Shown here piece by piece: positions 1 to 64,000 of a stretch of DNA of 64,000 nucleotides. A program made the translations under genes and the position numbers. This DNA comes from an uncultured bacterium (lineage in GTDB: Bacteria > Planctomycetota > UBA1135 > GCA-002686595). Numbering within the stretch: the stretch's first letter is position 1; the number at the start of each line of letters is the position of its first letter. A model generated the notes under the pieces. It did no database searches, was not told the DNA's origin, and saw nothing but the letters and a program-made list of their open reading frames with translations. The DNA lies in contig CALEMP010000021.1 in assembly GCA_937910685.1 (NCBI GenBank), forward strand, positions 53,428 to 117,427, in the 5' to 3' direction.

Positions 1-1
1 G

Positions 2-301
2 GAGACGACCAAAGGTGACCCCACCATCAGAACGACTCGGTTCCTCTCTGCTTCAGTGTTGCGATGGATGACGGCGGCTCATCTAACCAATCTACCTGAA
101 GCGGAGGCGGCTCAGGAGTTGGGTGTTTCACCCTGGGTCTACAAGAACTTTGTTGCCCCACCAGCTCAACGTTGGGGGGCGAAGGGAACACGCAATCTAG
201 TCAAGCAACTTGCCGCTTCAGAGAGGGCACTCCTCAACGGGTGTGTCTCACCCTGGTTGGTGTTGTGTAGTCGTCTCCTGCATGCCTGCGCTACTTCCTG
301 A
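2..301 (+). CDS. 3' end of a gene that begins upstream of the window; possible clamp-loader delta (HolA)-like C-terminal domain
   Basis: Frame 2 is open from nt 2 to TGA 299-301 (the track lists only 56..301). The helical text 'AAQELGVSPWVYKNFVAPPAQRW...LVKQLAASERALLNG' loosely resembles HolA domain III. dnaN and dnaX homologues lie further right. The function call is weak. Confidence 0.35.
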   Translation, partial: ETTKGDPTIRTTRFLSASVLRWMTAAHLTNLPEAEAAQELGVSPWVYKNFVAPPAQRWGAKGTRNLVKQLAASERALLNGCVSPWLVLCSRLLHACATS

Positions 302-384
302 GTGGGAGATCGGTACGGTATCCATTCAATAGACCTGGCTCAGAGCAATGTGACCCTTCCTACGATGAAACGAGGCGGCTTTCC

Positions 385-3300
385 ATGATCTTCGACCAGG
401 CTCCGGTTGACCGAAAGGTTCGTACATTCTCGCTCAGTGACGCCTTTCTAGAGGATTTCCGGGACAAGCAACCGGCGTGGGGCTTTGGGGCTCTGAGCTA
501 TTTTACATACAAAAGGACGTACAGCAGGGCGATGCCGGATGGCACCTCCGAGGAGTTCTGGCAGACTTGTCGGCGTGTTGTGGAGGGTGTCTACAACATC
601 CAGAAGATCCACTGCCGTCGTCTTGGTCTGCCATGGTCTGAGGCCAAAGCCCAGAAGTCCGCACAGGAGATGTACACCCGCATGTGGGAGTTCAAATGGA
701 CCCCACCAGGACGCGGACTCTGGATGATGGGCACAGACATCATCTATGAGAAGGGCAGCGCAAGCCTGAACAACTGCTTCGCCCCGGAGACCCAGGTGGT
801 CATCGAGGGGGCCAACCTGGCGACTCTGGGCGACCTTGCCGAGCACTCGCAGGGCGAGAAGCCGGTGATGATCCGGGCGGGCGACGGCGAGATGCGGCCC
901 GCCGTGGCGAAGGGCTTCGGCAAGCAGCGCCTCTTCAAGGTGTCGTTCGCCCCCGCAGGGCGGCGAACGAACTTCCGGCTGGAGTACGACGTCACCCGGA
1001 ACCACCGCTGGATCTTGGCGGACGGAACGGAGACCACCGACCTCAAGGTGGGTGACGTGGTGAAGGTCACCCCGGATCGTTACTTCCAGTCCAAGGACAC
1101 CGACGAGGTGGAAGGCTTCGCCCACGGCCTCGTCTTCGGGGATGGGGCGCAGCACACCTACTACCCCTACCGGCACCAGATTCGGCTGTGTGGTGCGAAG
1201 GAGCAGACCCACGTTGCCCGACTGGAGCAGTCGACGCACCACTTCAACACGACGCACCCCGAATCCTACAACGGGGATGCGATGGTGTGGTTCAAGCTCC
1301 CCGAAGGGGTCAGCTGGAAGGCCCTCCCCACGGTGAACACTTCGGTGGCGTACCAGCGGGCGTTCCTTCAGGGGTGGATCGCCGCCGATGCGGGAACGCA
1401 GATCACGAAGAGCGCCAATCGCATCCTTTGTACGCAGAAGGCGGAGGCGGCTCAGTGGCTCATCGACCGGGCACCGCTCCTGGGTTTCTGCGTCACGGGC
1501 TTCAACTACGACCCCACGATGGTGACCGCGTTCGGTCCCCGTTCCGCTCCGATGGCCCACATCACGCTGACCGAGGAAGCGGTCGACTACCGGGTCAAGT
1601 CGATCACGGATGAGGGGCGCGAGGAGGAGGTCTACTGCGTGACGGAGCCCGAGACGGGCACCTTCACGCTGGCTGGCGGGATGGTCACGGGCAATTGCGC
1701 CTTTGTTTCAAGTGAGAACATCGGTGAGGACTTCAGTGGTCCTTTCACGTTCTTGATGGACATGTCGATGTTGGGCGTGGGTGTTGGAGGTGACACTCGT
1801 GGTGTAGGCAAGGCTCGCATCCAGACTCCCAGGGTGACGGACGCTGCTTTTGTGGTGGAGGATAGTCGTGAGGGTTGGGTGGCGATGACCCGCACTGTCC
1901 TGGACAGCTTTGTGGGGAAGGGTCATTTCCCGACCACGCTCGACTTCCGTCAAGTACGACCACGTGGAGAGCCTATCCTGGGGTTTGGTGGTGTAGCTTC
2001 GGGTCCGAACCCTTTGGCTCGATTGGCGAAGAATATCGTCATCATGTTGTTGTCTCCTGGTGTGGAGCCTCTCTTTGAGGAGGTGTCTAACGAGACCCAT
2101 CCTGGAGAGATTGGGGTTCTTCACACGACGTTCCGGGGTGAGGGCAAGCCTTACCGGATTACATCAGGTGGCATTGTCGACATCTTCAACATGGTTGGGG
2201 CGTGTGTCGTTGCAGGAGGCGTGAGGCGCTCCGCAGAGATAATGTTCGGTCAGGCGGATGACAAGGAGTTCCGGGCACTCAAAGATCCGACCGATCTTAT
2301 AGCGTTGGATGCCCTCAAGGACGAACTCAAGCTTAGTCTTGATCGCACACAGGATAGCGACCCGGAGATGGGTATCCTTCAGCGACAACTCCAGGAGGTT
2401 GAAGCGGAGATTGAGCAGCACCCAATGGTGACCCATCGTTGGGCGTCCAACAACTCTATTTTTGGCGAAGTGGGGATGGACTACAGTGAGGTGGCTCCTC
2501 ACATTGCTGCCAACGGTGAACCCGGCATCCTTTGGCTTGACAACATGCGAGGCTTCTCCCGCATGGCCGATCCTCGTGATGACAAGGACTGGCGGGCCAT
2601 GGGGATGAACCCATGCGTCGAACAATCCTTGGAGAGCTATGAATTATGTTGCTTAGTAGAAACATACCCGGCTCATCATGAGAGCTACGAGGATTTTGAG
2701 CGGACATTGAAGTTCGCGTACCTCTATGCGAAGACCGTGACGCTCGTACCTACGCATGATCAGCGCACCAATGCAGTGATGAACCGCAACCGTCGCATCG
2801 GTTGTTCACAGAGTGGCATCCGACAGGCCATCACTCGTCATGGGAGACGTAACTTTCTTCAGTGGTGTGCAAAGGGTTATGGATACATCCAGAAGCTCGA
2901 CCGCACCTACAGTGATTGGTTGGGTGTGCCGTTGTCTATCAAGACCACATCTGTCAAACCTTCAGGAACAGTCAGTCTCCTGGCCGGGGCCACGCCGGGC
3001 GTTCACGCGGCCCACAGCGAGTACTACATTCGCAATGTGCGGGTGGCAGGGACGAGTCCTTTGGTCATGGCTGCCAGGGTGGCGGGTTTCACTGTAGAGA
3101 AGGACCGCAACGTGGCTGACACGTGGGTGGTGTCCTTCCCGGTGAAGACCCCCAACTATGACAAGGGCAAGAACGACCTATCCATTTGGGAGCAGTTTGC
3201 CATGGTGGCTGACCTGCAGCGCCATTGGGCCGACAACTCGGTGAGCGCCACCATCACCTTCCGACCCGATGAGGTGGACCAGATCCAAACTTGCCTGGAG

Positions 3301-3510
3301 GTGTTTGAAGACCGGCTCAAGGCAATCAGTCTCCTTCCCTACAGCGGCCATGGCTATGTTCAAGCCCCTTACATCGAGATCACGGAGGATGAATACATCA
3401 CCATGATGGGACTCATTCGCCCGTTGGACTTGGTTGACCAGGACACGCATGAGGTCGATGACAAGTTCTGTGACGGCGTAAGTTGCGAGATCCCGCCCGG
3501 TCGTGGCTGA
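385..3510 (+). CDS. nrdJ: class II (B12-dependent, monomeric RTPR/NrdJ-like) ribonucleotide reductase, interrupted by an intein
   Basis: 1041-aa ORF. N-extein '...WTPPGRGLWMMGTD...GSASLNN' joins C-extein 'CAFVSSENIGEDF...' to give contiguous class II RNR text. C-terminal redox Cys pair 'FCDGVSCEIP'. The spliced product would be 734 aa. Confidence 0.85.
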   Translation: MIFDQAPVDRKVRTFSLSDAFLEDFRDKQPAWGFGALSYFTYKRTYSRAMPDGTSEEFWQTCRRVVEGVYNIQKIHCRRLGLPWSEAKAQKSAQEMYTRMWEFKWTPPGRGLWMMGTDIIYEKGSASLNNCFAPETQVVIEGANLATLGDLAEHSQGEKPVMIRAGDGEMRPAVAKGFGKQRLFKVSFAPAGRRTNFRLEYDVTRNHRWILADGTETTDLKVGDVVKVTPDRYFQSKDTDEVEGFAHGLVFGDGAQHTYYPYRHQIRLCGAKEQTHVARLEQSTHHFNTTHPESYNGDAMVWFKLPEGVSWKALPTVNTSVAYQRAFLQGWIAADAGTQITKSANRILCTQKAEAAQWLIDRAPLLGFCVTGFNYDPTMVTAFGPRSAPMAHITLTEEAVDYRVKSITDEGREEEVYCVTEPETGTFTLAGGMVTGNCAFVSSENIGEDFSGPFTFLMDMSMLGVGVGGDTRGVGKARIQTPRVTDAAFVVEDSREGWVAMTRTVLDSFVGKGHFPTTLDFRQVRPRGEPILGFGGVASGPNPLARLAKNIVIMLLSPGVEPLFEEVSNETHPGEIGVLHTTFRGEGKPYRITSGGIVDIFNMVGACVVAGGVRRSAEIMFGQADDKEFRALKDPTDLIALDALKDELKLSLDRTQDSDPEMGILQRQLQEVEAEIEQHPMVTHRWASNNSIFGEVGMDYSEVAPHIAANGEPGILWLDNMRGFSRMADPRDDKDWRAMGMNPCVEQSLESYELCCLVETYPAHHESYEDFERTLKFAYLYAKTVTLVPTHDQRTNAVMNRNRRIGCSQSGIRQAITRHGRRNFLQWCAKGYGYIQKLDRTYSDWLGVPLSIKTTSVKPSGTVSLLAGATPGVHAAHSEYYIRNVRVAGTSPLVMAARVAGFTVEKDRNVADTWVVSFPVKTPNYDKGKNDLSIWEQFAMVADLQRHWADNSVSATITFRPDEVDQIQTCLEVFEDRLKAISLLPYSGHGYVQAPYIEITEDEYITMMGLIRPLDLVDQDTHEVDDKFCDGVSCEIPPGRG
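775..1695 (+). mobile_element. intein (307 aa) with LAGLIDADG homing-endonuclease domain inside nrdJ
   Basis: aa 131-437. Starts 'CFAPETQVVIEG' and has the block B motif 'TRNHRW'. Two LAGLIDADG motifs, 'FAHGLVFGDGA' and 'FLQGWIAADAG'. Ends 'GGMVTGN' followed by the +1 Cys (1696-1698). Removing it restores 'SLNN-CAFVS'. GC is clearly higher than in the exteins. Confidence 0.85.
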
Positions 3511-3545
3511 TAGGTGCGCGCCTGCCCTTTGAGGGTAAGCCAACT

Positions 3546-4034
3546 GTGGAAACCCTAACTCATCAATCTCCCCTCACTTTCCTGGAGGGTGAGTTCAAAC
3601 ATCTCACCGACCCGGACAGTGGCCACCCTCAACTCTTCGTGCTGGTGGAGGGTCACTCCCCCACCAGCGTGGACACCGAACTTCAACGGTGGGAGGGTCG
3701 GGAGGTGGCTCTAGTCCTGCACTTCCTTGACCAGGGCGTGAGCCGTCCTGGTCAAGGAAGTTGCTTGTATCCAGCCAAGTGTCTCCTCCACGATGGGAAC
3801 CCCCAACGTATGATTGCCGCCTCGCTTCAGGGAACACTGGAGCGGTGGGTGTCTCGATGGGTGGTCAAAACTGCAAGTGAGAGTCACAACGTGCCTCTTC
3901 AATATATGCCGGGTCACCTTGCTCGTTTGACGGTGATACCCTCCTTCACTGACCGCTCTGATCCTCTTGATGGTAAGAGTCTGGATGCTCTTGAGGAAGG
4001 GCTCAAGAGCCTCTGGGGGAAGAATGGACGCTGA
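3546..4034 (+). CDS. hypothetical protein (start uncertain; ORF open from 3483)
   Basis: The only long + ORF between nrdJ and the helicase. The first part has GC3-rich, codon-like usage. GTG 3546 lies after a GAGGG at 3531-3535. It contains a 15-bp perfect inverted repeat, which lowers confidence. Confidence 0.4.
   Translation: METLTHQSPLTFLEGEFKHLTDPDSGHPQLFVLVEGHSPTSVDTELQRWEGREVALVLHFLDQGVSRPGQGSCLYPAKCLLHDGNPQRMIAASLQGTLERWVSRWVVKTASESHNVPLQYMPGHLARLTVIPSFTDRSDPLDGKSLDALEEGLKSLWGKNGR
3721..3761 (+). repeat. 15-bp perfect inverted repeat (stem-loop, 11-nt loop)
   Basis: ACTTCCTTGACCAGG (3721-3735) / CCTGGTCAAGGAAGT (3747-3761), read directly. Followed by TGCTTGTAT. Confidence 0.85.
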
Positions 4035-6360
4035 GTACTTTTCCGGTCGTGTTCACTCGGTCGTCTTTGAGAATCCAGATGAGGGTTTCTACATCACCCG
4101 GATGATGCTGGACGGTCAGTCCGTTCAAACTGAGCCCGTGTCGGTGCGTGGCAACGTTCAGGGTCTGACGATCCAAACCGGATCGTGGTTTGGTTTCGAG
4201 GCAAGGTGGGAAGACCATCCCAAGTACGGCAAGCAGCTTGCCATACTCAGAGCCCCCGTTTTACAGGGAGACTGGGATGCGGACACCGCACACAAGATGC
4301 TCCTGTCGAACGGGGTCTCGGATTCCGTCCTGTGTAGCATCCGGCAACACTTTCCCGATGAGAAGGACTTCCTGAAGGCCCTTCAGGACACCGAGCACCT
4401 TCAAGAGGTTTCCGGGATCAGCAAGTTCAGTGCTCTGCATGTGGTTCAACGGTGGGAGTCCGTGGTTATCCACTTTCGTACCCTGGCTTTCCTGGGGACG
4501 TTGGGGTTGACCAGCGGCACCATTCGTTCGGTCTGGTCCTTGTTCAAAGACAAGACCGAGGAGGTCTTGTCCAAGAACCCGTGGGCCTTGGCTCGTGTCC
4601 CTGGCATCAATTTCATGCAAGCGGATCAGGTGGCAGCCCGTCTGGGTTTGTCCATGGATGACCCCAAACGCATTGAAGGGGCTGTATTAGCGGCAAGTCA
4701 GAACTTCCGGCAGATGGGTCACGTCTTTATGACCACGGGTGACCTGTTTGAGGTGACAGGGCAATGGGTGGAGTCTTTAGATCAAATCGCTCTTGCCAAG
4801 GCCCTCGTTGCTTTGCATGAGAGTGGGCAGCTAGTCATCGACAAAACAACCCGGAGAGGAACCACAGCGGTCTATGACCCCTGGTTCCACATGCTGGAGA
4901 CCTCCGCCTCAGATCTGTTGCTCGCTCGTGTAGAATCCGCCAAGCCTACCCGAGAGTATATTGATGGTCTGGCAGCGGTTGGTCCTGCAACGGAGGCAAG
5001 TGTTACGGCCAAGGCACGCTCCCGTACCGTGGTGGCAACAGCGGTGGAGGAGTGGGAAGCTCAAAACCAACTCTTCCTTAGTGAGGACCAGAAGCGTGGT
5101 GTGCTGAATGCCTTGCTTGAACCAGTGTCGATCTTGACGGGTCTTCCGGGGAGCGGCAAGACAACCTCCTTACGAGCTGTTATTCGCATTCTTATGGAGT
5201 CAGGGATCAAGATCCTGCCAGTTGCTCCTACAGGCATTGCCGCGAAGAATATCAAGGCCAGGACGGGCGCTGATGCTTCCACAATCCATCGAGCCTTCTC
5301 CGCTACCCCTGGCAACACATCAAGTCGTAAAGCCACGTACACGGGTGTTGTGGGGGACAGTGGGTACAAGGACGTGGGGACGGGTCAGCTTTCTGAATGG
5401 ACCTACGGCCCGGACCACCCTCATCCAGCCAAGTGCATCATCATCGATGAAGCTTCTATGCTTGACCTGCACCTGTTGTATCGGGTGTTGTCATGCACAG
5501 GCCCTGATTGCCGTGTGGTATTCGTTGGGGACCACGCTCAACTACCATCGGTTGGCCCCGGCAATGTCCTCAAGGACTTGATAGCCTCCGAGTTGTTCCC
5601 CACCGTAAAGCTCACTCAGATTTTTCGGCAAAAGGACACCAGCGACATCGTGTACGCTGCCCATGCTATCCACCGTGGGGAGACCCCCGACACCAGCCCC
5701 ACCTCAGATTATGCCCTGCTTCCGGTTTCTGATGATGAGCGTGTGCTGGTGACGGTTCTCAAGATCGCCTTGAAGCTCTATGAGCGCAAGGCTAATTTCC
5801 AGGTTTTGAGTCCTCGCCATGCTGGTACCCTGGGGGTGACCAACCTGAATTCCCGACTACGCGAACTCATCAACCCGGCTGCTCCTGGGGTCACTGAGAC
5901 CAGGATGGGTAAAGAGACGATCCGGGAAGGTGACCGCATCATGGTGGTCAAAAACGACTACCTGTTGGGCGTTTACAATGGGGACGTAGGCAAGATCACC
6001 CGAATTGATGCGAAGAAGAAGGAGGTGCTCATCAAAGTCTTTGGGGAGCCCCCGTTGTACGTGCCTGTGCCCTTCAAGACCATGGGTCAACTGCTACGAC
6101 TCGCTTACGCCACCACTGTTCACAAGGCCCAAGGACTTGAGTACGACCATATCGTGATGCCAATGGTGACTGGTTTCCGGCATCAGTTGCAACGCAACCT
6201 CCTGTACACGGCTTCAACACGGGCGAGGAAGCGAGTCATGCTCGTAGGCTCCCGTCACGCGCTTGCTTTGGCCGTTGGAAATGACCGTGAGGAGCAAAGG
6301 CAAACTTTGCTGATTGATCGGTTGGCCGTAGGTCAGTCTACAAAGCCTGAGCAGGAGTAG
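4024..6360 (+). CDS. recD: RecD2-like SF1 DNA helicase
   Basis: RecD2-type N-terminus 'GRVHSVVFENPDEGFYITRM'. Walker A 'GLPGSGKTT' and Walker B 'IIIDEASMLD'. Further helicase motifs 'VFVGDHAQLPSVGPGNV' and 'ATTVHKAQGLEYDHIVM'. ATG 4024 is preferred over 3967. Confidence 0.85.
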   Translation: MDAEYFSGRVHSVVFENPDEGFYITRMMLDGQSVQTEPVSVRGNVQGLTIQTGSWFGFEARWEDHPKYGKQLAILRAPVLQGDWDADTAHKMLLSNGVSDSVLCSIRQHFPDEKDFLKALQDTEHLQEVSGISKFSALHVVQRWESVVIHFRTLAFLGTLGLTSGTIRSVWSLFKDKTEEVLSKNPWALARVPGINFMQADQVAARLGLSMDDPKRIEGAVLAASQNFRQMGHVFMTTGDLFEVTGQWVESLDQIALAKALVALHESGQLVIDKTTRRGTTAVYDPWFHMLETSASDLLLARVESAKPTREYIDGLAAVGPATEASVTAKARSRTVVATAVEEWEAQNQLFLSEDQKRGVLNALLEPVSILTGLPGSGKTTSLRAVIRILMESGIKILPVAPTGIAAKNIKARTGADASTIHRAFSATPGNTSSRKATYTGVVGDSGYKDVGTGQLSEWTYGPDHPHPAKCIIIDEASMLDLHLLYRVLSCTGPDCRVVFVGDHAQLPSVGPGNVLKDLIASELFPTVKLTQIFRQKDTSDIVYAAHAIHRGETPDTSPTSDYALLPVSDDERVLVTVLKIALKLYERKANFQVLSPRHAGTLGVTNLNSRLRELINPAAPGVTETRMGKETIREGDRIMVVKNDYLLGVYNGDVGKITRIDAKKKEVLIKVFGEPPLYVPVPFKTMGQLLRLAYATTVHKAQGLEYDHIVMPMVTGFRHQLQRNLLYTASTRARKRVMLVGSRHALALAVGNDREEQRQTLLIDRLAVGQSTKPEQE

Positions 6361-6381
6361 ACTGGATGGCACTTTCCGCCT

Positions 6382-6801
6382 ATGGAGGCTGGTCACATGA
6401 TTTTCTCTGACGAACAGATATCCCGGATACACCGCATTCGGGACAACATGCGCATCACCAAGGTTGTGGCGACTCGCGCCGTGAAGACCAAGAACGGGGA
6501 CTTCTTTGTAGGGTGGAGTGCCGCTTGGGACACCATCCAGGAGGATGCAGGGGGTCTGGGCGCTGACCTCATTGGGGCACAGGATGAGGCTGAGGAGGCC
6601 CTGTCCACTCAACGGGGTATGACACTTGCGGACGCGAAGATCGCGGACCTCATCCTTGGGATGCAGGTGGACCTTCAGGCGCTCAATCACGCCCTGGCTG
6701 GTTCCGGTATCTCTGAGGAGGACCACAAGAGGGCGTCGGCTGCGGTCAAGCGCAACTACGGGCAGCTGCTCGCTAACGCATTGGCAAACGGGAGCGACTA
6801 G
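6382..6801 (+). CDS. hypothetical protein
   Basis: 139-aa ORF in the same-strand gene array. Its stop overlaps the next start (TAGTG). No motif recognised. Confidence 0.5.
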   Translation: MEAGHMIFSDEQISRIHRIRDNMRITKVVATRAVKTKNGDFFVGWSAAWDTIQEDAGGLGADLIGAQDEAEEALSTQRGMTLADAKIADLILGMQVDLQALNHALAGSGISEEDHKRASAAVKRNYGQLLANALANGSD

Positions 6802-7691
6802 TGTCTCAGTATGTAGATGAGGTCTTTGCGGAACGGACTTTCACCCGACTGGCTGAGATGGCCGTGTTGTTGGATGCCGACCCTTTGATTCATGGTCCGA
6901 AGCGCCTCAACAACAAGGTGGCCGAGTGTCGGAACATCCTCAATGAACTGGAGCGGATTTTCCTCGATGTGAGCCAGCGTCTTCACAAGGCTGGTCGGGC
7001 ACTTCGCATTTCTGAGACTGCCTTTGAGATGCAGCGCAAGCACATGCTAGCGACGGATCCCCTGGTGCGAGCGGAGCGCTCCGTATCTGATCGGGACGCC
7101 GCAACCACCATGCGCCTCAAGAAGGAAGTCGGTGAGCTTGACGATCTTCGGATGGACGTGGCTGACCTGGACAGCATTCTTCGGGTGGTCAAGGCGAAGC
7201 GGGCTGACCTCAAGGATACACAGAGCAGACTCCGGGATCAGATCAACCTCTGCCGTGAAGAACTTGGCCTGCAACAGTCGTGGGGCTCCAAGCCCCCTCC
7301 GGGGACCAAGTTCGACCTTGACCGTCAGATGAAGACGGTCAAGGGACCGTCTATGGCTGATGTGGATGACATGCTGGCTGGGGTTGAGGAGGAAATCAAC
7401 ATCGCTGGGTTTGCCTCTGATGATCCTCTTGAAGTCACCGAAGACGAGCCTCTGGTTGAGGAACCTCTGGTTGAAGAGGTGGAGGAGCCTCCTGCATCCG
7501 AGGTACCCGGTTTCACTTTTGAGGTGTTGCCGGAGACCCCTGCAGCGAAGTTGCCCAAGGGTAATGGTACCGATCAGACGGTGGACAATCTGATTGCCCA
7601 GATCGAGGTCGGAAAACCAGGTGGTCGTCTTTCGTTGGAAGAAATGGATGACCGAGCCATCGATGACCTGCTCTCAAATTTCGACACTTGA
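6801..7691 (+). CDS. hypothetical coiled-coil protein with acidic C-terminal half
   Basis: 296-aa ORF. Heptad-like helical N-terminal two thirds and an acidic 'EDEPLVEEPLVEEVEEP' repeat. No enzymatic motif. Confidence 0.55.
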   Translation: MSQYVDEVFAERTFTRLAEMAVLLDADPLIHGPKRLNNKVAECRNILNELERIFLDVSQRLHKAGRALRISETAFEMQRKHMLATDPLVRAERSVSDRDAATTMRLKKEVGELDDLRMDVADLDSILRVVKAKRADLKDTQSRLRDQINLCREELGLQQSWGSKPPPGTKFDLDRQMKTVKGPSMADVDDMLAGVEEEINIAGFASDDPLEVTEDEPLVEEPLVEEVEEPPASEVPGFTFEVLPETPAAKLPKGNGTDQTVDNLIAQIEVGKPGGRLSLEEMDDRAIDDLLSNFDT

Positions 7692-7792
7692 GCTAGACAT
7701 ATTTCGGAGTCCGTGGAGTAGATCAAACAGACGCGGACCCTATCGCACAACTTCGGATCAGCGATCCAACACAGTCCGCAAGGAGACAGACA

Positions 7793-8524
7793 ATGGCAGA
7801 GAAAGGTTTTCAATCGTTCGGCTTCGGTCAGGGCGATGACAAGATTGGTAAGGGCGGGAAGGTTGCCAAGTTCAAGGCCAAGCAGGGCGAGACCTATCGG
7901 ATCAGCTTCCTGAACTGGCCGGGGCTTGCGGAGGGCAATCCCAACTTCGACGCGGAGACCCCGCTGTTTGAAGGCGACCACATGAACTTTATCAAGGGCG
8001 TGGGTCGCGTCCTCAACCGCTCCCCGGAGCACACTCGCATCGCTGGTGAGCCGCCCAAGCTTCGTATCATCGCGATTATCGTGGTGTGGCCTGTCACCAA
8101 GAACGGGCAGATCGACGCCAAAGCCATTCAGAACGGCGATGTGGAAGTGATGCTCTGGGATCTTCCCGAGACCAAGTACGCCGATCTCAAGCCGATCCAC
8201 ATGGAGTGGCACTTCGGGTCGCACGACATCCGGGCGACCTGCACCAAGGCAGATTGGCAGGAGATGACTTTCACGCCTTCCAAGGACTCCCTGCTTCGCA
8301 AGGTCTTTGAGAATGACACGCTCCAGACGTGTCGCGACTACATCCTCTCAGAGGGTCAGGCGCTCCTCCCCAAGATGCGCCCCGAAATCGGACGTGAGAT
8401 GAGCGTGGACCAGATCCGCGAGAAGCTCGCAGGTTCCGGTGGCGGCGGTGCTTCGATGAACAGCCTCGCTGATCCTGGCACCACCGATGACATCGATGGA
8501 CTGGTCGACGATCTGCTCGGTTAG
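7793..8524 (+). CDS. putative single-stranded DNA-binding protein (T4 gp32-like)
   Basis: 'GETYRISFLNWPG' and 'RIIAIIVVWPVTKNG...VMLWDL' resemble the gp32 OB-fold strands. Gly-rich linker and acidic tip 'DDIDGLVDDLLG' (compare the gp32 C-terminus '...DLDDLLNDL'). It sits in front of the RuvC-like and RecA genes. High GC3. Confidence 0.5.
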   Translation: MAEKGFQSFGFGQGDDKIGKGGKVAKFKAKQGETYRISFLNWPGLAEGNPNFDAETPLFEGDHMNFIKGVGRVLNRSPEHTRIAGEPPKLRIIAIIVVWPVTKNGQIDAKAIQNGDVEVMLWDLPETKYADLKPIHMEWHFGSHDIRATCTKADWQEMTFTPSKDSLLRKVFENDTLQTCRDYILSEGQALLPKMRPEIGREMSVDQIREKLAGSGGGGASMNSLADPGTTDDIDGLVDDLLG

Positions 8525-8527
8525 CCC

Positions 8528-9181
8528 GTGCAGACCCTTGGCTTGGACCCCAGCCTGACGAACTTCGGTTGGGCTTTGCACGACACGTCCGCTGTGGGCC
8601 GATCCCGGTGTGTAGACCGGGGTCGGTTCCACACATCCACCAAATCCTTGTATGTCGACCGCTACTGTGAGATGCGGGCCAACGTGTTGGAATTGGTGAC
8701 CCGACTTGGTGTCACACGGGTGGGGATTGAGTTCCCCATCTTCAACGACATCTGGTCGGAGGGCATGTATGGCTTGTTCCTCTTCGCTAGTGAGGCCCTA
8801 CGTTTGGCAAAGGTGGACGTGGTGTTCCTCGCCAACAACCAGACCAAGGCCCATTGTCGACGTTTTCTGGACCGTCCAAAGGGCTGGAAGATTGGTAAGC
8901 CCGACATGATCGAGGGTGCCAAACTGGACACCGGAGGTGGTGGGCGCTGGTCAGGGGATGAGGCTGATGCCTACTGGGTCGCCCTGGTCGCTGGTCGGTT
9001 CTGGCAGTTGGTGGATGATGAGGTCACGGTGGACGACCTCACACCCCTGGAAGCGAAGCAATTCACGGCGATTCACACATACTCCCGTGGCAAGAAGGCA
9101 GGGCAGACCGTGCATCGGGGTATTCAATATAGGGAGGGCGAAAGGTTCTTCCGGTGGTCACAACTTGAAGGAGATGGCTGA
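8528..9181 (+). CDS. RuvC-fold Holliday junction resolvase-like nuclease
   Basis: GTG start. 'LGLDPSLTNFGWAL' (first catalytic Asp), 'GIEFPIF' (Glu), 'GDEADAYWVA' (Asp). Size 217 aa. Confidence 0.7.
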   Translation: MQTLGLDPSLTNFGWALHDTSAVGRSRCVDRGRFHTSTKSLYVDRYCEMRANVLELVTRLGVTRVGIEFPIFNDIWSEGMYGLFLFASEALRLAKVDVVFLANNQTKAHCRRFLDRPKGWKIGKPDMIEGAKLDTGGGGRWSGDEADAYWVALVAGRFWQLVDDEVTVDDLTPLEAKQFTAIHTYSRGKKAGQTVHRGIQYREGERFFRWSQLEGDG

Positions 9182-10470
9182 TGGCAAAGAAAGCAACGGC
9201 GAAGGACAAGGCAGTCCCTGCAGCCAAACGAAGTGCGCTGGTTGGAGTTCGGGCTGTTTGCGAAAAGGTGTTGAAGAACAGCGACACGGAAGTGAAGCTG
9301 AACAATGACGACCTCACGGAGTCCCGACCCTTCATCTCTACAGGGTCATTGGTCCTGGACAACTTGATCGGTGGCCCCCCAAATCTGCACGGCATCGTTC
9401 CATGCCCCGGTCTCCCCCGTGGGCGCATCTCGAATATCTGGGGACATGAGTCTTCCGGTAAAACTACCGTGGCACTCACTGCCGCAGCGTGGGTTGGTCG
9501 ACAGAATCATCCTAGTGGGCGTCCCATGTCGGTCGTGTTTATCGACTGGGAGAACGCCATTGATCCAGGCTACGCAGAGGCCCTGGGTGTCCCCATCATG
9601 GATACCGACCGCTTCTTGCTCCAACAGCCTGTTACGCTGGAAGACGGTTTCCGTACGGCCATGGTGTCTATCAAGGCAGGGGTGGACCTCCTGATCTTTG
9701 ACTCTGTGGGTGCCGGTACACCGGAAGCCGTGTTCGGTCAGTCTATGGAAGAATTGGGCGACGCCGCTCGTGTCGGCCTTCTTGCACAAAAGTGGTCTAC
9801 CGTTCTTGGACGTTTCCAGGCAGAGGCTTCCCTGACGGGCACCCATATCATGGGTATCAGTCAGACCCGTAAGAAGATCAACACAGGTGGTGGCGGCTAC
9901 GGTGGACCCACGGACACGTGGCAGGGTGGAGAAGCCTGGAAGTTCTGGCCCTCGCTCCGTCTCTCCTTCCGACGGGTCAAGAATGAGAAGACCAAGCAAT
10001 ACGATGCGTTGACGCACAAGAATATCGACCGGATGACGGGCTCCATCATCAAGACCAAGGTCGAGAAGTGCAAGGTCGGTCCTACCCAGCACCATGAGGC
10101 TGAGTTCTATATCCGCTTCGGTGAGGGGATTGATGACCTGCGAACCGCGATTGACGTGGTTGTCTCGCATGGGGCAGTGAACAAGGCGGGTGCTTGGTAC
10201 ACCTGGGAGCGAAGCAGCGGTGAGACCATCAAGTCATGTGGAGTGGATGCTTTCCGCACTGCTTTGCTTACGACACCGGGTGCTATCGATGAGTTGCGTG
10301 AGGTGGCCTACGCTGCCCTGTTGTCCGGCGTAGCTTTGCCAGAGGCTACCGTGGCGGATGATGACGACCTCGACATTGACATGAGCTTCCTGGAGGGGAC
10401 CAAGCCCAAGCCCAAAGCCGAAAGCGATGATGGGGATGACGGGGATGACGGCGAGGAAGATAACGAGTAG
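9181..10470 (+). CDS. recA: RecA-family recombinase
   Basis: Walker A 'GHESSGKTTVALTAAA' and Walker B 'LLIFDSVGA'. 'GISQTRKKINTGGGG' also fits. Acidic C-terminal tail 'DDGDDGDDGEEDNE'. Confidence 0.85.
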   Translation: MAKKATAKDKAVPAAKRSALVGVRAVCEKVLKNSDTEVKLNNDDLTESRPFISTGSLVLDNLIGGPPNLHGIVPCPGLPRGRISNIWGHESSGKTTVALTAAAWVGRQNHPSGRPMSVVFIDWENAIDPGYAEALGVPIMDTDRFLLQQPVTLEDGFRTAMVSIKAGVDLLIFDSVGAGTPEAVFGQSMEELGDAARVGLLAQKWSTVLGRFQAEASLTGTHIMGISQTRKKINTGGGGYGGPTDTWQGGEAWKFWPSLRLSFRRVKNEKTKQYDALTHKNIDRMTGSIIKTKVEKCKVGPTQHHEAEFYIRFGEGIDDLRTAIDVVVSHGAVNKAGAWYTWERSSGETIKSCGVDAFRTALLTTPGAIDELREVAYAALLSGVALPEATVADDDDLDIDMSFLEGTKPKPKAESDDGDDGDDGEEDNE

Positions 10471-10495
10471 GCTGACCTGATAGGAGGAGTGGTCT

Positions 10496-11566
10496 ATGGC
10501 TGTCATCGTTCGCGCTCACAACTTCCAGTCCATCAAAGATGCCACCATTGTCGTGGACGGGCTCACCGTTGTCACCGGCAAGAATAACCGTGGCAAGAGT
10601 GCCTCTCAACGAGCTGTACGTGGAGTCTTTCAAAACACTCCCGGCACGTCCTTTGTTCGTCAAGGAGAGGACAAATGCTCAGTGGAGATCCGCTTTGCCG
10701 ATGGAAACACGGTGGTCTGGGAGAAAGGCCCAAAGGTCAAACCCACCTACACGGTCAATGGCAAGGTCATCTATCCCGGTCGGGAGGTGCCCGATGAAGT
10801 TCGGGCTTTGGGTGTAGTGCCCATTATGGCAGGGGGGAGAGAGCACTGGCCTTCAATCGCCCCACAGATTGTAGGTCAGGTCTTTCTACTCGACCAGCCA
10901 GGTTCCATCATCGCGGAGGCTATCGCGGACGTGGAACGAGTGGGGCATCTCAATAGAGCTATGAAGGCTAGCGAGACGGATCGTCGTCGCGCTGAAGAGA
11001 AGCTCCGGGTTCGCAAAAGTGACCTTGAAGAAGCTGAGGCAGAGCTTGCCACCTTCGATGGTCTGGACGAGGCAGTCACCAAGGTTGAGGGTGTGGAGGA
11101 GGCATGGGAAGCATCCTCCAGGATGCACCGTGCCCTGACCGCCCTACAACACATGAACAACCGCCACAAAGCCGCTGTGGCCACGGTGAAGCAGTTGGAG
11201 GGGGTGAAGGCCATTACCATCCCTGAAACGACCACAGCGCACGCTGAAGGCCAGGACTTGCACCAGCTCAAGGGCTTGCTTCAACGCTTGAAGTCGGCGC
11301 AGCAACAGGTGGTATCCCTGGCTGGGGTCGAACTGGTGGCCATCCCTTCGGACCTTTCAGAAGTGCACGACTTGAGCGAGGAGTTGACGTCTCTTCAAAC
11401 TTTGCAAGAGCGCCTGACTCACGTGCATGAGGAGATAGGCAAACTCCGTCAAGCAGAGGGCTTGATTGCACAAGAGCTGACTGCTGTGCATTCCGAATTG
11501 GGGGGTGTGCTTCTCGCAATTGGGGAGTGTCCAACCTGCGGGAAAGGTCAGGCGCATGTGTCTTGA
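10496..11566 (+). CDS. SbcC/Rad50-like ATPase, N-terminal half only (Walker A head, coiled coil, CxxC hook)
   Basis: 'HNFQSIKDATIVVDGLTVVTGKNNRGKSA' (Walker A). About 190 aa of Ala/Glu/Leu-rich coiled coil follow. 'CPTCGK' lies 12 residues from the stop. No signature motif or Walker B. Confidence 0.7.
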   Translation: MAVIVRAHNFQSIKDATIVVDGLTVVTGKNNRGKSASQRAVRGVFQNTPGTSFVRQGEDKCSVEIRFADGNTVVWEKGPKVKPTYTVNGKVIYPGREVPDEVRALGVVPIMAGGREHWPSIAPQIVGQVFLLDQPGSIIAEAIADVERVGHLNRAMKASETDRRRAEEKLRVRKSDLEEAEAELATFDGLDEAVTKVEGVEEAWEASSRMHRALTALQHMNNRHKAAVATVKQLEGVKAITIPETTTAHAEGQDLHQLKGLLQRLKSAQQQVVSLAGVELVAIPSDLSEVHDLSEELTSLQTLQERLTHVHEEIGKLRQAEGLIAQELTAVHSELGGVLLAIGECPTCGKGQAHVS

Positions 11567-11592
11567 AACGACTTCCAGAGGCTGCTGATAAT
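11563..11592 (+). promoter_or_regulatory. candidate sigma70-type promoter upstream of sbcD
   Basis: TTGAAA (11563-11568), 18-nt spacer, GATAAT (11587-11592), about 20 nt upstream of ATG 11613. Pattern match only. Confidence 0.3.
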
Positions 11593-11612
11593 AGCCCTAC
11601 GAGGAACTGCTC

Positions 11613-12605
11613 ATGATTCGATTGCTTTGGAGAAGTGACCTCCATCTGGCAGACAGTGCCCCGGAGTCCCGCACTGACGACTGGGCAGCAACCCTGATGG
11701 GCAAACTCAGACAGATTGGTGAGATTGCCCGTGATCATAACGTGGACGTGGTCCTGGATGGGGGTGACTTCTTTCATGTGAAGACACCCAGCCGTAACAG
11801 TCACCAGCTGATTCGTGAGGTGGCGGAGATTCATGCGGCCTATCCTTGTCCGGTGATTGGCAACATCGGGAACCATGATGTGAAGTACGGGGACCGGAAC
11901 AACCTCCCGGAAGCTCCACTCGGTGTCCTCTTTGAGACCGGGGTGTTCAAGCGCTGCTACGACGAGCATGAGCACGTCTACAGCAAGGCATTCACCGTAC
12001 CTTTCCAAGAGGACCGCATCACGTTCAAGGTGAGGGTGGTAGGCATCCCCTATCATGGCACCAAGTACGACATGAACAGGTTCACAACGCTCGTGAAGGG
12101 CGACGAGGACTACCTGGTTGTGATGGTCCACTGCCTCGCCTCACAAGGCGGGGGCACCATGTTCGAACGTGAGGACATCATCAAGTACGCGGATCTGGCG
12201 AACCTTGATCCAGATGTATGGTTCTTCGGGCACTGGCATAAGAACCAGGGGGTCACACAGATTGCGCCCGGCAAACACGTGGTCAACGTGGGCAGTCTGA
12301 CCCGAGGATCACTCACCGAAGATGAGATGGCCCGTGTTCCGGTGGTGGTCCTTGTAGGATTCGACGAGAAGGGCATTCACATCGAGGAGATACCTCTGAA
12401 GGTGCTCCCAGCTGGTCAGGTCTTCGATTTGACTGAGCGCACCCGTCAGGAAGCCCGCAAGATGACCGTCGAAGGTTTTGTGGATAGCTTGCAAGCGGCG
12501 TTCAAGCACAACGACCAGGAAGACCTGACTGAGACCCTGGCTCGCATGGACCTGTTGGATGAGGTCAAGGAACGGGCTCTGTCCTACCTGGAGCAGGCCC
12601 GATGA
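11613..12605 (+). CDS. sbcD: SbcD/Mre11 nuclease (calcineurin-like metallophosphoesterase)
   Basis: Motifs 'SDLHLAD', 'LDGGDFFH', 'GNIGNHD', 'VVMVHC', 'FFGHWH'. GAGGA lies 7 nt before the ATG. Confidence 0.85.
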   Translation: MIRLLWRSDLHLADSAPESRTDDWAATLMGKLRQIGEIARDHNVDVVLDGGDFFHVKTPSRNSHQLIREVAEIHAAYPCPVIGNIGNHDVKYGDRNNLPEAPLGVLFETGVFKRCYDEHEHVYSKAFTVPFQEDRITFKVRVVGIPYHGTKYDMNRFTTLVKGDEDYLVVMVHCLASQGGGTMFEREDIIKYADLANLDPDVWFFGHWHKNQGVTQIAPGKHVVNVGSLTRGSLTEDEMARVPVVVLVGFDEKGIHIEEIPLKVLPAGQVFDLTERTRQEARKMTVEGFVDSLQAAFKHNDQEDLTETLARMDLLDEVKERALSYLEQAR

Positions 12606-12721
12606 GCGAATCCAACCTCATTCAGGAGATCTTCCACGGTGGTCTCGTCCCCATCACCACTAAGATTGAGACCGAACGTGAGCGGGAAGCCATGTGGCTT
12701 CGGGAAGTTTCGGGTAGATGA
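12602..12721 (+). CDS. possible small ORF (39 aa)
   Basis: ATG overlaps the sbcD stop (ATGA). 'MSESNLIQEIFHGGLVPITTKIETEREREAMWLREVSGR'. It fills an otherwise empty 120-nt gap and is below the track's length cutoff. Confidence 0.3.
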   Translation: MSESNLIQEIFHGGLVPITTKIETEREREAMWLREVSGR

Positions 12722-12724
12722 AAC

Positions 12725-12922
12725 ATGAAGACTACCAAGATCACTCGTGATGAGGTCCGCATTCAAGTGGACGAGGTCCGGGACCAAGTTCCCTACCGGA
12801 AATGCCCCCGGTGTTTGAAGATGAAACCGCTGGACGAATTTGGTCTTCGCAGAATGGGCACGGTCGGAAAACACGGTGGGGACATTCTGGCCAATCAGAG
12901 TCACTGCCGTAGTTGCCGGTAG
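12725..12922 (+). CDS. small zinc-ribbon-like protein
   Basis: 65 aa with 'CPRC...CRSC' Cys pairs. Confidence 0.4.
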   Translation: MKTTKITRDEVRIQVDEVRDQVPYRKCPRCLKMKPLDEFGLRRMGTVGKHGGDILANQSHCRSCR

Positions 12923-12930
12923 GAGAGGGT

Positions 12931-13275
12931 ATGAGCGACCCACCAGAGGACATGATGATTCCCATAGCCCCCCTTCCAGATGGGGGCTGTGTGGGCATGC
13001 GTCTCAAGGCAGATGAAGAAGGTAACCGTCAGGTGATGGTAGGTGAGTTCCTCCCTATCAAGGAGGGACGACCCATCTTGGGGGACATCCTCCAAGGTGC
13101 CCCCATTGATGGTACCCCTTACCTCGCGCTGACCACTGAATTTGAACACCCCAATCCGTTCCGGTCGAAGTCCGGGGGTAAGGTGTTCTCCATCCCTTCA
13201 GCTCGCTTTCAGAAAGGGTGGGACCGGATCTTCAAAAACAAGCCTGTTCCCGAGGATGACCCCGTGGTGAACTGA
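12931..13275 (+). CDS. hypothetical protein
   Basis: ATG 12931 is preceded by GGAGAGGG (the ORF is open from 12913). The stop overlaps the next start. Confidence 0.45.
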   Translation: MSDPPEDMMIPIAPLPDGGCVGMRLKADEEGNRQVMVGEFLPIKEGRPILGDILQGAPIDGTPYLALTTEFEHPNPFRSKSGGKVFSIPSARFQKGWDRIFKNKPVPEDDPVVN

Positions 13276-13775
13276 TGCTGATGGGGTTCGGACCACATTC
13301 CAGTGAGCTGCTTACCATTGAACTGGTTCCAGAGTCCTCGTGGGGAGACAACCTCCGGTCCAGGCTGAAGAAGGCTGACTGGGATATCCTTCGAAGGGCA
13401 CAGTATAAAGCAGCGGGCTACCATTGCGAGATTTGTGGCGGGAAAGGTCGTCGTCACCCCGTGGAAGGTCACGAGGTGTGGGATTACAACGACCAGACGT
13501 ACACTCAAACGCTGACCCGCCTGATTGCTCTTTGTCCAGCCTGTCACCTCGTCAAGCATTTCGGCTTTGCCTGTCTACAGGGCCGTGAGCTTCAAGCCCT
13601 CGATCACCTGATGCGGGTGAACAAGTGGACTAAGGCTCAAGCAGACGTCCATATCGAAGCAGCCTTTGAGCTTCACGCAAAGCGGTCTCTTCATCGATGG
13701 ACTCTGGATCTGACTTGGCTTGCCACTCAAGGCATTGCAATCCCCGAAGACCCTGATGGTTTCAGTCTGGTCTGA
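13275..13775 (+). CDS. HNH endonuclease
   Basis: 'YHCEICGGKGRRHPVEGHEVWDYND...LIALCPACHLVKH', a CxxC...H...CxxC-H HNH/zinc arrangement. Confidence 0.75.
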   Translation: MLMGFGPHSSELLTIELVPESSWGDNLRSRLKKADWDILRRAQYKAAGYHCEICGGKGRRHPVEGHEVWDYNDQTYTQTLTRLIALCPACHLVKHFGFACLQGRELQALDHLMRVNKWTKAQADVHIEAAFELHAKRSLHRWTLDLTWLATQGIAIPEDPDGFSLV

Positions 13776-13786
13776 TCAGGGCACCC

Positions 13787-14596
13787 ATGGGTAGAGTCCA
13801 CGGCGGAGGCCTGCCTATGCACGCACAAGAACGTCCAGTCTATCGCCACTTAGTGGTTTCCCGAAAAGGCTTCGTGGAGAAGGTTGCAACCAAGGAGCAG
13901 TTCAAAAGGCTGCGCCAATTTCTCGTCAGCAACTTGCCTATCCCAAATGACCTCGTCCATTTGGTGAGGGATTCCTTCAGCAAGAAGCAAATAGAGGATA
14001 CCTTCGGGTTTGACGAGATCGAATGGTCTACTGCTCCCGATGCCGTGGATGTGTCCTGTTTGGCAGATGAGATGAGCACCCGTCGTTTGAGCGGGGATGC
14101 ATCCCCCATCAAGGTTCGACCGCCCACAGCACATGGTGCCGTGGTTGTCGGTCGCTTGAGTCAGGTTCATGTTCCAGGTGGCACCGAACGGTTGCCGACA
14201 AACCCAACCTCATTAGGGCACCCCGGAGTGCTTGAAGCAGACAACCCAACGGAAGAGTTTCTGAGATGTGCGCAAGAGTTGAAGTTGCAGTTTCAGGACT
14301 TCAGTGACCGTCGCTTTGTGCTGGCTGACCCCTGGATGCAGAAGAACTGCACCCTGGTCACCGTGGTTTACACGCCGATCCTTGCCGCACCCCGTGCAGC
14401 AAGGGGTTTTGAGTTATTTTGTGAGTTCTTCCAGGTCACCCGTTTTGGATCGGTGGATGCTTCCAAGGATGGTTTCGAGGTACTATCCGAAACAGGTGAG
14501 TTCCCCATCCAACCTCCGGGCGATATCGAGATGGCCACCATGATGCGGACGGTAGAAGAACTCCAACCCTCCCAGGAGAGCAGGGAAGGTCAGTGA
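13787..14596 (+). CDS. hypothetical protein
   Basis: 269-aa ORF. The stop overlaps the next start (GTGA). No motif recognised. Confidence 0.5.
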   Translation: MGRVHGGGLPMHAQERPVYRHLVVSRKGFVEKVATKEQFKRLRQFLVSNLPIPNDLVHLVRDSFSKKQIEDTFGFDEIEWSTAPDAVDVSCLADEMSTRRLSGDASPIKVRPPTAHGAVVVGRLSQVHVPGGTERLPTNPTSLGHPGVLEADNPTEEFLRCAQELKLQFQDFSDRRFVLADPWMQKNCTLVTVVYTPILAAPRAARGFELFCEFFQVTRFGSVDASKDGFEVLSETGEFPIQPPGDIEMATMMRTVEELQPSQESREGQ

Positions 14597-15612
14597 CTCA
14601 GAAACGCCCATTCACTTTGTATTGGTCAAGCCTTGATCGGTACGAAAAGTGTCCTCAGCAGTTCCTGTGGGGCAAAGGTTGGGGTGCCATCGACTGTGGC
14701 GGTGGTCCCGGTAAGAAGAAGCCAAAGCCTTATGAGCGTGACCGTTCCGCTGCGCTCATGGGCATCGCGATTCAGTTTGCGATTGAGCGGATGTACAAGG
14801 ACCATCTGTGGCGACATCCAGGTCTTCTTGAGAGGTTGCAGGAGTTGGCTGCTGATGAGCTGAAGCGGCTCTGTCACAAGGAGTACGTGGACTTCCGCAA
14901 GATTGCCCGTTCCGAAATGGAGTCCGTGGTTGCAGCCGGGGTGGAGGGGTGGCTTCGCACCTTCAAGGAATACAAGCTCATTGGTCCATATGCGGAACCC
15001 GAGATTGACCTCGTAGGGTTCGTCAACAAGTGGACGCCCATCGGTGGTCGTGCCGACCTGATCTTCAAACGTGAGGACACCGGGGTGACCATCATCGACG
15101 GGAAGAACTCTCGTCGATACAAGGACACCAAGGACAAGACAGGCAAGGGTTGGATTACCTACACGGACCCTGACCAGCTTCGGTGGTATGCCCTTTGTTT
15201 CTACGTGGCCTATCACAAGCTCCCTGACCGACTGGGCTTCGTGTACTACCGCTACCCATATGGTGACCCCATGTTTCATCAGGACGGAACTCCGTTTCTC
15301 GATGAGGAGGGCAACCAACAATTTGAGCCCGGTGTGCATTGGGTGGACTTCAGTAAGGAGGACATCAAGGGATTGGCACACCGTGCGGTGGAAGCCCGAA
15401 AAGGTATGGACCGGGAGAAGTTTCCCGCCAAACCTTCCCCTGACCAATGCCGCTATTGTGATTGGGAGTCCGTGTGTCCGCAGCGACAGGCTCAAAAGGA
15501 AGCCAATCGTCGGACCAGGAAGCCTGGAGCAGCCACCCTGGATGTTTCAGTGGGTGCCGCTTTTACTATTGGGTTCGGTCCTGGTGGATCGACCGGCCCC
15601 AAGAAGGGGTAG
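14593..15612 (+). CDS. PD-(D/E)XK nuclease with Cas4/AddB-type Fe-S cysteines
   Basis: N-terminal 'CPQQFLW'. 'GRADLIFKREDTGVTIIDGKNS' (D...D-x-K) and 'QLRWYALCF' (QxxxY). C-terminal 'CRYCDWESVC'. Confidence 0.75.
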   Translation: MTQKRPFTLYWSSLDRYEKCPQQFLWGKGWGAIDCGGGPGKKKPKPYERDRSAALMGIAIQFAIERMYKDHLWRHPGLLERLQELAADELKRLCHKEYVDFRKIARSEMESVVAAGVEGWLRTFKEYKLIGPYAEPEIDLVGFVNKWTPIGGRADLIFKREDTGVTIIDGKNSRRYKDTKDKTGKGWITYTDPDQLRWYALCFYVAYHKLPDRLGFVYYRYPYGDPMFHQDGTPFLDEEGNQQFEPGVHWVDFSKEDIKGLAHRAVEARKGMDREKFPAKPSPDQCRYCDWESVCPQRQAQKEANRRTRKPGAATLDVSVGAAFTIGFGPGGSTGPKKG

Positions 15613-15619
15613 AGGGGGC

Positions 15620-15895
15620 ATGAGTTCCAACCATCAGCAACATCTGGCAAGACTTGTGGCCCGAAGGGATGCCCTTCGGCAAAAACAACAGAGGGTTGAG
15701 GGTCGGCTGGAAGCAGCGCAAGATGCTCAAGCAAAAGTAGAACAGGAGTGTCGGGATAGAGGGTTGGATCCCGAGAAGCTCGAACAGGCGATTGAGAAGG
15801 TGGAAGCCCGGTACACCCAGGCACTTGAGGAACTTGAACACGGCATCACCGAGGCAGAGCAGTCACTTGCTCCGTACCTCCGGGAGGACACATGA
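15620..15895 (+). CDS. small coiled-coil protein
   Basis: ATG 15620 follows GAGGGGG, just past the upstream stop. 91 aa, 'QQHLARLVARRDALRQKQQRVEGRLEAAQDAQAKVEQE'. The longer track ORF (15188) overlaps the nuclease gene. Confidence 0.45.
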   Translation: MSSNHQQHLARLVARRDALRQKQQRVEGRLEAAQDAQAKVEQECRDRGLDPEKLEQAIEKVEARYTQALEELEHGITEAEQSLAPYLREDT

Positions 15896-17049
15896 AGATT
15901 ACGGTAGCAAAACAGGATCTGGAAGCTGCTCTGGCGGTGGTTTCCAACAGCATTTCAAGTGGTGGCAACGACATCCATAGCCACTACGTGTTCCGAGTGG
16001 AGGAGGACGACGCACAACAGCCGTTTGTGAGTGTCCTGACCTCCTCCGGTCGAATGTTCAGTGGGTGTACGGTCAAGGCAGCGAAGGTGGACGACTTCGA
16101 AGATCCTACGATGTTCACCATTGAGGGCAAACGGCTCAAGCTCCTCCTGCCACACGTGGGTGAACCCTCCGTTCTGGTTTTTGACTATGACGCTGACACC
16201 AAGGTGGTGACGGTCAAGACCAAGTCGACGACCCCGGAGTTCCAATCCCTCGATGCGCAGACCTTCAAGTTGTGGGATGACGCTTTGAAGGATGCCACCC
16301 TCGCTTGCACTATGCCCGCGACCCGGTTGCTTGCTGCGGTTAGCTACTCTTCCGGGTTTGTCTCCGATCAGGAGGGCAACTCCCCCAACCTGTGCGTTCT
16401 GGAAGCCAGGGATGGGGTCATCTACTCCACCGACAAGCGGGCAGCGACCCTGGTGAAGGTCGATGGTATCGAAGAGTCCGCACTCCGTGTTCACGGCAAG
16501 GATGCCTCTTCGGCGGTTGCCTTCCTGACGCTTTGCGGCGACTCCAATGTGGAGGTGTGGGAAGGGGACAAGACGCAGTTCCTGGTCCGCCCGGAAGACG
16601 GTGCTCTGTTCGGCACTGCCCGATTCCTTGCTCGATTCCCCGACATCGGTATCAGCATGGATGACGAGGACCAGCACCAGTGGCTTCTCTCACGTCCCGA
16701 GATCATCCGGGGAATTGGTGTGCTCAACGCCGCCGCCGCCCTGGAGGATAACCGTTTGCGGGTTCGCAAAGTGGACGGGGGGGTGGTGATGTCTATGCGG
16801 GCGATGACCGGCAAGGTCATCGATTTCCCGGTGGAGTGCATTGAGTCCGAATCCGCTGATGACGCAACCGACCTGCCTCCCAATGGTTTCACCCTGGACC
16901 ATCAGTGTCTGTCCAAGGTCTTGAAGTCCTGGACGGGGGACACCATCCGCTTTGGCATCAACGTGAAGAAGAACGGCGGGTTCTGTCGCTTCCTGAACGA
17001 GACGGAAGGAAACACCTTCCTCTCCATCGTGGCTTGGTCGGGCAAGTAG
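15892..17049 (+). CDS. dnaN: DNA polymerase III beta sliding clamp-like protein
   Basis: 385 aa. The N-terminus 'MKITVAKQDLEAALAVVSNSIS' and the length are typical of bacterial beta clamps. A dnaX homologue is nearby. Confidence 0.65.
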   Translation: MKITVAKQDLEAALAVVSNSISSGGNDIHSHYVFRVEEDDAQQPFVSVLTSSGRMFSGCTVKAAKVDDFEDPTMFTIEGKRLKLLLPHVGEPSVLVFDYDADTKVVTVKTKSTTPEFQSLDAQTFKLWDDALKDATLACTMPATRLLAAVSYSSGFVSDQEGNSPNLCVLEARDGVIYSTDKRAATLVKVDGIEESALRVHGKDASSAVAFLTLCGDSNVEVWEGDKTQFLVRPEDGALFGTARFLARFPDIGISMDDEDQHQWLLSRPEIIRGIGVLNAAAALEDNRLRVRKVDGGVVMSMRAMTGKVIDFPVECIESESADDATDLPPNGFTLDHQCLSKVLKSWTGDTIRFGINVKKNGGFCRFLNETEGNTFLSIVAWSGK

Positions 17050-17061
17050 AGTAGACCGTTT

Positions 17062-17694
17062 GTGGAAGCCCTCCCTGACATCGGTTCCTTGCGAGCCAAG
17101 GTTGAACGCGCTTCCGCTTTGAGGCAGGCAGCACGTAGTAGAAAGCTCTCCATCCAAGAGGACATCAGGACTCTGGGTGATGAGACCGAACTACTCCTTC
17201 TCGTCGCCAGCCTCTTCCGTACGTTGATCGATGCGGAAGTCACCATGAGCGTTCAGGTGGTTGAACGCTTGATGACCGAAGGGTTGCAGGCAGTCTTCCC
17301 TGATCAGGACTTGGCCGTCCGTGCCGATGTAGACACCAAACGAGGCAAGATTTCGGTCGACCTCATCACCGTTCAGACCCAGGGCGACCTCGTTATTGAG
17401 GGTCTGAGCAGTGATGCCTTCGGTGGTGCCGTGTCCACCGTTGAGTCCGTTCTTCTTCGCATCCTTGTCATGCAACGCAGGGGTATCAGGCCCTTCCTCC
17501 TGCTGGATGAGAGTTTGCCCGCCTTCGATTCCAACTACGTCATCAACATGGGGCACTTTCTCTCTATGCTGTGCAAACGACTGGAGATGGATGTACTCCT
17601 GGTGACTCACAACACCGCATTGGTCGAGGCTGCAGACCGGGCATACAGGGTCGTCAAGCGTAGCGGGGCTTCACAGTTTGAGAGGCTCCGATGA
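17062..17694 (+). CDS. SbcC/Rad50-like ATPase, C-terminal half (signature, Walker B, H-loop)
   Basis: GTG start. Short N-terminal coiled coil, then 'GLSSDAFGG' (signature-like). Walker B/D-loop 'RPFLLLDESLPAFD' and H-loop 'LLVTHN'. No Walker A. Confidence 0.6.
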   Translation: MEALPDIGSLRAKVERASALRQAARSRKLSIQEDIRTLGDETELLLLVASLFRTLIDAEVTMSVQVVERLMTEGLQAVFPDQDLAVRADVDTKRGKISVDLITVQTQGDLVIEGLSSDAFGGAVSTVESVLLRILVMQRRGIRPFLLLDESLPAFDSNYVINMGHFLSMLCKRLEMDVLLVTHNTALVEAADRAYRVVKRSGASQFERLR

Positions 17695-18221
17695 CGAATC
17701 TCCTGGAACTGTTGGGCATCGTTGAGGGAGACGTCGAAATCGAAGGGCAGCCCAAGGGGTCGTTCCGGGGCAGCACCTATGTCCCGGAACTCGACTTCGA
17801 CCGACTCAGCAATAACCTTCAAAGGGTCTATGCCACCTTGAAGGACGGTGCATGGCACACGGCTGAGGAACTACGGTCAGTGGGGGGCACAGAGGCTACA
17901 CGTCGCGTTCGGGATCTTCGGGGTGACGTGTGGGGGCCTCTTCGAATTGAAAGCCGCCGTGTGGACGATATGGGGGGCCTGTGGGAGTATCGGCTCGACC
18001 TCAACACATGGACCCCACATATCCACGAGAAGCTGATCACGGGCACTCCAAACAGAGAGGCACAGGCCGCTGAGGATGCCCTCAAGGCCAGACGGACAAA
18101 GGCTTTGCGTGCGGTGCGTGCAGCGACGGACACCGAACTTGGGATGATCGAACCTATCATCGAAGGGTGGCTAGGTGATGACGCCCTGTGGGCCGACCTT
18201 GAAGACCCGGACAAGGTATGA
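17691..18221 (+). CDS. hypothetical protein, possible winged-helix DNA-binding domain
   Basis: 'WHTAEELRSVGGTEATRRVRDLRGDVWGPLRIESRR...WEYRLD' has the W..EL...R.R.LR...YRL pattern of wHTH domains. Confidence 0.4.
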   Translation: MTNLLELLGIVEGDVEIEGQPKGSFRGSTYVPELDFDRLSNNLQRVYATLKDGAWHTAEELRSVGGTEATRRVRDLRGDVWGPLRIESRRVDDMGGLWEYRLDLNTWTPHIHEKLITGTPNREAQAAEDALKARRTKALRAVRAATDTELGMIEPIIEGWLGDDALWADLEDPDKV

Positions 18222-18667
18222 GCATGCGGGGTGAAAGTGAAGTCCGACAGAGACTCAAGCAGGTGCTCTTCCGGCATCGTAAGAAGTTGCTTGATCGGAA
18301 CTTCAAACGGCGACCCTTTACGTGTGTCCACAACACGACCCTTACTCTTGACGGGGTGGAGATTGGTATCTGTGGTTTCGACGGTGAGGGTGGTCCAACC
18401 GGATGTGTTTGTGACACCCGACATCGAGGGGGTGCCCAAGCCCGAGAGTGTTCCTTTTGGTCAGCCCTACGAACCCCAGAAGAGATCAAGGTCGAGTTCC
18501 AGGACTTCATTCAGACGGCAGACCGAGGTGAAGTGGCCTTGGAATATCCCGATGTCGTGGCTTTGATGTGGGTGGTTGGGGATGAGAACACGCTCTTTCC
18601 ACTTGACCAGGAAGACGCTCCTGTAACCCCCGAGCCAACCTGGCTCGACAAGCTGTTGAAAAGGTAA
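18218..18667 (+). CDS. hypothetical Cys-rich protein
   Basis: 149-aa ORF coupled to both neighbours. Confidence 0.45.
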   Translation: MSMRGESEVRQRLKQVLFRHRKKLLDRNFKRRPFTCVHNTTLTLDGVEIGICGFDGEGGPTGCVCDTRHRGGAQARECSFWSALRTPEEIKVEFQDFIQTADRGEVALEYPDVVALMWVVGDENTLFPLDQEDAPVTPEPTWLDKLLKR

Positions 18668-19236
18668 TGAGCCATCTTCTTCACATCCTGAAACCACAAA
18701 GTAAAGCAGCTCAACGAGGGGCGGTACCTCTCTTGATGGAGTTTCAGGTACCCCCAGAGACGGCTCCTTACCTTGTGACTTCGACCAGAGGAGTGATGTG
18801 GATTGAGGAGCCCCACCCAAATGACGTGGTGAAGGCAGCTGTCAGACAGAGTGTCACCCCCGGTGAGGTCTACCAGGAGCTGGTCAAGGCGCTCATTACT
18901 CGTGGGCGGGATGACCAGTGGGGATCCGTTCACCCTCTCACCGTTGAAGGCGTTCAAGCTGCCATCGATCACGTCGAATATTATGAGCTGGGTGATGTGG
19001 AGGTGTTGGTACCCCACAAGCCCATTGCCAAAGGGAAACGGAAGCCCGCCGATCCCGTAACCCCACTGCTTACGGCAATGGGTCTTGGTTCCAGACCCAG
19101 TAGCTGGGTGCCCCCCAAACATATCCTGATCGTTCCCAAGGACCGAACCTTCGTTGGAGTGATGGCGACCTTTGGTAAAGGTCAGGTGCTCGCTGTCATC
19201 CATAACCCCGCCAGGGGAATTGCCATCGCTTGCTGA
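18667..19236 (+). CDS. hypothetical protein
   Basis: 189-aa ORF with start/stop coupling on both sides. Confidence 0.45.
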   Translation: MSHLLHILKPQSKAAQRGAVPLLMEFQVPPETAPYLVTSTRGVMWIEEPHPNDVVKAAVRQSVTPGEVYQELVKALITRGRDDQWGSVHPLTVEGVQAAIDHVEYYELGDVEVLVPHKPIAKGKRKPADPVTPLLTAMGLGSRPSSWVPPKHILIVPKDRTFVGVMATFGKGQVLAVIHNPARGIAIAC

Positions 19237-19943
19237 TGTGGCTAGTTGACCATCTCCTTAGCTGCACTCTGACTGAAGAGACCGAGGGCTACCTGTTAGG
19301 GCGGGGGGCACGGGGTTCTATCATCGAGGATATGGGGATCAAGACGTGGCAACCCTTGGCTGAGCCCTACGACCATCCCGATTGGAAGCGGTACGGACCT
19401 GAAGGTCGTGGAGAGTGGCTCACCGGGTGGGTGGTGTGGCCTTTGGTCGGTCCCACGGGTGCAGTCATAGGATTCACTGCTAGAAGTTTGACGCAGAAGA
19501 GGTTCACCCGCTGGTTGCTCCCTCAAGCTGCTTGGTCCCCCGTCTTCACAGGGTTGACTCATCGTATGATGGCTCGGATCTGGGCCGGGGCTGACATCTG
19601 GTTGGTAGAGGGGATCTTTGATCTCCTGGCTTTGCACTGGGCGGTGGAGGAGGGGGTGGTCCTTGCCACGGAGACTGCAAGGCTAAGTGACGTGCAGTTG
19701 GAGTTTCTTCGACGGTGGGCACGTGGATGGGTCTATGTCGCCTATGACAACGATGAGGCTGGGCGACGGGGCACTCATGGTTGGACGGATGAGGCAGGAC
19801 GTTCCCATTGGGGTGCAATTCGGAAGATGGAGAGGGTAGAACTAAGGTGCAGCCCGGTGAACTATCCTGGCAAGGATCCTGGTGACATTTGGAGTCTCCA
19901 GGGACGAGCCGGAATTCAGGCTGCCTTCACACAAGCAAGATAG
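19236..19943 (+). CDS. DnaG-like primase core / Toprim domain protein (no zinc finger)
   Basis: 'EGYLLGRGARGSIIEDMGIKTW' (DnaG core-like). Toprim Glu 'IWLVEGIFDLLAL' and DxD 'YVAYDNDEAGRRG'. ATG 19236 overlaps the upstream TGA. Confidence 0.65.
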   Translation: MWLVDHLLSCTLTEETEGYLLGRGARGSIIEDMGIKTWQPLAEPYDHPDWKRYGPEGRGEWLTGWVVWPLVGPTGAVIGFTARSLTQKRFTRWLLPQAAWSPVFTGLTHRMMARIWAGADIWLVEGIFDLLALHWAVEEGVVLATETARLSDVQLEFLRRWARGWVYVAYDNDEAGRRGTHGWTDEAGRSHWGAIRKMERVELRCSPVNYPGKDPGDIWSLQGRAGIQAAFTQAR

Positions 19944-19957
19944 AAGGAGTTGAGAGC

Positions 19958-20404
19958 ATGGAAGTTTGGAAAGCTGGTCCCGACGTGGAAGCAACAGTGA
20001 AGGATCTGGTCGCAAACCACTTCCCCGATCTGGCGTTGGTGGACGATGAGATCGCGGTGATTTTCCGGGAGAAGGCCACTACCAACGGTGATCACATCAT
20101 CGCGGGCAAGACGGCGAAGGCCCCATCGTTGTTGGGGATCCTGGGTGAGGTCGACTTCAAGTTCGTCATCACCATTGGTGCAGATCACTGGCAGACTCTG
20201 AATGACAAGGAACAGCGGGCATTGCTCTTCCATCACCTCTGCGGGTGTGGGGTGGAGGAGAACCCGCAGTCGGGTTTGATGCGCTGCTTCGTCAAGTTGC
20301 CCGACGTGGCTTTCTTCAAGCAGGAGGTCGAAGAGTTCGGCTTCTGGCGTAAGGGTGGCGGTGTTCCTGAAGACAACGTCATCATCGATCTGTTCGGTAC
20401 CTGA
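19958..20404 (+). CDS. hypothetical protein resembling phage putative-metallopeptidase domain with degenerate HExxH
   Basis: GAAGGAG precedes ATG 19958. 'DFKFVITIGADHWQTLNDKEQRALLFHHLCGCG...LPDVAFFKQEVEEFGFW' fits the family pattern, but 'HHLCG' replaces HELxH. Confidence 0.45.
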   Translation: MEVWKAGPDVEATVKDLVANHFPDLALVDDEIAVIFREKATTNGDHIIAGKTAKAPSLLGILGEVDFKFVITIGADHWQTLNDKEQRALLFHHLCGCGVEENPQSGLMRCFVKLPDVAFFKQEVEEFGFWRKGGGVPEDNVIIDLFGT

Positions 20405-20430
20405 CCAATCCCCGACAGTAGGAGGTTCCC

Positions 20431-21804
20431 ATTTCCTTCGACATCAAATATCGACCCCGGACCTACGGCGACGTTCTAGGACAGGATTCCACCATCCGCA
20501 TCTTGCGGGAGTTCGTTGCTTCCGGGCGTGGGCGTCAACAGTCCTACTTGCTCAGTGGTCAACATGGGTCCGGTAAGACCACCGTTGGCCGCATCCTCGC
20601 GCGTGCTTTGCTATGCGAAACTCCCGTGGAAGGGCACCCATGCGACAAGTGCGGCACTTGTGTGTCTATGTTGGAGGACGGCACCTCTGACGCTTTCGTG
20701 GAGGTGGATGCGGCAACCAACAGCGGTAAGGATGATGTCAAACGCATTACGGAGGAGATTCAGTACAGCACCTTCAGTGGGCGACACCGCATCTACCTGT
20801 TTGATGAGGCTCATCAGCTGAGTCCTGGCGCACTTGACGCACTCCTCAAACCGATGGAGGAGAACATCCACGGGTCGGATGACAAGAGTCTCGTGTGTAT
20901 CTTCTGCACGACGGAACCTGAGAGAATGCGGGCGACCGTCCTGTCTCGATGCGCTCCCGCGTTCCGTATCCAGACTATGAGCCCGGAGGCCATCGCTGAA
21001 CGTCTTCAGTTCGTGTGTGAGCAGGAAGGTCTGACCTTTGAAGCGGACGTCCTCCCCCTGATTGCGGAGATCACGGAGTGTCACGTTCGGGATGCCCTCA
21101 AGGCCATTGAGGGCGTCTCCATGTTGGGGGCACTCAATCGGGAGAATGTTTCGGCGTATCTCCACCTTGACCTCAATGCACTCTACATTGACCTGCTCCA
21201 GGCTATCGGGTCAGATGGTAAGGCTGTCATCGATTTGGCCAATCAGCTCTTGAAGAAGGTGTCCCCGCTGACCTGTTATGGGCGTTTGGCTGAACTGGCC
21301 ATGGTGGGTTATCAGATGCACCTGGGGGTCACTCGGGTGGAGTCCTTCCTGAATAAGGAACGGATGGCGCATTTGGCCACCAAGGGTGAGACCCTGTTGG
21401 GATACGTTTCACGTTTTGCCTCCCGCCCAGGTCGCCCCACTAGCAGTATGCTCCTCTGTGACATCTCCTATCTGCATCGATTCGGAGGTGCGGTGGGTGA
21501 GTTGAGCGACAAAGTTGTGGTGCAGGTGAACGCTTCCTCAACGGTTGCCCTGAGATCCTCAGAGGTTCCTGCGTCCGTTGGATCTCCTGTAGCTGTGATG
21601 GGTAAGGTGGAGCTTCAGGTGGTAGAAGAGCCTTACCGTATCTCTGAGCGGGCGGTCTTCAATCCATCGTTGAGTCCGAAAGCCAAAGAGGGGAGGAATA
21701 CATTGGACTCCCCAATGTTCTGTTTCCTCCTGGGAACCCGACTTCGTGAGCTGGGTGGAGCTGACCGTGGACAAGCGAGACACTCAGGCGTGGGTAGCCC
21801 TTGA
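20431..21804 (+). CDS. dnaX: DNA polymerase III gamma/tau-like clamp loader ATPase
   Basis: 'KYRPRTYGDVLGQ', Walker A 'GQHGSGKTTVGRILARALLCE', zinc module 'CDKCGTCVSM', Walker B 'IYLFDEAHQLS', 'FCTTEP', 'LSRC'. The conserved N-terminal box lies upstream of the first canonical start (TTG 20503). ATT 20431 lies 5 nt after AGGAGG. Confidence 0.8.
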   Translation: MSFDIKYRPRTYGDVLGQDSTIRILREFVASGRGRQQSYLLSGQHGSGKTTVGRILARALLCETPVEGHPCDKCGTCVSMLEDGTSDAFVEVDAATNSGKDDVKRITEEIQYSTFSGRHRIYLFDEAHQLSPGALDALLKPMEENIHGSDDKSLVCIFCTTEPERMRATVLSRCAPAFRIQTMSPEAIAERLQFVCEQEGLTFEADVLPLIAEITECHVRDALKAIEGVSMLGALNRENVSAYLHLDLNALYIDLLQAIGSDGKAVIDLANQLLKKVSPLTCYGRLAELAMVGYQMHLGVTRVESFLNKERMAHLATKGETLLGYVSRFASRPGRPTSSMLLCDISYLHRFGGAVGELSDKVVVQVNASSTVALRSSEVPASVGSPVAVMGKVELQVVEEPYRISERAVFNPSLSPKAKEGRNTLDSPMFCFLLGTRLRELGGADRGQARHSGVGSP

Positions 21805-22312
21805 GCTGACCAAGATCGGTGAGATCAAGATCGAGGACGGTACGCTGGAGGCATCACTTCGGCGTGATCTAGGAGGGGATAAGAAGCACCCCATCTTCAT
21901 TCCTGCCACGTCGTACACCAAAGGTCGAAGACGCATCACCGTTCACTTGATGGAGGGCTATATCTTCATCGGGGCCGGTCTGGATGAGGTGGCCTACTTC
22001 GCGTTAGAGCGCCAACCCTACATCCATCAGGTGATGTCCACCGAGTCTGGACACCACCTACGCGCCCTGTACGTCGTTCCCAACAGTCATATTGAATCGC
22101 TCCGTCTGCAGCTTCGGAAAATGGTGGTCTCGGATGTCAGTCCTGGAACTCGGGTAGATGTTGTTGATGGAACCTACAGAGGGCTTGACGGGGTCGTTGG
22201 TTGTGTGGAAGGTGAGTTCGCATTCGTGGATATCAAGCTGCGGTCACTCAAGGTGATTGCCACGATCCCCCAGATCTTCCTGGAGATTCAGGAAGAAGAG
22301 ACGGTAGATTAG
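21746..22312 (+). CDS. NusG/RfaH-like protein (NGN + KOW)
   Basis: 'AWVALELTKIGE', 'LMEGYIFIGAG' (NGN-like), KOW 'GTRVDVVDGTYRGLDGVVGCVEGEFAFVDI'. The start is uncertain and overlaps the dnaX 3' end. Confidence 0.6.
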   Translation: MSWVELTVDKRDTQAWVALELTKIGEIKIEDGTLEASLRRDLGGDKKHPIFIPATSYTKGRRRITVHLMEGYIFIGAGLDEVAYFALERQPYIHQVMSTESGHHLRALYVVPNSHIESLRLQLRKMVVSDVSPGTRVDVVDGTYRGLDGVVGCVEGEFAFVDIKLRSLKVIATIPQIFLEIQEEETVD

Positions 22313-22391
22313 CTTCTGTCGTTTCAACGGGTAGACTCCCGCTGGCGTACTATTTGGGCTGTTTGAGCTGAACCCCTTTCGTGGGAAGTTC

Positions 22392-23426
22392 ATGGCCTGG
22401 ATGGGATACCACATGTCAGATCCAAACGACATCGAGACTAGATTCTCGGTTGAAGATGGCATGGCTTATATGGATTCGGTCTTCACCGAGCCCTCCAATG
22501 AGGACTTGGCTCAGATTGACCGGATCAAAGACGTCCTTGATCAGCTTCCCCCACGGGAAGCTGATTTCGTTGACCTCTACTACTTCCGCAAGCTCAAGCA
22601 GACAGACATAGCCCGGATATTTGGGGTGTCCCAACCTACCGTGTGCTATCGGCTTCAACGAGCCACCGCTCGTGTTCAGTTCCTGCTCCAACTACCGAAG
22701 GTCGACAAGTCTCGACTGGAGGTGGCCATGAGCTTTCTCCCTGATCCCCTCGATGCAGAGATCATGGTCCTCATGTGGGAGACCACGTGTCAGAGCGCGG
22801 TGGCCAAGAGGTTGGGGGTGTCCCAGGGCTTAGTTCGGCATCGATTCTTTCGGACTATAAATTGGATGCACGGGTGTGCCGAGACCTTGAAGTTCCTGAT
22901 GTCCGGGGAGCAAGGACTCCACCCCGCCGATGTTATGGCTGATGTGCTCGACCCAGAAGAACGAGATCAAAAGATCCGACGCGCATTGAACCGGCTGCCT
23001 GACATCGAGGCGCAGGTCTTGGACATGCACTATCTACAGGGGTGCACCGCTGGGAAAATCGCCTCTGAGTTAGGTATCTCAGCGACTGATGTCTCACACC
23101 TCCTTCGTCGGGCGTCTATCCATTTCCTGGCTCGTGCAAGGATGCCAAAGGTTACTCGTAACCGACTCTTGGCAGCCATGCGGGGATTGTTGGACGACCC
23201 CCTGGATGCCGAGGTGGTCATCGGGATGTGGGAGCATGTATGCCCAGAGGTCACCGCAAAGGTGGTTGGGCTTCACCCTAGTGAAGTGGTGGACCGGTTC
23301 TGCGATGCAGTGGAGACCGTGGCGGGGTATGCCCTGATGTTCACCTTCATCTCGGACAACTTGAACATCCTCCGTGAGGTTCGTAGGCCCACCTGGGACC
23401 ACAGAGTGACCCACTCTGTGGACTGA
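22392..23426 (+). CDS. protein built from a tandem duplication of a sigma-70 region-4-like HTH module (no region 2)
   Basis: Copy 1: 'LPPREADFVDLYYFRKLKQTDIARIFGVSQPTVCYRLQRATARVQFL...LPDPLDAEIMVLMWETTCQSAVAKRLGVSQGLVRHRF'. Copy 2: 'LPDIEAQVLDMHYLQGCTAGKIASELGISATDVSHLLRRASIHFLA...LDDPLDAEVVIGMWEHVCPEVTAKVVGLHPSEVVDRF'. Confidence 0.6.
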   Translation: MAWMGYHMSDPNDIETRFSVEDGMAYMDSVFTEPSNEDLAQIDRIKDVLDQLPPREADFVDLYYFRKLKQTDIARIFGVSQPTVCYRLQRATARVQFLLQLPKVDKSRLEVAMSFLPDPLDAEIMVLMWETTCQSAVAKRLGVSQGLVRHRFFRTINWMHGCAETLKFLMSGEQGLHPADVMADVLDPEERDQKIRRALNRLPDIEAQVLDMHYLQGCTAGKIASELGISATDVSHLLRRASIHFLARARMPKVTRNRLLAAMRGLLDDPLDAEVVIGMWEHVCPEVTAKVVGLHPSEVVDRFCDAVETVAGYALMFTFISDNLNILREVRRPTWDHRVTHSVD

Positions 23427-23477
23427 TTTTTTGTCGACGGTAGCTCCCCTATAACTACGCTCCGATAGCAGGAGCAT

Positions 23478-23792
23478 ATGTCGAAGGAGGAACATCAGCG
23501 CAGAGTCGTGATGGAGAGGCGGGTCGCCAAGCGGTGGATCATGCGCCTAGCCCAAGAGCAACATTCGGTAACGGTGTTGTATCAGGCTAAGGAGAGCGGT
23601 CAGCGCACGGCGAATTTCATCCGTGCCTTCCGTGATGGGAAGGCAGCGGTGAAGGGTGTCCCCACCATCCCGGACCTGGGCATCGATGAGTCCTTTGACG
23701 GCTTGCACCTGTGGTCGAGTGACCGTGAAGCATTGGCCCGCCTCGCGACCTGGTTCGAGAAGCGTGGTTACGAAACAACTGGAGTCTGGTAG
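23478..23792 (+). CDS. hypothetical protein
   Basis: 104 aa. The N-terminus carries 'RRVAKRWIMR' (the recurrent motif). Confidence 0.5.
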   Translation: MSKEEHQRRVVMERRVAKRWIMRLAQEQHSVTVLYQAKESGQRTANFIRAFRDGKAAVKGVPTIPDLGIDESFDGLHLWSSDREALARLATWFEKRGYETTGVW

Positions 23793-23812
23793 CCACCAGA
23801 AGGAGACGAAAC

Positions 23813-24214
23813 ATGAGCCGACGATCTGAAGCCCTTCTTCGCCGTGAGTTGATTCGCGTCGCCCACGCGAACCCGGACACCCGTGTCCATCTGCTCCCCA
23901 TCATTCGCAAGCACGCCGACCTGGACGACGTCTTCTCCAATGACGAGTTGATGGGGTTTGAGGATGACCTCATGGCTCGTGAGTGGGGCAAAGCGATCCA
24001 CCGTAAGATCCTTGACAATGAGAAGGGGATCATCGGGCCTCCCACTGGAACCCGTGGTAACCCCAGTGGAGCGTATGGCAAATACAAGAGCCACCCGAAC
24101 AGCCCGGATGCTGGAGCGGATGGCTCCCCACAACGGAAAAAGTACAATGAGTGGTACCGCAAGACCATCTGCCCAGACAAGGGTGGCTGCGGTGCTCCCT
24201 GGCTGGCCAAGTAG
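23813..24214 (+). CDS. hypothetical protein
   Basis: 133-aa ORF. GGAGACGAAAC precedes the ATG. Confidence 0.5.
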   Translation: MSRRSEALLRRELIRVAHANPDTRVHLLPIIRKHADLDDVFSNDELMGFEDDLMAREWGKAIHRKILDNEKGIIGPPTGTRGNPSGAYGKYKSHPNSPDAGADGSPQRKKYNEWYRKTICPDKGGCGAPWLAK

Positions 24215-24226
24215 GTTTAGGAGCGG

Positions 24227-24910
24227 ATGGCCCTTGCACGCCAGCAGTCTGTCTTCACATACTCGTCCTCGTCGGGTGGGCAGGTGTATCTGTTCGACGT
24301 GGTCGTGGACGGACAACTGTTGGTTCAGGCAAGGAACTTCCGCACTCCCTACGGTCTGATTGACGCCCTCACGGGGCTACCTAGACAGGTCATTCAAGAT
24401 GTGGAGGATGCCACCGAAGAGGTTGGTGTCCTGGTTGGTGGGGTTCAGGTCGAGTCCGGGAATGCCTCCTTCAACGGAGTCACCTCCGTCGCGGTGACCA
24501 TTGCCGATGGCATCCTCAACAACACCAACTACGTTGTCAAACTGACCACCTCAGATGGGGTTCAGTTACGGATCACGTCCAAGACCACTACAGGGTTCAA
24601 CATAGAAGCTGCTTCCACCTATGGTACTGAAGAAGTCCCCATCACGGTGGGGTACAGTGTTCTCGTTGCAGCAGGTCAGAGCAGCGCCTATCGAGGCAGT
24701 CTGACCTTTGAATTTGCAGATGGGGGAGCCAAGTCGGTGACTTTTGCTTCTGCTATGCCCACCGCCACCTATCAGGTAGGCTTGTTTCCAGCTGGTTTCT
24801 ATCAAGCTGCCCTAACCGCAAAATCCAAGACTGGTTTCACCGTGACTCTGGGTCATGGGCTAGCAGATGATGGCTCCACAGCAGTGGTAGCCTACGAGGT
24901 ATTCGTATGA
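24227..24910 (+). CDS. putative tail fibre/receptor-binding protein with two H-type-lectin-like repeats
   Basis: Repeats at aa 76-146 and 155-227 share 'V(T/A)F...Y.V.L.......SKT(T)TGF.(I/V)'. The same module ends the 25460 protein. Confidence 0.5.
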   Translation: MALARQQSVFTYSSSSGGQVYLFDVVVDGQLLVQARNFRTPYGLIDALTGLPRQVIQDVEDATEEVGVLVGGVQVESGNASFNGVTSVAVTIADGILNNTNYVVKLTTSDGVQLRITSKTTTGFNIEAASTYGTEEVPITVGYSVLVAAGQSSAYRGSLTFEFADGGAKSVTFASAMPTATYQVGLFPAGFYQAALTAKSKTGFTVTLGHGLADDGSTAVVAYEVFV

Positions 24911-25218
24911 CGGACCCACTGGAGAGGCTAGCTGCTCTCTCACGCACGTCCGGGCTGGGTGGCATCTTCGCCATCAAGAACGACGTCGAGTTCATTTGGA
25001 ACCCCTTCAACCAGAACCTGCAAATTGGCATGGGTGGTGAGTGGTGGACTGGGGACATCCCCAAACCAGGCACGCACGTCTTCCACCATCGCAAGGAGCG
25101 GGTGGACGATGGTTACCGTCCGGTTACAGTTCGGGTCAGTCTGGAAGGACATTCCCTCATGTTTGCCGTGGGTGGTGGCTTCGGGTCAGGGGCAACCTTT
25201 ACCGTGGGAGTTCTGTGA
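24907..25218 (+). CDS. hypothetical protein
   Basis: 103-aa ORF coupled on both sides. Confidence 0.5.
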   Translation: MTDPLERLAALSRTSGLGGIFAIKNDVEFIWNPFNQNLQIGMGGEWWTGDIPKPGTHVFHHRKERVDDGYRPVTVRVSLEGHSLMFAVGGGFGSGATFTVGVL

Positions 25219-25445
25219 TGTATCCACTCAAGAAACTCGCCAAGCTGGCAAGTCCCCGCGTCACGCTCAACACATCAGATGTGCGTGAAGCATCCTATAA
25301 GGTGGGTGATGGATTGGAAGCCCTGGACACGGCGGCTCAAACCCATCTGGCGGGTGACAAGGTTGCCCTGAAGTTCGTGGCCGACCTCAAGAAGGCCCAC
25401 AGCGACTTCTACAGGCATCTTGACAGACACTACAACTGGGATTGA
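25218..25445 (+). CDS. hypothetical small protein
   Basis: ATG 25218 overlaps the upstream TGA. 75 aa, 'MYPLKKLAKLASPRV...'. Confidence 0.45.
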   Translation: MYPLKKLAKLASPRVTLNTSDVREASYKVGDGLEALDTAAQTHLAGDKVALKFVADLKKAHSDFYRHLDRHYNWD

Positions 25446-25459
25446 GAGGCTAGAAGACC

Positions 25460-26725
25460 GTGCCACAACCACCCATCCTCGCGGACCAGCTTCAAATCGA
25501 ACCAGGCTCATCAGGGTCTCGCTTGGTACGCCGTGCTGCTGATGGGTCGTTGGAGTTTGTAGACCCTCTCAACCCTTCCGGCATCACGGTCAGTCAACTT
25601 GCGGGGTTGCAGGCAGTCACCAACGTCTCGGTGGTGGGCAAGGCGGGGACAGGGGCACAATACACAACGGTGCAGGCGGCACTCAATGCGGTGCCTGCCA
25701 ACTCTACACGAATCAACCCCTATCTCATCCTGGTCATGCCAGGGGTCTATACCGAAGACCTGACCGTCAATCGGGACGGGGTTCACATCATCGGGATTGG
25801 ACGACCAATTCTTCAGTCCGCCCTGGAAGCAACACCAAATGCGGTTGGGAATGCCCATACGCTGACGGTTGCAGCAGGGGAGGGCACAATCCCCCTGACG
25901 GTCCATCTTGAGAACTTCACCATCACCAATGCACACGATGACAAAGCCGCTGTGCGCGTTGTGGGTGGGGCGGCAAGCACATTGCTTACGGATGGTCTGC
26001 GTCTTCGCAACTGCTTCCTGGAGGGCAATGCAGCGGGCGGTAACTACCCTCTGTGGGCATCCACGGCTGGTGCAGTCTTTCTCAACGATTGTAGTTGCAC
26101 CGGGGCCAACAATCTTGAGACGGTACTCATCGAGGAGATGTCCTCCTGTGTTCTGAAAGCTGTGGCCATGGCCTCAGCTTTCAGCTTCCGATACGAGGTG
26201 GGCCAGCCCGAGCCATCTGGTGGGCCTGGGTACCTCTACATCGCACGGTGTACAGATTTCGGGGTGGACACCAACCTGATTCCAGCCGTGAGCATCGACT
26301 GTGATGGTGATGGGACTTCTGAGCTGCGTCAGGTGACGATGTCTCTTGCTTCCCGCATTCAATACAGTGGGGGCGAGTCCCATTCTGCAGAGGACTGCTC
26401 GTTGGGGGTGCTTTCCCTGTTGGAGACACCAACTCTCCTGGCCTCCAAGACCCGGTTCCAATCCATCCTCGCTGCCAATGCCAATGCAAAGCTTCAGCGG
26501 GATGTCATCACGGGTACGGCTGTGTTCGCGGGGGATGCTACAAAGGCGGTGACCTTTGATGTGCCCTTGCAGACGGGGAACACCTACGATGTGCAGGTCG
26601 AGTTGCCAAGCCGCCCCGTCAATGATGAGACGGCGTGGGTCACCGGCAAAACGACGACGGGTTTCAGCATCAACTTTCAGACAGCCCAGACCTTCACGGT
26701 AGGCTGGCGGATCACGAGGGCCTGA
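25460..26725 (+). CDS. putative tailspike: right-handed beta-helix (pectin-lyase-like) plus C-terminal H-type-lectin-like domain
   Basis: 'AQYTTVQAALNAVPANS...YLILVMPGVYTEDLTVNRDGVHIIG' resembles pectinesterase/pectate-lyase-fold starts. The C-terminus is 'AVTFDVPLQTGNTYDVQVE...GKTTTGFSINFQ...VGWRI'. Confidence 0.55.
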   Translation: MPQPPILADQLQIEPGSSGSRLVRRAADGSLEFVDPLNPSGITVSQLAGLQAVTNVSVVGKAGTGAQYTTVQAALNAVPANSTRINPYLILVMPGVYTEDLTVNRDGVHIIGIGRPILQSALEATPNAVGNAHTLTVAAGEGTIPLTVHLENFTITNAHDDKAAVRVVGGAASTLLTDGLRLRNCFLEGNAAGGNYPLWASTAGAVFLNDCSCTGANNLETVLIEEMSSCVLKAVAMASAFSFRYEVGQPEPSGGPGYLYIARCTDFGVDTNLIPAVSIDCDGDGTSELRQVTMSLASRIQYSGGESHSAEDCSLGVLSLLETPTLLASKTRFQSILAANANAKLQRDVITGTAVFAGDATKAVTFDVPLQTGNTYDVQVELPSRPVNDETAWVTGKTTTGFSINFQTAQTFTVGWRITRA

Positions 26726-26727
26726 CC

Positions 26728-27282
26728 ATGAGCGATTTCGATCTTACCACCATGTTCAGTGCCCCTTCGGTCATCGATCAGGTGCTCAACCCCGAGGAGG
26801 CTCGTGGTAAGCAGGCCACCTCAGTGCGTGACCTCACGGATAGGGGTCGTGCTGCCAACGCTTTCCCTTTGGCACAGGCTATTGCGGGTACCCGTGTATC
26901 CTTCCTTGCCAACATCGGCAGTGTGTTGTCCTACGAGCGCATCCCTGGTGAAGGGGTTGAGGGCACCGTTGTTACGGTGAGGACAGCGGACGGGGATGCC
27001 ACGGTCTGGGACAACCGGGTGATGGTGTCCTGGGATGATGGCTTGTTCCTCCCTGCACACCCAGAGCATCTTCGCCTGGGAAAAACGGTCATGCGAAAAG
27101 CCAACGCCTTTCGCATGGTGCTCAGTGACCTGGGGAACCTGGACAGTTTCTTCGGTACCCGTACCGGTGGGGACGAGTTGATCCACAAGGCAACCAAGGA
27201 TTTGTGGTCCTTCCGGCAGGAGGGAGGGAGCTACGTGATTGAGCGCCTCTTCGACACCGATGGTAAACCTCTCAAGGTGTGA
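26728..27282 (+). CDS. hypothetical protein
   Basis: ATG 26728 lies just after the upstream stop. 184 aa. Confidence 0.5.
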   Translation: MSDFDLTTMFSAPSVIDQVLNPEEARGKQATSVRDLTDRGRAANAFPLAQAIAGTRVSFLANIGSVLSYERIPGEGVEGTVVTVRTADGDATVWDNRVMVSWDDGLFLPAHPEHLRLGKTVMRKANAFRMVLSDLGNLDSFFGTRTGGDELIHKATKDLWSFRQEGGSYVIERLFDTDGKPLKV

Positions 27283-28133
27283 CCGTGCAAGACCCTCTTC
27301 TTCAGAGAGTGGTGGACCGTCACCTGATTCGGCTTGCCTCCCGTAAAGCATGTGCCGGTTCCACTATGAGGCTCGCTTCCGCTGGTCTGACACCGGAGGT
27401 GGTGGCCGCGTTCGCGGAAGGCTTCTACCTGCCAACGCATAAGGGTCGGGTGGCCTTTGGCACACTCACCAAGAAGCTCAAAGAACTGGTCGGGGCTTTC
27501 AGAAAGGCCCCGAAGTTGTGGGAACACTTCAAAGGGATGTTGTCGGTCTCCTCGCTCATGGAGTTGCCCGGTGCCATCAAGAAGCTGGCAGCAGAGGGTT
27601 ACAAGCTCTTCCGAAAAGCGATTGGGAAGCTGTTCAGTTACTGGCCTCTCAAGCTTTACACCCTGCCACATTCTCAGTTGTTCAGCTTCAATACACTCAT
27701 CGGCAAGCTCCTCGACAAGGCCCCAGCGCTCAAGCGTGCCCTTGAAGCGGGTGCCCGTAAGATAGGGGGTTTCGGAGAGATGCTTCGCAAGAAGGCTCCC
27801 ATGATCACCGGGATTGCAATGGCCGCAATCTACATCTGGATCTGGATGAGCGTGGTGGAGTTTGAGTGGGATCTGCACTCACTGACGAACGCTGTCACGG
27901 GCTCATTGACCTTTCACGATTTCCTGGCTTCACTGCCTGGGTCAATCTTCGGGGCCATCCTCAACACACTCAACCTGGGCACCTTCACGCTCCTACCCTA
28001 CGCCATTGCAGCCAGGTTCTTGTGGCTGCTGGCAAACAGGTACCTTGAGTGGACGGGAAGGGGGTTCCGGTGGAACGCCAAGGCCCTTGAGGAAGACTTC
28101 GGCATTAGTTCGCCTATGCCAGAGACAAGTTAG
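27279..28133 (+). CDS. hypothetical membrane-associated protein
   Basis: GTG overlaps the upstream TGA. Hydrophobic segments 'MITGIAMAAIYIWIWMSVV' and 'GSIFGAILNTLNLGTFTLLPYAIAARFLWLL'. Confidence 0.5.
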   Translation: MTVQDPLLQRVVDRHLIRLASRKACAGSTMRLASAGLTPEVVAAFAEGFYLPTHKGRVAFGTLTKKLKELVGAFRKAPKLWEHFKGMLSVSSLMELPGAIKKLAAEGYKLFRKAIGKLFSYWPLKLYTLPHSQLFSFNTLIGKLLDKAPALKRALEAGARKIGGFGEMLRKKAPMITGIAMAAIYIWIWMSVVEFEWDLHSLTNAVTGSLTFHDFLASLPGSIFGAILNTLNLGTFTLLPYAIAARFLWLLANRYLEWTGRGFRWNAKALEEDFGISSPMPETS

Positions 28134-28146
28134 GCCGGAGGTCTCT

Positions 28147-28746
28147 TTGGGAACTTGGACAACCAGCATCGACCGTTTGACCCGCCGTTATTTGGCGAAG
28201 ACAGCATCGGTCTCAAAGGGGGCCGGTGAGGTTCGGTTCATCAAAGATCGCGGTGGTGACCATCAGGAGTGGGGGTGGAATCCACCTGGTGCTGGTGAAC
28301 GGTCCATCGATCCTGATTACAAATTCAACGCAAGCAATCTCAAGCCCTTGGCCAAGACCTTGCGGTCTGCCCTGATGGCCCTGGGTCACCTTCAGACGGC
28401 TCGCGGCACATTTACCAAGATCAAGAGTCAGAGGGTGTCCCCCGATGGTAACCTGGGCGGCAAAGGTTACGTGATGCCGATCAAGGACATCCGTAAACAG
28501 TTGTCCAATTGTGATGAGGCTCTGTCTTCCATCACCGATACCATCTATGACGAGATCCACGCGATCCATTGGCACCCGGATGTCCATGACACCGGAGGTG
28601 ATCCTCGTGATCGGGATGGCGTCAAAGAAATCATGGACGACGTGGAAGAGATTCGGGATGACCCCGAGGAGTGGGCTGAGGAGGAGGAGTCAGACATGGC
28701 CAAGACTTCGTCACTCGCACTTCGGTGGTTGAGGAATAGAGCATGA
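28147..28746 (+). CDS. hypothetical protein
   Basis: TTG 28147 lies 6 nt after GGAGG (the ORF is open from 28006 but overlaps the previous gene). 'DRLTRRYLAK' is near the N-terminus and 'LALRWLRNRA' is at the C-terminus. Confidence 0.45.
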   Translation: MGTWTTSIDRLTRRYLAKTASVSKGAGEVRFIKDRGGDHQEWGWNPPGAGERSIDPDYKFNASNLKPLAKTLRSALMALGHLQTARGTFTKIKSQRVSPDGNLGGKGYVMPIKDIRKQLSNCDEALSSITDTIYDEIHAIHWHPDVHDTGGDPRDRDGVKEIMDDVEEIRDDPEEWAEEEESDMAKTSSLALRWLRNRA

Positions 28747-30947
28747 GCAAGCGTGGCGATGACTGGGCTTCCGCCTTTGTGGCCGAATCTGACCTTCCAG
28801 CAGATGACTTCACCTGGACGGACGGGTCAAATTACGGGATGGACGGCTTCCAACACCTTCAAACTATGAACGAGGGTGTCCTCAATCACGGTGCCGTGCC
28901 CGGACATTTGGGCACCGTGATGGGCATGTCCGATCTCCCCGACGAGCTGTTTGCACAAGAGGTGGAAGACTCCCCTGTCCTCGATGAGCTTCAGGATAGC
29001 GACGAGGGATTCCATCTTGGTGAGATGATCTACGAGGGGTCGAACATCACCGCTGAAGAAAAGCGGGAGGCAGCTTTGGCTGACCTCGACTGGCTTCACG
29101 CTGAACAAGACCCCGAGCGCCTGCCACGTGACAGCCGTGGGGACCACGGTGGCAATTCCACCAAGGATGAACTGGCAGTCGCTTGGGGACAAAAGCATCG
29201 CACTGACGGGTTGCGACTCGTCCCCAATCAGGATCTTGAGGTTGCAAAGTACGAGGAGTCCTTGAGTGGACTTCCCGGTGCAGACGTGAAGACCGCTGAT
29301 GAGGTCACAACTGCACTACGTCAGGCAATTCGGCGTTCCACCTATGGTGACCCTCTCCCGGATATCCGTGCAGAGCTTGAGGCATCCCTGGGCAAGGGTA
29401 CACCTAGAGCCCGTCAAGCAACCCGCTTGTTGGTGTCCGACCACCTCCTCAACGGTACCGTGTTCATTCGGGCCTCTGCGTTCCCCGGCATCAAGAACGG
29501 TCGATGGGTGACCGCCCTCAAGAAAGTTGCCCGCACCGCACGTTATGTCATCACCGATGACCCCGCCGTCGCAGTCAAACTAGGTAAGGAGATGGTCTCC
29601 GAGGTGCCCTGGCGACAGGCACTGGTTCATTACCGGCCTCGACTGGATGCCCTGGGTTACCGTGTGGCTGCTGGTGGTGACCCGAAAAGTATTCTTCAGG
29701 TGGCTCTAGCACAAGGGCCTGAGCGCAAGGCTCATGTTCCGACACCGAAGCCGGTGGATGTACGCCCTGCTGACCGTGTAACCGCCCAGGACGCCCGCAA
29801 GGCATTCAAGGGGGCCACGACCCCGGAACGTGAAGTGGTGGCCTCAGACGGAGGTGTAGCGCCAATCAGGAAAAAGGCCCTGGCACGGATTGCTCACTGG
29901 GTGGTAGCCGGGCAAATCACCCAGGCAGAAGCTTTGCGTTTCCGGCAATCCACCGTGGCACCTCACACTCTATTGAAGGTGGCTGAGGCGTTGGTGAGCA
30001 CCAGACTGATGGCGAAGTCCACAGGCTACGAGGGCGTTGGTACTCAGGTGACCACCCATCGTGGAAATCAAGCCAGGCAAGCCACTCAGGGTGAGATCGA
30101 TGAGAACCGGATGGCAGCGGCTCACAAGCAGGTGAGTCTGATGCAAGGTATCGGGCTGCTCACGTCTAGAGAGGCCAAATCCGCACTCAAGGGCAAGACC
30201 GCCGCTGAAGTGATGGAGCGGGTGACCGCCATCGTTCAGAATGCATCCCAACGACGTGATGATATCGCCCCGACCCCGACCAAGGCTTACGACGGTCAAA
30301 CTTTCAAAGCGGCACGAGGGGAAGAACTCCAGACCAAGAAGCTTCCCAAGGCTGAGTTGCGGCTCCTGAAGGCCGCAAAACTGAGTGGCATCAAGCTTAC
30401 GGAGTTTCGTAAGCTCTCCAACTGGCTCCTTCGTCAAATGAGCGAGGGGATGGCTGGGAGCCAGCTCGACCAGCTGCTCCGGGTCCGTTTTGCAAGTCCG
30501 GTACGCGGTGCAGCCTCAGAGATCATCTCCACGCTACGTGAGCAGCATGAGGGACTTGCGGGTCACCTCTACGTGGATGCTGAAGCCTACGCTTCTCCCA
30601 AGGGCATCACCGGTTGTGAGGAGGGGGCTCAGATTCACAGGGCCAACGATATCCGCTTTGTGAAGGCGATGGGACGGTGTACAGGTTGCAAGCTGGCAAA
30701 CAGCAACGGTGTTTGTACCAAGTACAACAAGCCCCTGCTCCATCAGTTGCCTAGGAATGCCGCTGAGTTCAAAGAGGAGATTCTTCGGCAGGCCGACGCA
30801 CCTGACCATGAAATCACCGCGAGCATGTTCAGCGACCCGGCAGCTGCTTTCGGGTTGTCTGCGCAGACGGACCATATTGATCTCAACGCTTCGGCTCCTC
30901 CTTCGGAAGAGTTGGGTGGCGTGCTCTTTGGGGGGTTTGAAATATGA
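28743..30947 (+). CDS. large hypothetical (probably virion) protein
   Basis: 734-aa ORF. Acidic N-terminus, and a Cys cluster 'CTGCKLANSNGVC' near the C-terminus. No enzymatic motif recognised. Confidence 0.6.
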   Translation: MSKRGDDWASAFVAESDLPADDFTWTDGSNYGMDGFQHLQTMNEGVLNHGAVPGHLGTVMGMSDLPDELFAQEVEDSPVLDELQDSDEGFHLGEMIYEGSNITAEEKREAALADLDWLHAEQDPERLPRDSRGDHGGNSTKDELAVAWGQKHRTDGLRLVPNQDLEVAKYEESLSGLPGADVKTADEVTTALRQAIRRSTYGDPLPDIRAELEASLGKGTPRARQATRLLVSDHLLNGTVFIRASAFPGIKNGRWVTALKKVARTARYVITDDPAVAVKLGKEMVSEVPWRQALVHYRPRLDALGYRVAAGGDPKSILQVALAQGPERKAHVPTPKPVDVRPADRVTAQDARKAFKGATTPEREVVASDGGVAPIRKKALARIAHWVVAGQITQAEALRFRQSTVAPHTLLKVAEALVSTRLMAKSTGYEGVGTQVTTHRGNQARQATQGEIDENRMAAAHKQVSLMQGIGLLTSREAKSALKGKTAAEVMERVTAIVQNASQRRDDIAPTPTKAYDGQTFKAARGEELQTKKLPKAELRLLKAAKLSGIKLTEFRKLSNWLLRQMSEGMAGSQLDQLLRVRFASPVRGAASEIISTLREQHEGLAGHLYVDAEAYASPKGITGCEEGAQIHRANDIRFVKAMGRCTGCKLANSNGVCTKYNKPLLHQLPRNAAEFKEEILRQADAPDHEITASMFSDPAAAFGLSAQTDHIDLNASAPPSEELGGVLFGGFEI

Positions 30948-31579
30948 GTCTGCGATCAGATCTTGAGCGGTTGATACGGGCGACACCCAGGATTGCCAGG
31001 GTCATTCAGGCCAGGCAAATCTATGTGGAACTGGTCTCTTTGCCTGATGGTCTTCAAAAGGCGCTGAAAGCGTTGGGGTACCGTAAGCGGGACATTGGGG
31101 CTCAGGCAGGCACCTCTTTCACCTGGGGCGTTGCGGGTGGTTCTGGCAAGCGTGGTCTTGTAGCCCTCATCGATGTGGACTCCGGTCGGGTGTTGGATTC
31201 CAAATTGGGCTCCTGGGGTGGTCCAAGTGGTTTCGGCAAGAGCCGTGTGGATGACCTGAACTCCAAACAGACACTCCAGGAAGGTCAGGCCGCGTTCTCA
31301 GGCTATGATGACGGGAGTTACGGCTCATTGACCCTGCACCCCGGATACTTTGGCCTCCTCCAAGACAAGAACAAGCCCACTGAGTTGTCGCCTGATGAGA
31401 AGAAGGCTCTGGAGTTCCTGGGTTACACTTCAAGTTACCGGAAACAGGAATTTGAGCGGGAAGGGCTGGGTGTTTACGGACCTCGCAATCCACTGGTGTT
31501 GTCTCTGATTGAGAAGGGGCTGGTTGAGGCGAAGGGTGCAGGACTTCGGTTGACAACCAAGGGGAGGAATCTCCAATGA
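30944..31579 (+). CDS. hypothetical protein
   Basis: 211-aa ORF with ATGA coupling on both sides. Confidence 0.5.
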   Translation: MSLRSDLERLIRATPRIARVIQARQIYVELVSLPDGLQKALKALGYRKRDIGAQAGTSFTWGVAGGSGKRGLVALIDVDSGRVLDSKLGSWGGPSGFGKSRVDDLNSKQTLQEGQAAFSGYDDGSYGSLTLHPGYFGLLQDKNKPTELSPDEKKALEFLGYTSSYRKQEFEREGLGVYGPRNPLVLSLIEKGLVEAKGAGLRLTTKGRNLQ

Positions 31580-32127
31580 GCACCGGAAGTGGAAATGTGA
31601 CCTGGCATGTGCCGGTTTCACCAGGTGGCCGGGATCCTTCAGACAACAATCTGAACCATGGTCAACCCAACCCCATTCGTCGGACGGTGACCATGGGGCC
31701 AATGCGGTTGGGTCGGTCATGGGGCAACCGGTACCGCCCCGCTGGGCTCGCCACACAGACTGCAAGCTTCCGCTTGGATTGTGAAGCCAGTGACCTGGTT
31801 GCGGGAGAGGTGACCCTTGAACTGGGTGCTCATGTGCTCTCAGTGGGCGTGGACTTTGTACAGGTGGTCGCAGATGGCGAGTCCACGAGTTTGAACACAG
31901 CGCAGGCGTTGGCCTCCGTTATCGGGAGTCTTCCTGGCTTTTCTGCAACTGCTACCGCTGGTCCCGCTGACACCGGTGACCTGAGCATTGTGTGGACTGG
32001 CTTCTCAGAGCGGAAGACCTTCCGGGTGTTTCAACGGGGTGATGTTGTACACGCTTCGCTTGTTACACCTTCAAATGGGCAGATGGCATTCGGTACCATT
32101 GGGCCTGCTGCCCCACAATTTACGTGA
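31576..32127 (+). CDS. hypothetical protein
   Basis: 183-aa ORF. Confidence 0.5.
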   Translation: MSTGSGNVTWHVPVSPGGRDPSDNNLNHGQPNPIRRTVTMGPMRLGRSWGNRYRPAGLATQTASFRLDCEASDLVAGEVTLELGAHVLSVGVDFVQVVADGESTSLNTAQALASVIGSLPGFSATATAGPADTGDLSIVWTGFSERKTFRVFQRGDVVHASLVTPSNGQMAFGTIGPAAPQFT

Positions 32128-32135
32128 GGTGAACG

Positions 32136-32828
32136 ATGCCATCCCCAAACACCAAGAGCATCTCCGCTGCTAGACAGCGACGCTCTGTTCTTCTCCGCCA
32201 AGTCCCCGAAGGAACCTCCCGTATCAAGGTGCGGGACATTCAAGGCAAGATCCGCTACCGAGAGATGGACCAGCTGGCGGATGACGATGTCATTCAGATC
32301 AAGAAGGACGGCACTCCTGTCGTGATGAAGAGTCATCCGGGTCGGAAGCAGGCCATAGAGTTGGTTCCTGCTAACGACGTCATCAAGGAGATTCTCAAGC
32401 GCAAGCGGGAAGTCCTTGATGACGACTACATCCTCAAGGCACTCAAGGCGAATCCTGATTCACCCGATGTCCTCCATCAGGTTATCGCTGCCATCGGTGA
32501 GGAAGCCGCCTCTATGGGCTTTGAGCGAATGGAGGCGGAGCGCAAGGGGGAGAGCACCATAGGGGTGTCCTCTAAGCGGGTTGTAGCTCTTCGTTCGGTA
32601 GCAGATACCTGGCTCAAGCGTCAGGAGCAATTGGCAGAGCGGCTTATCGACTTGGACTCTCAAGCGTTCAAGGTGTTGTTCCGCTACATCATGGATACCT
32701 TCCGTGAGTCGATGACATCTACCCATCTTCGCCCGGAGCAGGTGGATACAGTCTTCGCTCGCCTGTCTACCATGCTCAATGATGAGTGGGAAGCTGAAGC
32801 GAAGAATCGAATGAAGCGCGGGCTGTGA
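32136..32828 (+). CDS. hypothetical protein; small terminase subunit by position only
   Basis: 230 aa, immediately upstream of the large terminase. No motif recognised. Confidence 0.35.
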   Translation: MPSPNTKSISAARQRRSVLLRQVPEGTSRIKVRDIQGKIRYREMDQLADDDVIQIKKDGTPVVMKSHPGRKQAIELVPANDVIKEILKRKREVLDDDYILKALKANPDSPDVLHQVIAAIGEEAASMGFERMEAERKGESTIGVSSKRVVALRSVADTWLKRQEQLAERLIDLDSQAFKVLFRYIMDTFRESMTSTHLRPEQVDTVFARLSTMLNDEWEAEAKNRMKRGL

Positions 32829-32835
32829 GGTTTGG

Positions 32836-34770
32836 GTGAGCCTTGCAGGTATTGCACTCGATGTCGGACGGTCACAGAAGGTTGATGATGTTGTCGACAT
32901 CGTCACCTTCGTGGAGAGTCCCTGGGGTCTGAACCAACGGCTCTTCCCCGTTCAGCGCATCATCCTCAAAGCTCACTATGGCAACCCACTGGATGACAAT
33001 CCGTGGGGCCTGGACCTCAATGAGCGGATAGACCCGGCTCACCCTGCCTACCAGGAGATTGCCGAACTTGAAGGGGAGGATGAGGGCTACTATCGGCTAC
33101 GGGTGCCCCTCACGAATTGGAGACGGGAGAACCTCGTCTATCTGACGGAGGCCCAGTATCTCCGCAAACTCTTCGATGAAGGTCGATGTAACATCCCAGA
33201 GGTCATTCCCGGAGAGGAACGTAGAGAACTGATACTAGCAGTGGGCAGGCGCAGCGGAAAAACATTCTTGGCAGCTTGTGTCACGGCGTACGAGATCTAC
33301 AAGCTCATCAACCTACAGGCTCCGCAGGAGTACTACGGGCTCCCTAAGACCAATCAGATTGGCATCGTCAGTGTTGCAACGGACAAAGATCAGGCTGGAC
33401 TGCTCTACAATGAGGCATCCGGTCACTTCAGTCAGTGTGCTTTCTTCAAGCCCTACACTGCCAACAACACGATGTCCTATGCGAAGTTCCAAACGCCTGT
33501 CGACATCGACAGGTTCGGGCGGTATTCGGATGACCCATCGGCCAAAGCTACCCTGAAGGTTTCCTTCAAGTCGTGTGTGGCCAAGGGGCTTCGCGGCCCA
33601 GGTAATATCGTCGTCATCCTGGATGAGCTGGCGCACTTCAACGACGCCGGTCAGTCGGACGCCAAGGAGATCTACGGAGCGGTCAAGCCCTCTACCGCTG
33701 CCTTCTCTCCCAAGGATCCAAAGAACCCCACGAAGGCTATTGGTCCGGTTGAAGGGCGGATGATCTCAATCTCGTCGCCTCTCGGGCGACAGGGACACTT
33801 CTACACACTAGCCCAGCAAGCCCTGAAGGGGGGCTTGGCTGCGGAGAGCAAGCTCTTTATCCAAGCCCCCTCCTGGGAAGTAAACATCACCCTGGAGGCA
33901 GGTTTCCTTGAGGGTGAATACGCTTCGGACCCGGTTGCCTTCTTTACGGAGTACGGGGCTCAATTTCTTGATGCCACACGTGGGTGGATTGAAAACCCCG
34001 ACGACCTCCTCGCCTGTGTCAATCCAGAACTGATCCCGCAGATCAAAGGCCCGGCTCTTCGGCCTCATTTCATTGGGATTGACCTCGCGCTGGTTGGTGA
34101 CTGGACGGCGATTGCTATTGGTCACATCGAGGATGGTGGTCTGATCGTTGTGGACTTGGTTGACCGTATCCGGGCGGGTGTGGGTCAGTATGAGCACCTG
34201 GAGCGGCTCGAATTTGAAGATGTTGTGCAGTGGGTTTATGACCTGTCCAAGCGGTTCTACTTTACGGACGGGATCTTCGACCAGTGGGCAGGCATCCCCT
34301 TTGAGCAAGCCCTTTCCAAGAAAGGGCTGTCCCAGCTCAAGTCGGTTCACCACACCAAACCGCTCACCTCGCAAATGTACCAGAACTTCCGGGACATGAT
34401 GTGGGCCAAGCGGCTAGTGCTCTACAACCATCCGGTTGGGCCAGATGGTTACTGTGACTATATCCGGGAACTGCTGGAGCTTCAGGCATCCTATCAGTCC
34501 AAGTACGTGATGGTGGTTGAGGCCCCCAATGTAGATGGCAAGCACGATGACCAAGGGGACGCAATCGTTCGGATGGTTTGGCAGGCTAGCCAACAGCTCG
34601 GGAATCGGAAGTATATTTCAAGAGGTGACCATCGAGGTCAAACTTCCAACGGGCAAGGGATGCAGAAGGCATACATGAAAGCCCTACGTCGGGCTAAATA
34701 CGGTGGTGGGACTAGCACTGATCGGCAGCAGTCCCTCATCAACAGAGGGAGTACACGAGGAAAACGCTGA
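32836..34770 (+). CDS. terL: terminase large subunit
   Basis: Walker A 'LAVGRRSGKTFLAA' and Walker B 'NIVVILDELAHF'. RNase H-like nuclease start 'HFIGIDLALVGDWTAIAIGH'. 644 aa. Confidence 0.8.
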   Translation: MSLAGIALDVGRSQKVDDVVDIVTFVESPWGLNQRLFPVQRIILKAHYGNPLDDNPWGLDLNERIDPAHPAYQEIAELEGEDEGYYRLRVPLTNWRRENLVYLTEAQYLRKLFDEGRCNIPEVIPGEERRELILAVGRRSGKTFLAACVTAYEIYKLINLQAPQEYYGLPKTNQIGIVSVATDKDQAGLLYNEASGHFSQCAFFKPYTANNTMSYAKFQTPVDIDRFGRYSDDPSAKATLKVSFKSCVAKGLRGPGNIVVILDELAHFNDAGQSDAKEIYGAVKPSTAAFSPKDPKNPTKAIGPVEGRMISISSPLGRQGHFYTLAQQALKGGLAAESKLFIQAPSWEVNITLEAGFLEGEYASDPVAFFTEYGAQFLDATRGWIENPDDLLACVNPELIPQIKGPALRPHFIGIDLALVGDWTAIAIGHIEDGGLIVVDLVDRIRAGVGQYEHLERLEFEDVVQWVYDLSKRFYFTDGIFDQWAGIPFEQALSKKGLSQLKSVHHTKPLTSQMYQNFRDMMWAKRLVLYNHPVGPDGYCDYIRELLELQASYQSKYVMVVEAPNVDGKHDDQGDAIVRMVWQASQQLGNRKYISRGDHRGQTSNGQGMQKAYMKALRRAKYGGGTSTDRQQSLINRGSTRGKR

Positions 34771-35024
34771 TGGCTGTTGTAGACCCAAGGGCACCAATTC
34801 GGGCCGACCATCGCTTCATCCATAAGCTGGTAGGTTTGACTCTCAAGAGTGGCTTTGACCCTCATGCGGCTGAGTACGACCGAATCTCCAGGGTATTCCT
34901 TCAAGCAGGGGGTTCCTGGGAGCGCATCTTCCATGGATCTCCAAGTGACATTGACCTGCTGAAGCGTGTGGTCAAGGTTGCTGGAAAGCACGGTTGGCTG
35001 ACCAAGAAAGAGAAGTGGGACTAG
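34770..35024 (+). CDS. hypothetical small protein
   Basis: 84-aa ORF with TGATG coupling. Confidence 0.45.
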   Translation: MAVVDPRAPIRADHRFIHKLVGLTLKSGFDPHAAEYDRISRVFLQAGGSWERIFHGSPSDIDLLKRVVKVAGKHGWLTKKEKWD

Positions 35025-35336
35025 ATGGGAAGACTCAGGGCCAGGACCGCCACCTCACAAGTGGATCGTGATCTCCACTCCAGGTTGGCAAAGGCCATAC
35101 AGGAGTTGGGGGCGGCACGGGACATCTGTGTGCGACTTGGTCGGGACCGGGCTCTCCCTCCCCAAGAGAAGGCCCGTGCTACAGCTACAAGGCAAACTAT
35201 CCAACAGGCGCTTGCGCTTGTGGATAGCATAGGCCACCTGTCGGGACGTTCCAATATGGACTCGGACCTTATGCCCGAAGCGGACAAGCGGCCACGCCGG
35301 GAACAACCTGAGCGCTTCAGTGGGGAGTCTAGCTGA
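35025..35336 (+). CDS. hypothetical small protein
   Basis: 103-aa ORF. The stop overlaps the portal start. Confidence 0.45.
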   Translation: MGRLRARTATSQVDRDLHSRLAKAIQELGAARDICVRLGRDRALPPQEKARATATRQTIQQALALVDSIGHLSGRSNMDSDLMPEADKRPRREQPERFSGESS

Positions 35337-37129
35337 TGGCGCGAACCAATGATCCCAAAGACACCATCGCTGTTCGGGACATCCCTCCCCGAAAAGGTGT
35401 CACCGTTGGAAAACCAAAGAAGATCATCACGTCCGCTATGCGGTCGAAGCTGGCCTTCCCGGCGGCGGGCGGAACCTCAATGGGCATGGGGGGGAACTTC
35501 TACTCCCCTGAACTATCCACCGACTTCCTTGAGCTTCCTCAGTCGATAGATGAGCAGAGGAACTTCTACAGGTTCTTCTACGACCACGACCCCTTTGTTG
35601 GACAAGCCATCGACCTCACCGATGAGCTACCACTCTCCAAAATCCGCTTGCGAATGCCCGAGGCACGGGATCGCAAGCTGGCCGAAGGAGCTTTGCGCCT
35701 CTGCACACGGTGGGCAAAGAAGGTCAACCTGCTTCAACGGCTGTTGGAGATCTCCCATGAGTACAATCTCCTGGGAGAGTGTTTCATCTTTGTCGAGGAC
35801 ACATCTCCTGAAGAGCCCGAGGACTTGCGATATGAACTCCGTCGGGAGGTGACAGCGGAAGGGGACATCGTTGAGGAGAGTTTCAAGCGGGAGGATGCTG
35901 ACGAGCGCGTAGAGGAGTGGCTGAAGAAGAACTACCAGGGTTGGACGGCGATTCGGGTGTTACCCCCGGAGCAGGTCCACATGGAGAGCTTCCCCTTCAC
36001 GGATGAGAAGCTCATCGAACTGATCCCCGACTCAAAGACCAAGGCCATCATCAATCGGGCAGACCAGGGGGATATTCAAGCAATCCGCATCGTGAACTCC
36101 ATGCCACGAGACGTGGTGGAAGCCATCGCGAACGGAGAGAATATCCCGCTCAACATGGACCCCGAAGCAGGGAGCTTTGTTACCTATCTGGCCCGCAAGA
36201 AGAGTCAGTACGAGCCCCGTGGCAAGAGTGTACTACAGCGCTGCCTGCGCTGGTTGATCTTCGCTGATAAGGTTCGACAGAGTCTCACCTCGATAGCTTC
36301 CCGGCACATGACGCCTTACCGGCTCATTTACGCTGAGGACATGGATGCGGGTCAAACCGAGGAGCTTCGGGAACAGGTCGACCTCGCCCTTCAAGATCCT
36401 GACTACAGCATCATCACCAATTTTCAGGTGACCTGGGAGGAAATGGGGGCTGACCAGCGGCTCCCCGATTGGTCCTGGGTCTTTGAGATGGTTGACCGGC
36501 GACTCTATGCCGGTCTTGGGGTCACAGAGACGCTCCTTTCCGGGGAGAGCACCTATTCAGGTGACCGCCTCCACCTGGAAGTCATCAACACCCGGTTCAT
36601 GCTCTTCCGTGAGGTAATGAAGGATTTGGTCGAGGATGGATTCTTCAAACCGATGTGTGCTCGCATGGGGTTCGTGGAAGAGGACGAGGACGGTAACCTT
36701 CAAGTCATCGTCCCCGAACTCTCGTTCACCCGGCTTGCCTTGCGGGACAACAGCGAGACGTTCGACGCCCTGTTCAACCTCTACCAGAAGGGCTCACTGG
36801 ACATCGATATCATCCTCGACCTCCTGAACATTGATCCCGTTGCCACTCGCGAGAAGCTGGAGCGCGACCTGTTCACGGTGAATGACGCAACCTTCAACGA
36901 GGTGTTGCGGGGGGTCTACAGTTCGGTGGGTCAGATGTTGGCGGACAACAGCGACATCGCGAACAAGATCGCTGAAAACCTGGGGCTCAAGTATGAGAAG
37001 CCCAAGGAAGAAGGTGGGGGTCGCTTCGCAAGCATCAAGGATCCTACGGTCACGGTATCCCGGCAGGAGCTGCAGGATTTCATTGCCACAAGGATCACGG
37101 CTGAGTTGGCGGAGCGGGCTACTTCCTGA
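35336..37129 (+). CDS. putative portal protein
   Basis: 597 aa, shortly downstream of terL. 'FYRFFYDHDPFVGQAIDLTDELPLSKI...LLGECFIFVED' resembles the N-terminal part of podovirus-type portals. Called mainly on position and size. Confidence 0.6.
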   Translation: MARTNDPKDTIAVRDIPPRKGVTVGKPKKIITSAMRSKLAFPAAGGTSMGMGGNFYSPELSTDFLELPQSIDEQRNFYRFFYDHDPFVGQAIDLTDELPLSKIRLRMPEARDRKLAEGALRLCTRWAKKVNLLQRLLEISHEYNLLGECFIFVEDTSPEEPEDLRYELRREVTAEGDIVEESFKREDADERVEEWLKKNYQGWTAIRVLPPEQVHMESFPFTDEKLIELIPDSKTKAIINRADQGDIQAIRIVNSMPRDVVEAIANGENIPLNMDPEAGSFVTYLARKKSQYEPRGKSVLQRCLRWLIFADKVRQSLTSIASRHMTPYRLIYAEDMDAGQTEELREQVDLALQDPDYSIITNFQVTWEEMGADQRLPDWSWVFEMVDRRLYAGLGVTETLLSGESTYSGDRLHLEVINTRFMLFREVMKDLVEDGFFKPMCARMGFVEEDEDGNLQVIVPELSFTRLALRDNSETFDALFNLYQKGSLDIDIILDLLNIDPVATREKLERDLFTVNDATFNEVLRGVYSSVGQMLADNSDIANKIAENLGLKYEKPKEEGGGRFASIKDPTVTVSRQELQDFIATRITAELAERATS

Positions 37130-37151
37130 TCTCGTTTCTAGTCCTATCGCC

Positions 37152-37170
37152 CCTCATTCCTTGAATGAGG
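37152..37170 (+). promoter_or_regulatory. 7-bp hairpin overlapping the likely RBS of the 2086-aa gene
   Basis: CCTCATT (37152-37158) / AATGAGG (37164-37170), loop CCTTG. The GAGG of the 3' arm lies 7 nt before ATG 37178. Confidence 0.3.
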
Positions 37171-37177
37171 TTAAGGC

Positions 37178-37987
37178 ATGGGCTTCAGCAGAACAGCATG
37201 TGTGATCGCGGGTGGCACCTGGGGAGGGAAGCCTTCCCTGCTGAAGATCCGGGACCGGAACTACACACCTCGTGTGAAGCTAATCCGTGATCTAGTCAAG
37301 GGTGTAGAGGCCGTCTACATCTGCGATGTCACCACCGAATGGATTGAAGGACTCAATGAATACGGCATCGGGGTGGTATCTTCGGCTCTCCTGGTTGTGG
37401 ATGATGAGACCGAAAAGAAGGAAGCCAAGAAGTCGCGGGATGGTGACCTCATCCTTGAGGTCTTGGGCCAGAAAACGCTCAAAGCGGCAGTCAGGAAAGC
37501 TGTCGCCAACAAGATCTCCGGGCACACTCTGGTGTCCGACGGCAAAGAGATTTGGGCAGTTGAATACGATCCCGATGAAGCGCCCGAACCGGTAGCCCGG
37601 TGTTTTGAAAAGGATGAGTTGGTCGTCCGTACCAACCACGGGGTGTTCCTGGAGAATGCGGGATACACTACGGGGGCTGACAAGGACTCCTCTCACGAAC
37701 GACGACAGAAGGCGACCACCACCCTCAAGAAGGTGAAGTCACCAGAGGACATTGCTCCATCGCTCATTCACGTTCGACGCAAGAATCGGGAGCACCCCAA
37801 CAACGTGATTCGGGACACGGACAAGATGTCCACCTCGTCCCAGATGGTCCTCATCCCCGGCGACCTGGAGGTGCTGTTCTACCCCATTCCGGGCCGGGTG
37901 GACTTCCTGGGACTGGAGGACAGGCTGCCCAAGGGACGCAAAGGTAAGGTCAAGGTCCGGGTCTTCCACTACTCGGACCTCGCTGCG
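37178..37987 (+). other. domain: Ntn-hydrolase (peptidase C45 / acyl-CoA:6-APA acyltransferase-like)
   Basis: 'MGFSRTA-CVIAGG' (Cys8 after a short propeptide), 'IRDRNY', 'EGLNEYGIGVVSSA', 'LVVRTNHGVF'. Confidence 0.5.
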
Positions 37988-40900
37988 GATAAGCCTGATA
38001 CTCATGAGGTTGAAGGTGACCTCGACCTGTTCCGACTGTTCACTTATGGCTCCATGATAGGTGACCCCCCACAAGCGGGCGACCTGATACGGTCGGAAGT
38101 GGGCACCCTTGAAGGACACCACATCGCGTACAACCGCATGAGTGAAAACCGGGAGTCCCTGGTGATGGGGACAGAGCCGGGAGGGAAGATCGTGGGGGTA
38201 CTTCACGAGTACCCCGTGACCGTTGCTCAAAAAGTGTTGGGATCGGTTGATCGTCGTGAGGGCTTTCGTCCTGACCGGGAAAGGGCGAAGAACAGTTACA
38301 CCCGTACCCCGGTGGTGGTCAAAACCAAGGGTGGTGAGGAAGTGTGGGCGCTGGCCTTCCTCTCCAACCCAGAGCATCCCTCGTACTTCAAGCCCCTGAG
38401 TGTGGCTCAAGCGGTCAAGCAACTCAGCGGGGACGAGGATGGTGCGAAGAAAGGGCGGCGCTACCTGCGGTCCCTGCGACGATTCATGGAGCAGTACGAC
38501 ATTCAGGATGACTACATCATGGGCATCCTGGAAGGGATCGGCTCAAAACCGGACAAGGAGGCCACGGTGAGCACCGGGGCACTGAACCGACGCCACATGG
38601 AGGCATCGAACCACCGGCGGTCCATGGCCCTGGTGAAGTGGCTCTCCGACCTGGCCCGCAAGCTGGGGGTGGGTGAGCACGTCTACGTGGTGGGGGGTGC
38701 CGTTCGGAACTTTGTCCTGAACGCCCCCATCAAGGACATCGACGTGATGATCGACTCGGTCGCCCTGCGTGGCCGGGACAGCGAGTGGTTCGCCAAGGAG
38801 ATCCTCAAGGCGGCCCCGGTGGACATCAACCTCACCACCAACAACTACGGCGTGGCCCTGCTCCATGTGAACGAGGAGTGGATCGTCGGGGGCGAAGACC
38901 TCAAGGGCGAGGACATCGAGATCGCCACCGCCCGCAAGGAGTCCTACGGGGGCGATGGCGGCAAGGGGTACAAGCCGCACCTGGTGGAACCCGCGACGGC
39001 TGCCGAGGATGTGTGCCGCCGGGAGTTCACCTTCAACTGCCTGATGTGGCGACTGCACGACCTGGCCAACGGCCCGGACAAGGCGGAGATCGTCGACCTG
39101 ACCGGGTGCGGGATCTCCGACCTGGCCGAGGGCGTCATGCGATGCCCCTCCGACCCGGACAAGACCTTCTCGGACGACCCCAGCCGCATGGTCCGGGCCA
39201 TCAAGTTCCTGGTGAAGTACGGCTTCCGCATCGACGGGGAGGTGCAAGCCTCCATCAAGCGCAACAAGGCGAAGCTGAAGAACATCCCGCCGTCGCACCT
39301 GGGCTCCATGCTCCTGGACTTCGTCCTCAAGGAGTCCACCGCGACCAAGGCCCTCACGGAGATGGACCGGCTGGGGCTGCTCGACGTCCTCAAGGAGGTC
39401 ATCCAGAAGGACAAGGGCCTGCGGAACACGCTGGCGAACCACGGGGACAGCAGCAACGTCGCCCACATGTTCGTGCTCATGGACTTCGGCCTCCCGTCAG
39501 GGAAGCAGCTGGGGTTCCTGAACCCCCGACAGGTGCAGCGGGTCCGCGACATCACCGTGGAGATGACCGCGTCCGAGGCCAAGGAGTACGTCGCCAACCT
39601 CAACCAGCCGAAGCTGGACAACCGCGCCCTCATGCAGGAGTTCGACCTCAAGGGTGCTGGGATGGGCCAGGTGAAGACGCTGGCCCGCGAGGCCATGCTC
39701 GACAACCACCTGCTCGCCTTCCACCAGGGCAAGCTCACCCAGGCGGTGCGTCGGGCACTGGGCGGGGGCCGCCGTGCGGCATCCTCGGATGTGCAGTACA
39801 TCGGGGTCGTCCTCGACCCCATGGACACGCAGAAGCTGATCCGTCGCTACGGGCAGCTGCACCCCGAACGGCACGCCCACCACATGACGGTGTGGCACTT
39901 CAGGGATTCTTCAGAGGCCCCCCTGCGCCTCCCCTGGGGCCGCACGGTCGACCTGAAGGTCAAGGCCCACCTGGCCGACGACAAGGCCCAGGTCGTGGTC
40001 GTGGACCCGCCCAGGGCGCTTCGCTCGAAGGGGCGGACATCTCACATCACGGTGTCCACCAGCAGCGGCGTCGGCCCGAAGTACAGCAACGACCTGATCC
40101 GCAAGTGGGAGGAGATCCCGGCGGAATCGACTCACCCCACGGTGAGCGGCAAGGTGGCCTGGGTGGACCTGGCGGGGAAGACGCACTTCATGGCACCCCC
40201 GGAGGGGCGTGTTGCCTCGCGGGATGACAGCGAGGGGGACCGTCGCGCACGCCTTCAGGCGGCCAAGCAGTTCCCCGCCAACCTGCTCCCGAACGTCCAC
40301 ACGGTCGTCCCCGCGAAGTACATGGACAAGGTCCCCTACTGGGACGGCATGAAGGAGATCGCGGTCTACCGCAGCGTCCCCGAGGGGATCACGGAGATCC
40401 GACCCGGCGACTGGGTGACCCTGACCAGGAGCTACGCCCGGATCCATGGTCGGGGCACCATCCTGAGCAAGAAGGTGCCCGTGGGCCACGTCTACTGGGC
40501 GGGCACGGACATGAACGAGTGGTTCTACACGCCGGTCGGATCCGGTCGGGTGGCATCGCACACCGAGGTGGTGGTTCAGGGTGGGGGCAAGGAGCGGACG
40601 TTCACCGTCCCCGACTCCTCGGTCCCTCTCCTGCTGGGCGGCCTGCCCGAGGACGCCATCGGACGTGTGGCCGCCCGCTACGCCTCCACGCTGGTCCTGG
40701 ACCATGGGGGGGTGGACACCCGGCACGATGTCCCCGACGACTCCATGCCCCTGCTCTTCAACGCGACCTTCGCGGACGCGGTGAAGGGGGACAGCGAGGT
40801 GGTGGTTGCGGTGGAGCACCTGGTCGAGCGCAAGACGGCCTCGGACGGACCTCGCTACATGCAGGGCAAGCCCCACATGGCGGTCTACAAGAAGCTCTAC

Positions 40901-43438
40901 GACTGGATGCTGACACTGGCCCGGTCGAAGCACCCTGGATCAGGCCGGGCCTACGACCGGATCCAGGTGACCCTCATCGACAACGTGGACCAGGGTGCCC
41001 GGCGGGATCGGCCCGTGGACATGGGCCATCTCAAGCGGTACCTCGCGCAGGCTGTGGAGGCCATGCAGGGGGCCGAGGACTCCAAGGATGTCCGAGTGGT
41101 CGCTGAGATGGCGGCAGTCCTGCGGACAGGACGAATGGCGAAGGTGAACCTGCCCGCGTTGGTCGCGGAGTTCCTCAAGTCCCCGGCGGGGAGCTACCCG
41201 GACCCGATGTCCTGTTCGGACACCAAGGGCCGCTGTGACGGGGTGGCTACCAGGCTCTGCGAGTTCCTGGCGGAGCGTGGGGTGCCCTGCGAGGTGTGGG
41301 AAGGTACGGGCCTGATCCCCCCTCTCGGGAAGGACGCCCACAAGGAGTGGCTGGAGTTCGCGGGCGACCAGCAGAAGTTCCTGTTCCATGTCGTTGCAAG
41401 GGTGGGGAACAAGGTCGTGGATCTGACAGGTGCCCAGTATGGGGCGGCATTTGCGACCCCATACATCAAGCCGTTCTCTGTGTTCAAAGCCCAATGGAAG
41501 AAGGTGAGGCGGTCGCCCATGAGTAAGAGTGCAGATAGGGTTGCCCTTCGCTTCTTGCGTCAAGGATCCAAGCTGGTCTGGAGGTTCAAGGGTTCACAGA
41601 ACCCCTGGGAGCTTGCAACCAGGGCCGGGATCTACGTGTCCCGAGACAAAGAGTTCAAGGCGGGTTACCAGGAGGAAGGCCAACTGGTAGCCGCCCTGTT
41701 CACAAGCGTGAGCGAAGAATGCTTCTCCTTCGATATCGTGGTGGACCCTAACCATCAACGCAAAGGTTACGGGGCCAAGCTTCTTGAGCTTGCCATCGAC
41801 GAGTATGATGAGTTGCTCGACCCCTTCCCGGACATGGTCTTCTGCATTGATGCCGTGAATCCGGTGATGGTTCGTATGCTCAAATCCAAGGGCTTTGAAG
41901 AGACCGGTAAAGAGCAGGGTCACACCCTGATGACCCGACGTGCTTCCAAATTCAAAGACAAGAAGGAGGTGCCCAAAGCAGATGGCAAGGGCACAACCAC
42001 GGTCTATGAGTACAGCGAGAAGCAAGTCCAACATCGCAATCGGGAGAAGGCCAAACGGGTTGAGAAACTCCGCAAGGGGATGTCGGATCTGCGAGCGAAG
42101 TACCGCTCCGACCTGACCAGCAAGGACGACCTCACACGCTATACGGCGTTGGTGGTGGCCCTCATTGATGAAACCTTTGAGCGGGTGGGGAACGAGGGCT
42201 CCGCTAAGGATGGACACTTCGGGGTCACCGGCTGGCGTAAGAAACACATCACCCTGAGTGGGTCGAAGGCAACCATCAAGTACGTCGGCAAGAGCGGCGT
42301 CAGTCAGAGCAAGACGGTCACCGATAAGGGCATCCTGAGTGCTTTGAAGGCTGCTCTAGAGGGCAAGGGGCCAGAGGATCCACTGTGCGAAGGCGACGAG
42401 TGCCGTGTAACTGCCGAGGACGTCAACAAGTACCTCAAAGGCTTCGGGGTGACAGCGAAGGATCTTCGCGGCTTCCACGCCAACAGCGAGATGCAGAAGC
42501 GTCTCAAGGCCATCCGGTCGGGCAAGCTCCCGGAAGACAAGAAGGAGAGGGAGGAGAAGCTCAAGGCGGAGTTCAACAAAGCCCTGGAGGAGACGGCAGC
42601 GGAAGTGGGTCATGAGGCGGCGACCCTCAAGAGCCAATACCTGGTCCCCGGTCTAGAGGACGAGTTCCTCAAGGATGGCACGGTGAGCGAGGGGTTGAAC
42701 AAGCAGGCCGGGGCGTCCCGCAGAGACCTCCTGGATGCCCTGGACCACATGAGTGACAATGCTGGTCGCACCCTACGACTGGCAGATTTCGATGTGTCCC
42801 CTGTCAAGACGGTCAAGCTGGACGACCTCTATGACTATGATGATATCGACAGCTGGGCTGAATTTAGTGAGGGGGAGTTGGCTGACCTGGACCCGGAAGA
42901 AGAACTTGAGGCTGAACTGGAAGGCTTCCGTGGTGCAAGCTGGGCACGTCGGGCTATGACCTGGGTGAAAGCCGGAACGGTGCCGCCCGTAGTGGTTGTA
43001 GAGGCCCAGGAAGCAGTGGGCATTGGGGATGGGCGAGGGCGAATCACACTCGCCCTCGGTATGGGCTGGAGTCAGGTACCAATGGTCAAGTTGACTGAGA
43101 AGACCCACAAGCAAGCCGTCATTCGCGGGGTTCTTCGCACTTTGCTTCAGAAGGCCGACCAGATCAGCGCTGTGTTCGATTGGGGCGTGGCTGAGATGAA
43201 CGGTGTGACAAGCGATCCAGATGACAAGCTTGGTGGTGGTGTCCTGGGTTACGTGTACCGGGTCGGTCGGAACTGGTTCAGCGTCAAGCCTGGGGACCGT
43301 AGCCCCTCACACAGGCAGAGCTTGAGAGATGGTGTCGCTAGCATCCGTCGTGAGGCATGGCGGTCTGTCGGGGTCAACCAGGACAGCGTGAGCAGGGTTG
43401 CTTCGCGTTACCTTCAGCAGTGGGGGTACCCAGGGTGA
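37178..43438 (+). CDS. 2086-aa multi-domain polyvalent protein (probable virion-packaged effector)
   Basis: A single uninterrupted ORF directly after the portal gene. At least eight recognisable catalytic or DNA-binding domains are listed as separate features below. Confidence 0.85.
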   Translation: MGFSRTACVIAGGTWGGKPSLLKIRDRNYTPRVKLIRDLVKGVEAVYICDVTTEWIEGLNEYGIGVVSSALLVVDDETEKKEAKKSRDGDLILEVLGQKTLKAAVRKAVANKISGHTLVSDGKEIWAVEYDPDEAPEPVARCFEKDELVVRTNHGVFLENAGYTTGADKDSSHERRQKATTTLKKVKSPEDIAPSLIHVRRKNREHPNNVIRDTDKMSTSSQMVLIPGDLEVLFYPIPGRVDFLGLEDRLPKGRKGKVKVRVFHYSDLAADKPDTHEVEGDLDLFRLFTYGSMIGDPPQAGDLIRSEVGTLEGHHIAYNRMSENRESLVMGTEPGGKIVGVLHEYPVTVAQKVLGSVDRREGFRPDRERAKNSYTRTPVVVKTKGGEEVWALAFLSNPEHPSYFKPLSVAQAVKQLSGDEDGAKKGRRYLRSLRRFMEQYDIQDDYIMGILEGIGSKPDKEATVSTGALNRRHMEASNHRRSMALVKWLSDLARKLGVGEHVYVVGGAVRNFVLNAPIKDIDVMIDSVALRGRDSEWFAKEILKAAPVDINLTTNNYGVALLHVNEEWIVGGEDLKGEDIEIATARKESYGGDGGKGYKPHLVEPATAAEDVCRREFTFNCLMWRLHDLANGPDKAEIVDLTGCGISDLAEGVMRCPSDPDKTFSDDPSRMVRAIKFLVKYGFRIDGEVQASIKRNKAKLKNIPPSHLGSMLLDFVLKESTATKALTEMDRLGLLDVLKEVIQKDKGLRNTLANHGDSSNVAHMFVLMDFGLPSGKQLGFLNPRQVQRVRDITVEMTASEAKEYVANLNQPKLDNRALMQEFDLKGAGMGQVKTLAREAMLDNHLLAFHQGKLTQAVRRALGGGRRAASSDVQYIGVVLDPMDTQKLIRRYGQLHPERHAHHMTVWHFRDSSEAPLRLPWGRTVDLKVKAHLADDKAQVVVVDPPRALRSKGRTSHITVSTSSGVGPKYSNDLIRKWEEIPAESTHPTVSGKVAWVDLAGKTHFMAPPEGRVASRDDSEGDRRARLQAAKQFPANLLPNVHTVVPAKYMDKVPYWDGMKEIAVYRSVPEGITEIRPGDWVTLTRSYARIHGRGTILSKKVPVGHVYWAGTDMNEWFYTPVGSGRVASHTEVVVQGGGKERTFTVPDSSVPLLLGGLPEDAIGRVAARYASTLVLDHGGVDTRHDVPDDSMPLLFNATFADAVKGDSEVVVAVEHLVERKTASDGPRYMQGKPHMAVYKKLYDWMLTLARSKHPGSGRAYDRIQVTLIDNVDQGARRDRPVDMGHLKRYLAQAVEAMQGAEDSKDVRVVAEMAAVLRTGRMAKVNLPALVAEFLKSPAGSYPDPMSCSDTKGRCDGVATRLCEFLAERGVPCEVWEGTGLIPPLGKDAHKEWLEFAGDQQKFLFHVVARVGNKVVDLTGAQYGAAFATPYIKPFSVFKAQWKKVRRSPMSKSADRVALRFLRQGSKLVWRFKGSQNPWELATRAGIYVSRDKEFKAGYQEEGQLVAALFTSVSEECFSFDIVVDPNHQRKGYGAKLLELAIDEYDELLDPFPDMVFCIDAVNPVMVRMLKSKGFEETGKEQGHTLMTRRASKFKDKKEVPKADGKGTTTVYEYSEKQVQHRNREKAKRVEKLRKGMSDLRAKYRSDLTSKDDLTRYTALVVALIDETFERVGNEGSAKDGHFGVTGWRKKHITLSGSKATIKYVGKSGVSQSKTVTDKGILSALKAALEGKGPEDPLCEGDECRVTAEDVNKYLKGFGVTAKDLRGFHANSEMQKRLKAIRSGKLPEDKKEREEKLKAEFNKALEETAAEVGHEAATLKSQYLVPGLEDEFLKDGTVSEGLNKQAGASRRDLLDALDHMSDNAGRTLRLADFDVSPVKTVKLDDLYDYDDIDSWAEFSEGELADLDPEEELEAELEGFRGASWARRAMTWVKAGTVPPVVVVEAQEAVGIGDGRGRITLALGMGWSQVPMVKLTEKTHKQAVIRGVLRTLLQKADQISAVFDWGVAEMNGVTSDPDDKLGGGVLGYVYRVGRNWFSVKPGDRSPSHRQSLRDGVASIRREAWRSVGVNQDSVSRVASRYLQQWGYPG
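38024..38377 (+). other. domain: gamma-glutamyl cyclotransferase / AIG2-like
   Basis: 'LFTYGSMIGD' (YGS[LM] motif), 'GTLEGHHIAYN', 'VDRREGF...SYTRTPVVVKT'. Confidence 0.65.
38630..39757 (+). other. domain: CCA-adding enzyme / poly(A) polymerase-family nucleotidyltransferase
   Basis: 'VYVVGGAVRNFVLNAPIKDIDVMI' (GGxVR..DxD), 'CRREFTFNCLMW' (RRDFTIN-like), 'DDPSRMVRAIKFLVKYGF' (EDPLRxLRAxRF-like). Confidence 0.8.
39785..40132 (+). other. domain: 2H phosphoesterase (CPDase/LigT/CNPase-like)
   Basis: Two H-x-T-x motifs, 'HHMTVWHF' and 'TSHITVSTSSGVGPKYSNDLI', 55 aa apart. Confidence 0.7.
41195..41497 (+). other. domain: transglutaminase-like / papain-fold Cys-His-Asp core
   Basis: 'GRCDGVATRLCEFLAERGVPCEVWEGTG' ... 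'FLFHVVARVGNKVVDLTGAQYG'. Confidence 0.5.
41585..41947 (+). other. domain: GNAT N-acetyltransferase
   Basis: 'VAALFTSVSEECFSFDIVVDPNHQRKGYGAKLLELAIDEY...AVNPVMVRMLKSKGFEE'. Confidence 0.65.
42125..42667 (+). other. domain: type IB topoisomerase catalytic domain
   Basis: 'ALIDETFERVGNEGSAKDGHFGVTGWRKKHITL', 'IKYVGKSGVSQ', 'VTAKDLRGFHAN', 'EVGHEAATLKSQYLVP'. This is an Arg-Lys-Arg-His-Tyr set in canonical order. Confidence 0.7.
42725..43102 (+). other. domain: ParB/sulfiredoxin-fold (ParB N-terminal-like)
   Basis: 'VKLDDLYDYD...', 'AVGIGDGRGRITLALGMGWSQVPMVKL'. Arg sits where most family members have His. Confidence 0.5.
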
Positions 43439-45843
43439 AGCGGAACCTTTCCGTCAATCGGGTAGCTCAACTGTGGCTTCAACGTGTTGCCACCAAATCC
43501 GACTATGAGAAGGAGGACGAGGAGGTCCGTCGACTCCAACGCCCCCCGCCCAAGAAAAAGCCGCCACGTCATGATCTGCGTCGTGAGACCATCAAGGAGG
43601 ATGACAAGGATACACGCACCCAAGGGGCGGACGAGGACAGGGACTTGTCTCTGAACTACAAGCGCATTGCCTCCATCGACAACCTCACCATCCGCTACCT
43701 CTTCGCACTGGATGACCGGGCGGCAAAGGCAACTCGCAAGCAGAAGGTCGATAAACTGGCACCGGGCAAGTACGACAACAAGACCAGCACCGGGAAGTGG
43801 CGCTCAAAGAATCAGGACGGCACCCAGAAGTACTTTGAGACCAAGGACGAGGCCGAAAAGTACGCTGAAACCAACGACCCCTCTAAGGAAGATAAGCCCG
43901 GCGGTGAGACCAAGGATCCCGACAAGCCTGCACCCGAGGAGAAGGGGGACAGCAAGCCTGAGAAGGAGGAACCTGAAGCCGATGACAAAGAGGAGGAACC
44001 TGAAGCTCCAGCCAAGCCTAAATCGAAGTCCCCACGACAACAACATCGGGAGGAACGTCAGAAGGGCTTAGATGACATGCGGGGGCAAATGAAATCCCTC
44101 TTCGGAGCCTTTGAGACCCCCGAGGAAAAGAAGCTCAAGGCAGAGAAGGCCACCCTCGACAAGCAAGCCGAAGTGGACAAGGCCACCAAGGAGAAGCTGG
44201 AGAACAAGCTCAAGCCCATCAAGGACTTGCACGCTCAAATCAAGAAGCTCGACGAGGAGATCAAGCTCAAGGACGACGACAAGTACAACGACCCCTACCG
44301 GAGCCGGGGTTACGGCGGTGGCAGTGGCGGTGATAGCCTCTCCGATATCTTTGATTCTGACGAGTATCAGGATGAGGCTATTGAGCCCGATGCGGACGAG
44401 AAGGACGCCGAACTCAAGAAGTTGATGATTGAGAAGGCGGACCTGGTTGCCACCATGAAGGAGGAGCTGCAAAAAGCTTCCAAGGAGCAAGAGGAACTCA
44501 AAGAGGTTGAAGCCCGGATGCAGATTAGCAAGGACCGGGGCTATGAGGTGGACGATAAGCTCCGTGACATGGGCGGTGGCTACAGCTACGGACGGGATGA
44601 GGATGAGTCCGCCACCTTCACGCTCAAGCAAGACGAGGCAGCGACACACGCCCGCAAAAGCTTTGAGTCAATGAGCGAGGCAGACCAGGTTGCAGCGGCG
44701 GCAGCTTATCGGGATGCCATCAAGACCATGACGGACGATTGGTCCGACAGCGGTCTCTCCGATGCCCATGTAAGCATGGCGGTGAAGGCCCTGAAGAAGC
44801 CTTTCGCCGGGGTGTCAAAAGCAAGCCCCGAAGAGCGTGGGCGGATGATGGCTGAGTATGCCTTCGCTCGTCGCTTCGTGTTGGACCCCGCTGTCGTGAG
44901 TGGTCATCCCGTATCCGACCAGGAAGAGTCCAGGGAGCAGATGGAGGCACGGGCGATAGCCTCTATGAAGGTCTACGACCGCATGACCCCGGAGCTTCGT
45001 GGTGAAGCTGCTGAAATGGTGTCCAAGCAGCTGGCTCAAGCAGACCCGGACAGTCCTGAATACTCTCAGTTAATGGCAGTGGCACACGGGCTGTACGTCG
45101 CTGCCTTGATGGTGGTGGATGAGGATGGTCGCCCGGAGTCCCTGGACATCAAAGATTCCAAGGGGGAGCGACTCTTCCCGGTACCTTCAGAGAAGGCGAG
45201 CGCCCTTGCTCGTACCTTGAAGAAGAATGGGGACGTGGGCCTGATGTTCGCCCCTCCTGGAAAGTTCTTCGAACCAGAAGGACGTGAGGCGGTTGGACGT
45301 GCCCTGGATTCCCTCAATGACAATCAGCTGAAGGATGCCGTATCTGATGACTGGAAGGAGATTCTGGACCTCCTCACCAGTGTGGATGAATACGGTTTGC
45401 CCGTGGTCAGTTCCGAGATCAGGAACTTCGTTCGGGGGTTTTTGAAGTCGGAAGCCATCAACGACATGACCACGGTGCAGGGGTTTGTGGAAGCTACCTG
45501 CAAGGCCAATGGCATCGACGACGTGAAGGCTATTTTTGAAGAGGGTCGCAAGATGCGGGGCGCTCTCAAGAACAATAAGGATCTGAAGGCTGACCGTGAA
45601 GCACTGCAGAAGTGTATCATGGAAGCTGGGGCGGACCAGGATAGCATTGATGCCTGCCACGAACAGGCCAAGGAACGTCAGGTCAAAGCCCTACAAGCGG
45701 TTCAGGATCACGTGGAAAAAACCTACGACAAACATCCTGACCCGACCGACCCTTCCGTGGCCAGAGCACGAGCTGCAGTGAAGAACAAAGATCCAGAAGC
45801 TCTAGATCTGAAACTCCAAGAGCCCGAAAAAGGGGCTGAATGA
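43435..45843 (+). CDS. 802-aa highly charged Lys/Glu/Asp-rich protein (internal virion or scaffold-like)
   Basis: GTG 43435 overlaps the TGA of the upstream gene. The N-terminus has 'NRVAQLWLQR'. Long low-complexity K/E/D tracts and coiled coils. Confidence 0.6.
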   Translation: MKRNLSVNRVAQLWLQRVATKSDYEKEDEEVRRLQRPPPKKKPPRHDLRRETIKEDDKDTRTQGADEDRDLSLNYKRIASIDNLTIRYLFALDDRAAKATRKQKVDKLAPGKYDNKTSTGKWRSKNQDGTQKYFETKDEAEKYAETNDPSKEDKPGGETKDPDKPAPEEKGDSKPEKEEPEADDKEEEPEAPAKPKSKSPRQQHREERQKGLDDMRGQMKSLFGAFETPEEKKLKAEKATLDKQAEVDKATKEKLENKLKPIKDLHAQIKKLDEEIKLKDDDKYNDPYRSRGYGGGSGGDSLSDIFDSDEYQDEAIEPDADEKDAELKKLMIEKADLVATMKEELQKASKEQEELKEVEARMQISKDRGYEVDDKLRDMGGGYSYGRDEDESATFTLKQDEAATHARKSFESMSEADQVAAAAAYRDAIKTMTDDWSDSGLSDAHVSMAVKALKKPFAGVSKASPEERGRMMAEYAFARRFVLDPAVVSGHPVSDQEESREQMEARAIASMKVYDRMTPELRGEAAEMVSKQLAQADPDSPEYSQLMAVAHGLYVAALMVVDEDGRPESLDIKDSKGERLFPVPSEKASALARTLKKNGDVGLMFAPPGKFFEPEGREAVGRALDSLNDNQLKDAVSDDWKEILDLLTSVDEYGLPVVSSEIRNFVRGFLKSEAINDMTTVQGFVEATCKANGIDDVKAIFEEGRKMRGALKNNKDLKADREALQKCIMEAGADQDSIDACHEQAKERQVKALQAVQDHVEKTYDKHPDPTDPSVARARAAVKNKDPEALDLKLQEPEKGAE

Positions 45844-45951
45844 ATCTCGTTTGGGTCTCTTTTTCGTTTGCCGTCCTATACACACTCCCATGTCTGGTAG
45901 AGGGCCAGTGCGCCCCTCCATGAACACCGCGTGGAACCCACGGAGGAAACA

Positions 45952-46668
45952 ATGTCCCGTATGACGAAGAAAGGCGCGCTGGCAGTCACCGCTGACCTCG
46001 ACAAACTCGCTACCCTGTTCCAAACCCATTGGGCTGCCATGGGCATCCCACAGCGAATCGCTTCGGATTTCGCATACCGCTGTGATCTCCTGTCAGACCA
46101 GGTTGACAAGTTCGCTGGCATCCAGCGTCAAGCCCTCACGGGCGACGATGTGATGAAGGAGCCCGGCTTTGACCCCGAAGAGATTGGGGAAGAGAAGAGA
46201 GGCCCCGAAGAGCAGGAAGGGGATGAGGGTTACATGGATCAGCACTTCTCCCAACAGGAGAATCGAGAGCTGACCGAGGCCCAGGTGGACGGTGAGCTTG
46301 GTCCTGACACGACCAAGGACGACCGACAGGTGCCACAGGCTGGTATCCAGGCGAGTGCGGTTCTTGCTGACCGTGCCGCCAAGGTGACCCGTGCCGCTGC
46401 TCTTGCTGCCAAGTCTGGAGACCCTGCCATCCAGTCGCTGGGCCAACCTCTTGCTCGTTTTGCAAGTGCGCTCTCCGCTCTGCAAACCAAGGCATTGAGT
46501 GGTGCCAAGGTGAATGGTGCAGCTACACGGGCGGTGCAGGCAGCAGATCATCTTCTGCCTGCATTGACTACGGTCAGCGCATCCTCCGTTCCGAAGATCA
46601 CTGAGATGGCTTCACTTGCAACGCGCGTTGCAAGTGGCGAGGGTGCCAAGGTCAACCTTCTCGGTTGA
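45952..46668 (+). CDS. hypothetical protein
   Basis: ATG 45952 lies 6 nt after GGAGGAA. 238 aa. Ala-rich C-terminal half ending '...ATRVASGEGAKVNLLG'. Confidence 0.5.
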   Translation: MSRMTKKGALAVTADLDKLATLFQTHWAAMGIPQRIASDFAYRCDLLSDQVDKFAGIQRQALTGDDVMKEPGFDPEEIGEEKRGPEEQEGDEGYMDQHFSQQENRELTEAQVDGELGPDTTKDDRQVPQAGIQASAVLADRAAKVTRAAALAAKSGDPAIQSLGQPLARFASALSALQTKALSGAKVNGAATRAVQAADHLLPALTTVSASSVPKITEMASLATRVASGEGAKVNLLG

Positions 46669-46684
46669 CCGGAGGTCGCTCCTT

Positions 46685-47332
46685 ATGGGTTCAGGTTCAG
46701 CTCGTCAATCCTATGTCGATTACCAACAGAGAGCTTCGGAGTTCTCTGTTGGTGACTCCGTGTACTACTCGATGGATGGTCAAAACCACATCGGGGGTGT
46801 CACAGCCGTGTACCCGGCCATAGGTATGATTGACGTGGAGTACCCTGATGGTAGTGTTCGTCTTCCGGTAGAGGACGTGACCCGCTACGAGTCCAAGGAC
46901 GTTATCCCTCCCGCACTTGAGCACGACAACGTACCGGGTGGGGCAGGGACCGTTCGGGTGCCCGGTGGACCCGTTCCCAGGGCAGCACGGGCCGAACTTG
47001 AAAGGCATGCCAACCGGGTAGCCCAAGCCTGGGTGAAGAAGTCACTCTATTGGGCAGGCAAGGACCGCAAGTACAAGGCAACCTCAGCCGAGATCGCAAG
47101 TGGGAGGTTCTCCTGTCCCAAGTGCAAGAATCACGTGGATGAGGATGAGCCTGTGTACCTTCGCCCCGCCAACTACAAGCGGAGCGAGGGTGTGAGTGAG
47201 CGCCTACTGGGTTGCCCAGAGTGCCTGTTCCTCATCAAGCGTTGTGACATCATCGGGCATCCAGAGTTTGTAGACCCGGATGCCCCCATGGATCCGTTGG
47301 CCCGACACCGTGTAGCTTCGGGGGTGCCCTGA
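46685..47332 (+). CDS. hypothetical protein with zinc-ribbon Cys pairs
   Basis: ATG 46685. 'CPKC...CPEC' and 'NRVAQAWVKK'. Confidence 0.5.
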   Translation: MGSGSARQSYVDYQQRASEFSVGDSVYYSMDGQNHIGGVTAVYPAIGMIDVEYPDGSVRLPVEDVTRYESKDVIPPALEHDNVPGGAGTVRVPGGPVPRAARAELERHANRVAQAWVKKSLYWAGKDRKYKATSAEIASGRFSCPKCKNHVDEDEPVYLRPANYKRSEGVSERLLGCPECLFLIKRCDIIGHPEFVDPDAPMDPLARHRVASGVP

Positions 47333-50265
47333 TGGCTTTCATGAAGTATGCACGGGCTTCCGTGGTGCACCCCCACATCGGGAAGACCGAATGGGCGAAG
47401 GTTCGGGTAGCTGCCAAGACCTCCAACGGAGATCTGAATGACAACCTGGTTGCCAGGGCGTCTGAGCTGTTAGGTAAGCCCTTCAACCCCAAGGACTTCT
47501 TGCTGACCCATGCGACCATCGTCGCTTCGGTCGACACGTTTGAGCCCACAGGGATCAAGACGGGTTCGGTCCTTGAAGGTGGCTTCCGGGTGAACAGGAA
47601 GTACGGTAACTTCCGAATCAAGGCGTCCTGCGACAAGTTCATAAACAACAACTTGGATTCCTGGGACCGGGACGTGCTCCTCAAGAGCTACCGCACCTTC
47701 GTCGGGGGTCATAACTTCTGCTTTGCACCGGGGACGCAGGTGCGTTTGGCAGATGGGTCATACAAACCCATTGAGGATGTGATTGTGGGGGATCTGGTGC
47801 TCACCCATATGGGTAGAGCCCGTAAGGTCACCAGGTTGTTCAAGCGTCTCTATGAGGGGGACATTCAGGCTGTTCAGATTGGGCGATTCAAGGATCCAAT
47901 TCTGGCGACAGGCAATCACCCCTTCCGAGCGTTGAGTGTTGAGGCTCCTCCCCTAGGTCGGTACAAGTCCGGGAAAGCGAAGTCGGCGCTACGTTACCGG
48001 AAAGATCAGATAGTCAAAGCTCTCCGTGGAGAGCAGGCAACCTTTGGCTCTAGCACCCCTGCTTTGCGGAAGGTCGTGGATGCCATGGGGTCTGGCCCAA
48101 TGACGAGGGCCGAAGTGTCCTCTTTGTTGGGTTGCGGGGATGCCGGTAGCTTGCTCAGGCAATACCCCAGGTATTTCGGTGTCAGGCCACTAGCCCAAGA
48201 TGAGAGGCCCAAGTTGCGGGGGCGTTCCCGACCCCGCAAGATGTGGTTCCTCAAAGACACTGCTCCTGAGATCCCCTCGCAAGAGGTGAGGATCATCCCT
48301 GAGTGGGTCAATGCAGGAGACCTGGGCACCACATCCTGGGTTCGGGGGCCGAATTGCAATACTGGATCAGTATCCTCTCTGAAGCGAGCCTCACTACTGG
48401 GCTACTATGCCGCAGAGGGGTGTCTCGCATGGGAGGGTAATGAGAACCCGGTTGCTGTTATTTTGAGTTTCGGTCCTCACGAACGAACTCTTGCCGAAGA
48501 TGCTCAAAAGTTGGCGGAGGACGTGTGGCCTGAAGCTACCGTAAAGATCCATCCGACGCAGACGTCTCTGCGGACAACAATCCGATCAAAGGCTGCAGCT
48601 GCCTGGTTCCAGAAGATGTGTGGTCATCTGGCCCACCTCAAGACGTTGCACCCTTCCGTACACGACTGGGACAGGGAAACTCAGCTTCAGTTGTTGGCTG
48701 CTTGGATGACTGGGGATGGGAACCTACACAAAGGTACCCTCCGACTCCGTGGAGCTTCTGTCTCACGGAAGCTGTCTGACCAGATGCAGTTGGTGGCCGA
48801 GCAGTGTGGTTTGAAGTCCTTCACGGTATTTGAGAAGCGCAACATCGGTGAGGTTGGCAGCCAAGTGCAGATGGTGGTCGGTGGAGAACCCCGAATTTTC
48901 GATGTGATCTCCCGCCACCACTGTTGGACGACCTACGTGTCTCGTTCGGATTGTACCGAAATTGTGTCTCGGTCGAAGCGGTGGGGGCCAGTTGTACCGG
49001 TATCCAACAAGAGCCAGGATCTGGCTTGGTGGGAGGGGGCTAGGCTATATCAGGTCACCAGCAACACAAGCATCCCCTATTCAGGTTATGTCCACAACAT
49101 CGAGGTCGAGGAGGATCACTCCTACGTTGTCGACCACGGGGTCTGTGTCCATAACTGCGAGCATGTTCAGGTAGAAGAACTGTCCAAGGGTCGCATCATA
49201 GACTCTGTAGCCCGCGACATTGGTGACAGTGTTTACACGGACATTCTCATTGCTACCGACCGGAAGCACAGAGATCTCGTCACCGCCATTGTGAATGGCA
49301 AGATGAGCACCCTGTCCATGGGGTGCAGCGTTGACGGCACTCAATGTACGAAGTGCGGGCACTGGGCTGCGGATGAGACAGAGATGTGCAACTGCGTTAA
49401 ATACGCAAAGGGCAACATCTTCTTCGACGAGAACGGCAACAAGCATCGGGTCGCGGAGCTTTGTGGTCACAAGAGCATAGGCCCGACTGGAGGGGTTCAG
49501 TTCATTGAGGCTAGTTGGGTTGCAACCCCGGCTTTCACGGGTGCGGTGCTCAGGAACATCCTGGAGCCTACCGAAAGTCAGTTTCGGCAGGTTCAGGCTA
49601 TCCTGAACACCCCACCACCTCAGTGGTCATCTGACACTCAGATGAAGGCTGCTTTCCTCACGGACTCCAGCTCTGCTTTTGGCTTCTCCTCTGGAAATGA
49701 CCTCCTGGCTGAGTCCAGTGATTTCTTTGCTGGGTGGCAGGATTCCGAAGAGCCTGCGGAAGATGCTGAGGCAAAACCCGCAGAGGAGCCTAACCCCTTC
49801 AAGGATATTGAAGAGGAGATGGTCACCTTCGTGTCCGACCGGGTGAAGAAGCGTCTGCAAGAGCAGATGAAGGGTGACGAAGCCGAGAAGGTTCTCAACC
49901 CTGAGACCCCAACCTCGACTAACGAGACTCTCGTCAAGGAAGGGTCAATTCTTCGCACTGCAACGGATGTCCTCATCCGTACGGCGACAACCAGAGCAGC
50001 CCTCGTGGATGGCATTGCTCAGTTGGCGCAGGCTGGTGGTATCAACATCCCTATCCGGGTCTATCGGGTAGCGGTGAAGATGGGATCTGCGGACTTTGCA
50101 GATCCCACTCGTTTTCAGGCTTGTCTAGCTTCACTGGGTCAGCCCTCTTCTGCTGAGATTCGGGTACTCCGTAAGCTTGGCAAGCTCATCGCACATTGGG
50201 AACGCCAGACCCAAGGTGCGAGTCATACTTTTCAATCTGGTAGTCGCCACAAGGAGACGCAATGA
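47332..50265 (+). CDS. intein-containing protein; extein resembles a T4 gp21-type (assemblin-fold) prohead protease with a long acidic C-terminal extension
   Basis: Spliced text: 'YRTFVGGHNF-CEHVQVEELSKGRIIDS...VYTDILIATDRKHRDLVTAIVNGKMSTLSMGCSV...VQFIEASWVATPAFTGAVL'. Compare gp21 '..GELNHP..VYGRARV..IRAGWIPGVSSRG..VDAVWGPSAPDAWV'. It lies between the portal and the scaffold/capsid genes. The protease call is tentative. Confidence 0.45.
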   Translation: MAFMKYARASVVHPHIGKTEWAKVRVAAKTSNGDLNDNLVARASELLGKPFNPKDFLLTHATIVASVDTFEPTGIKTGSVLEGGFRVNRKYGNFRIKASCDKFINNNLDSWDRDVLLKSYRTFVGGHNFCFAPGTQVRLADGSYKPIEDVIVGDLVLTHMGRARKVTRLFKRLYEGDIQAVQIGRFKDPILATGNHPFRALSVEAPPLGRYKSGKAKSALRYRKDQIVKALRGEQATFGSSTPALRKVVDAMGSGPMTRAEVSSLLGCGDAGSLLRQYPRYFGVRPLAQDERPKLRGRSRPRKMWFLKDTAPEIPSQEVRIIPEWVNAGDLGTTSWVRGPNCNTGSVSSLKRASLLGYYAAEGCLAWEGNENPVAVILSFGPHERTLAEDAQKLAEDVWPEATVKIHPTQTSLRTTIRSKAAAAWFQKMCGHLAHLKTLHPSVHDWDRETQLQLLAAWMTGDGNLHKGTLRLRGASVSRKLSDQMQLVAEQCGLKSFTVFEKRNIGEVGSQVQMVVGGEPRIFDVISRHHCWTTYVSRSDCTEIVSRSKRWGPVVPVSNKSQDLAWWEGARLYQVTSNTSIPYSGYVHNIEVEEDHSYVVDHGVCVHNCEHVQVEELSKGRIIDSVARDIGDSVYTDILIATDRKHRDLVTAIVNGKMSTLSMGCSVDGTQCTKCGHWAADETEMCNCVKYAKGNIFFDENGNKHRVAELCGHKSIGPTGGVQFIEASWVATPAFTGAVLRNILEPTESQFRQVQAILNTPPPQWSSDTQMKAAFLTDSSSAFGFSSGNDLLAESSDFFAGWQDSEEPAEDAEAKPAEEPNPFKDIEEEMVTFVSDRVKKRLQEQMKGDEAEKVLNPETPTSTNETLVKEGSILRTATDVLIRTATTRAALVDGIAQLAQAGGINIPIRVYRVAVKMGSADFADPTRFQACLASLGQPSSAEIRVLRKLGKLIAHWERQTQGASHTFQSGSRHKETQ
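47719..49155 (+). mobile_element. intein (479 aa) with LAGLIDADG homing-endonuclease domain
   Basis: aa 130-608. Starts 'CFAPGTQVRLADG' with block B 'TGNHPF'. LAGLIDADG motifs 'LLGYYAAEGCL' and 'LLAAWMTGDGNL'. Ends 'HGVCVHN' with the +1 Cys (49156-49158). Confidence 0.85.
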
Positions 50266-51803
50266 GCGCACATCGTCAGCGAATGACATGGGCAGCACGC
50301 CAGGCGGCTGCCCCTGCCGCGATCCCCGGTTATGGGGTCGAGGATCAGGATCACCCGGCTCACCAGCCCGATCCCTCACATGAAGACTACGCCAAGGGTG
50401 ACCCCTCAGCGTGGGCTGAAGATCCGCATCCTGCGCCGTATGGCGACAGTGGACCCCCGGCTCTTCCGGGTTACGGTGTTGAGGACCAGGACCACCCTGC
50501 ACATGGCGGGCAGGTTGGTCGTCAGGCTGGCCTCAAGGAGGCAGTGCGTCGGCGTGCAGCCAAGTGTCTCGTGATCGCACGGCACACCCTGGGCAAGACT
50601 GCCAGCACGGCGTCTATCGAGGAGCGAGCTTTCGGGCTGATGGACCTCTCGGACGCGAAGATCGAATCAGCCCTTCAGCGTATCGCTGGTCAGCGCAAGC
50701 AGGCTGGTGGGTTCTTCGCTGATGACCTCGACCTGATGGGCGAGGAGGATGACCTCTTCTCCGAAGACATGGACGACGACCTTCTCGGCTTTGACGATGA
50801 AGGTGACCTCTTTTCTGAGGATCTCCTCGGATGTGGGGACGACATGTACGGGGAGGAGGACGACGAAGCTCTTCTTGCTCGTTTTGCACGTCTGGAGCGA
50901 AAGGTTGCCCGGCTTCGTCGACAGGCAGACCAGAACGACCCTGACGGTGAGACCCTCACTCCTGATGCCAAGTCGGAGGACGAGGAGAAGGGCGAGGAGG
51001 CCAAGGCCAACAAGGCAGCATCGGTGTCCAAGGAGGCAGCATGGTTTGCTATCTCCGATGGCGACCGTGATGGTTTCGTGACCGCCCGTGAATGGCGTGG
51101 TTCCCGGAAGGCCTTTCTTGCCATGGACAAGGATCGCGACGGCATCCTCTCCTTCAGCGACATCCGACTGGCTGCCGATGAGGAAGCGGACGACGAGGAA
51201 GAAGAGACCGCCAGCAAGAAGGCATACGGTCACTTCTCTGATCTGGACGACGAGGAGATGGACATGCTCAGCGCGATGGGCGATGACATCTCCGCCTGTG
51301 GCGAGCCGATGGGCAGCATCTACGCATCCAAGAAGTCCGAGGACGAGGATGATGCCGACGCCGACGAGGGCGATGCCGACGAGGGCGACGAGGACGAGGA
51401 TTCCGACGAGGATGCCAGCAAGGAGGCGAGCTTCTTCGCTGGTCACGGTGACCCGATGGGTCTGTCTGAGGAGTCGGTCCTGACTGCCGCTGACGAAGCA
51501 GCCTTCGCCAACGTGTTCGGGCGCAACGCTTCGGATGATGAGGACGAGGACGAGGACGAGGAGGTCGCCAGCAAGAAGGCGAGCAAGAAGTCTGAGGACG
51601 AAGAGGCTGATGAGGACGAGGAAGAGGAGGTGGCAAGCAAGAAGGCCAGCCGCACCGCTTCTCGTCGCCCGCAGCCTCGCAAGAAGGCCGCTGGGGTTCG
51701 CACCTTGGGTAGCCTGTCCGGTGGTGGAAGCACCAAGGGTAGTGAGGTCGATGAGCTGTCCAAGCTCTGGGCGAGCGCCCCGGACGTGTCCGACGCCTTC
51801 TAG
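50262..51803 (+). CDS. acidic scaffold-like protein with an EF-hand pair
   Basis: 513 aa, immediately upstream of the decoration/capsid genes. Long Asp/Glu tracts, repeated 'VASKKAS', and two canonical EF-hand loops. Confidence 0.55.
   Translation: MSAHRQRMTWAARQAAAPAAIPGYGVEDQDHPAHQPDPSHEDYAKGDPSAWAEDPHPAPYGDSGPPALPGYGVEDQDHPAHGGQVGRQAGLKEAVRRRAAKCLVIARHTLGKTASTASIEERAFGLMDLSDAKIESALQRIAGQRKQAGGFFADDLDLMGEEDDLFSEDMDDDLLGFDDEGDLFSEDLLGCGDDMYGEEDDEALLARFARLERKVARLRRQADQNDPDGETLTPDAKSEDEEKGEEAKANKAASVSKEAAWFAISDGDRDGFVTAREWRGSRKAFLAMDKDRDGILSFSDIRLAADEEADDEEEETASKKAYGHFSDLDDEEMDMLSAMGDDISACGEPMGSIYASKKSEDEDDADADEGDADEGDEDEDSDEDASKEASFFAGHGDPMGLSEESVLTAADEAAFANVFGRNASDDEDEDEDEEVASKKASKKSEDEEADEDEEEEVASKKASRTASRRPQPRKKAAGVRTLGSLSGGGSTKGSEVDELSKLWASAPDVSDAF
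50325..50504 (+). repeat. two copies of a 13-aa repeat PGYGVEDQDHPAH
   Basis: Copies at 50325-50363 and 50466-50504. They are identical at the protein level and diverged at synonymous sites. Confidence 0.9.
51057..51161 (+). other. EF-hand pair (two 12-residue Ca-binding loops)
   Basis: 'DGDRDGFVTARE' and 'DKDRDGILSFSD'. Both fit D-x-D-x-D-G-x-(I/V)-x-x-x-(E/D). Confidence 0.7.
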
Positions 51804-51820
51804 ACCAAACACTTCCGATT

Positions 51821-51865
51821 GAAGGAGCCCCTCAAATACCATTGAGGGGCTCCTTCTCTTTGGTT
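51821..51865 (+). terminator. rho-independent terminator
   Basis: 15-bp perfect stem GAAGGAGCCCCTCAA / TTGAGGGGCTCCTTC, 6-nt loop, then TCTTTGGTT. It begins 18 nt after the stop codon. Confidence 0.75.
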
Positions 51866-51982
51866 CGACAGATCAAGCTCAATAGTTAGCTGATACCAAC
51901 CCCCCTTACAGATGATGCTGCTCCTTATGTCGAGGGGTGGTTTAACCAACGGCAACCAAGCCAGTAAACAGGGAGAAGGCGC

Positions 51983-52576
51983 ATGGCAACCCTTCTTGGA
52001 CAGGCAAGCGGTGGCTGGACGGAGTCTTCGTCGGCTCTTGAGGTGCTCCACGCGGGCATTTTCAATTCGACGGGAGTCCTGACGGACGACAGCTTCACTC
52101 AGAACAACCCTCCGCTGATTTCAGTGGGGATCACCAACCAGGTCGATCAAACGCTCAACGGCGTTCTGAGCGGCTCGGTCGCCTTCGCTCGCGGTGACGC
52201 AGGTGGCGGTGCGAACTTCATCGGTGGCCCGATTGCACCAGCCGTCACGGCTCGTCCTATCGGGGTCTTCCTCAACAACGCGAACGGCAACGCTTTCGAG
52301 AACACGCCGGGCACCGCGAGCGGGAAGAACACCTACATGAGCAGCCAGGGCACGTATGCCAACCGGCTGTTCGAAGACAAGAACATCGCCACTGCGGCGA
52401 TTCTGACCTACGCATGTGCGGATTTCTTGTTTGCGAGCCGCAATGGCTACCTGACCAACGTGGTTGCTGACAACAACCGCATGGAGCAGATCGCCACCGG
52501 CATCACGACTATCGGCCTCCTCAAGATGCCGCCTGACTCAACCCAGAACTTCCTGGTCTACGACCAGCGCATCTGA
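51983..52576 (+). CDS. hypothetical head protein (decoration protein by position)
   Basis: 197 aa, Gly/Asn/Thr-rich, high GC3, directly upstream of the capsid gene. Confidence 0.5.
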   Translation: MATLLGQASGGWTESSSALEVLHAGIFNSTGVLTDDSFTQNNPPLISVGITNQVDQTLNGVLSGSVAFARGDAGGGANFIGGPIAPAVTARPIGVFLNNANGNAFENTPGTASGKNTYMSSQGTYANRLFEDKNIATAAILTYACADFLFASRNGYLTNVVADNNRMEQIATGITTIGLLKMPPDSTQNFLVYDQRI

Positions 52577-52587
52577 CGGAGGAATCA

Positions 52588-53463
52588 ATGAACAACGTCA
52601 CGAACGCGGTCAAGCAGAAGATCATCGGAGAGTACGTCAAGACCCCCCAGGGTCGCGCCAAGCTCGCCGCTTCCATGACCCAGCCGCTCCGTACGCGGCG
52701 AGACTACGCCGCCGTTGGCCGCAAGACCTTCTTGGTTGAGCAGCTCCCGGACGGTGCCCTTCCGATCTACGACAAGGATCCCGATGTGACGGCCTACGTG
52801 GTTGGTGAGGAGGGTCAGAACATCCTGGCCATCACCAAGCCCAGGCGCGTCATCTTCCCCCTCTTTGAGATCGCGTCCAACCCCGAGATCCCGCTCACGC
52901 AGATCAAGGAGCGACGGTTCGACCTCATCGAGCGCAGTCAGGATCTGGGCCGTGCTCAGATTCAGGCTGCAGAGGACGAGCGTGTCTTCGCGGTTCTCGA
53001 TTCAGTGGCGACCTCTGGCTTCGACAGCCTTCCGGGTCAGTTGAACCCTGACATCCCGGTCATCGCCCCCATTTCGGGTGCGGTCATCGCGGATGCCTTT
53101 GCGCTCATTGAGCGGCACGACCTCCGGGTCGCCCGCATCTACATGAACGCACGGGACTACGCGGATATCCGCAAGTTCGGGCGCGACATCCTCGACATCG
53201 AGTCCCAGGCCACCCTGCTCAAGACCGGACTCCAGGGCGTCATCTACGGCGCTCAGGTGGTCACGAGCCGACTGGTCCCCGTGGGCACGGTCTACCTGGC
53301 CTGTGAGCCCGAAATGTTCGGACGTATCCCCGTACGCACCGAGCTGACCGTCTTGTCCGCAGATGATCCCCGACGTCGTATGATCGGGTTCTCGATCTTC
53401 GAGAACCTCGGCATCGGCGCATACAACCCTCGCGGACTTGCACGACTCACTGTTACCCGGTAA
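52588..53463 (+). CDS. putative major capsid protein (HK97/encapsulin-like size class)
   Basis: 291 aa. Strong GC3 bias. Preceded by scaffold-like and decoration-like genes and followed by two hairpins/terminators. 'RRDYAAVGRKTFLVEQLPDGALPIYDKD' resembles small HK97-fold capsid/encapsulin N-termini. Confidence 0.6.
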   Translation: MNNVTNAVKQKIIGEYVKTPQGRAKLAASMTQPLRTRRDYAAVGRKTFLVEQLPDGALPIYDKDPDVTAYVVGEEGQNILAITKPRRVIFPLFEIASNPEIPLTQIKERRFDLIERSQDLGRAQIQAAEDERVFAVLDSVATSGFDSLPGQLNPDIPVIAPISGAVIADAFALIERHDLRVARIYMNARDYADIRKFGRDILDIESQATLLKTGLQGVIYGAQVVTSRLVPVGTVYLACEPEMFGRIPVRTELTVLSADDPRRRMIGFSIFENLGIGAYNPRGLARLTVTR

Positions 53464-53476
53464 ACCCGCGTAACAA

Positions 53477-53496
53477 CTAGGTTTTCACGAACCTAG
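53477..53496 (+). other. 7-bp hairpin after the capsid gene
   Basis: CTAGGTT / AACCTAG with loop TTCACG. Confidence 0.6.
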
Positions 53497-53504
53497 CTGA
53501 GTAA

Positions 53505-53545
53505 AAAGGGGCCTTCTGGAGCAATTCAGGAGGCCCCTTTCTCTT
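53505..53545 (+). terminator. rho-independent terminator
   Basis: 10-bp stem AAAGGGGCCT / AGGCCCCTTT followed by CTCTT. Confidence 0.75.
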
Positions 53546-53604
53546 GGAAGATTAAAGCGCCAAACCCTTGCTTTTAGCGATGGGCTCGTTCATATCCTCT
53601 GGGC

Positions 53605-55725
53605 ATGAAAGCCGTCCCTTGTCCGGTCTCGCCTGAAGAACTTCGCTACCTCGTCCACGACGAGAAACTCACCGACAAAGACATTGCCACTAAGTTGGGT
53701 GGCACCATTAAGCGGGTGCAGGCGTGGCGGCGTCAATTTGGGATTGAAGCCCTGCCACGGTGGAAGCGCAACGAGGTGGCCCCGATTGAAGGCTCCCTGC
53801 GGTCCCTGTTGGTTGGCTCCATGTTGGGGGACGGTCGCATCGTCAGGCAAAAGACGGCCTCGTACTACATGGAGAGCCACTGTGGGGCACAGCGAGCCTA
53901 CCTGGAGTGGAAGGCAGCCTTGTGGGCAGGGTGGGAGCACACGATTAATGAGGTACCTGACAAGCGTGGTTACACGCAGGCACGTCTCCGCACCAGGGCG
54001 CATGGCTCACTGAACCCATGGCAGGAGATGTTCTATGGAGACCATAAGCGGGGGTGGAAGCGCCTGCTCCCGAAGGTGGTGGACATGGTGGACGAACTCG
54101 CACTGGCTGTCTGGTACATGGACGATGGACACGCAGGGTGGTGGCCCGGTATCTCCTTCGGCATGGGTGGGTCAAGTTGGGAAGTGGCTTTGGCCATCTT
54201 CGATAAGTTCGATCTCAACCCTCGCTGGCAGCTTCACAAGGGCAAGACGGGCACCTTCCATTTGGAGCGAGAGGATACGGCGGAACGGTTCCTTGAGCTT
54301 ATCCGTCCTCACGTCCCTGTGTGCATGGCTGCCAAATTGGGGCCTTTCGGGTTCCAGGGTCCACACTATCAGGTGCGTCAACGGGTGACTGAGGAGGTTC
54401 TTCGGGACGGGGCCGCAAAGGGCATCCCCATTGCTCAAATGGGGCGGGAACTAGGGGTCGGTGCGTCCACTGTCCGTCGCAGGCTTCGTTCACTGGGGAT
54501 TGACTACACTCCTCCCAAGGGACGCCCCACAAAGGCTACCCCTTGGCTTGGTGACACCCAACCACTGGTCCGTGAACGATCCCTTCTACTGGATGGGGAG
54601 GCTGACAGGATGCACACCATGCTTCAGGGTGGTCTAACTGGGCAGGAGGTGGCTGACCTCTATGGTGTCCACAGGACAACGGTGTACCGAAGGCTTCGGG
54701 GACACCCCCCACTCAAGACTGGTCCCCGGACTAGTCTCACAAAGGAAGTAGCTACCATCCTCCTGAAGAGCAGGTACCCTGACACCTCCTTGTGGAAAGG
54801 CTTGGACCCGGACAGTCAGGAGGCTTGGGTTCAGGATGTCCTGGGTGTCCTTCAACAGGTGAAGTTCCCATACCCGGAGCAAGTCTCAGATGCTGTGAGG
54901 GACAAGACCCACCAGGGTCTTGTCGCCAAGGATACCACCTTGGGTCACTCTTCTATGGGCTTGAAGCTTTGCTACTCCTTCTTCCCCAACCGCTACCGGG
55001 CTAGATACAGGGGGAGGCAATCGGCTTTTGAAGCATGGCACGATGCAGAGGCATTGAGGCGGGCTGTTCTATGGCAGTTTCGCGTTGGTGACCCGGTAAC
55101 GCCTGCCAGGGTTCTAAAAGCCGTGTGTGCCAACGCCCGCACTCCAACCATCTTCAGACCCACCGTAGCAGCAGCCTTGTACAGGAGGTACTGCAAGCCT
55201 GGGGACACCGTTTGGGATCCATGTGCAGGTTTCGGGGGTCGCTTGTTGGGGGCGGTGGTTGCTGGGGTTCACTATATTGGGACGGATGTAGCCCCGGAGA
55301 CCGTCGAGGGCAACATACGGCTGGCAGAGTGGTTAGGTGCTCCGGTGGATGTTCATTTGTCACCTGCGGAGTCTTTCAAACCCCCCCAGGTTCAAATGGT
55401 GATGACCTCACCACCCTACTTCCACCAGGAACAGTATGCCGGTGGGGACCAGTCCTGGTCAGTTTTCGACACCTTCCAAAGTTGGCAGGAGGGGTTCCTG
55501 ACTCCGATGATCCAACGTGGTGCGGAGGCTCTCACGCAGGGTGGTCATTGGGTGATGAACATCGCGGACGTGTCGTACAAGAGGGCGACCTATCCGTTGG
55601 TAGAGTCAGCCAGGGTGGCTTTGAAGGAAGCGGGGTTGGTTGAGGTGGAGACTTTGGCGATGCCTCTTTCCAACCTGAATCGTCGGTCTAAAGGCGAGCC
55701 GCTATTGGTGTGGCGGAAGAAGTGA
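53605..55725 (+). CDS. LAGLIDADG homing endonuclease fused to HTH domains and an SPPY-type DNA (N6-A/N4-C) methyltransferase
   Basis: LAGLIDADG motifs 'LLVGSMLGDGRI' and 'LAVWYMDDGHA' (about nt 53791-54339). HTH-like 'IAQMGRELGVGASTVRRRLRSLG' and 'GQEVADLYGVHRTTVYRRLRG'. MTase motif I 'VWDPCAGFGGRLLGA' and motif IV 'VMTSPPYF' (about nt 55102-55704). Confidence 0.75.
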   Translation: MKAVPCPVSPEELRYLVHDEKLTDKDIATKLGGTIKRVQAWRRQFGIEALPRWKRNEVAPIEGSLRSLLVGSMLGDGRIVRQKTASYYMESHCGAQRAYLEWKAALWAGWEHTINEVPDKRGYTQARLRTRAHGSLNPWQEMFYGDHKRGWKRLLPKVVDMVDELALAVWYMDDGHAGWWPGISFGMGGSSWEVALAIFDKFDLNPRWQLHKGKTGTFHLEREDTAERFLELIRPHVPVCMAAKLGPFGFQGPHYQVRQRVTEEVLRDGAAKGIPIAQMGRELGVGASTVRRRLRSLGIDYTPPKGRPTKATPWLGDTQPLVRERSLLLDGEADRMHTMLQGGLTGQEVADLYGVHRTTVYRRLRGHPPLKTGPRTSLTKEVATILLKSRYPDTSLWKGLDPDSQEAWVQDVLGVLQQVKFPYPEQVSDAVRDKTHQGLVAKDTTLGHSSMGLKLCYSFFPNRYRARYRGRQSAFEAWHDAEALRRAVLWQFRVGDPVTPARVLKAVCANARTPTIFRPTVAAALYRRYCKPGDTVWDPCAGFGGRLLGAVVAGVHYIGTDVAPETVEGNIRLAEWLGAPVDVHLSPAESFKPPQVQMVMTSPPYFHQEQYAGGDQSWSVFDTFQSWQEGFLTPMIQRGAEALTQGGHWVMNIADVSYKRATYPLVESARVALKEAGLVEVETLAMPLSNLNRRSKGEPLLVWRKK

Positions 55726-55934
55726 GTGTGGGAGCGGTGCCACTCATCATAGAGCCATCTCTTCATTTCCGCCTGCTTCTCGGGGGAGCATCCCACAAAA
55801 GGGTTCCTCTCTCGCTCGTTATCTACAAGCCTCTGACATCGTGGACAGGTAGCCAGGTGTTCCCGATGTTCCTTGGGAGTTTCATCCGGTGTGAAGATGG
55901 CCACTCGCAACTGGTCCAGATCTAGATGCTTCAT
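55590..55934 (-). CDS. small zf-HC2 (anti-sigma-like) zinc-finger protein; only minus-strand gene candidate
   Basis: The minus-strand ATG (55934-55932) is preceded by GGAGG with a 7-nt spacer. 'MKHLDLDQLRVAIFTPDETPKEHREHLATCPRCQRLV' fits H-x3-C-x2-C. The 3' 136 nt overlap the methyltransferase gene convergently. Confidence 0.4.
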   Translation of the reverse strand: MKHLDLDQLRVAIFTPDETPKEHREHLATCPRCQRLVDNERERNPFVGCSPEKQAEMKRWLYDEWHRSHTHFFRHTNSGSPLDRRFRLERGIAKVSTSTNPASFKATLADSTNG

Positions 55935-56067
55935 GTCCTTGCCTCCATTCAAGAGACGGTGACCATGCACCCAATCTAAACAACAAGGCGGTTTACACCT
56001 GTTAGGCAGTTCACTTTGGTTCCAAAAGGAGTAGGTAGGGTCGGACACTCACCTGAAGGAGGCCCCT

Positions 56068-56670
56068 GTGTCGGACACGAAAGAGGACTTTGTGAATGTA
56101 GGCATCGTCTCCATGGAGCCTTTCCTCGCAAGGGGCGAGGGCTTTTCGGAGGCTCTTCAAGCTCTCAAGGAGCTGGCTGAGCACACCGGCAACCCCTTCC
56201 TGACTGCAATCATAAATGGCCTGCGGGTTCGACCCTGGCGAGTGCCAACCAAGGAACTCCTTCCAAAGAAGGATGTTGTAGCGCCTTCAGGCTACTCTCT
56301 GCACAAGGGTGCCAAACGGTTTGACACCCCCGATCAGGTCAAGTCAGGGAAGTTCCCGGTGGAGGTAAACCTGACGGCGGCAGATACGACCCCACCTTCG
56401 GGAGCCGTGACCGTAGCCAGAGTCCCGAAAGCGGAGTCCCGGACCCAACTTGACCATCCCATGTTCCATCAGCGGACTTCGATCAGTGACTCGAGTGCGA
56501 AGATTGCCGCCAAGGAAGGCAAGGAGGGCAAGGCAACGTCTTTGGGTGATGCCGTGGACCAGTCGGTAAACGTCTTCCTGAGCAAGGAGAGGCCGCGTTC
56601 CGTGGAAGGTCGAGCGCGGGCGTTGGCCAAACTACGCCACAAGGTAAAGGAGGATCCCTCCCATGGGTGA
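56068..56670 (+). CDS. hypothetical protein
   Basis: GTG start 5 nt after GAAGGAGG. 200 aa. Confidence 0.5.
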   Translation: MSDTKEDFVNVGIVSMEPFLARGEGFSEALQALKELAEHTGNPFLTAIINGLRVRPWRVPTKELLPKKDVVAPSGYSLHKGAKRFDTPDQVKSGKFPVEVNLTAADTTPPSGAVTVARVPKAESRTQLDHPMFHQRTSISDSSAKIAAKEGKEGKATSLGDAVDQSVNVFLSKERPRSVEGRARALAKLRHKVKEDPSHG

Positions 56671-57841
56671 ACCAGCACGTGATGGTGCAAGGGTACAAGC
56701 CCCTGCCCCCCAGGAAGGCGCTGTTCCCGAAGAGGGGATGAAAGCTCCCAAATCGGGCATGGCCAAGCTTCAAGGGGACCAGTTGACGCAATTCCTTGAG
56801 GAGCAACAGAAGGCCCAGCGAAGGTCCAAAGCTCTGGAGGCTGTTGTAGGCTTTCAAGGCCAATACAACTCCATCGCGGAAGAGGTGGAGAATCTCGCTG
56901 GCTTCTGCACGGAACAGAATGTCCTGTGGTCTGCCTTCGGGCGGCACGCAGGCAATGCCTTTCAGGACGGGTATCGGAAACACGCCCTGACATGTGCGGC
57001 ACAGGACGAGAATGCCGCCGACTGGGCTCTCTTCTCCACCGTAGTAGGCGGGGCAATGGTGTCCGTGCTCGCGGACCTGTCCAAGCACATGTACAAGCGC
57101 CTTGGGGAAACAGGGCAGATCCCTGGTTCCTTCAGCACCGCCCTTCAGCTTGGTACAGGGGGTGTCTCAAGCATCGCCAAGGACGGGGTCAAGGAAGCGG
57201 TCAAGGGAGATCAGGCCAAGAAGAAAATTGGTCCAGTCCGCCCTGGGGCTGAGGGGGATAAGGCCCAGCAGTTGGCAGGACCGGCACAGGATCAATTCCT
57301 GGATAGGATGGATGCCTCCTTCGTGGGCACCAGCCAAAGCCTACGTCATGCGGAGGGCATGATTCGGAGGAAGGCCCAGGGGGTGTTTCAAAGCACCTTG
57401 TCAGGACTGGAGGCTGCTGAAGGTACGGGTGGGGCTGAGGAGTGGTTGAAGACCACCATGGCTGAACTTCAAAGCCAGGTAGAGTCCGCCAAGCAGATCC
57501 TGACTACCTGCAAAGCCTTGGTGAAGGAGTCCGAACTTGGCAAGAGCCCCCCTGCTCTTGATGCCGAGGCTTACTCCGCACGTACCGAAGAGGAATGCTG
57601 GTGGATGTGGCTGCGTAGTCTGCGACGTAGCAAAGCTATGCAAAACATGGGGCCAGGGCTTGCCGAATTCAAAAAGGTGGGAGGAGCTTGCCCCTTTGGG
57701 GCGGGAGCCGTGGAACAACGGTTGATTCAACTGGGGATACTAGGCCCTGATGGTTGGGGTTGGGTCACAACACAAGAGGATCTCTCGGAGATCGTCGGGA
57801 GGGCGGATGCTCATGTTCCGAAGCCTTATTTTGGTGAGTAG
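56663..57841 (+). CDS. hypothetical protein
   Basis: 392-aa ORF overlapping the upstream stop. Helical and Ala/Gly/Gln-rich. No motif recognised. Confidence 0.5.
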   Translation: MGEPARDGARVQAPAPQEGAVPEEGMKAPKSGMAKLQGDQLTQFLEEQQKAQRRSKALEAVVGFQGQYNSIAEEVENLAGFCTEQNVLWSAFGRHAGNAFQDGYRKHALTCAAQDENAADWALFSTVVGGAMVSVLADLSKHMYKRLGETGQIPGSFSTALQLGTGGVSSIAKDGVKEAVKGDQAKKKIGPVRPGAEGDKAQQLAGPAQDQFLDRMDASFVGTSQSLRHAEGMIRRKAQGVFQSTLSGLEAAEGTGGAEEWLKTTMAELQSQVESAKQILTTCKALVKESELGKSPPALDAEAYSARTEEECWWMWLRSLRRSKAMQNMGPGLAEFKKVGGACPFGAGAVEQRLIQLGILGPDGWGWVTTQEDLSEIVGRADAHVPKPYFGE

Positions 57842-58076
57842 CCTCACCCTTCTTGTGGGGTGTGGCAAAGCCCCAGACCCATTGGAGGTAATGATCTTTC
57901 TGGTCCTGGCTTGTCTCGGGCTCATGGGGGGCCTTTCAGTCAACAGCAAGGAGGACCGCTTGGTGAAAGCCTTGTACCATCTGGGCATGCTGCTCTGTGT
58001 GCTCACCATGGCATTCCTTGTTGCGGCACAAGGGATCATCCAGCAGCTTTTCTTCATTGCAGGGGGTGGGCGGTAG
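57807..58076 (+). CDS. small lipoprotein/membrane protein
   Basis: 'MLMFRSLILVSSLTLLVGC' (signal peptide plus L-V-G-C lipobox) followed by two hydrophobic helices. It overlaps the 3' end of the previous gene. Confidence 0.5.
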   Translation: MLMFRSLILVSSLTLLVGCGKAPDPLEVMIFLVLACLGLMGGLSVNSKEDRLVKALYHLGMLLCVLTMAFLVAAQGIIQQLFFIAGGGR

Positions 58077-58114
58077 GGCTGCTTGGTTTTTTTCGCGTGA
58101 CCCTCATTTTTGTG

Positions 58115-58143
58115 TTGACCTCCCTGAAGGCTTGAGTTACAAC
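58115..58143 (+). promoter_or_regulatory. candidate sigma70-type promoter
   Basis: TTGACC (58115-58120), 17-nt spacer, TACAAC (58138-58143). T-rich stretch upstream. It lies just after a T7 run (58087-58093). Confidence 0.35.
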
Positions 58144-58493
58144 CCTCCTCGCTTCAAGGGGAAACCCAATGGAGACAACCTTTACGGTGAGGCTCATGGC
58201 GGGCACATATCCGGGGGGTTGGAAGGAAGTTAGCCACTTCCTTCAAATGTCAGGGTCTCCACTTGGAAGGAGGCTGGGGTAAGGAGCCAAGTACCTTGTC
58301 CTGACTGGTGAAACACCCGGTCGAACCCGCAGACGAGAAGAAGGATCTGACACCTTCACTAGACTCGTCACTGGACCTCACTGCGCTGAGAGGTGCTAGT
58401 GAGGAAAGGGTCCACGCTTTTTAAGCGTCAAGTGGACAATGGGGCACAAAGGACGACTGCACTTCACCGTGAAGAGGCCCTTGTGCAAAGCGT

Positions 58494-58529
58494 AAAGCCA
58501 CCGTCCTACCTTCGGGTAGCGGTGGCTTT
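58494..58529 (+). terminator. very stable hairpin with UUCG tetraloop (terminator or structural RNA element)
   Basis: AAAGCCACCG-TC-CTACC-TTCG-GGTAG-CGGTGGCTTT: a 10-bp outer and a 5-bp inner stem. Followed by CGCCGTTCG, which is not a clean U-tract. Confidence 0.55.
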
Positions 58530-58554
58530 CGCCGTTCGTGGGTATTCTTCCCAC

Positions 58555-58770
58555 ATGGAAACTGAAGTCTTCATCGTCACTGCCTCTGGCCCCAATCCAC
58601 ATAAAGCATCCGGCGATGGGATGTACTTCCTGGAAGAGGAAGCTCAGGAAGAGGCCGACCGACGCAATCTTGAAGGCCCAGGCGTCTTCACTGTCTACCG
58701 CATGTTGATCCGTCCTGCTCCCCTCTCCGCGCCTCATGGCTGCGGCCTTGTCGGACACTCACGAAATTGA
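58555..58770 (+). CDS. hypothetical small protein
   Basis: ATG 58555. 'METEVFIVTASGPNPHKASGDGMYFLEEEAQEEADRRNLEGPGVFTVYRMLI...'. The longer GTG-58393 version would read through the hairpin. Confidence 0.4.
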   Translation: METEVFIVTASGPNPHKASGDGMYFLEEEAQEEADRRNLEGPGVFTVYRMLIRPAPLSAPHGCGLVGHSRN

Positions 58771-58804
58771 ATCCCCAAGGAGTAGACACCGGGTATGGCT
58801 GGGC

Positions 58805-59071
58805 ATGGCTCGTGTCCACCTTGTTGAAGACAGCATTGACATTTCTGAAGAACTCCTCCTGGGTGAGTTCTCCAATGCTTTTCGCGTGCTTCCTTCCACA
58901 CGGGGGGAGTGCTATCTGGACTTCATCCTGTATTCAGAAGGTGCCCGAAAGGCGGTTGTGATCCAGCGTGTCCGGGTTCGGCAGGAGTTCCTTGCGCATG
59001 TCACGAGCCTTATGAGTGAAGTCCTTCAAGACAATCAGGCTCTTGGGTCGTTCTTTGAGTTTCAACGGTAA
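58805..59071 (+). CDS. DUF3467-like small protein
   Basis: 'GEFSNAFRVLPSTRGECYLDFILYSEGARKAVVIQRVRVRQEFLAHVTSLMSEVL' fits the DUF3467 pattern. The start is uncertain (ORF open from 58736). Confidence 0.45.
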   Translation: MARVHLVEDSIDISEELLLGEFSNAFRVLPSTRGECYLDFILYSEGARKAVVIQRVRVRQEFLAHVTSLMSEVLQDNQALGSFFEFQR

Positions 59072-59084
59072 GATGCAGAGATAG

Positions 59085-60383
59085 ATGGAGAAACACATGG
59101 CAGACATTCAATTTGAGAGGGGCACCTTCTATCGCTTTCGGGCGTTGGAGAAGATCCACCTTGGTCAGTACCGGCTCGATATCATGCAGGGCGACCTCTT
59201 TGATTTCGATGGGTGGGAGCTGGTCTATGGTGGTCAGAGCTTCAATGCGGCCCCTTTGAAGGTCAAGTTGGGTCCAAAGGGATGGTTCGTTCCCTTTGAG
59301 GACACCTCATCCACCTATGAACCCCAGCCTGCAGGGGTTCAGGTACGTCCTGCGGAGACTGTTGGTAATGAGCGGGGCGCTCCTGTGGCGATGGGCTCAG
59401 CCTCAGCTGAGGAGGGCGTGGCGGGAACTGTTGCCGATTCCATGGAACGACGGATCGCCACTCAGGACTCAACGGTCAAGCAACACATCCAACCAGACCA
59501 TGTGCGGGTTGTGAAAACACCAACATCGCCTGCACTTCAGACACCACAGACTGTAGCTCCTCCTACCCATCAACCGGTGGTTCCTCAGCGTCGTCAAGCA
59601 GCGACCCCGACCGGAACGGTGGATGGTGCTGACTCATTGAGTGATGAGGATCGTGCACGGGTAGCAGCGGCAAATGCGGAGAATGCACGTCGCATCGCTG
59701 CAATCGCCACACAGCCAGTGAAGAAGTCCACGGTCACCAGTTACAGTCTCCAGAGTGATGTTGACGAGGCACCGCGTTCGGCTGGCCCTGGTGGCAAGTA
59801 CGCTGTGATCGCCGCAGATGGTCAGGAGGGTGTGCAGGTCAAGACCTTTGGGAGCGCTGGTGGTGCAGCCGTGGGCCGCACGGACGAAGCCATAGGTCAA
59901 GCAACCGGCATGGACGTGACCAAGGTCACGACAAATCAGATAGAGGCCCGTCTGAAACCGATGGGTGCTCCTGCACGCACCGGGGCAGCGGTGGACACCA
60001 CCCCAATGCCGGTGGCTCAGGCTGCACGTCACGTCTCATCAACTCAGATTCCCGCAGAGGGTAACGAGGCCATTGATGCCATCATGCCGAATGGTGGCAC
60101 CGGGGATGTAGATGAGGCTCGGTCTGGGGAGAATCTTGCTGACCTGCTTCCTAACGCGGAGTATGCAGGGCGTCGAACCGCTGCCGTTGCGGATCCATTG
60201 GCGGAGATCCTCGATGGTTGGGATATGAAGCGGCATTGGAAGCATCGTGTTGAGGAGGCCGTGGACTTCTATGCACACGACGCGGCTGTCTTGAAGGCCA
60301 TCTTTGCAGTGGAGTCCCCTGGTGTGATCAAGAACATCAGCGCAGCACTGACGGCGCAAGGCATCGATCCCCCGACCTCGTGA
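59085..60383 (+). CDS. hypothetical protein
   Basis: 432-aa ORF with a Pro/Thr/Ala/Gln-rich middle. No motif recognised. Confidence 0.5.
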   Translation: MEKHMADIQFERGTFYRFRALEKIHLGQYRLDIMQGDLFDFDGWELVYGGQSFNAAPLKVKLGPKGWFVPFEDTSSTYEPQPAGVQVRPAETVGNERGAPVAMGSASAEEGVAGTVADSMERRIATQDSTVKQHIQPDHVRVVKTPTSPALQTPQTVAPPTHQPVVPQRRQAATPTGTVDGADSLSDEDRARVAAANAENARRIAAIATQPVKKSTVTSYSLQSDVDEAPRSAGPGGKYAVIAADGQEGVQVKTFGSAGGAAVGRTDEAIGQATGMDVTKVTTNQIEARLKPMGAPARTGAAVDTTPMPVAQAARHVSSTQIPAEGNEAIDAIMPNGGTGDVDEARSGENLADLLPNAEYAGRRTAAVADPLAEILDGWDMKRHWKHRVEEAVDFYAHDAAVLKAIFAVESPGVIKNISAALTAQGIDPPTS

Positions 60384-60430
60384 TTCGCTAGTCTTCCGAT
60401 AACCCTCCTCAAGCAGACGGAGGCTCTATC

Positions 60431-60844
60431 GTGCAGAAGACAGCAAGCAGTCAAGCAGCCTGGGCACTCATCATGGAGGGTGTCACTCAGGCCCGCCTTG
60501 AATCCCATCGCCTCCGACATTTGGTTAACCGCACCCTGTCCCTGGTGGAGTCCTCCAAACAGAAGGAACACCTCTATCAGGTAGCCGGAGACGTGATTGT
60601 TGGTTGTCCTTCCAGGCTTGACGGTCTTGATCTTGCCCTGGATCGAACCGCACTCGCCCTTGCCAAGATGGGGGAAACCTACCTTGAGGCACGGCTTCCT
60701 TTCAGCGAGAAACAGCTCGTTGAAGATGCCGTGGACGCAGCATTTGGTGGTGGTATGACCCGTGAGTCCGTCGTAGATCGATTGGCTCGCAGGTGGCTTC
60801 ACAAGCGGGCAGGCAACTTGGAACACCTCAGTCGACGACGGTGA
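60431..60844 (+). CDS. hypothetical protein
   Basis: GTG start after GGAGG. 137 aa. 'DRLARRWLHK' near the C-terminus. Confidence 0.5.
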   Translation: MQKTASSQAAWALIMEGVTQARLESHRLRHLVNRTLSLVESSKQKEHLYQVAGDVIVGCPSRLDGLDLALDRTALALAKMGETYLEARLPFSEKQLVEDAVDAAFGGGMTRESVVDRLARRWLHKRAGNLEHLSRRR

Positions 60845-60850
60845 CCACCC

Positions 60851-63800
60851 GTGAGTGATCGATTCTCAGACCTGAAGCCTCAACTCGGCTGGCCCGGTGG
60901 TGTTTGCCACACGGTTCAGCGTATCGAGGACAAGGTTCGCAGTCCGCAACTGCGAGAGAAGCTTGTCGACAAGGTCGAGGATGGGGATAAGCTCACCAAC
61001 CCGGAGGCCCAGTCTGTCTACAGGTTGGAAGTTGAGAAGGGCACCAAAGCCAAACTCATTCAGACCATCCGCATTGTCCCACATGCCCAATACCGGATGG
61101 ACCAGAGATCCATAACGGTCCTTGACCTCCGACTCTCCCTGGGTGAGTTCGTCACGGCATTCTACAATGCCAAGAGCCAAGGCGACTATCAGTTCAAGGA
61201 CTGGGAAGAGGCTCTCAAACGTGGGGAACCTATCCGATGGGTTTCTTCGGCCTCTACTGGTCGACTGGTCGTGGTGTTCGCTTCCCAGGGACAGGGTGCA
61301 GTCAATATCATCAGCACCTTCTGGGATGGGGAGCCAGACCCACGCCCCCAGGATTGTGAAGTTCCACGTCAAGCAGGATATCGCGGTGACCCACAGGGCT
61401 ATCGGACCTTCGTAAAAGACCCTCACCCTCAGAAGTCAGACACCGATTCGGGAGCTTATAAGCTTCAGGGCCTACCTGCCCCGTGGAGCCGTTCTAAGCC
61501 GGTAACGAGCCCGACTACCTTCAACGGCCCAGGACCGTCAGGAACGGCTCCTGGTGGCCGTAGTGTCCACAAGGACATGGCTCGCACCAAAGGGGTGCCC
61601 GGTCAGAAACATCCTGACACTCCTGCACGACGCACCCCTGTTCGTCGTCCTGGTCTGGAAGCCTCAGATGAGGTTTTCTCCGACGAGGAGCTTGAAGGCA
61701 TCCTTGCAGAGATGTTCAAGATCAGTGGGATGTACCCACCTGCCTACCCGACGGGGGCAAAGCGTCAGAGGGCTCAAAGGGGTCAGGCCAAGAGGTACTT
61801 CAGGAAGCAGTATCGTCGTACACGTGGCAAATCCCTGATGAGGGCCAAGCGACGTTACAAGCGGTTGAAGAACAACGGCAGGTTCAGGGCTGACCGTAAA
61901 CGCCGTCGAAAGTCACCAGAGCGCTTCACACGTAAACCCGGTGGTGGTGCCCTGAGTGTAGCTGATCGTAGCAAGAAGTACCGGGAGAAGCAGAAGCGAC
62001 AAGCCTCAGCACTCTTGAGCCCCATCCCCTTCGTGTTCATGCCCACTGAGGAGGAGGGCGAAGTTCGCTCCGTGTCCCCGGATGGGATGGTGACCTTCAC
62101 CTTGGCAGGACGCTTTGAGCAACTCCCCTTCGACACCTTCATGGATGAAGCATTCATCTACGACGAAGCCGACCTGGAGGAGTTCTTTGCCTACCTGGAC
62201 GATCTGGTTGGCTTCGACCTCGATGGGGCAATGGATGCTCTTGAGGAAGGTGAAGGTGAAGAAGACGACGAGGACGACAATGACCCGTACTTTGATGCCT
62301 GGAATGAGGAGGGCATTGGTAAGGTCGCCATCAGCGTACAGTTCAGGGCACGCCCCAAGAAGCGTCAGCGTCGGCAGCGGGGTCAAGCCAAGGTCAAGCA
62401 GAAACAGTACTACCGCAAGAACAAGGCACGGGCGAAGTTGCGATCCCGGATGAGATACAAGCGGGTCAAGACCAACCCCGCTTTCAAGCGTCAGCAGAAG
62501 CACCGCAGGCGAAACAAGAACCTCTTCAAACGTCGTAACGCTCAAGTCCTGACCGTCCCTGAAATTGCTTTCGTCATCGGACGGACCCTGGATCTAGGAA
62601 TCGTCCATTCTGTCAGTCCCATGACTGGTTTGGTGACCTATCATCGTCGTTACGAATCCGGGTTGACCGACCGTTTTGAGTCCATGGCTGTTGCCCGCTT
62701 CCTTTACAGTGCCGTCTTTCTGACTGATGAGGACACGGACGCATTCTTTGAGCTGGTGGATGCCGAGCTTGACGATGAGGTTTTCCGCGAGGTGGATGCA
62801 GAAGCCTTGCGGGGTGGTGCGGACCTGGTTGGGATCGATTGTGATGATCCGGCTTTTCAGGCTCAGTGTGATACTCTGGTGGGGCATCACGACCTTGAAG
62901 CTATGACCCCTACGGAACTCGACCTGATAGACTCCCGACTCATCACCCGGTTTACCTATGGGACGGTCGACGATCTGCCTCATGATGATGAGATTCGGGA
63001 GGAGGAAGAGGCAGACCCTTACCTGCTTGACCCGACGGATGACGACCTCTTCTATGGCAAGGTCTGGCTTGAAGAAGAATACGAGAACGTGAGGTCAGCT
63101 TCCTACGACCCTGCGTCCTGGTACTACAGTGGGGAACCCGGACTGACACTCCAAACGATCATGGAGCGTTGGCAGGAGAACAGCCCCCGTCAGAAGTTGC
63201 TGGATGATGCCCAGCCCATATTTTTGACCGTGCGAGAGCTATGGCCCTTGCGGGAGTTCACCTGGACCAGGGACAAGGCACGGAATGGGTTCGCTCGCGT
63301 GCAGGGCAAGAACATCTGGTTGCCTGGGCCTGAGAAGTGGGATGTCCTCAAGGAGAACCTTAGAGAGTCAGGATGGGATGCCGACGAGCCCTTGTACCTG
63401 GAGATTGGTTCTGAGGGCGGGATCAAAGTAGGGGAGGGGAACCACCGACTTGCTTTGGCTAAGGAGCTGGGCCTGAGCAAGATCCCCGTGCAGATCTACT
63501 ACAGGACGGGCAAGGTCACTAAGAGCCCCATGCCCTCAAGAGATCCCATTGAGGAGGTGTCCCAAAGAGCGGTCACCAAGGCCATTGATCCCGTGAAACT
63601 CCAGGAGAAGCTCTCACCAGAGGCAGAGCAGGATCTCCAGGATTTGCTCAAGCTCCTCAAGTTCGGATTCTTCTATGAGAAACGTCCCCCGGAGATGGAC
63701 CCTGAGAATGTGTACGACCGTGCTCAGGACCGCAAGACTCATCCCGGTAGGGATCCTCGTCGTCCTTCGGAAGCACCCAACAACAATGGTGTAGTGGAAC

Positions 63801-64000
63801 GATCCAACCCAGGGTCCAGGGTCTTGCCCGGTGAGGGTGGACATGTGGACATGGGGCGTTGGAAGGTTGCCACCCTGATCCGTGACATCCAGAATGGTTG
63901 CGGTTCGGATCTTCTGAAGCGCTCCAAGAACTTGACTGTAAAGATCAGACGGGTCGACACGAAGAATGCGATGTGGCACTTCGCGGTGCCAGGTTCCAAG
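60851..64000 (+). CDS. 5' part (1050 codons, no stop in window) of a very large multi-domain protein; second polyvalent-type protein
   Basis: Not in the supplied ORF track. I translated frame 2 from GTG 60851 to nt 64000 by hand and found no stop codon. It contains a DUF4258-like domain, a duplicated Arg/Lys-rich module and a ParB-like domain. Confidence 0.8.
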   Translation, partial: MSDRFSDLKPQLGWPGGVCHTVQRIEDKVRSPQLREKLVDKVEDGDKLTNPEAQSVYRLEVEKGTKAKLIQTIRIVPHAQYRMDQRSITVLDLRLSLGEFVTAFYNAKSQGDYQFKDWEEALKRGEPIRWVSSASTGRLVVVFASQGQGAVNIISTFWDGEPDPRPQDCEVPRQAGYRGDPQGYRTFVKDPHPQKSDTDSGAYKLQGLPAPWSRSKPVTSPTTFNGPGPSGTAPGGRSVHKDMARTKGVPGQKHPDTPARRTPVRRPGLEASDEVFSDEELEGILAEMFKISGMYPPAYPTGAKRQRAQRGQAKRYFRKQYRRTRGKSLMRAKRRYKRLKNNGRFRADRKRRRKSPERFTRKPGGGALSVADRSKKYREKQKRQASALLSPIPFVFMPTEEEGEVRSVSPDGMVTFTLAGRFEQLPFDTFMDEAFIYDEADLEEFFAYLDDLVGFDLDGAMDALEEGEGEEDDEDDNDPYFDAWNEEGIGKVAISVQFRARPKKRQRRQRGQAKVKQKQYYRKNKARAKLRSRMRYKRVKTNPAFKRQQKHRRRNKNLFKRRNAQVLTVPEIAFVIGRTLDLGIVHSVSPMTGLVTYHRRYESGLTDRFESMAVARFLYSAVFLTDEDTDAFFELVDAELDDEVFREVDAEALRGGADLVGIDCDDPAFQAQCDTLVGHHDLEAMTPTELDLIDSRLITRFTYGTVDDLPHDDEIREEEEADPYLLDPTDDDLFYGKVWLEEEYENVRSASYDPASWYYSGEPGLTLQTIMERWQENSPRQKLLDDAQPIFLTVRELWPLREFTWTRDKARNGFARVQGKNIWLPGPEKWDVLKENLRESGWDADEPLYLEIGSEGGIKVGEGNHRLALAKELGLSKIPVQIYYRTGKVTKSPMPSRDPIEEVSQRAVTKAIDPVKLQEKLSPEAEQDLQDLLKLLKFGFFYEKRPPEMDPENVYDRAQDRKTHPGRDPRRPSEAPNNNGVVERSNPGSRVLPGEGGHVDMGRWKVATLIRDIQNGCGSDLLKRSKNLTVKIRRVDTKNAMWHFAVPGSK
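61028..61330 (+). other. domain: DUF4258-like (putative RelE-superfamily-like RNase toxin domain)
   Basis: 'IVPHAQYRMDQRSITVLDLRLSLGE...GRLVVVFASQGQGAVNIISTFW' fits H..RM..R.I....V...L ... vvv ... iiT(v/f)(y/w). Confidence 0.45.
61757..61918 (+). repeat. basic-arm repeat copy 1
   Basis: 'AKRQRAQRGQAKRYFRKQYRRTRGKSLMRAKRRYKRLKNNGRFRADRKRRRK'. Confidence 0.85.
62345..62539 (+). repeat. basic-arm repeat copy 2
   Basis: 'RPKKRQRRQRGQAKVKQKQYYRKNKARAKLRSRMRYKRVKTNPAFKRQQKHRRRNKNLFKRRN'. It aligns with copy 1 (KRQR.QRGQAK...YRK...R.RYKR.K.N..F....K.RR). Confidence 0.85.
63233..63505 (+). other. domain: ParB/sulfiredoxin-fold
   Basis: 'LTVRELWPLREF...', 'LYLEIGSEGGIKVGEGNHRLALAKELGLSKIPVQIYY' (canonical G.GNHR..A...G...IPV). 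Confidence 0.65.

What the first reader, a model, noticed from the sequence alone, without database searches (positions are those of the whole stretch)
53605..55725. Single-chain fusion of a LAGLIDADG homing endonuclease and a DNA methyltransferase in an inserted-looking cassette
The 706-aa ORF has these parts, in order:
- an N-terminal HTH;
- a complete two-motif LAGLIDADG domain ('LLVGSMLGDGRI', 'LAVWYMDDGHA');
- two further HTH-like segments;
- a C-terminal amino-methyltransferase, with motif I 'DPCAGFGGR' about 60 aa before motif IV 'TSPPYF' (gamma-like order).

It sits immediately after the strong capsid-gene terminators, between head genes and the following module. It is followed by the only reverse-strand gene, so it looks like a mobile insertion.

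LAGLIDADG enzymes are normally selfish homing nucleases, not partners of methyltransferases. A covalent nuclease-methylase could behave like a minimal restriction-modification or addiction-like unit. The methylase would protect the carrier genome while the nuclease cleaves unmodified competitors or empty sites. Alternatively, the LAGLIDADG part could be an inactive DNA-targeting module for the methylase.
Basis: partly seen in the sequence, partly recalled or inferred. Interest (0 to 1): 0.7.

Follow-up and report, generated by a model that had tools for sequence, protein, structure and literature searches.

The report
Mobile LAGLIDADG nuclease fused to methyltransferase
The 706-aa gene is a real, conserved fusion of an I-SceI-type homing endonuclease and a DNA methyltransferase, both apparently active; it comes and goes at one fixed spot just after the capsid gene of a clade of huge phages, and whether the methylase shields the phage from its own nuclease is still untested.

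Summary
ORF 53605-55725 encodes an HTH, a complete two-motif LAGLIDADG domain, two more HTHs, a disordered linker and an amino-methyltransferase.

- **Not an artefact.** About 50 clusters at 90% identity, and well over 100 representatives at 50% identity, keep the whole architecture down to about 30% identity.
- **Both active sites look intact.** D76, D174 and K244 align with I-SceI D44, D145 and K223. Methyltransferase motifs I and IV (TSPPY, the N4-cytosine signature) are invariant.
- **It sits in a variable island.** The gene is the first gene of a hypervariable island between the major capsid gene (86-97% identical in 560 loci) and the next core gene. Of 50 distinct relatives, 30 lack it, 13 carry the fusion, 6 carry the LAGLIDADG-HTH part alone and 1 carries the same methylase behind a different N-terminal module.
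- **It moves or is exchanged.** LAGLIDADG divergence is uncorrelated with flank divergence, and the nuclease and methylase halves are mosaic.

My best reading is a mobile free-standing homing endonuclease carrying a methylase. A strict restriction-modification-like pairing is possible but weakened by the mosaicism. The nearest published precedent is the in-frame LAGLIDADG domain in actinophage methylases. I rate it a new variant of a known kind, interest about 0.6.

The parts
52588..53463 (+). Major capsid protein gene. It is the conserved left flank, and possibly the homology arm or target, of the element.
   Evidence: phrog_2522 major head protein, E=3.8e-47. It is 86-97% aa identical in the best 80 of 560 IMG/VR loci.
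53477..53545 (+). Two capsid-gene terminator hairpins. The second is a 16-bp G+C-rich stem followed by a U-rich tail.
   Evidence: MFE -40.3 kcal/mol, z -5.55. An equivalent hairpin plus T-run follows the capsid gene in all relatives inspected, whether occupied or empty.
53547..53562 (+). Leader motif GAAGATTAAAGCGCCA (consensus GGARWTWAAAGCRMCA) between the terminator and the start codon. It is specific to this sub-lineage of the element.
   Evidence: Unique in the window. Found only upstream of the closest fusion relatives L001, L005, L006 and L016, and never in empty loci.
53605..55725 (+). The LAGLIDADG-HTH-methyltransferase fusion gene (706 aa plus stop).
53626..53745 (+). N-terminal helix-turn-helix (aa 8-47).
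   Evidence: AF2 helices at aa 10-19, 24-31 and 35-45. PHROG matches to N-terminal DNA-binding regions of phage endonucleases and repressors.
53776..54354 (+). I-SceI-family double-motif LAGLIDADG endonuclease domain (aa 58-250). Motif 1 is at 53806-53841 (D76 codon 53830-53832). Motif 2 is at 54103-54135 (D174 codon 54124-54126). K244 lies in 54325-54345.
   Evidence: Pfam PF03161, 65.6 bits. Family profile against the PDB: I-WcaI E=5.9e-25, I-SceI E=5.6e-24, over the full domain, with D44, D145 and K223 aligned to D76, D174 and K244. Foldseek top hits 6x1j and 1r7m, TM (target) 0.65-0.70. G71, L74, G75, D76, G77, W170, D173, D174, G175 and K244 are invariant in 48 sequences.
54361..54495 (+). 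Second HTH (aa 253-297). This is the C-terminal DNA-binding module of the endonuclease unit; stand-alone LAGLIDADG-HTH relatives end just after it.
   Evidence: Pfam HTH hits at aa 266-297. AF2 helices. Relatives L022, L081 and L083 (309-327 aa) stop at the equivalent of aa ~310-325.
54496..54597 (+). Disordered linker (aa 298-331), the junction between the endonuclease unit and the methylase unit.
   Evidence: pLDDT below 50 at aa 318-328. This is the poorly conserved stretch in A1.
54598..54699 (+). Third HTH (aa 332-365), which belongs to the methylase unit.
   Evidence: Pfam HTH_23, HTH_7 and HTH_28 at aa 332-365.
54742..55137 (+). Conserved helical domain preceding the methylase core (aa 380-511). 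It is a candidate target-recognition domain.
   Evidence: pLDDT above 90. Shared with the stand-alone 330-aa Vibrio phage 'N-4 cytosine-specific DNA methylase', match over aa 391-705.
55138..55722 (+). Rossmann-fold amino-methyltransferase core (aa 512-706). Motif X is TPTIFRP (55141-55161), motif I is DPCAGFGGR (55216-55242) and motif IV is TSPPYF (55405-55422). The order is X-I...IV, a circular permutation of beta-class enzymes.
   Evidence: D538, P539, C540, G542, G545, R546 and T601, S602, P603, P604, Y605 are invariant. The family profile hits PDB beta-class DNA methylases in permuted order: 2zie E=3.6e-10 (motif IV part) and 8s9n 'DNA cytosine-N4 methyltransferase' E=3.3e-5 (motif X-I part). 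PADLOC gives Type II MTase and mad2 hits.
55590..55934 (-). Reverse-strand ORF (114 aa from the ATG at 55934), a cargo gene of the same variable island and not part of the fusion. It has an H-x3-C-x2-C zinc-finger-like motif.
   Evidence: GGAGG lies 8 nt upstream of the ATG. zf-HC2 E=0.031, below threshold. No conservation in relatives outside the 136-nt overlap with the methylase.
53464..59084 (.). Hypervariable accessory island between the capsid gene and the next core gene (59085-60383). The fusion gene is its first gene.
   Evidence: The capsid-to-core-gene distance ranges from 167-200 nt (L043, L019: empty) through 2.7 kb (L014: fusion gene only) to more than 8 kb.

Best explanation
The gene is a mobile, free-standing homing-endonuclease gene of the I-SceI (LAGLIDADG_2) family. 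It lives at one genomic address, immediately past the terminator of the ultra-conserved major capsid gene of a clade of huge phages. Its reading frame is joined through a flexible linker to a complete, circularly permuted, N4-cytosine-type DNA methyltransferase.

Shown:
- Both halves keep their catalytic residues.
- The element is present in only about 40% of relatives.
- Its phylogeny is decoupled from that of its flanks.
- Its nuclease and methylase modules have been reshuffled.

Inferred:
- The LAGLIDADG-HTH unit cuts a long site in genomes that lack it. The site is probably in or next to the conserved capsid gene.
- The unit is then copied in by recombinational repair, with the capsid gene as the left homology arm.
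- The methylase unit has its own DNA-recognition domain and its own specificity. It rides along as cargo, methylates phage DNA (most simply to evade host restriction) and so pays for keeping the element.
- Fusion into one ORF ties the two together for expression and inheritance.
For: 1. The fusion is real and under selection.
- 48 full-length homologues down to ~30% identity have invariant D76, D174 and K244 and invariant methylase motifs I and IV.
- 150 of 150 top representatives score E<1e-85, and most span both halves.

2. The nuclease belongs to the I-SceI family.
- Profile against the PDB gives E~1e-24 over the whole domain, with D44, D145 and K223 aligned.
- Foldseek agrees.

3. The position is fixed and the presence is sporadic.
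- Nearly every LAGLIDADG homologue found (~45 loci) starts 96-378 nt after the capsid stop codon. The exceptions are L078 and L117, where another ORF intervenes.
- This holds even where the capsid protein is only 54% (L164) or 32% (L149) identical.
- Of 50 distinct loci sampled through the capsid gene, 30 have none, 13 have the fusion, 6 have LAGLIDADG-HTH only and 1 has another N-terminus plus the methylase.
- Empty sites are 167-200 nt long.

4. There is lateral exchange.
- Spearman correlation of LAGLIDADG identity with flank identity is 0.09 (upstream gene) and 0.007 (capsid nt). The two flank markers correlate with each other at 0.62.
- For example, L040/L073 have flanks 93% identical but LAGLIDADG 29% identical.

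5. The modules are independent.
- Window against P0011: nuclease 31%, methylase 66%. Window against P0005: nuclease 69%, methylase 51%.
- Stand-alone and tandem LAGLIDADG-HTH genes occur at the same site.
- The same methylase also sits behind a different N-terminal module.

6. The methylase module (aa 391-705) is a stand-alone gene in unrelated phages.

7. L118 carries a degenerate LAGLIDADG (both Asp lost) with an intact methylase. That is the decay product expected if the methylase is the part that benefits the phage.
Against: - No cleavage site, methylation motif or activity is known.
- No differentiation of capsid-gene alleles between occupied and empty loci, and no co-conversion signal, was detectable.
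- The closest pair of loci with different states is only 91.8% identical in capsid-gene DNA, and all six closer pairs share their state. Recent transfer is therefore not directly shown.
- In this clade the methylase module was never seen unfused. The two short candidates inspected are contig-end truncations. This fits a functional dependence on a nuclease partner at least as well as it fits a simple cargo role.
Confidence: 0.45

Rival explanations
1. Restriction-modification-like self/non-self unit. The methylase modifies the nuclease's own recognition site in the carrier genome. The LAGLIDADG enzyme can then target an invariant sequence, for example in the capsid gene, and destroy or convert unmodified co-infecting relatives while sparing its own genome.
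For: - Nuclease and methylase catalytic residues are both invariant across the family.
- In this clade the methylase module is found only fused to a nuclease-like N-terminal module, of at least two unrelated kinds. Apparent stand-alone forms are truncations.
- The one decayed member lost the nuclease Asp residues but kept the methylase (L118). That is the order of loss expected for an R-M pair.
- No capsid-gene allele differences separate carriers from non-carriers. This is what methylation-based rather than sequence-based immunity predicts.
- CpG methylation is known to inhibit LAGLIDADG meganucleases (my own knowledge; not checked here).
Against: - Nuclease and methylase halves are mosaic. 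Methylases 63-66% identical carry LAGLIDADG domains only 25-31% identical, which almost certainly have different target sites.
- LAGLIDADG-HTH genes persist at the same site with no methylase anywhere within 8 kb.
- The methylase has its own putative recognition domain and is a stand-alone enzyme elsewhere.
- LAGLIDADG enzymes have not been described in R-M systems (stated in PMC9957025).
Confidence: 0.25
2. A vertically inherited accessory gene with a phage-serving role, such as a site-specific nuclease-methylase used in genome processing or host takeover. In this reading it has been repeatedly lost rather than laterally gained, and it is not a selfish homing element.
For: - Position and synteny are conserved over deep divergence: capsid protein down to 54% identity, fusion protein down to ~30%.
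- All pairs of loci above 92% capsid-gene nt identity share the same state.
- No co-conversion signal was found.
Against: - The phylogeny is decoupled from both flank markers.
- Modules are swapped.
- Some genomes carry tandem arrays of two to three divergent LAGLIDADG genes (L040, L083, L243).
- 60% of relatives do without the gene.
Confidence: 0.12
3. A domesticated, catalytically silent LAGLIDADG (WhiA-like or maturase-like) that acts with its HTHs only as a long-site DNA-binding module, directing the methylase or a regulatory function to one locus.
For: - LAGLIDADG plus HTH is the WhiA architecture (my own knowledge).
- The methylase core has no C-terminal target-recognition domain.
- One relative has a degenerate LAGLIDADG still fused to the methylase (L118).
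Against: - Both catalytic Asp residues and the I-SceI K223 equivalent are invariant in 48 fusions and in the wider 18-sequence domain alignment. WhiA has lost these residues.
- The methylase module functions as a stand-alone gene in other phages with the same N-terminal helical domain.
Confidence: 0.08
4. An assembly or sequencing frameshift that falsely joins two neighbouring genes.
For: None found.
Against: The same uninterrupted architecture occurs in dozens of independent assemblies from NCBI, ENA, JGI and Logan at 30-71% identity.
Confidence: 0.01

Closest known systems
I-SceI and I-WcaI (monomeric, double-motif LAGLIDADG homing endonucleases; Pfam PF03161 LAGLIDADG_2)
   Same: - Same fold and domain length.
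- The family profile aligns over I-SceI residues 29-227 at E~1e-24.
- Catalytic D44 and D145 and active-site K223 are conserved as D76, D174 and K244.
   Different: - I-SceI and I-WcaI are encoded inside mitochondrial group I introns and are about 235 aa with no extra domains.
- Here the domain is free-standing in a phage and flanked by HTH modules. It continues into a methyltransferase.
- No intron RNA or Hint domain is present.
LAGLIDADG domain embedded in-frame in actinophage cluster F DNA methylases (Taj_79 type; Gosselin et al. 2023, PMC9957025)
   Same: - A LAGLIDADG endonuclease domain and a phage orphan-type DNA methylase are in one polypeptide without splicing elements.
- The authors raise the same two readings: an independent selfish element, or a single-peptide R-M.
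   Different: - There, a single ~139-aa domain is inserted inside the methylase, in nine sequences of one phage cluster. Its divergence tracks that of the host methylase, and there was no strong evidence of transfer.
- Here, a full I-SceI-like double-motif enzyme with HTHs sits N-terminal to a different, permuted methylase family.
- The family here has over 100 representatives at 50% identity, a fixed site next to the capsid gene in huge phages, a decoupled phylogeny and module swapping.
Free-standing homing endonuclease genes of T-even phages (seg and mob genes, which mediate marker exclusion; my own knowledge)
   Same: - An intergenic, promoter-to-terminator cassette sits next to a highly conserved gene.
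- Presence and absence are sporadic among close relatives, and tandem and decayed copies occur.
   Different: - Those genes are GIY-YIG or HNH enzymes. LAGLIDADG enzymes are rarely free-standing in phages.
- None of them carries a fused methyltransferase.
Single-chain Type IIG/IIC restriction-modification enzymes (for example MmeI and BcgI; my own knowledge)
   Same: The domain order is the same: N-terminal nuclease, helical connector, then gamma-order amino-methyltransferase in one polypeptide.
   Different: - Their nuclease is a non-specific PD-(D/E)xK domain steered by the methylase's recognition domain.
- Here the nuclease is a LAGLIDADG enzyme with intrinsic long-site specificity.
- The two halves recombine independently.
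Beta-class N4-cytosine/N6-adenine DNA methyltransferases (Pfam PF01555; PDB 2zie and 8s9n) and the stand-alone phage homologue NVP2058O_092 of Vibrio phage 2.058.O
   Same: - Motif X-I (TPTIFRP...DPCAGFGG) and motif IV (TSPPY) match these enzymes.
- The Vibrio phage protein aligns over aa 391-705 and is annotated as an N-4 cytosine-specific methylase.
   Different: - Motif order is permuted: X-I precedes IV.
- There is no domain between motifs VIII and X. Instead there is an N-terminal helical domain plus an HTH.
WhiA (bacterial regulator built from a degenerate LAGLIDADG scaffold plus a C-terminal HTH; my own knowledge)
   Same: A LAGLIDADG scaffold followed by an HTH DNA-binding domain.
   Different: - WhiA has lost the catalytic acidic residues. 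Here they are invariant.
- No Pfam WhiA-family hit was found.

Membership tests
LAGLIDADG homing endonuclease, I-SceI family (PF03161) | Two LAGLIDADG motifs in one chain, about 100 residues apart | tested here: met
   Motifs at aa 68-79 and 167-177. Pfam PF03161 scores 65.6 bits against a cutoff of 25.
LAGLIDADG homing endonuclease, I-SceI family (PF03161) | Pseudo-dimeric alpha-beta-beta-alpha-beta-beta-alpha fold superposable on a solved member | tested here: met
   AF2 pLDDT is about 85-98 over aa 60-246. Foldseek top hits are I-WcaI 6x1j and I-SceI 1r7m, E~5e-9, TM (target) 0.65-0.70.
LAGLIDADG homing endonuclease, I-SceI family (PF03161) | Metal-binding acidic residue at the C-terminal end of each LAGLIDADG helix, plus the peripheral Lys | tested here: met
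   D76, D174 and K244 align with I-SceI D44, D145 and K223. They are invariant in 48 fusions and in the 18-sequence wider set.
LAGLIDADG homing endonuclease, I-SceI family (PF03161) | Site-specific double-strand cleavage of a 14-40 bp target | not testable with these tools
   This needs biochemistry. No target could be inferred from capsid-gene allele comparison.
LAGLIDADG homing endonuclease, I-SceI family (PF03161) | Homing behaviour: sporadic presence at a fixed site, with a gene tree incongruent with the host locus | tested here: met
   The site is fixed 96-378 nt after the capsid stop codon. Of 50 relatives, 30 are empty. Spearman correlation with flanks is 0.007-0.09, against 0.62 between the flanks. 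Recent transfer events are not directly resolved.
Intein-encoded or intron-encoded homing endonuclease | Flanking Hint splicing blocks (intein) or a group I/II intron RNA | tested here: not met
   No Hint or intein Pfam hit in this ORF, and the N-terminus is an HTH. No intron family in Rfam at E<=1 over 52500-56500. By contrast, the upstream ORF 47332-50265 does hold an intein.
N4-cytosine/N6-adenine DNA amino-methyltransferase (PF01555 and relatives) | SAM-binding motif I (FxGxG-type) and catalytic motif IV (S/D/N)PP(Y/F) | tested here: met
   DPCAGFGGR and TSPPYF are present. D538, P539, C540, G542, G545, R546 and T601-Y605 are invariant. M-TSPPY fits the PROSITE N4-methylase signature [LIVMF]-T-S-P-P-[FY] (my own knowledge).
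N4-cytosine/N6-adenine DNA amino-methyltransferase (PF01555 and relatives) | Pfam gathering threshold and homology to solved DNA methylases | tested here: met
   28.4 bits against a cutoff of 26.7, which is marginal. The family profile hits 2zie at E=3.6e-10 and DNA cytosine-N4 methyltransferase 8s9n at E=3.3e-5.
N4-cytosine/N6-adenine DNA amino-methyltransferase (PF01555 and relatives) | Beta-class linear order (IV...VIII-TRD-X-I) | tested here: not met
   Motif X-I (aa 513-546) precedes motif IV (aa 601-606). The PDB beta-class hits align in swapped order. The order is gamma-like, a circular permutation.
N4-cytosine/N6-adenine DNA amino-methyltransferase (PF01555 and relatives) | DNA (not RNA or protein) methylation, and the identity of the modified base | not testable with these tools
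   Fold neighbours also include Trm11 and PrmA. m4C is inferred from the motif only.
Single-chain restriction-modification enzyme (Type IIC/IIG-like) | Nuclease and methyltransferase in one polypeptide | tested here: met
Single-chain restriction-modification enzyme (Type IIC/IIG-like) | Both activities directed to the same recognition sequence, with methylation blocking cleavage | tested here: inconclusive
   This cannot be measured here. Independent reassortment of nuclease and methylase halves and methylase-free LAGLIDADG genes at the site argue against obligate matching.
Single-chain restriction-modification enzyme (Type IIC/IIG-like) | Nuclease domain from a fold known in restriction enzymes (PD-(D/E)xK, HNH, GIY-YIG, PLD, half-pipe) | tested here: not met
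   The nuclease is LAGLIDADG. [quoted passage not shown]
WhiA-like domesticated LAGLIDADG regulator | Loss of the catalytic acidic residues | tested here: not met
   D76 and D174 are invariant. Only one distant relative (L118) has lost them.

The most novel reading that the evidence does not exclude
The family is the first restriction-modification-like system built on a LAGLIDADG nuclease. The fused N4-cytosine methylase would mark the carrier genome's copy of a long, unmutable target, for example in the capsid gene. The nuclease could then eliminate or convert unmodified co-infecting huge phages. This would be a single-polypeptide self/non-self weapon for phage-phage competition, with interchangeable nuclease heads on one methylase chassis.
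Probability: 0.22. Interest if true: 0.85.

Novelty: new variant of a known kind. Interest (0 to 1): 0.6.

Why it matters
- **A test of the homing-endonuclease / R-M link.** Homing endonucleases and restriction-modification systems are usually treated as separate kinds of selfish DNA-cutting elements. This is a large natural family in which a long-site LAGLIDADG nuclease and a DNA methylase are kept together in one protein with both active sites intact. It offers a direct way to ask whether methylation can provide immunity to a homing endonuclease.
- **Possible tools.** The family is a natural library of I-SceI-like meganucleases with built-in accessory DNA-binding modules, and of compact permuted methylases. 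Both are of interest for genome engineering.
- **Phage evolution.** The capsid-proximal island is a hotspot of gene flux in huge phages whose core genes are otherwise extremely conserved.

Tried and rejected
1. **Target-site and immunity scan.**
- I compared 873-nt capsid-gene alleles of empty, LAGLIDADG-only and fusion loci in 21-nt windows.
- Differentiation was about 0.01 everywhere, with no 3'-end co-conversion peak. No target could be inferred.

2. **Identity of the ~130-aa repeated domain.**
- It has the motif GRVGE..YDFxDxDG..VxV[KR]T..W.F. It replaces or follows LAGLIDADG in L062, L109, L117, P0019, P0022, P0030, P0105 and P0142.
- I suspected a PD-(D/E)xK nuclease.
- Pfam, NCBIfam and PADLOC gave nothing. 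PHROGs gave only an unknown-function family. A PDB profile search and a 5.8-billion-protein search found nothing. AF2 on a 3-sequence alignment was unusable, at pLDDT 51.
- The nuclease idea is not supported and not used as evidence.

3. **Stand-alone methylase forms.**
- Short representatives of 345-411 aa looked free-standing.
- The two I could place sit at contig ends with the frame open upstream, so they are truncations.

4. **Host or prophage origin.**
- A scan of GTDB genomes found one near-full fusion, on a Paludibacteraceae MAG contig that also carries the phage capsid gene.
- Otherwise it found only generic LAGLIDADG_2 genes in unrelated genomes. No host could be assigned.

5. **Composition.** There is no GC or skew anomaly for the cassette.

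6. **Other checks.**
- Intron or other RNA: none found.
- Sigma-70 promoter scan: nothing upstream of the gene.

7. **Recent gain or loss.** No pair of loci above 92% capsid-gene nt identity differs in state.


Full report
**What is there.** ORF 53605-55725 (+) encodes 706 aa.
- Pfam gives LAGLIDADG_2 (E=6.6e-18), several HTH families around aa 266-297 and 332-365, and a marginal N6_N4_Mtase hit.
- An AlphaFold2 model built on a 48-sequence family alignment has mean pLDDT 87.9. In order, it resolves:
  - an N-terminal three-helix HTH
  - a LAGLIDADG fold at aa 60-246
  - an HTH
  - a disordered linker at aa ~300-330
  - a third HTH
  - a well-ordered helical domain at aa 380-511
  - a Rossmann core
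- Foldseek against the PDB returns I-WcaI and I-SceI first, followed by generic class I methyltransferases.
- The capsid-gene terminators are real: two hairpins, -40.3 kcal/mol, z -5.55.

**Not an artefact; both halves look active.**
- A search of 5.8 billion proteins found 55 relatives. About 50 of them have the same full-length architecture at 30-71% identity, from independent NCBI, ENA, JGI and Logan assemblies.
- An exhaustive profile search of 1.84 billion representatives at 50% identity gave 2,484 proteins at E<=1e-30. All of the top 150 score below 1e-85, and most span both halves.
- In the 48-sequence alignment the invariant columns include the following:
  - LAGLIDADG motif 1: G71, L74, G75, D76, G77
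  - LAGLIDADG motif 2: W170, D173, D174, G175
  - K244
  - methylase motif I: D538, P539, C540, G542, G545, R546
  - methylase motif IV: T601, S602, P603, P604, Y605
- A profile of the nuclease domain alone matches I-WcaI (E=5.9e-25) and I-SceI (E=5.6e-24) over the whole domain. I-SceI D44, D145 and K223 align with D76, D174 and K244.
- The methylase profile matches solved beta-class DNA amino-methylases in swapped order: 2zie over the motif IV part at E=3.6e-10, and a DNA cytosine-N4 methyltransferase, 8s9n, over the motif X-I part at E=3.3e-5.
- The methylase is therefore a circular permutation with gamma-like order. Its TSPPY motif fits the N4-cytosine signature (my own knowledge).
- The methylase unit (aa 391-705) exists as a stand-alone 330-aa gene in Vibrio phages, where it is annotated as an N4-cytosine methylase. 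Shorter matches occur in Twort-like staphylococcal phages.

**Genomic setting.**
- The window is part of a huge-phage genome:
  - It carries RNR, RecD-like helicase, RecA and clamp-loader genes.
  - It has a 2,086-aa multi-domain ORF with a topoisomerase IB domain.
  - It has an intein-bearing protease-like gene.
- The 291-aa major capsid protein just upstream is extraordinarily conserved. It is 86-97% identical in the best 80 of 560 IMG/VR loci, on contigs up to 618 kb. It is 84% identical in the published 485-kb uncultured phage LR745208.
- The next conserved gene downstream is 59085-60383.
- The distance between these two core genes varies widely:
  - 167-200 nt, terminator only, in L043 and L019
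  - 2.7 kb, fusion gene only, in L014
  - more than 8 kb elsewhere
- So the fusion gene is the first gene of a hypervariable accessory island. Other islands hold unrelated cargo such as secreted proteins, other methylases and helicase-like genes.

**Fixed address, sporadic presence.**
- Nearly every LAGLIDADG relative retrieved, about 45 loci found either through the capsid gene or through the fusion protein itself, begins 96-378 nt after the capsid stop codon. The two exceptions are L078 and L117, where another ORF intervenes.
- This holds even where the capsid protein is only 54% (L164) or 32% (L149) identical.
- Among 50 distinct loci sampled through the capsid gene:
  - 30 have no LAGLIDADG gene
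  - 13 have a LAGLIDADG-methylase fusion
  - 6 have a LAGLIDADG-HTH gene of ~310-330 aa that ends at the linker
  - 1 has the methylase behind a different N-terminal module
- Some genomes hold two or three divergent LAGLIDADG genes in tandem: L040, L083, and the 1,229-aa ORF of LR745208.

**Evidence for lateral exchange and modularity.**
- Across 706 pairs of occupied loci, LAGLIDADG identity does not track flank identity. Spearman correlation is 0.09 with the upstream gene and 0.007 with capsid-gene nucleotides. The two flank markers track each other at 0.62.
- Examples: L040/L073 have flanks 93% identical and LAGLIDADG 29% identical. Window/L001 have flanks 51% identical and LAGLIDADG 70% identical.
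- Within the fusion protein the two halves have different histories:
  - The window's methylase is closest to P0011-P0014 (63-66%), whose LAGLIDADG domains are only 25-31% identical to the window's.
  - P0004-P0007 have the closest LAGLIDADG domains (61-69%) but more distant methylases (49-54%).
- Further architectures exist:
  - 830-890-aa forms with the HTHs moved to the N-terminus and a Cys-rich tail
  - LAGLIDADG-HTH joined to a ~130-aa domain of unknown fold
  - that same unknown domain, in two copies with zinc ribbons, joined to the methylase
- One distant relative (L118) has lost both catalytic Asp residues but keeps an intact methylase.

**Interpretation.**
- The nuclease unit behaves like a free-standing homing endonuclease gene: a fixed site beside an ultra-conserved gene, patchy distribution, a decoupled tree, tandem copies and a decayed copy.
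- The methylase unit is a complete enzyme with its own candidate recognition domain, tethered by a flexible linker.
- I favour a composite mobile element in which the methylase is functionally independent cargo, most simply for anti-restriction (confidence 0.45).
  - In this clade the methylase is never found without a nuclease-like partner. The two apparent exceptions I could place are contig-end truncations.
  - Both active sites are invariant.
  - Carriers show no distinguishing capsid-gene alleles.
- That model is weakened by the reassortment of very different nuclease modules on near-identical methylases, and by methylase-free LAGLIDADG genes at the same site.
- An inactive targeting-module reading is disfavoured by the invariant catalytic residues.

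**Relation to what is known.**
- The closest published case is a LAGLIDADG domain found in-frame inside nine actinophage cluster F methylases. Its authors weighed the same two readings and noted that LAGLIDADG enzymes have not been described in R-M systems (PMC9957025).
- A related in-frame homing insertion in a phage methylase hides an out-of-frame HNH enzyme (PMC11855218).
- The present family differs in five ways:
  - the nuclease type, a full I-SceI-like double-motif enzyme with HTHs
  - the position, N-terminal rather than internal
  - the methylase family, which is permuted
  - the size of the family and the host phages
  - the evidence for exchange
- I found no paper describing it.
- I therefore rate it a new variant of a known kind.

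**Limits.**
- No activity, target site or methylation motif is known.
- Recent transfer is not directly resolved, because no discordant pair exceeds 92% capsid-gene nt identity.
- The unknown ~130-aa domain could not be identified.
- The host is unknown.

Noticed in passing
window 47332-50265 (+): This 977-aa head-maturation-protease-like protein (phrog_18299) is interrupted by an intein running from CFAPGT... to ...VHNC, roughly aa 130-608. The intein has its own LAGLIDADG_3 endonuclease (LLGYYAAEGCL, LLAAWMTGDGNL). Homologues in L001-L003 carry it too. So there is a second, unrelated LAGLIDADG element only 3.3 kb upstream of the fusion gene.
   Followed up: partly
window 37178-43438 (+): A single 2,086-aa ORF combines ChaC-like, PolyA_pol-head nucleotidyltransferase, tRNA-ligase CPD, GNAT and eukaryotic-type topoisomerase IB domains. 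The homologue in L002 also shows Topoisom_I.
   Followed up: no
window 50262-51803 (+): A very acidic 513-aa protein sits between the protease-like gene and the capsid module. It matches EF-hand calcium-binding motifs at aa 260-304 and is presumably scaffold-like.
   Followed up: no
window 55590-55934 (-): This reverse ORF has a good Shine-Dalgarno sequence and an H-x3-C-x2-C motif (zf-HC2 E=0.031, below threshold). Its last 136 nt overlap the methylase 3' end convergently. It is not conserved in relatives outside the overlap.
   Followed up: partly
window 53547-53562; L001, L005, L006, L016 at ~80-87 nt after the capsid stop: The 16-nt leader motif GGARWTWAAAGCRMCA lies directly after the capsid terminator. 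It is unique in the window. It is found only upstream of the closest fusion relatives and never at empty sites. It could be an element-specific promoter or operator.
   Followed up: partly
L062 2118-4156; L109 1705-4089; L117 2348-3931; P0019/P0022/P0030 C-termini; P0105, P0142: A ~130-aa domain of unknown fold (GRVGE..YDFxDxDG..VxV[KR]T..W.F..) occurs singly after LAGLIDADG-HTH. It also occurs in tandem with zinc ribbons in front of the same methylase module. It matches only phrog_13389 (unknown function). My PD-(D/E)xK guess could not be confirmed.
   Followed up: yes
L243 (LR745208.1, 485-kb uncultured phage) 3977-7666: A published huge-phage genome of the same clade (capsid protein 84% identical) carries a 1,229-aa version directly after its capsid gene. 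It has two LAGLIDADG-like units, the methylase and a further C-terminal extension. The record is unannotated.
   Followed up: partly
L002 10251-12172; L003 9938-10981: In relatives the island just downstream of the fusion gene holds further DNA-modification and nuclease genes. L002 has a Dam-family methylase and an Eco29kI-like GIY-YIG restriction endonuclease. L003 has a second N6_N4 methylase whose start overlaps the fusion gene's stop.
   Followed up: no
L118 1578-3365: In this distant relative (capsid protein 70% identical) the LAGLIDADG-like region has lost both catalytic Asp residues (SGVRY and LSGAHY in place of GDG and DDG). The methylase motifs are intact.
   Followed up: partly

Follow-up and report, generated by a model that had tools for sequence, protein, structure and literature searches.

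A modular polyvalent-type protein with a C-terminal SWIM module, encoded among the structural genes of an uncultured phage, is a candidate carrier of packaged effectors

What is encoded by a long plus-strand frame that runs off the end of the analysed window, the whole 64,000-nucleotide stretch of DNA considered here, and what might the RNase-like and ParB-like modules within it be for? The reading that we favour, at a probability of about one half, is that of a late gene in the structural module of an uncultured jumbo phage, encoding a modular, polyvalent-type carrier of about 1186 aa that would be packaged in the capsid with its effectors.

Translation of positions 60851-64000 (+) gives 1050 codons and no stops up to the last base of the window, in agreement with the first-pass annotation, which had read frame 2 as stop-free from a GTG at 60851. 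The chance of a 1050-codon open frame at this base composition is about 4e-18, and the program's ORF list omits the frame for the sole reason that it continues past the window end. Since a TGA occupies positions 60842-60844, the frame cannot start before 60845; its earliest start codon is GTG 60851, and the orthologues start at the equivalent residue (Met/Val). A near-identical protein of 1184 aa (P0001) is found on contigs of 125 kb and 230 kb. A 99%-identical contig, L001, differs from the window by six substitutions, five of them at codon position 3, and one in-frame 6-nt indel, and it places the stop 134 codons beyond the window end, so that the full protein would have about 1186 aa, which is large, although the label "giant" given to it at first was an overstatement. 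In comparison with the 68%-identical orthologue of L006, the plus frame shows a dN/dS of 0.15 across 854 codons; judged by these substitutions, the gene is real and under purifying selection. The five minus-strand ORFs of the region had been put down as antisense shadows. Three of them show a pN/pS of 1.26-1.43 over the same spans (window versus L006), and the one at 61855-62157 has three stops in L006, so the first four behave as shadows; the fifth, at 63190-63480, sits within a ParB-like insert that is absent from L006, hence not alignable there, and falls outside the comparison.

The window holds the 5' 1050 codons of the roughly 1186-codon gene (60851..64000, plus strand, as are all the following segments), the remainder being inferred from positions 10001-13555 of L001. 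The protein opens with a conserved helical sub-domain (aa 1-72; 60851..61066; DLxPxLGWPGGxCHxVxRIE...), which AF2 models as helices 18-28, 32-43 and 50-54 with a pLDDT of 93.6, and which always stands alongside the DUF4258/BECR-like core (aa 73-172; 61067..61366). Within this core lie the helix HAQYRMDQR with His78 (61082-61108) and the last strand IISTFW with Ser155 (61307-61324). A Pro/Gly-rich linker (aa 173-296; 61367..61738) includes the family-invariant NxPGxSG...HKD..RTKGxPG at 61523-61603. It leads into basic arm 1 (aa 297-383; 61739..61999; 43% K+R, net +33, pI 12), followed by small domain A and its acidic tail (aa 384-496; 62000..62338; net about -29), and then into basic arm 2 (aa 497-568; 62339..62554; 44% K+R, net +32), followed by small domain B and an acidic linker (aa 569-746; 62555..63088; net about -36), each arm being paired with an acidic segment of opposite charge. 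The second arm and domain B are paralogues of the first arm and domain A; phmmer cross-matches between the arms reveal a true internal duplication where two arms, each with its small domain, had been noticed before. Next come the inserted ParB/Srx-fold module (aa 747-937; 63089..63661), whose region 63425-63490 holds an invariant KVGEGNHRLA (His865, Arg866), a conserved C-linker (aa 938-1002; 63662..63856) with FFYEKRPPEMDP at 63668-63703 and NPGSRVLP at 63806-63829, and the first third of a C-terminal SWIM zinc-finger module (aa 1003-1050; 63857..64000), which continues past the window. All the segments singled out earlier, namely HAQYRMDQR...IISTFW, the Pro/Gly linker, the two basic arms each with a small acidic domain, and GEGNHRLALAKELGLSKIPV, were recovered in place.

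Sequence searches of Pfam, NCBIfam and PDB, run with the entire protein and with its segments, gave no match for the N-module, the arms, the small domains or the ParB-like part, and none of the three modules proved to have a paralogue in the window outside the 60851 ORF. One apparent match, of aa 437-525 to phrog_723 ("ParB-like partition protein"), was discarded, since the matching sequence is acidic and of low complexity and no stretch of it is significant.

The conserved part of the protein lies mostly beyond the window. The SWIM profile PF04434 matches P0001 with 23.9 bits, above its gathering cut-off of 19.6, and the motif CxC-x41-CxH, of the CxCxnCxH signature (C1075, C1077, C1118 and H1120 of P0001), is invariant in 29 relatives; both the motif and the C-terminal tag RVAERYL lie past the window end. 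The signature comes after a beta-rich segment, as in PF04434 generally, and its 41-residue spacer is unusually long and strongly conserved (PFWQWQGPEHWAK..YLYG...). Unlike the SWIM domains of SNF2 ATPases or transposases, this one forms the C-terminus of a phage structural-module protein. Comparison across the relatives identifies the SWIM module as the conserved core of the family, which the first-pass annotation missed because most of it is outside the window. The same comparison indicates a conserved scaffold in which the Pro/Gly linker leads to one or two units, each a basic arm of approximately 80 aa and then an acidic domain that matches it in charge, and in which the FYEKRPP and NPGS motifs, the SWIM module and an RVAxRY(L) tail follow, with the DUF4258-like and ParB-like modules as optional cargo and the ParB/Srx insert placed before the FYEKRPP motif.

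Metagenomic protein clusters with the SWIM module number 795 (50% identity); the family is entirely metagenomic, its annotation consists of a marginal SWIM match only, and the literature searched contains no description of it. Among the best 148 of these clusters, 36 have a DUF4258-like head, one has PAP2 and one has a ParB-like module, at a different site. P0007 carries an HExxH insert, a minimal homologue of 521 aa in LR745208.1 has neither cargo, and the closest orthologue (P0002) is devoid of the ParB insert. The two cargo modules are also met with as solo genes or inside relatives of the 2086-aa polyvalent protein encoded next to the portal gene of the window: the ParB-like module exists as a solo protein in 41 standalone homologues, and the DUF4258-like module recurs in such relatives (44-59% identity). 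In P0028 and P0030-33 the DUF4258-like module is found together with TopoIB, nucleotidyltransferase, SOD and zincin-like segments. The short motif RVAxRY(L) marks module ends. As a side observation, aa 1936-1978 of the 2086-aa ORF form a weak ParB-like stretch, seen by BLASTP only (E 0.11).

Regarding the N-terminal module, the first-pass annotation had called it DUF4258-like. At the level of the family this is supported, since 26 of 29 relatives match PF14076 (best E 1.8e-6), several of them over the whole 71-position model, whereas the window copy itself gives no match at E<=10 and its own assignment is correspondingly weak; the relatives shown in detail reach 13-23 bits, and the scores are mostly below the gathering threshold of 25 bits. 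His78, Arg82, Asp84 and Arg86 are invariant in all 29 divergent copies, and Thr occupies position 155 in 23 of them, Ser in the other six, which argues for a retained active site. The confident AF2 model, to be set against the helix plus 4-5-stranded sheet of the BECR fold, has a helix at 77-85 and strands at 128-131, 139-147 and 150-158, so that, as in DUF4258 (PF14076, which overlaps Ntox49 in the Colicin-like BECR branch), an invariant His in the N-terminal helix is followed by a beta-sheet with Ser/Thr in its last strand. The active site of PBECR/colicin-D-like RNases is described with the same layout (PMC5512222), and an RNase function is putative; for DUF4258 no activity has been demonstrated, and its target is listed as unknown (PMC11980606). 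Unlike DUF4258, the module bears a two-helix insertion at aa 90-124, never occurs apart from its 72-aa N-terminal helical sub-domain, and is fused into a virion-module protein where DUF4258 sits in a two-gene TA pair. Among the families listed for the 29 members, the RNase-like module matches DUF4258, and no PBECR-named family is listed. The best Foldseek matches, to BrnT, RelE, HigB, ParE and CdiA-CT, are non-significant (E 0.35-2, TM <= 0.4), and viral predicted structures yielded one unnamed marginal match (A0A7R7J3H6, E 2.8e-3) and nothing informative. A T4-lysozyme-like reading of aa 12-134, raised by a phmmer match (E 0.0014) to 7rgr "Artificial protein L056", which we take to be a designed lysozyme, was rejected because the family profile did worse (E 0.09), AF2 shows beta strands and Foldseek returned no lysozyme.

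The insert had in turn been described as canonical ParB/Srx-like, and here the fold holds while the adjective does not. The AF2 model reaches a pLDDT of 89.3, and the top 50 Foldseek PDB matches are all ParB, KorB, Noc, sulfiredoxin, SerK or SbnI, at probabilities of 0.5-1.0 and modest E-values of 3e-3 to 0.1. At the sequence level, Pfam, NCBIfam and ParBc gave no match to the insert even at E<=10, and its motif reads GEGNHR. The insert does not fit a canonical partition ParB, a CTPase clamp characterised by ParBc PF02195, the GERRxRA box, an HTH and a ParA/parS partner; it has neither HTH nor dimerisation domains, and none of the 34 larger ORFs of the window and L001 that were compared with Pfam or PHROGs turned out to encode a ParA-type partner. 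The conserved Arg of the GxxR nucleotide-binding motif is present. KVGEGNHR is invariant across 42 ParB-like copies and aligns with DGVHR of SbnI, and this invariance again argues for a retained active site. Both the fold and the Gly-x-His-Arg at the strand-helix turn are shared with DGxHR-type members such as sulfiredoxin, SerK/SbnI and Osa/DndB-like nucleases; the insert presumably resembles this Srx/SerK/nuclease branch rather than partition ParB. It differs from these members in its extra N-terminal WYY...REYTWTR elements, which are invariant in its own clade.

The surroundings of the gene are those of a head/structural block with all genes on the plus strand: TerL (32836-34770), the portal (35336-37129) followed by the 2086-aa polyvalent ORF, the prohead protease (47332-50265) and the major head protein (52588-53463; phrog_2522, 3.8e-47), after which the carrier gene is found. 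The replication block lies apart, at 385-22000. Directly upstream, at 60431..60844 (+), a conserved 137-aa helical protein ends in the same tag as the carrier (DRLARRWL), and in P0037 and P0038 this protein is fused to the DUF4258-like module. The order of the 137-aa ORF, the carrier gene and an FmdB zinc-ribbon gene is kept in L001, L002, L003, L004 and L006. A distant SWIM protein occupies the syntenic place in Tunturiibacter phage Tunturi_5, two genes past the major head protein (gp336, annotated "tail protein"). Rfam, tRNA and promoter/terminator scans gave nothing above background.

In this regard, the description of the protein as polyvalent-type is borne out by its place in the structural block and by the recurrence of its modules in relatives of the 2086-aa polyvalent protein. 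A polyvalent protein is a single large chain in which effector-type domains of unrelated kinds are strung together (Iyer, Burroughs, Anand, de Souza and Aravind, 2017; PMC5512222), and the carrier combines more than one such domain (DUF4258-like, ParB/Srx-fold, SWIM plus repeats). Like such proteins, it is encoded amid the virion genes of a portal-terminase phage, and its domains are shuffled among orthologues and also occur solo. A BECR-type RNase-like domain joined to a ParB/Srx domain recalls the PBECR + ParB architectures of H. pylori prophage jhp1044 and P1 DdrB, and pairings of this kind adjoining virion genes have been described for polyvalent proteins (PMC5512222). Unlike the described proteins, whose domain network has MPTase, MuF, ArdC, ART and SNF2 as hubs, the carrier has neither MuF, nor a zincin MPTase, nor another hub domain, and possible links to the network are the HExxH insert of P0007 and the domains that accompany the DUF4258-like module in P0028 and P0030-33; its constant part is SWIM plus the basic-arm/acidic-domain repeats, a role absent from that survey, where SWIM is mentioned only alongside SWI2/SNF2 ATPases (PMC5512222).

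From this architecture we infer a mode of action in which the SWIM end and the tag would direct the carrier into the prohead and the arms would bind packaged DNA, having perhaps been masked until then by the acidic domains. At infection the carrier would leave with the DNA, acting as the injected effector that the first-pass annotation had suggested; the RNase-like head would then cut host or defence RNA, and the ParB/Srx module may be an NTP-dependent enzyme acting on DNA or on nucleotides.

The protein might instead be a structural or DNA-condensing virion component with no effector role, its arms neutralising packaged DNA or its SWIM module anchoring a neck/tail component, and its DUF4258-like and ParB-like modules being inactive binding domains. 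In line with this notion, 111 of the best 148 SWIM clusters consist of arms and SWIM only, with no recognisable enzyme domain, the SWIM part weakly matches phrog_1722 "tail protein" (E 0.018) and the Tunturi_5 protein bears the same name, and the MuF of Mu contains an inactive PBECR (PMC5512222). The tail labels are, however, automatic annotations with E-values of 0.02-0.6; moreover, the putative active-site residues are invariant in both modules, and the same cargo recurs on another carrier with the clear enzymes TopoIB, nucleotidyltransferase and SOD. We consider a purely structural role rather unlikely on this balance. A late cytoplasmic protein that is never packaged is less probable still. 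SWIM and ParB are DNA-associated domains, and together with the arms they could have phage DNA in replication or packaging as their target. Another possibility is that the DUF4258-like head pairs with the 137-aa protein as toxin and inhibitor, directed at co-infecting phages or serving host shut-off. DUF4258 is classed with RelE/ParE-type TA toxins, for which an antitoxin-then-toxin order and antitoxin-toxin fusions are known (PMC11980606), and a conserved small ORF does stand directly upstream and does fuse to the module. Yet that ORF is no less conserved upstream of homologues without a DUF4258-like head (LR745208.1), no ParA-type partner was detected in the ORFs scanned, and the gene sits amid head genes, outside the replication block.

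Finally, the 137-aa ORF and the carrier ORF share a frame in the window, with only the TGA and two codons between them, and could be conceived as one read-through product, as the fused versions in P0037 and P0038 might suggest. Two ORFs will share a frame by chance in one case out of three, the orthologues begin at the same Met/Val, the pair overlaps or differs in frame in L002 and L003, and another gene lies between them in L004; on the evidence of these other loci, read-through was rejected as highly improbable.

Polyvalent proteins are regarded as the earliest phage weapons at work in a cell that has just been infected, and most of those catalogued come from cultured phages and plasmids. 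The family presented here rests on a constant scaffold other than the described ones, on which effector modules are visibly exchanged. A bolder proposal, which we regard as speculative and on the whole unlikely, is that the SWIM-ended basic-arm scaffold and the RVAxRY(L) tag constitute an undescribed cargo-loading system of a large uncultured jumbo-phage clade. The tag would mark every capsid-bound module, serving for targeting, for cleavage by the prohead protease or for both purposes; modules (DUF4258-like RNase, ParB/Srx, TopoIB, nucleotidyltransferase, PAP2, zincin) would be swapped between the portal-adjacent polyvalent protein and the SWIM carrier, and the charge-matched acidic domains would mask the arms until DNA is packaged. 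If packaging is true, the family would offer a tractable carrier and tag system for protein loading and delivery by jumbo phages, a number of candidates for anti-defence RNases and for ParB-type enzymes, and a testable biological role for DUF4258.

Direct translation of the plus strand from GTG 60851 yields 1050 sense codons up to position 64000, in agreement with the first-pass annotation, which had proposed an open frame 2 over this span and had overlooked no stop in it. From base composition, the chance of such a frame is ~4e-18, and it is missing from the ORF list because it leaves the window before any stop is reached. The frame is closed 5' by TGA 60842-60844, GTG 60851 is its earliest start codon, and the orthologues of the encoded protein begin at the equivalent residue. 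Across this ORF, hereafter the carrier gene, the 99%-identical contig L001 differs from the window by 6 substitutions, 5 of which fall at third codon positions, and by a single 6-nt indel that keeps the frame; the protein database lists a near-identical protein of 1184 aa (P0001) on 125-kb and 230-kb contigs. These copies therefore place the stop that had been sought past the window 134 codons on, giving a product of about 1186 aa, large rather than "giant" as previously described.

When compared to the 68%-identical orthologue at locus L006, the carrier frame shows a dN/dS of 0.15 over 854 codons. For three of the minus-strand ORFs, pN/pS over the spans they share with it is 1.26-1.43, and a fourth carries three stops in its L006 counterpart. 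The earlier view of the minus-strand ORFs as antisense shadows accordingly holds for the four that could be tested, the fifth (63190-63480) sitting in the ParB insert, which is absent from L006, and so falling outside the pN/pS comparison. The carrier gene is a selected, conserved and modular gene of the head/structural block.

The window covers a stretch of an uncultured jumbo phage, and its genes all lie on the plus strand. Among database phages, the portal is closest to that of LR745208.1 (62% identity), followed by Tunturiibacter phage Tunturi_5 (36%) and, at a greater distance, Bacillus phage G. The gene order opens with a replication block (RNR, RecD-like helicase, UvsX and clamp loader) and continues with the large terminase (32836-34770), the portal (35336-37129), a 2086-aa polyvalent protein (37178-43438) that combines ChaC, PolyA_pol-type nucleotidyltransferase, tRNA-ligase CPD/2H, GNAT and topoisomerase IB domains, a prohead protease with an apparent intein (47332-50265; phrog_18299 match at aa 610-739, Hint and LAGLIDADG_3 matches at aa 130-429) and the major head protein (52588-53463; phrog_2522, 3.8e-47), whose gene lies ~7 kb upstream of the carrier gene. 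The 2086-aa ORF adjoins the portal gene and may include a ParB-like segment around aa 1936-1978. Directly 3' of the major head protein gene lies a 706-aa ORF (53605-55725) with matches of LAGLIDADG/HNH homing-endonuclease, HTH and DNA-methyltransferase-like type. It is probably a mobile element that has settled among the head genes; at the equivalent position, L006 encodes a LAGLIDADG protein of 311 aa.

In five independent loci (L001, L002, L003, L004 and L006), a gene for a 137-aa helical protein, the carrier gene and an FmdB-type zinc-ribbon gene are kept in this order. The zinc-ribbon gene lies just past the window end (L001 13548-13949; TIGR02605, 48.8 bits), and its start overlaps the carrier stop by 1-8 nt in four of the five loci, L004 having a 12-nt gap instead. 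This arrangement suggests that the two genes are translationally coupled and work as a pair.

The N-terminal module (aa 1-172) had been described as DUF4258-like, a description that is supported at the level of the family, in which 26 of 29 copies match DUF4258 (PF14076; best E 1.8e-6), and not for the window copy, which has no Pfam match, whole or as the N-terminal segment. Detailed matches among relatives reach 13-23 bits against a cut-off of 25 bits, several alignments covering the full model, so that by Pfam's own threshold the module is not a DUF4258 member. His78, Gln80, Arg82, Met83, Asp84 and Arg86 are invariant, and position 155 is Ser or Thr in every copy. An AlphaFold2 model built with 29 relatives (pLDDT 93.6) predicts three helices, a hairpin, helix 77-85, a two-helix insertion and three strands. 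In this regard, colicin-D-like and phage BECR RNases have a His in the first helix and a Ser/Thr in the last strand (PMC5512222), a layout that His78 and Ser/Thr155 reproduce, and DUF4258 has been assigned to the Colicin-like BECR branch (2026 preprint, 10.64898/2026.08.28.747851). Foldseek returned no significant match for the module, the best being the BECR toxins BrnT, RelE, HigB, ParE and CdiA-CT (E 0.35-2). At family level, these data support a divergent DUF4258/BECR-like module. It is flanked (60851-61366) by the nearly invariant Cys19, in GGxCH, and Cys169, after DPxP, which might pair in a disulfide or bind a metal.

The Pro/Gly-rich linker and the two basic arms noted before were both recovered. 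The linker (aa 173-296) carries an invariant NxPGxSG...HKD..RTKGxPG, and is followed by two paralogous units (aa 297-496 and 497-746) that match each other in phmmer cross-hits, each consisting of a basic arm (43-44% K+R, net +33 and +32, pI 12) and an acidic domain with tail (net -29 and -36). Shorter proteins of the family contain one unit instead of two.

The insert at aa 747-937, missing from the closest orthologue, had been called a canonical ParB/Srx-like domain. Its AlphaFold2 model (pLDDT 89.3) predicts a ParB/Srx fold, the top 50 Foldseek PDB matches all being ParB/Srx proteins (ParB, KorB, Noc, sulfiredoxin, SerK, SbnI and PadC; E 3e-3 to 0.1), but it is not a canonical ParB, nor a ParBc member by Pfam's own threshold. 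None of its 41 standalone homologues (137-284 aa) has a Pfam domain; KVGEGNHRLA is invariant across the homologues, and the sole profile-to-PDB match pairs this module's motif with that of SbnI.

The C-terminal part (aa 938-1186) contains conserved FFYEKRPPxMDP and NPGSRVxP motifs, then a SWIM zinc finger (CSC-x41-CKH; PF04434, 23.9 bits against a cut-off of 19.6), and ends ...AERVAERYLQSRRYRNA. By Pfam's threshold this is a SWIM-domain protein; the window ends after residue 48 of its SWIM module. A profile of this module retrieves 795 representative clusters with E<=1e-3, of which 284 reach E<=1e-30. Among the best 148 of these 795, at least one basic arm occurs in 92, a DUF4258-like head in 36 (N-terminal in 35), PAP2 in one and a ParB-like module in one, the remainder having no recognisable domain. 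The ParB-like case, P0118, carries its module (aa 104-285) at another site, between linker and basic arm, and is an insertion independent of the window's. In P0007, a second hot spot is occupied by an HExxH-containing insert, and the 521-aa LR745208.1 homologue is a minimal form with linker, one arm, one domain and SWIM. The DUF4258-like module is also found as a solo protein (P0036) and inside P0028 and P0030-33, proteins of other phages that share 44-59% identity with parts of the window's 2086-aa polyvalent protein; therefore, one effector-like module moves between two carriers of the head module.

A short motif, R[VIL]AxR[YFHW] (RVAARYL), recurs at protein termini and module boundaries. 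The first 80 proteins retrieved contain 27 copies against 0.45 expected (200 shuffles, maximum 3), a ~60-fold excess, and the full set of 228 proteins contains 106, of which 58 lie 2-14 residues from the C-terminus and 11 in the first 45 residues. Most internal copies among those inspected are at module junctions: directly on either side of the DUF4258-like module in P0032, at the joint of the fused P0037, and in P0003 at the exact site of the window protein's ParB insert. Solo ParB-like proteins have it at their very start, and P0001 at aa 1170. The window holds five strict matches, all on the plus strand: three in the 2086-aa ORF (40664, 41537 and 43394), located between its domain blocks and 8 residues short of its C-terminus, one closing the 137-aa ORF (60779) and one in a 107-aa ORF at 23520. 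A relaxed pattern gives seven, all plus, adding two in small ORFs (25041-25442 and 34722-35021). The tag was not found in the frames holding capsid, portal, terminase or protease genes. It may be a module delimiter, serving for capsid targeting, as a protease site, or in both roles.

Three modules can be assigned at fold or family level, putative catalytic residues are retained, and modules are shuffled between carriers. PBECR and ParB architectures beside virion genes are a recognised polyvalent theme (PMC5512222). By analogy, the protein may be a packaged effector carrier with an RNase-like head and a ParB/Srx enzyme, a reading to which we give a probability of about 0.5. It would enter the prohead by way of its SWIM end and/or tag; its arms would bind packaged DNA, possibly freed from their acidic partners, and the protein would exit with the DNA, whereupon the head could attack host or defence RNA and the ParB/Srx module might act as an NTP-dependent enzyme on DNA or nucleotides. 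A purely structural or DNA-condensing protein is rather unlikely.

Less likely still is a late protein that is not packaged, or that forms a toxin/inhibitor pair with the upstream 137-aa ORF (60431-60844). Homologues of the latter are fused to the DUF4258-like module in P0037 and P0038, and its L006 homologue (8870-9997) bears a 240-aa extension directly after the tag. In the window, this ORF and the carrier ORF share one frame, separated by TGA and two codons, as a single product made by TGA read-through would have it; such a product is nevertheless most improbable, because at other loci the two lie in different frames.

The packaged effector carrier proposed here would work like the polyvalent proteins, which it matches in architecture and context, and differs from them in being without the hub domains MuF and MPTase. 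Its constant scaffold of SWIM, basic-arm/acidic repeats and tag was not found in the surveys consulted. The carrier gene itself is the sort of thing expected in a jumbo phage; what is worth following is the carrier-plus-tag organisation and the size of this unannotated family.
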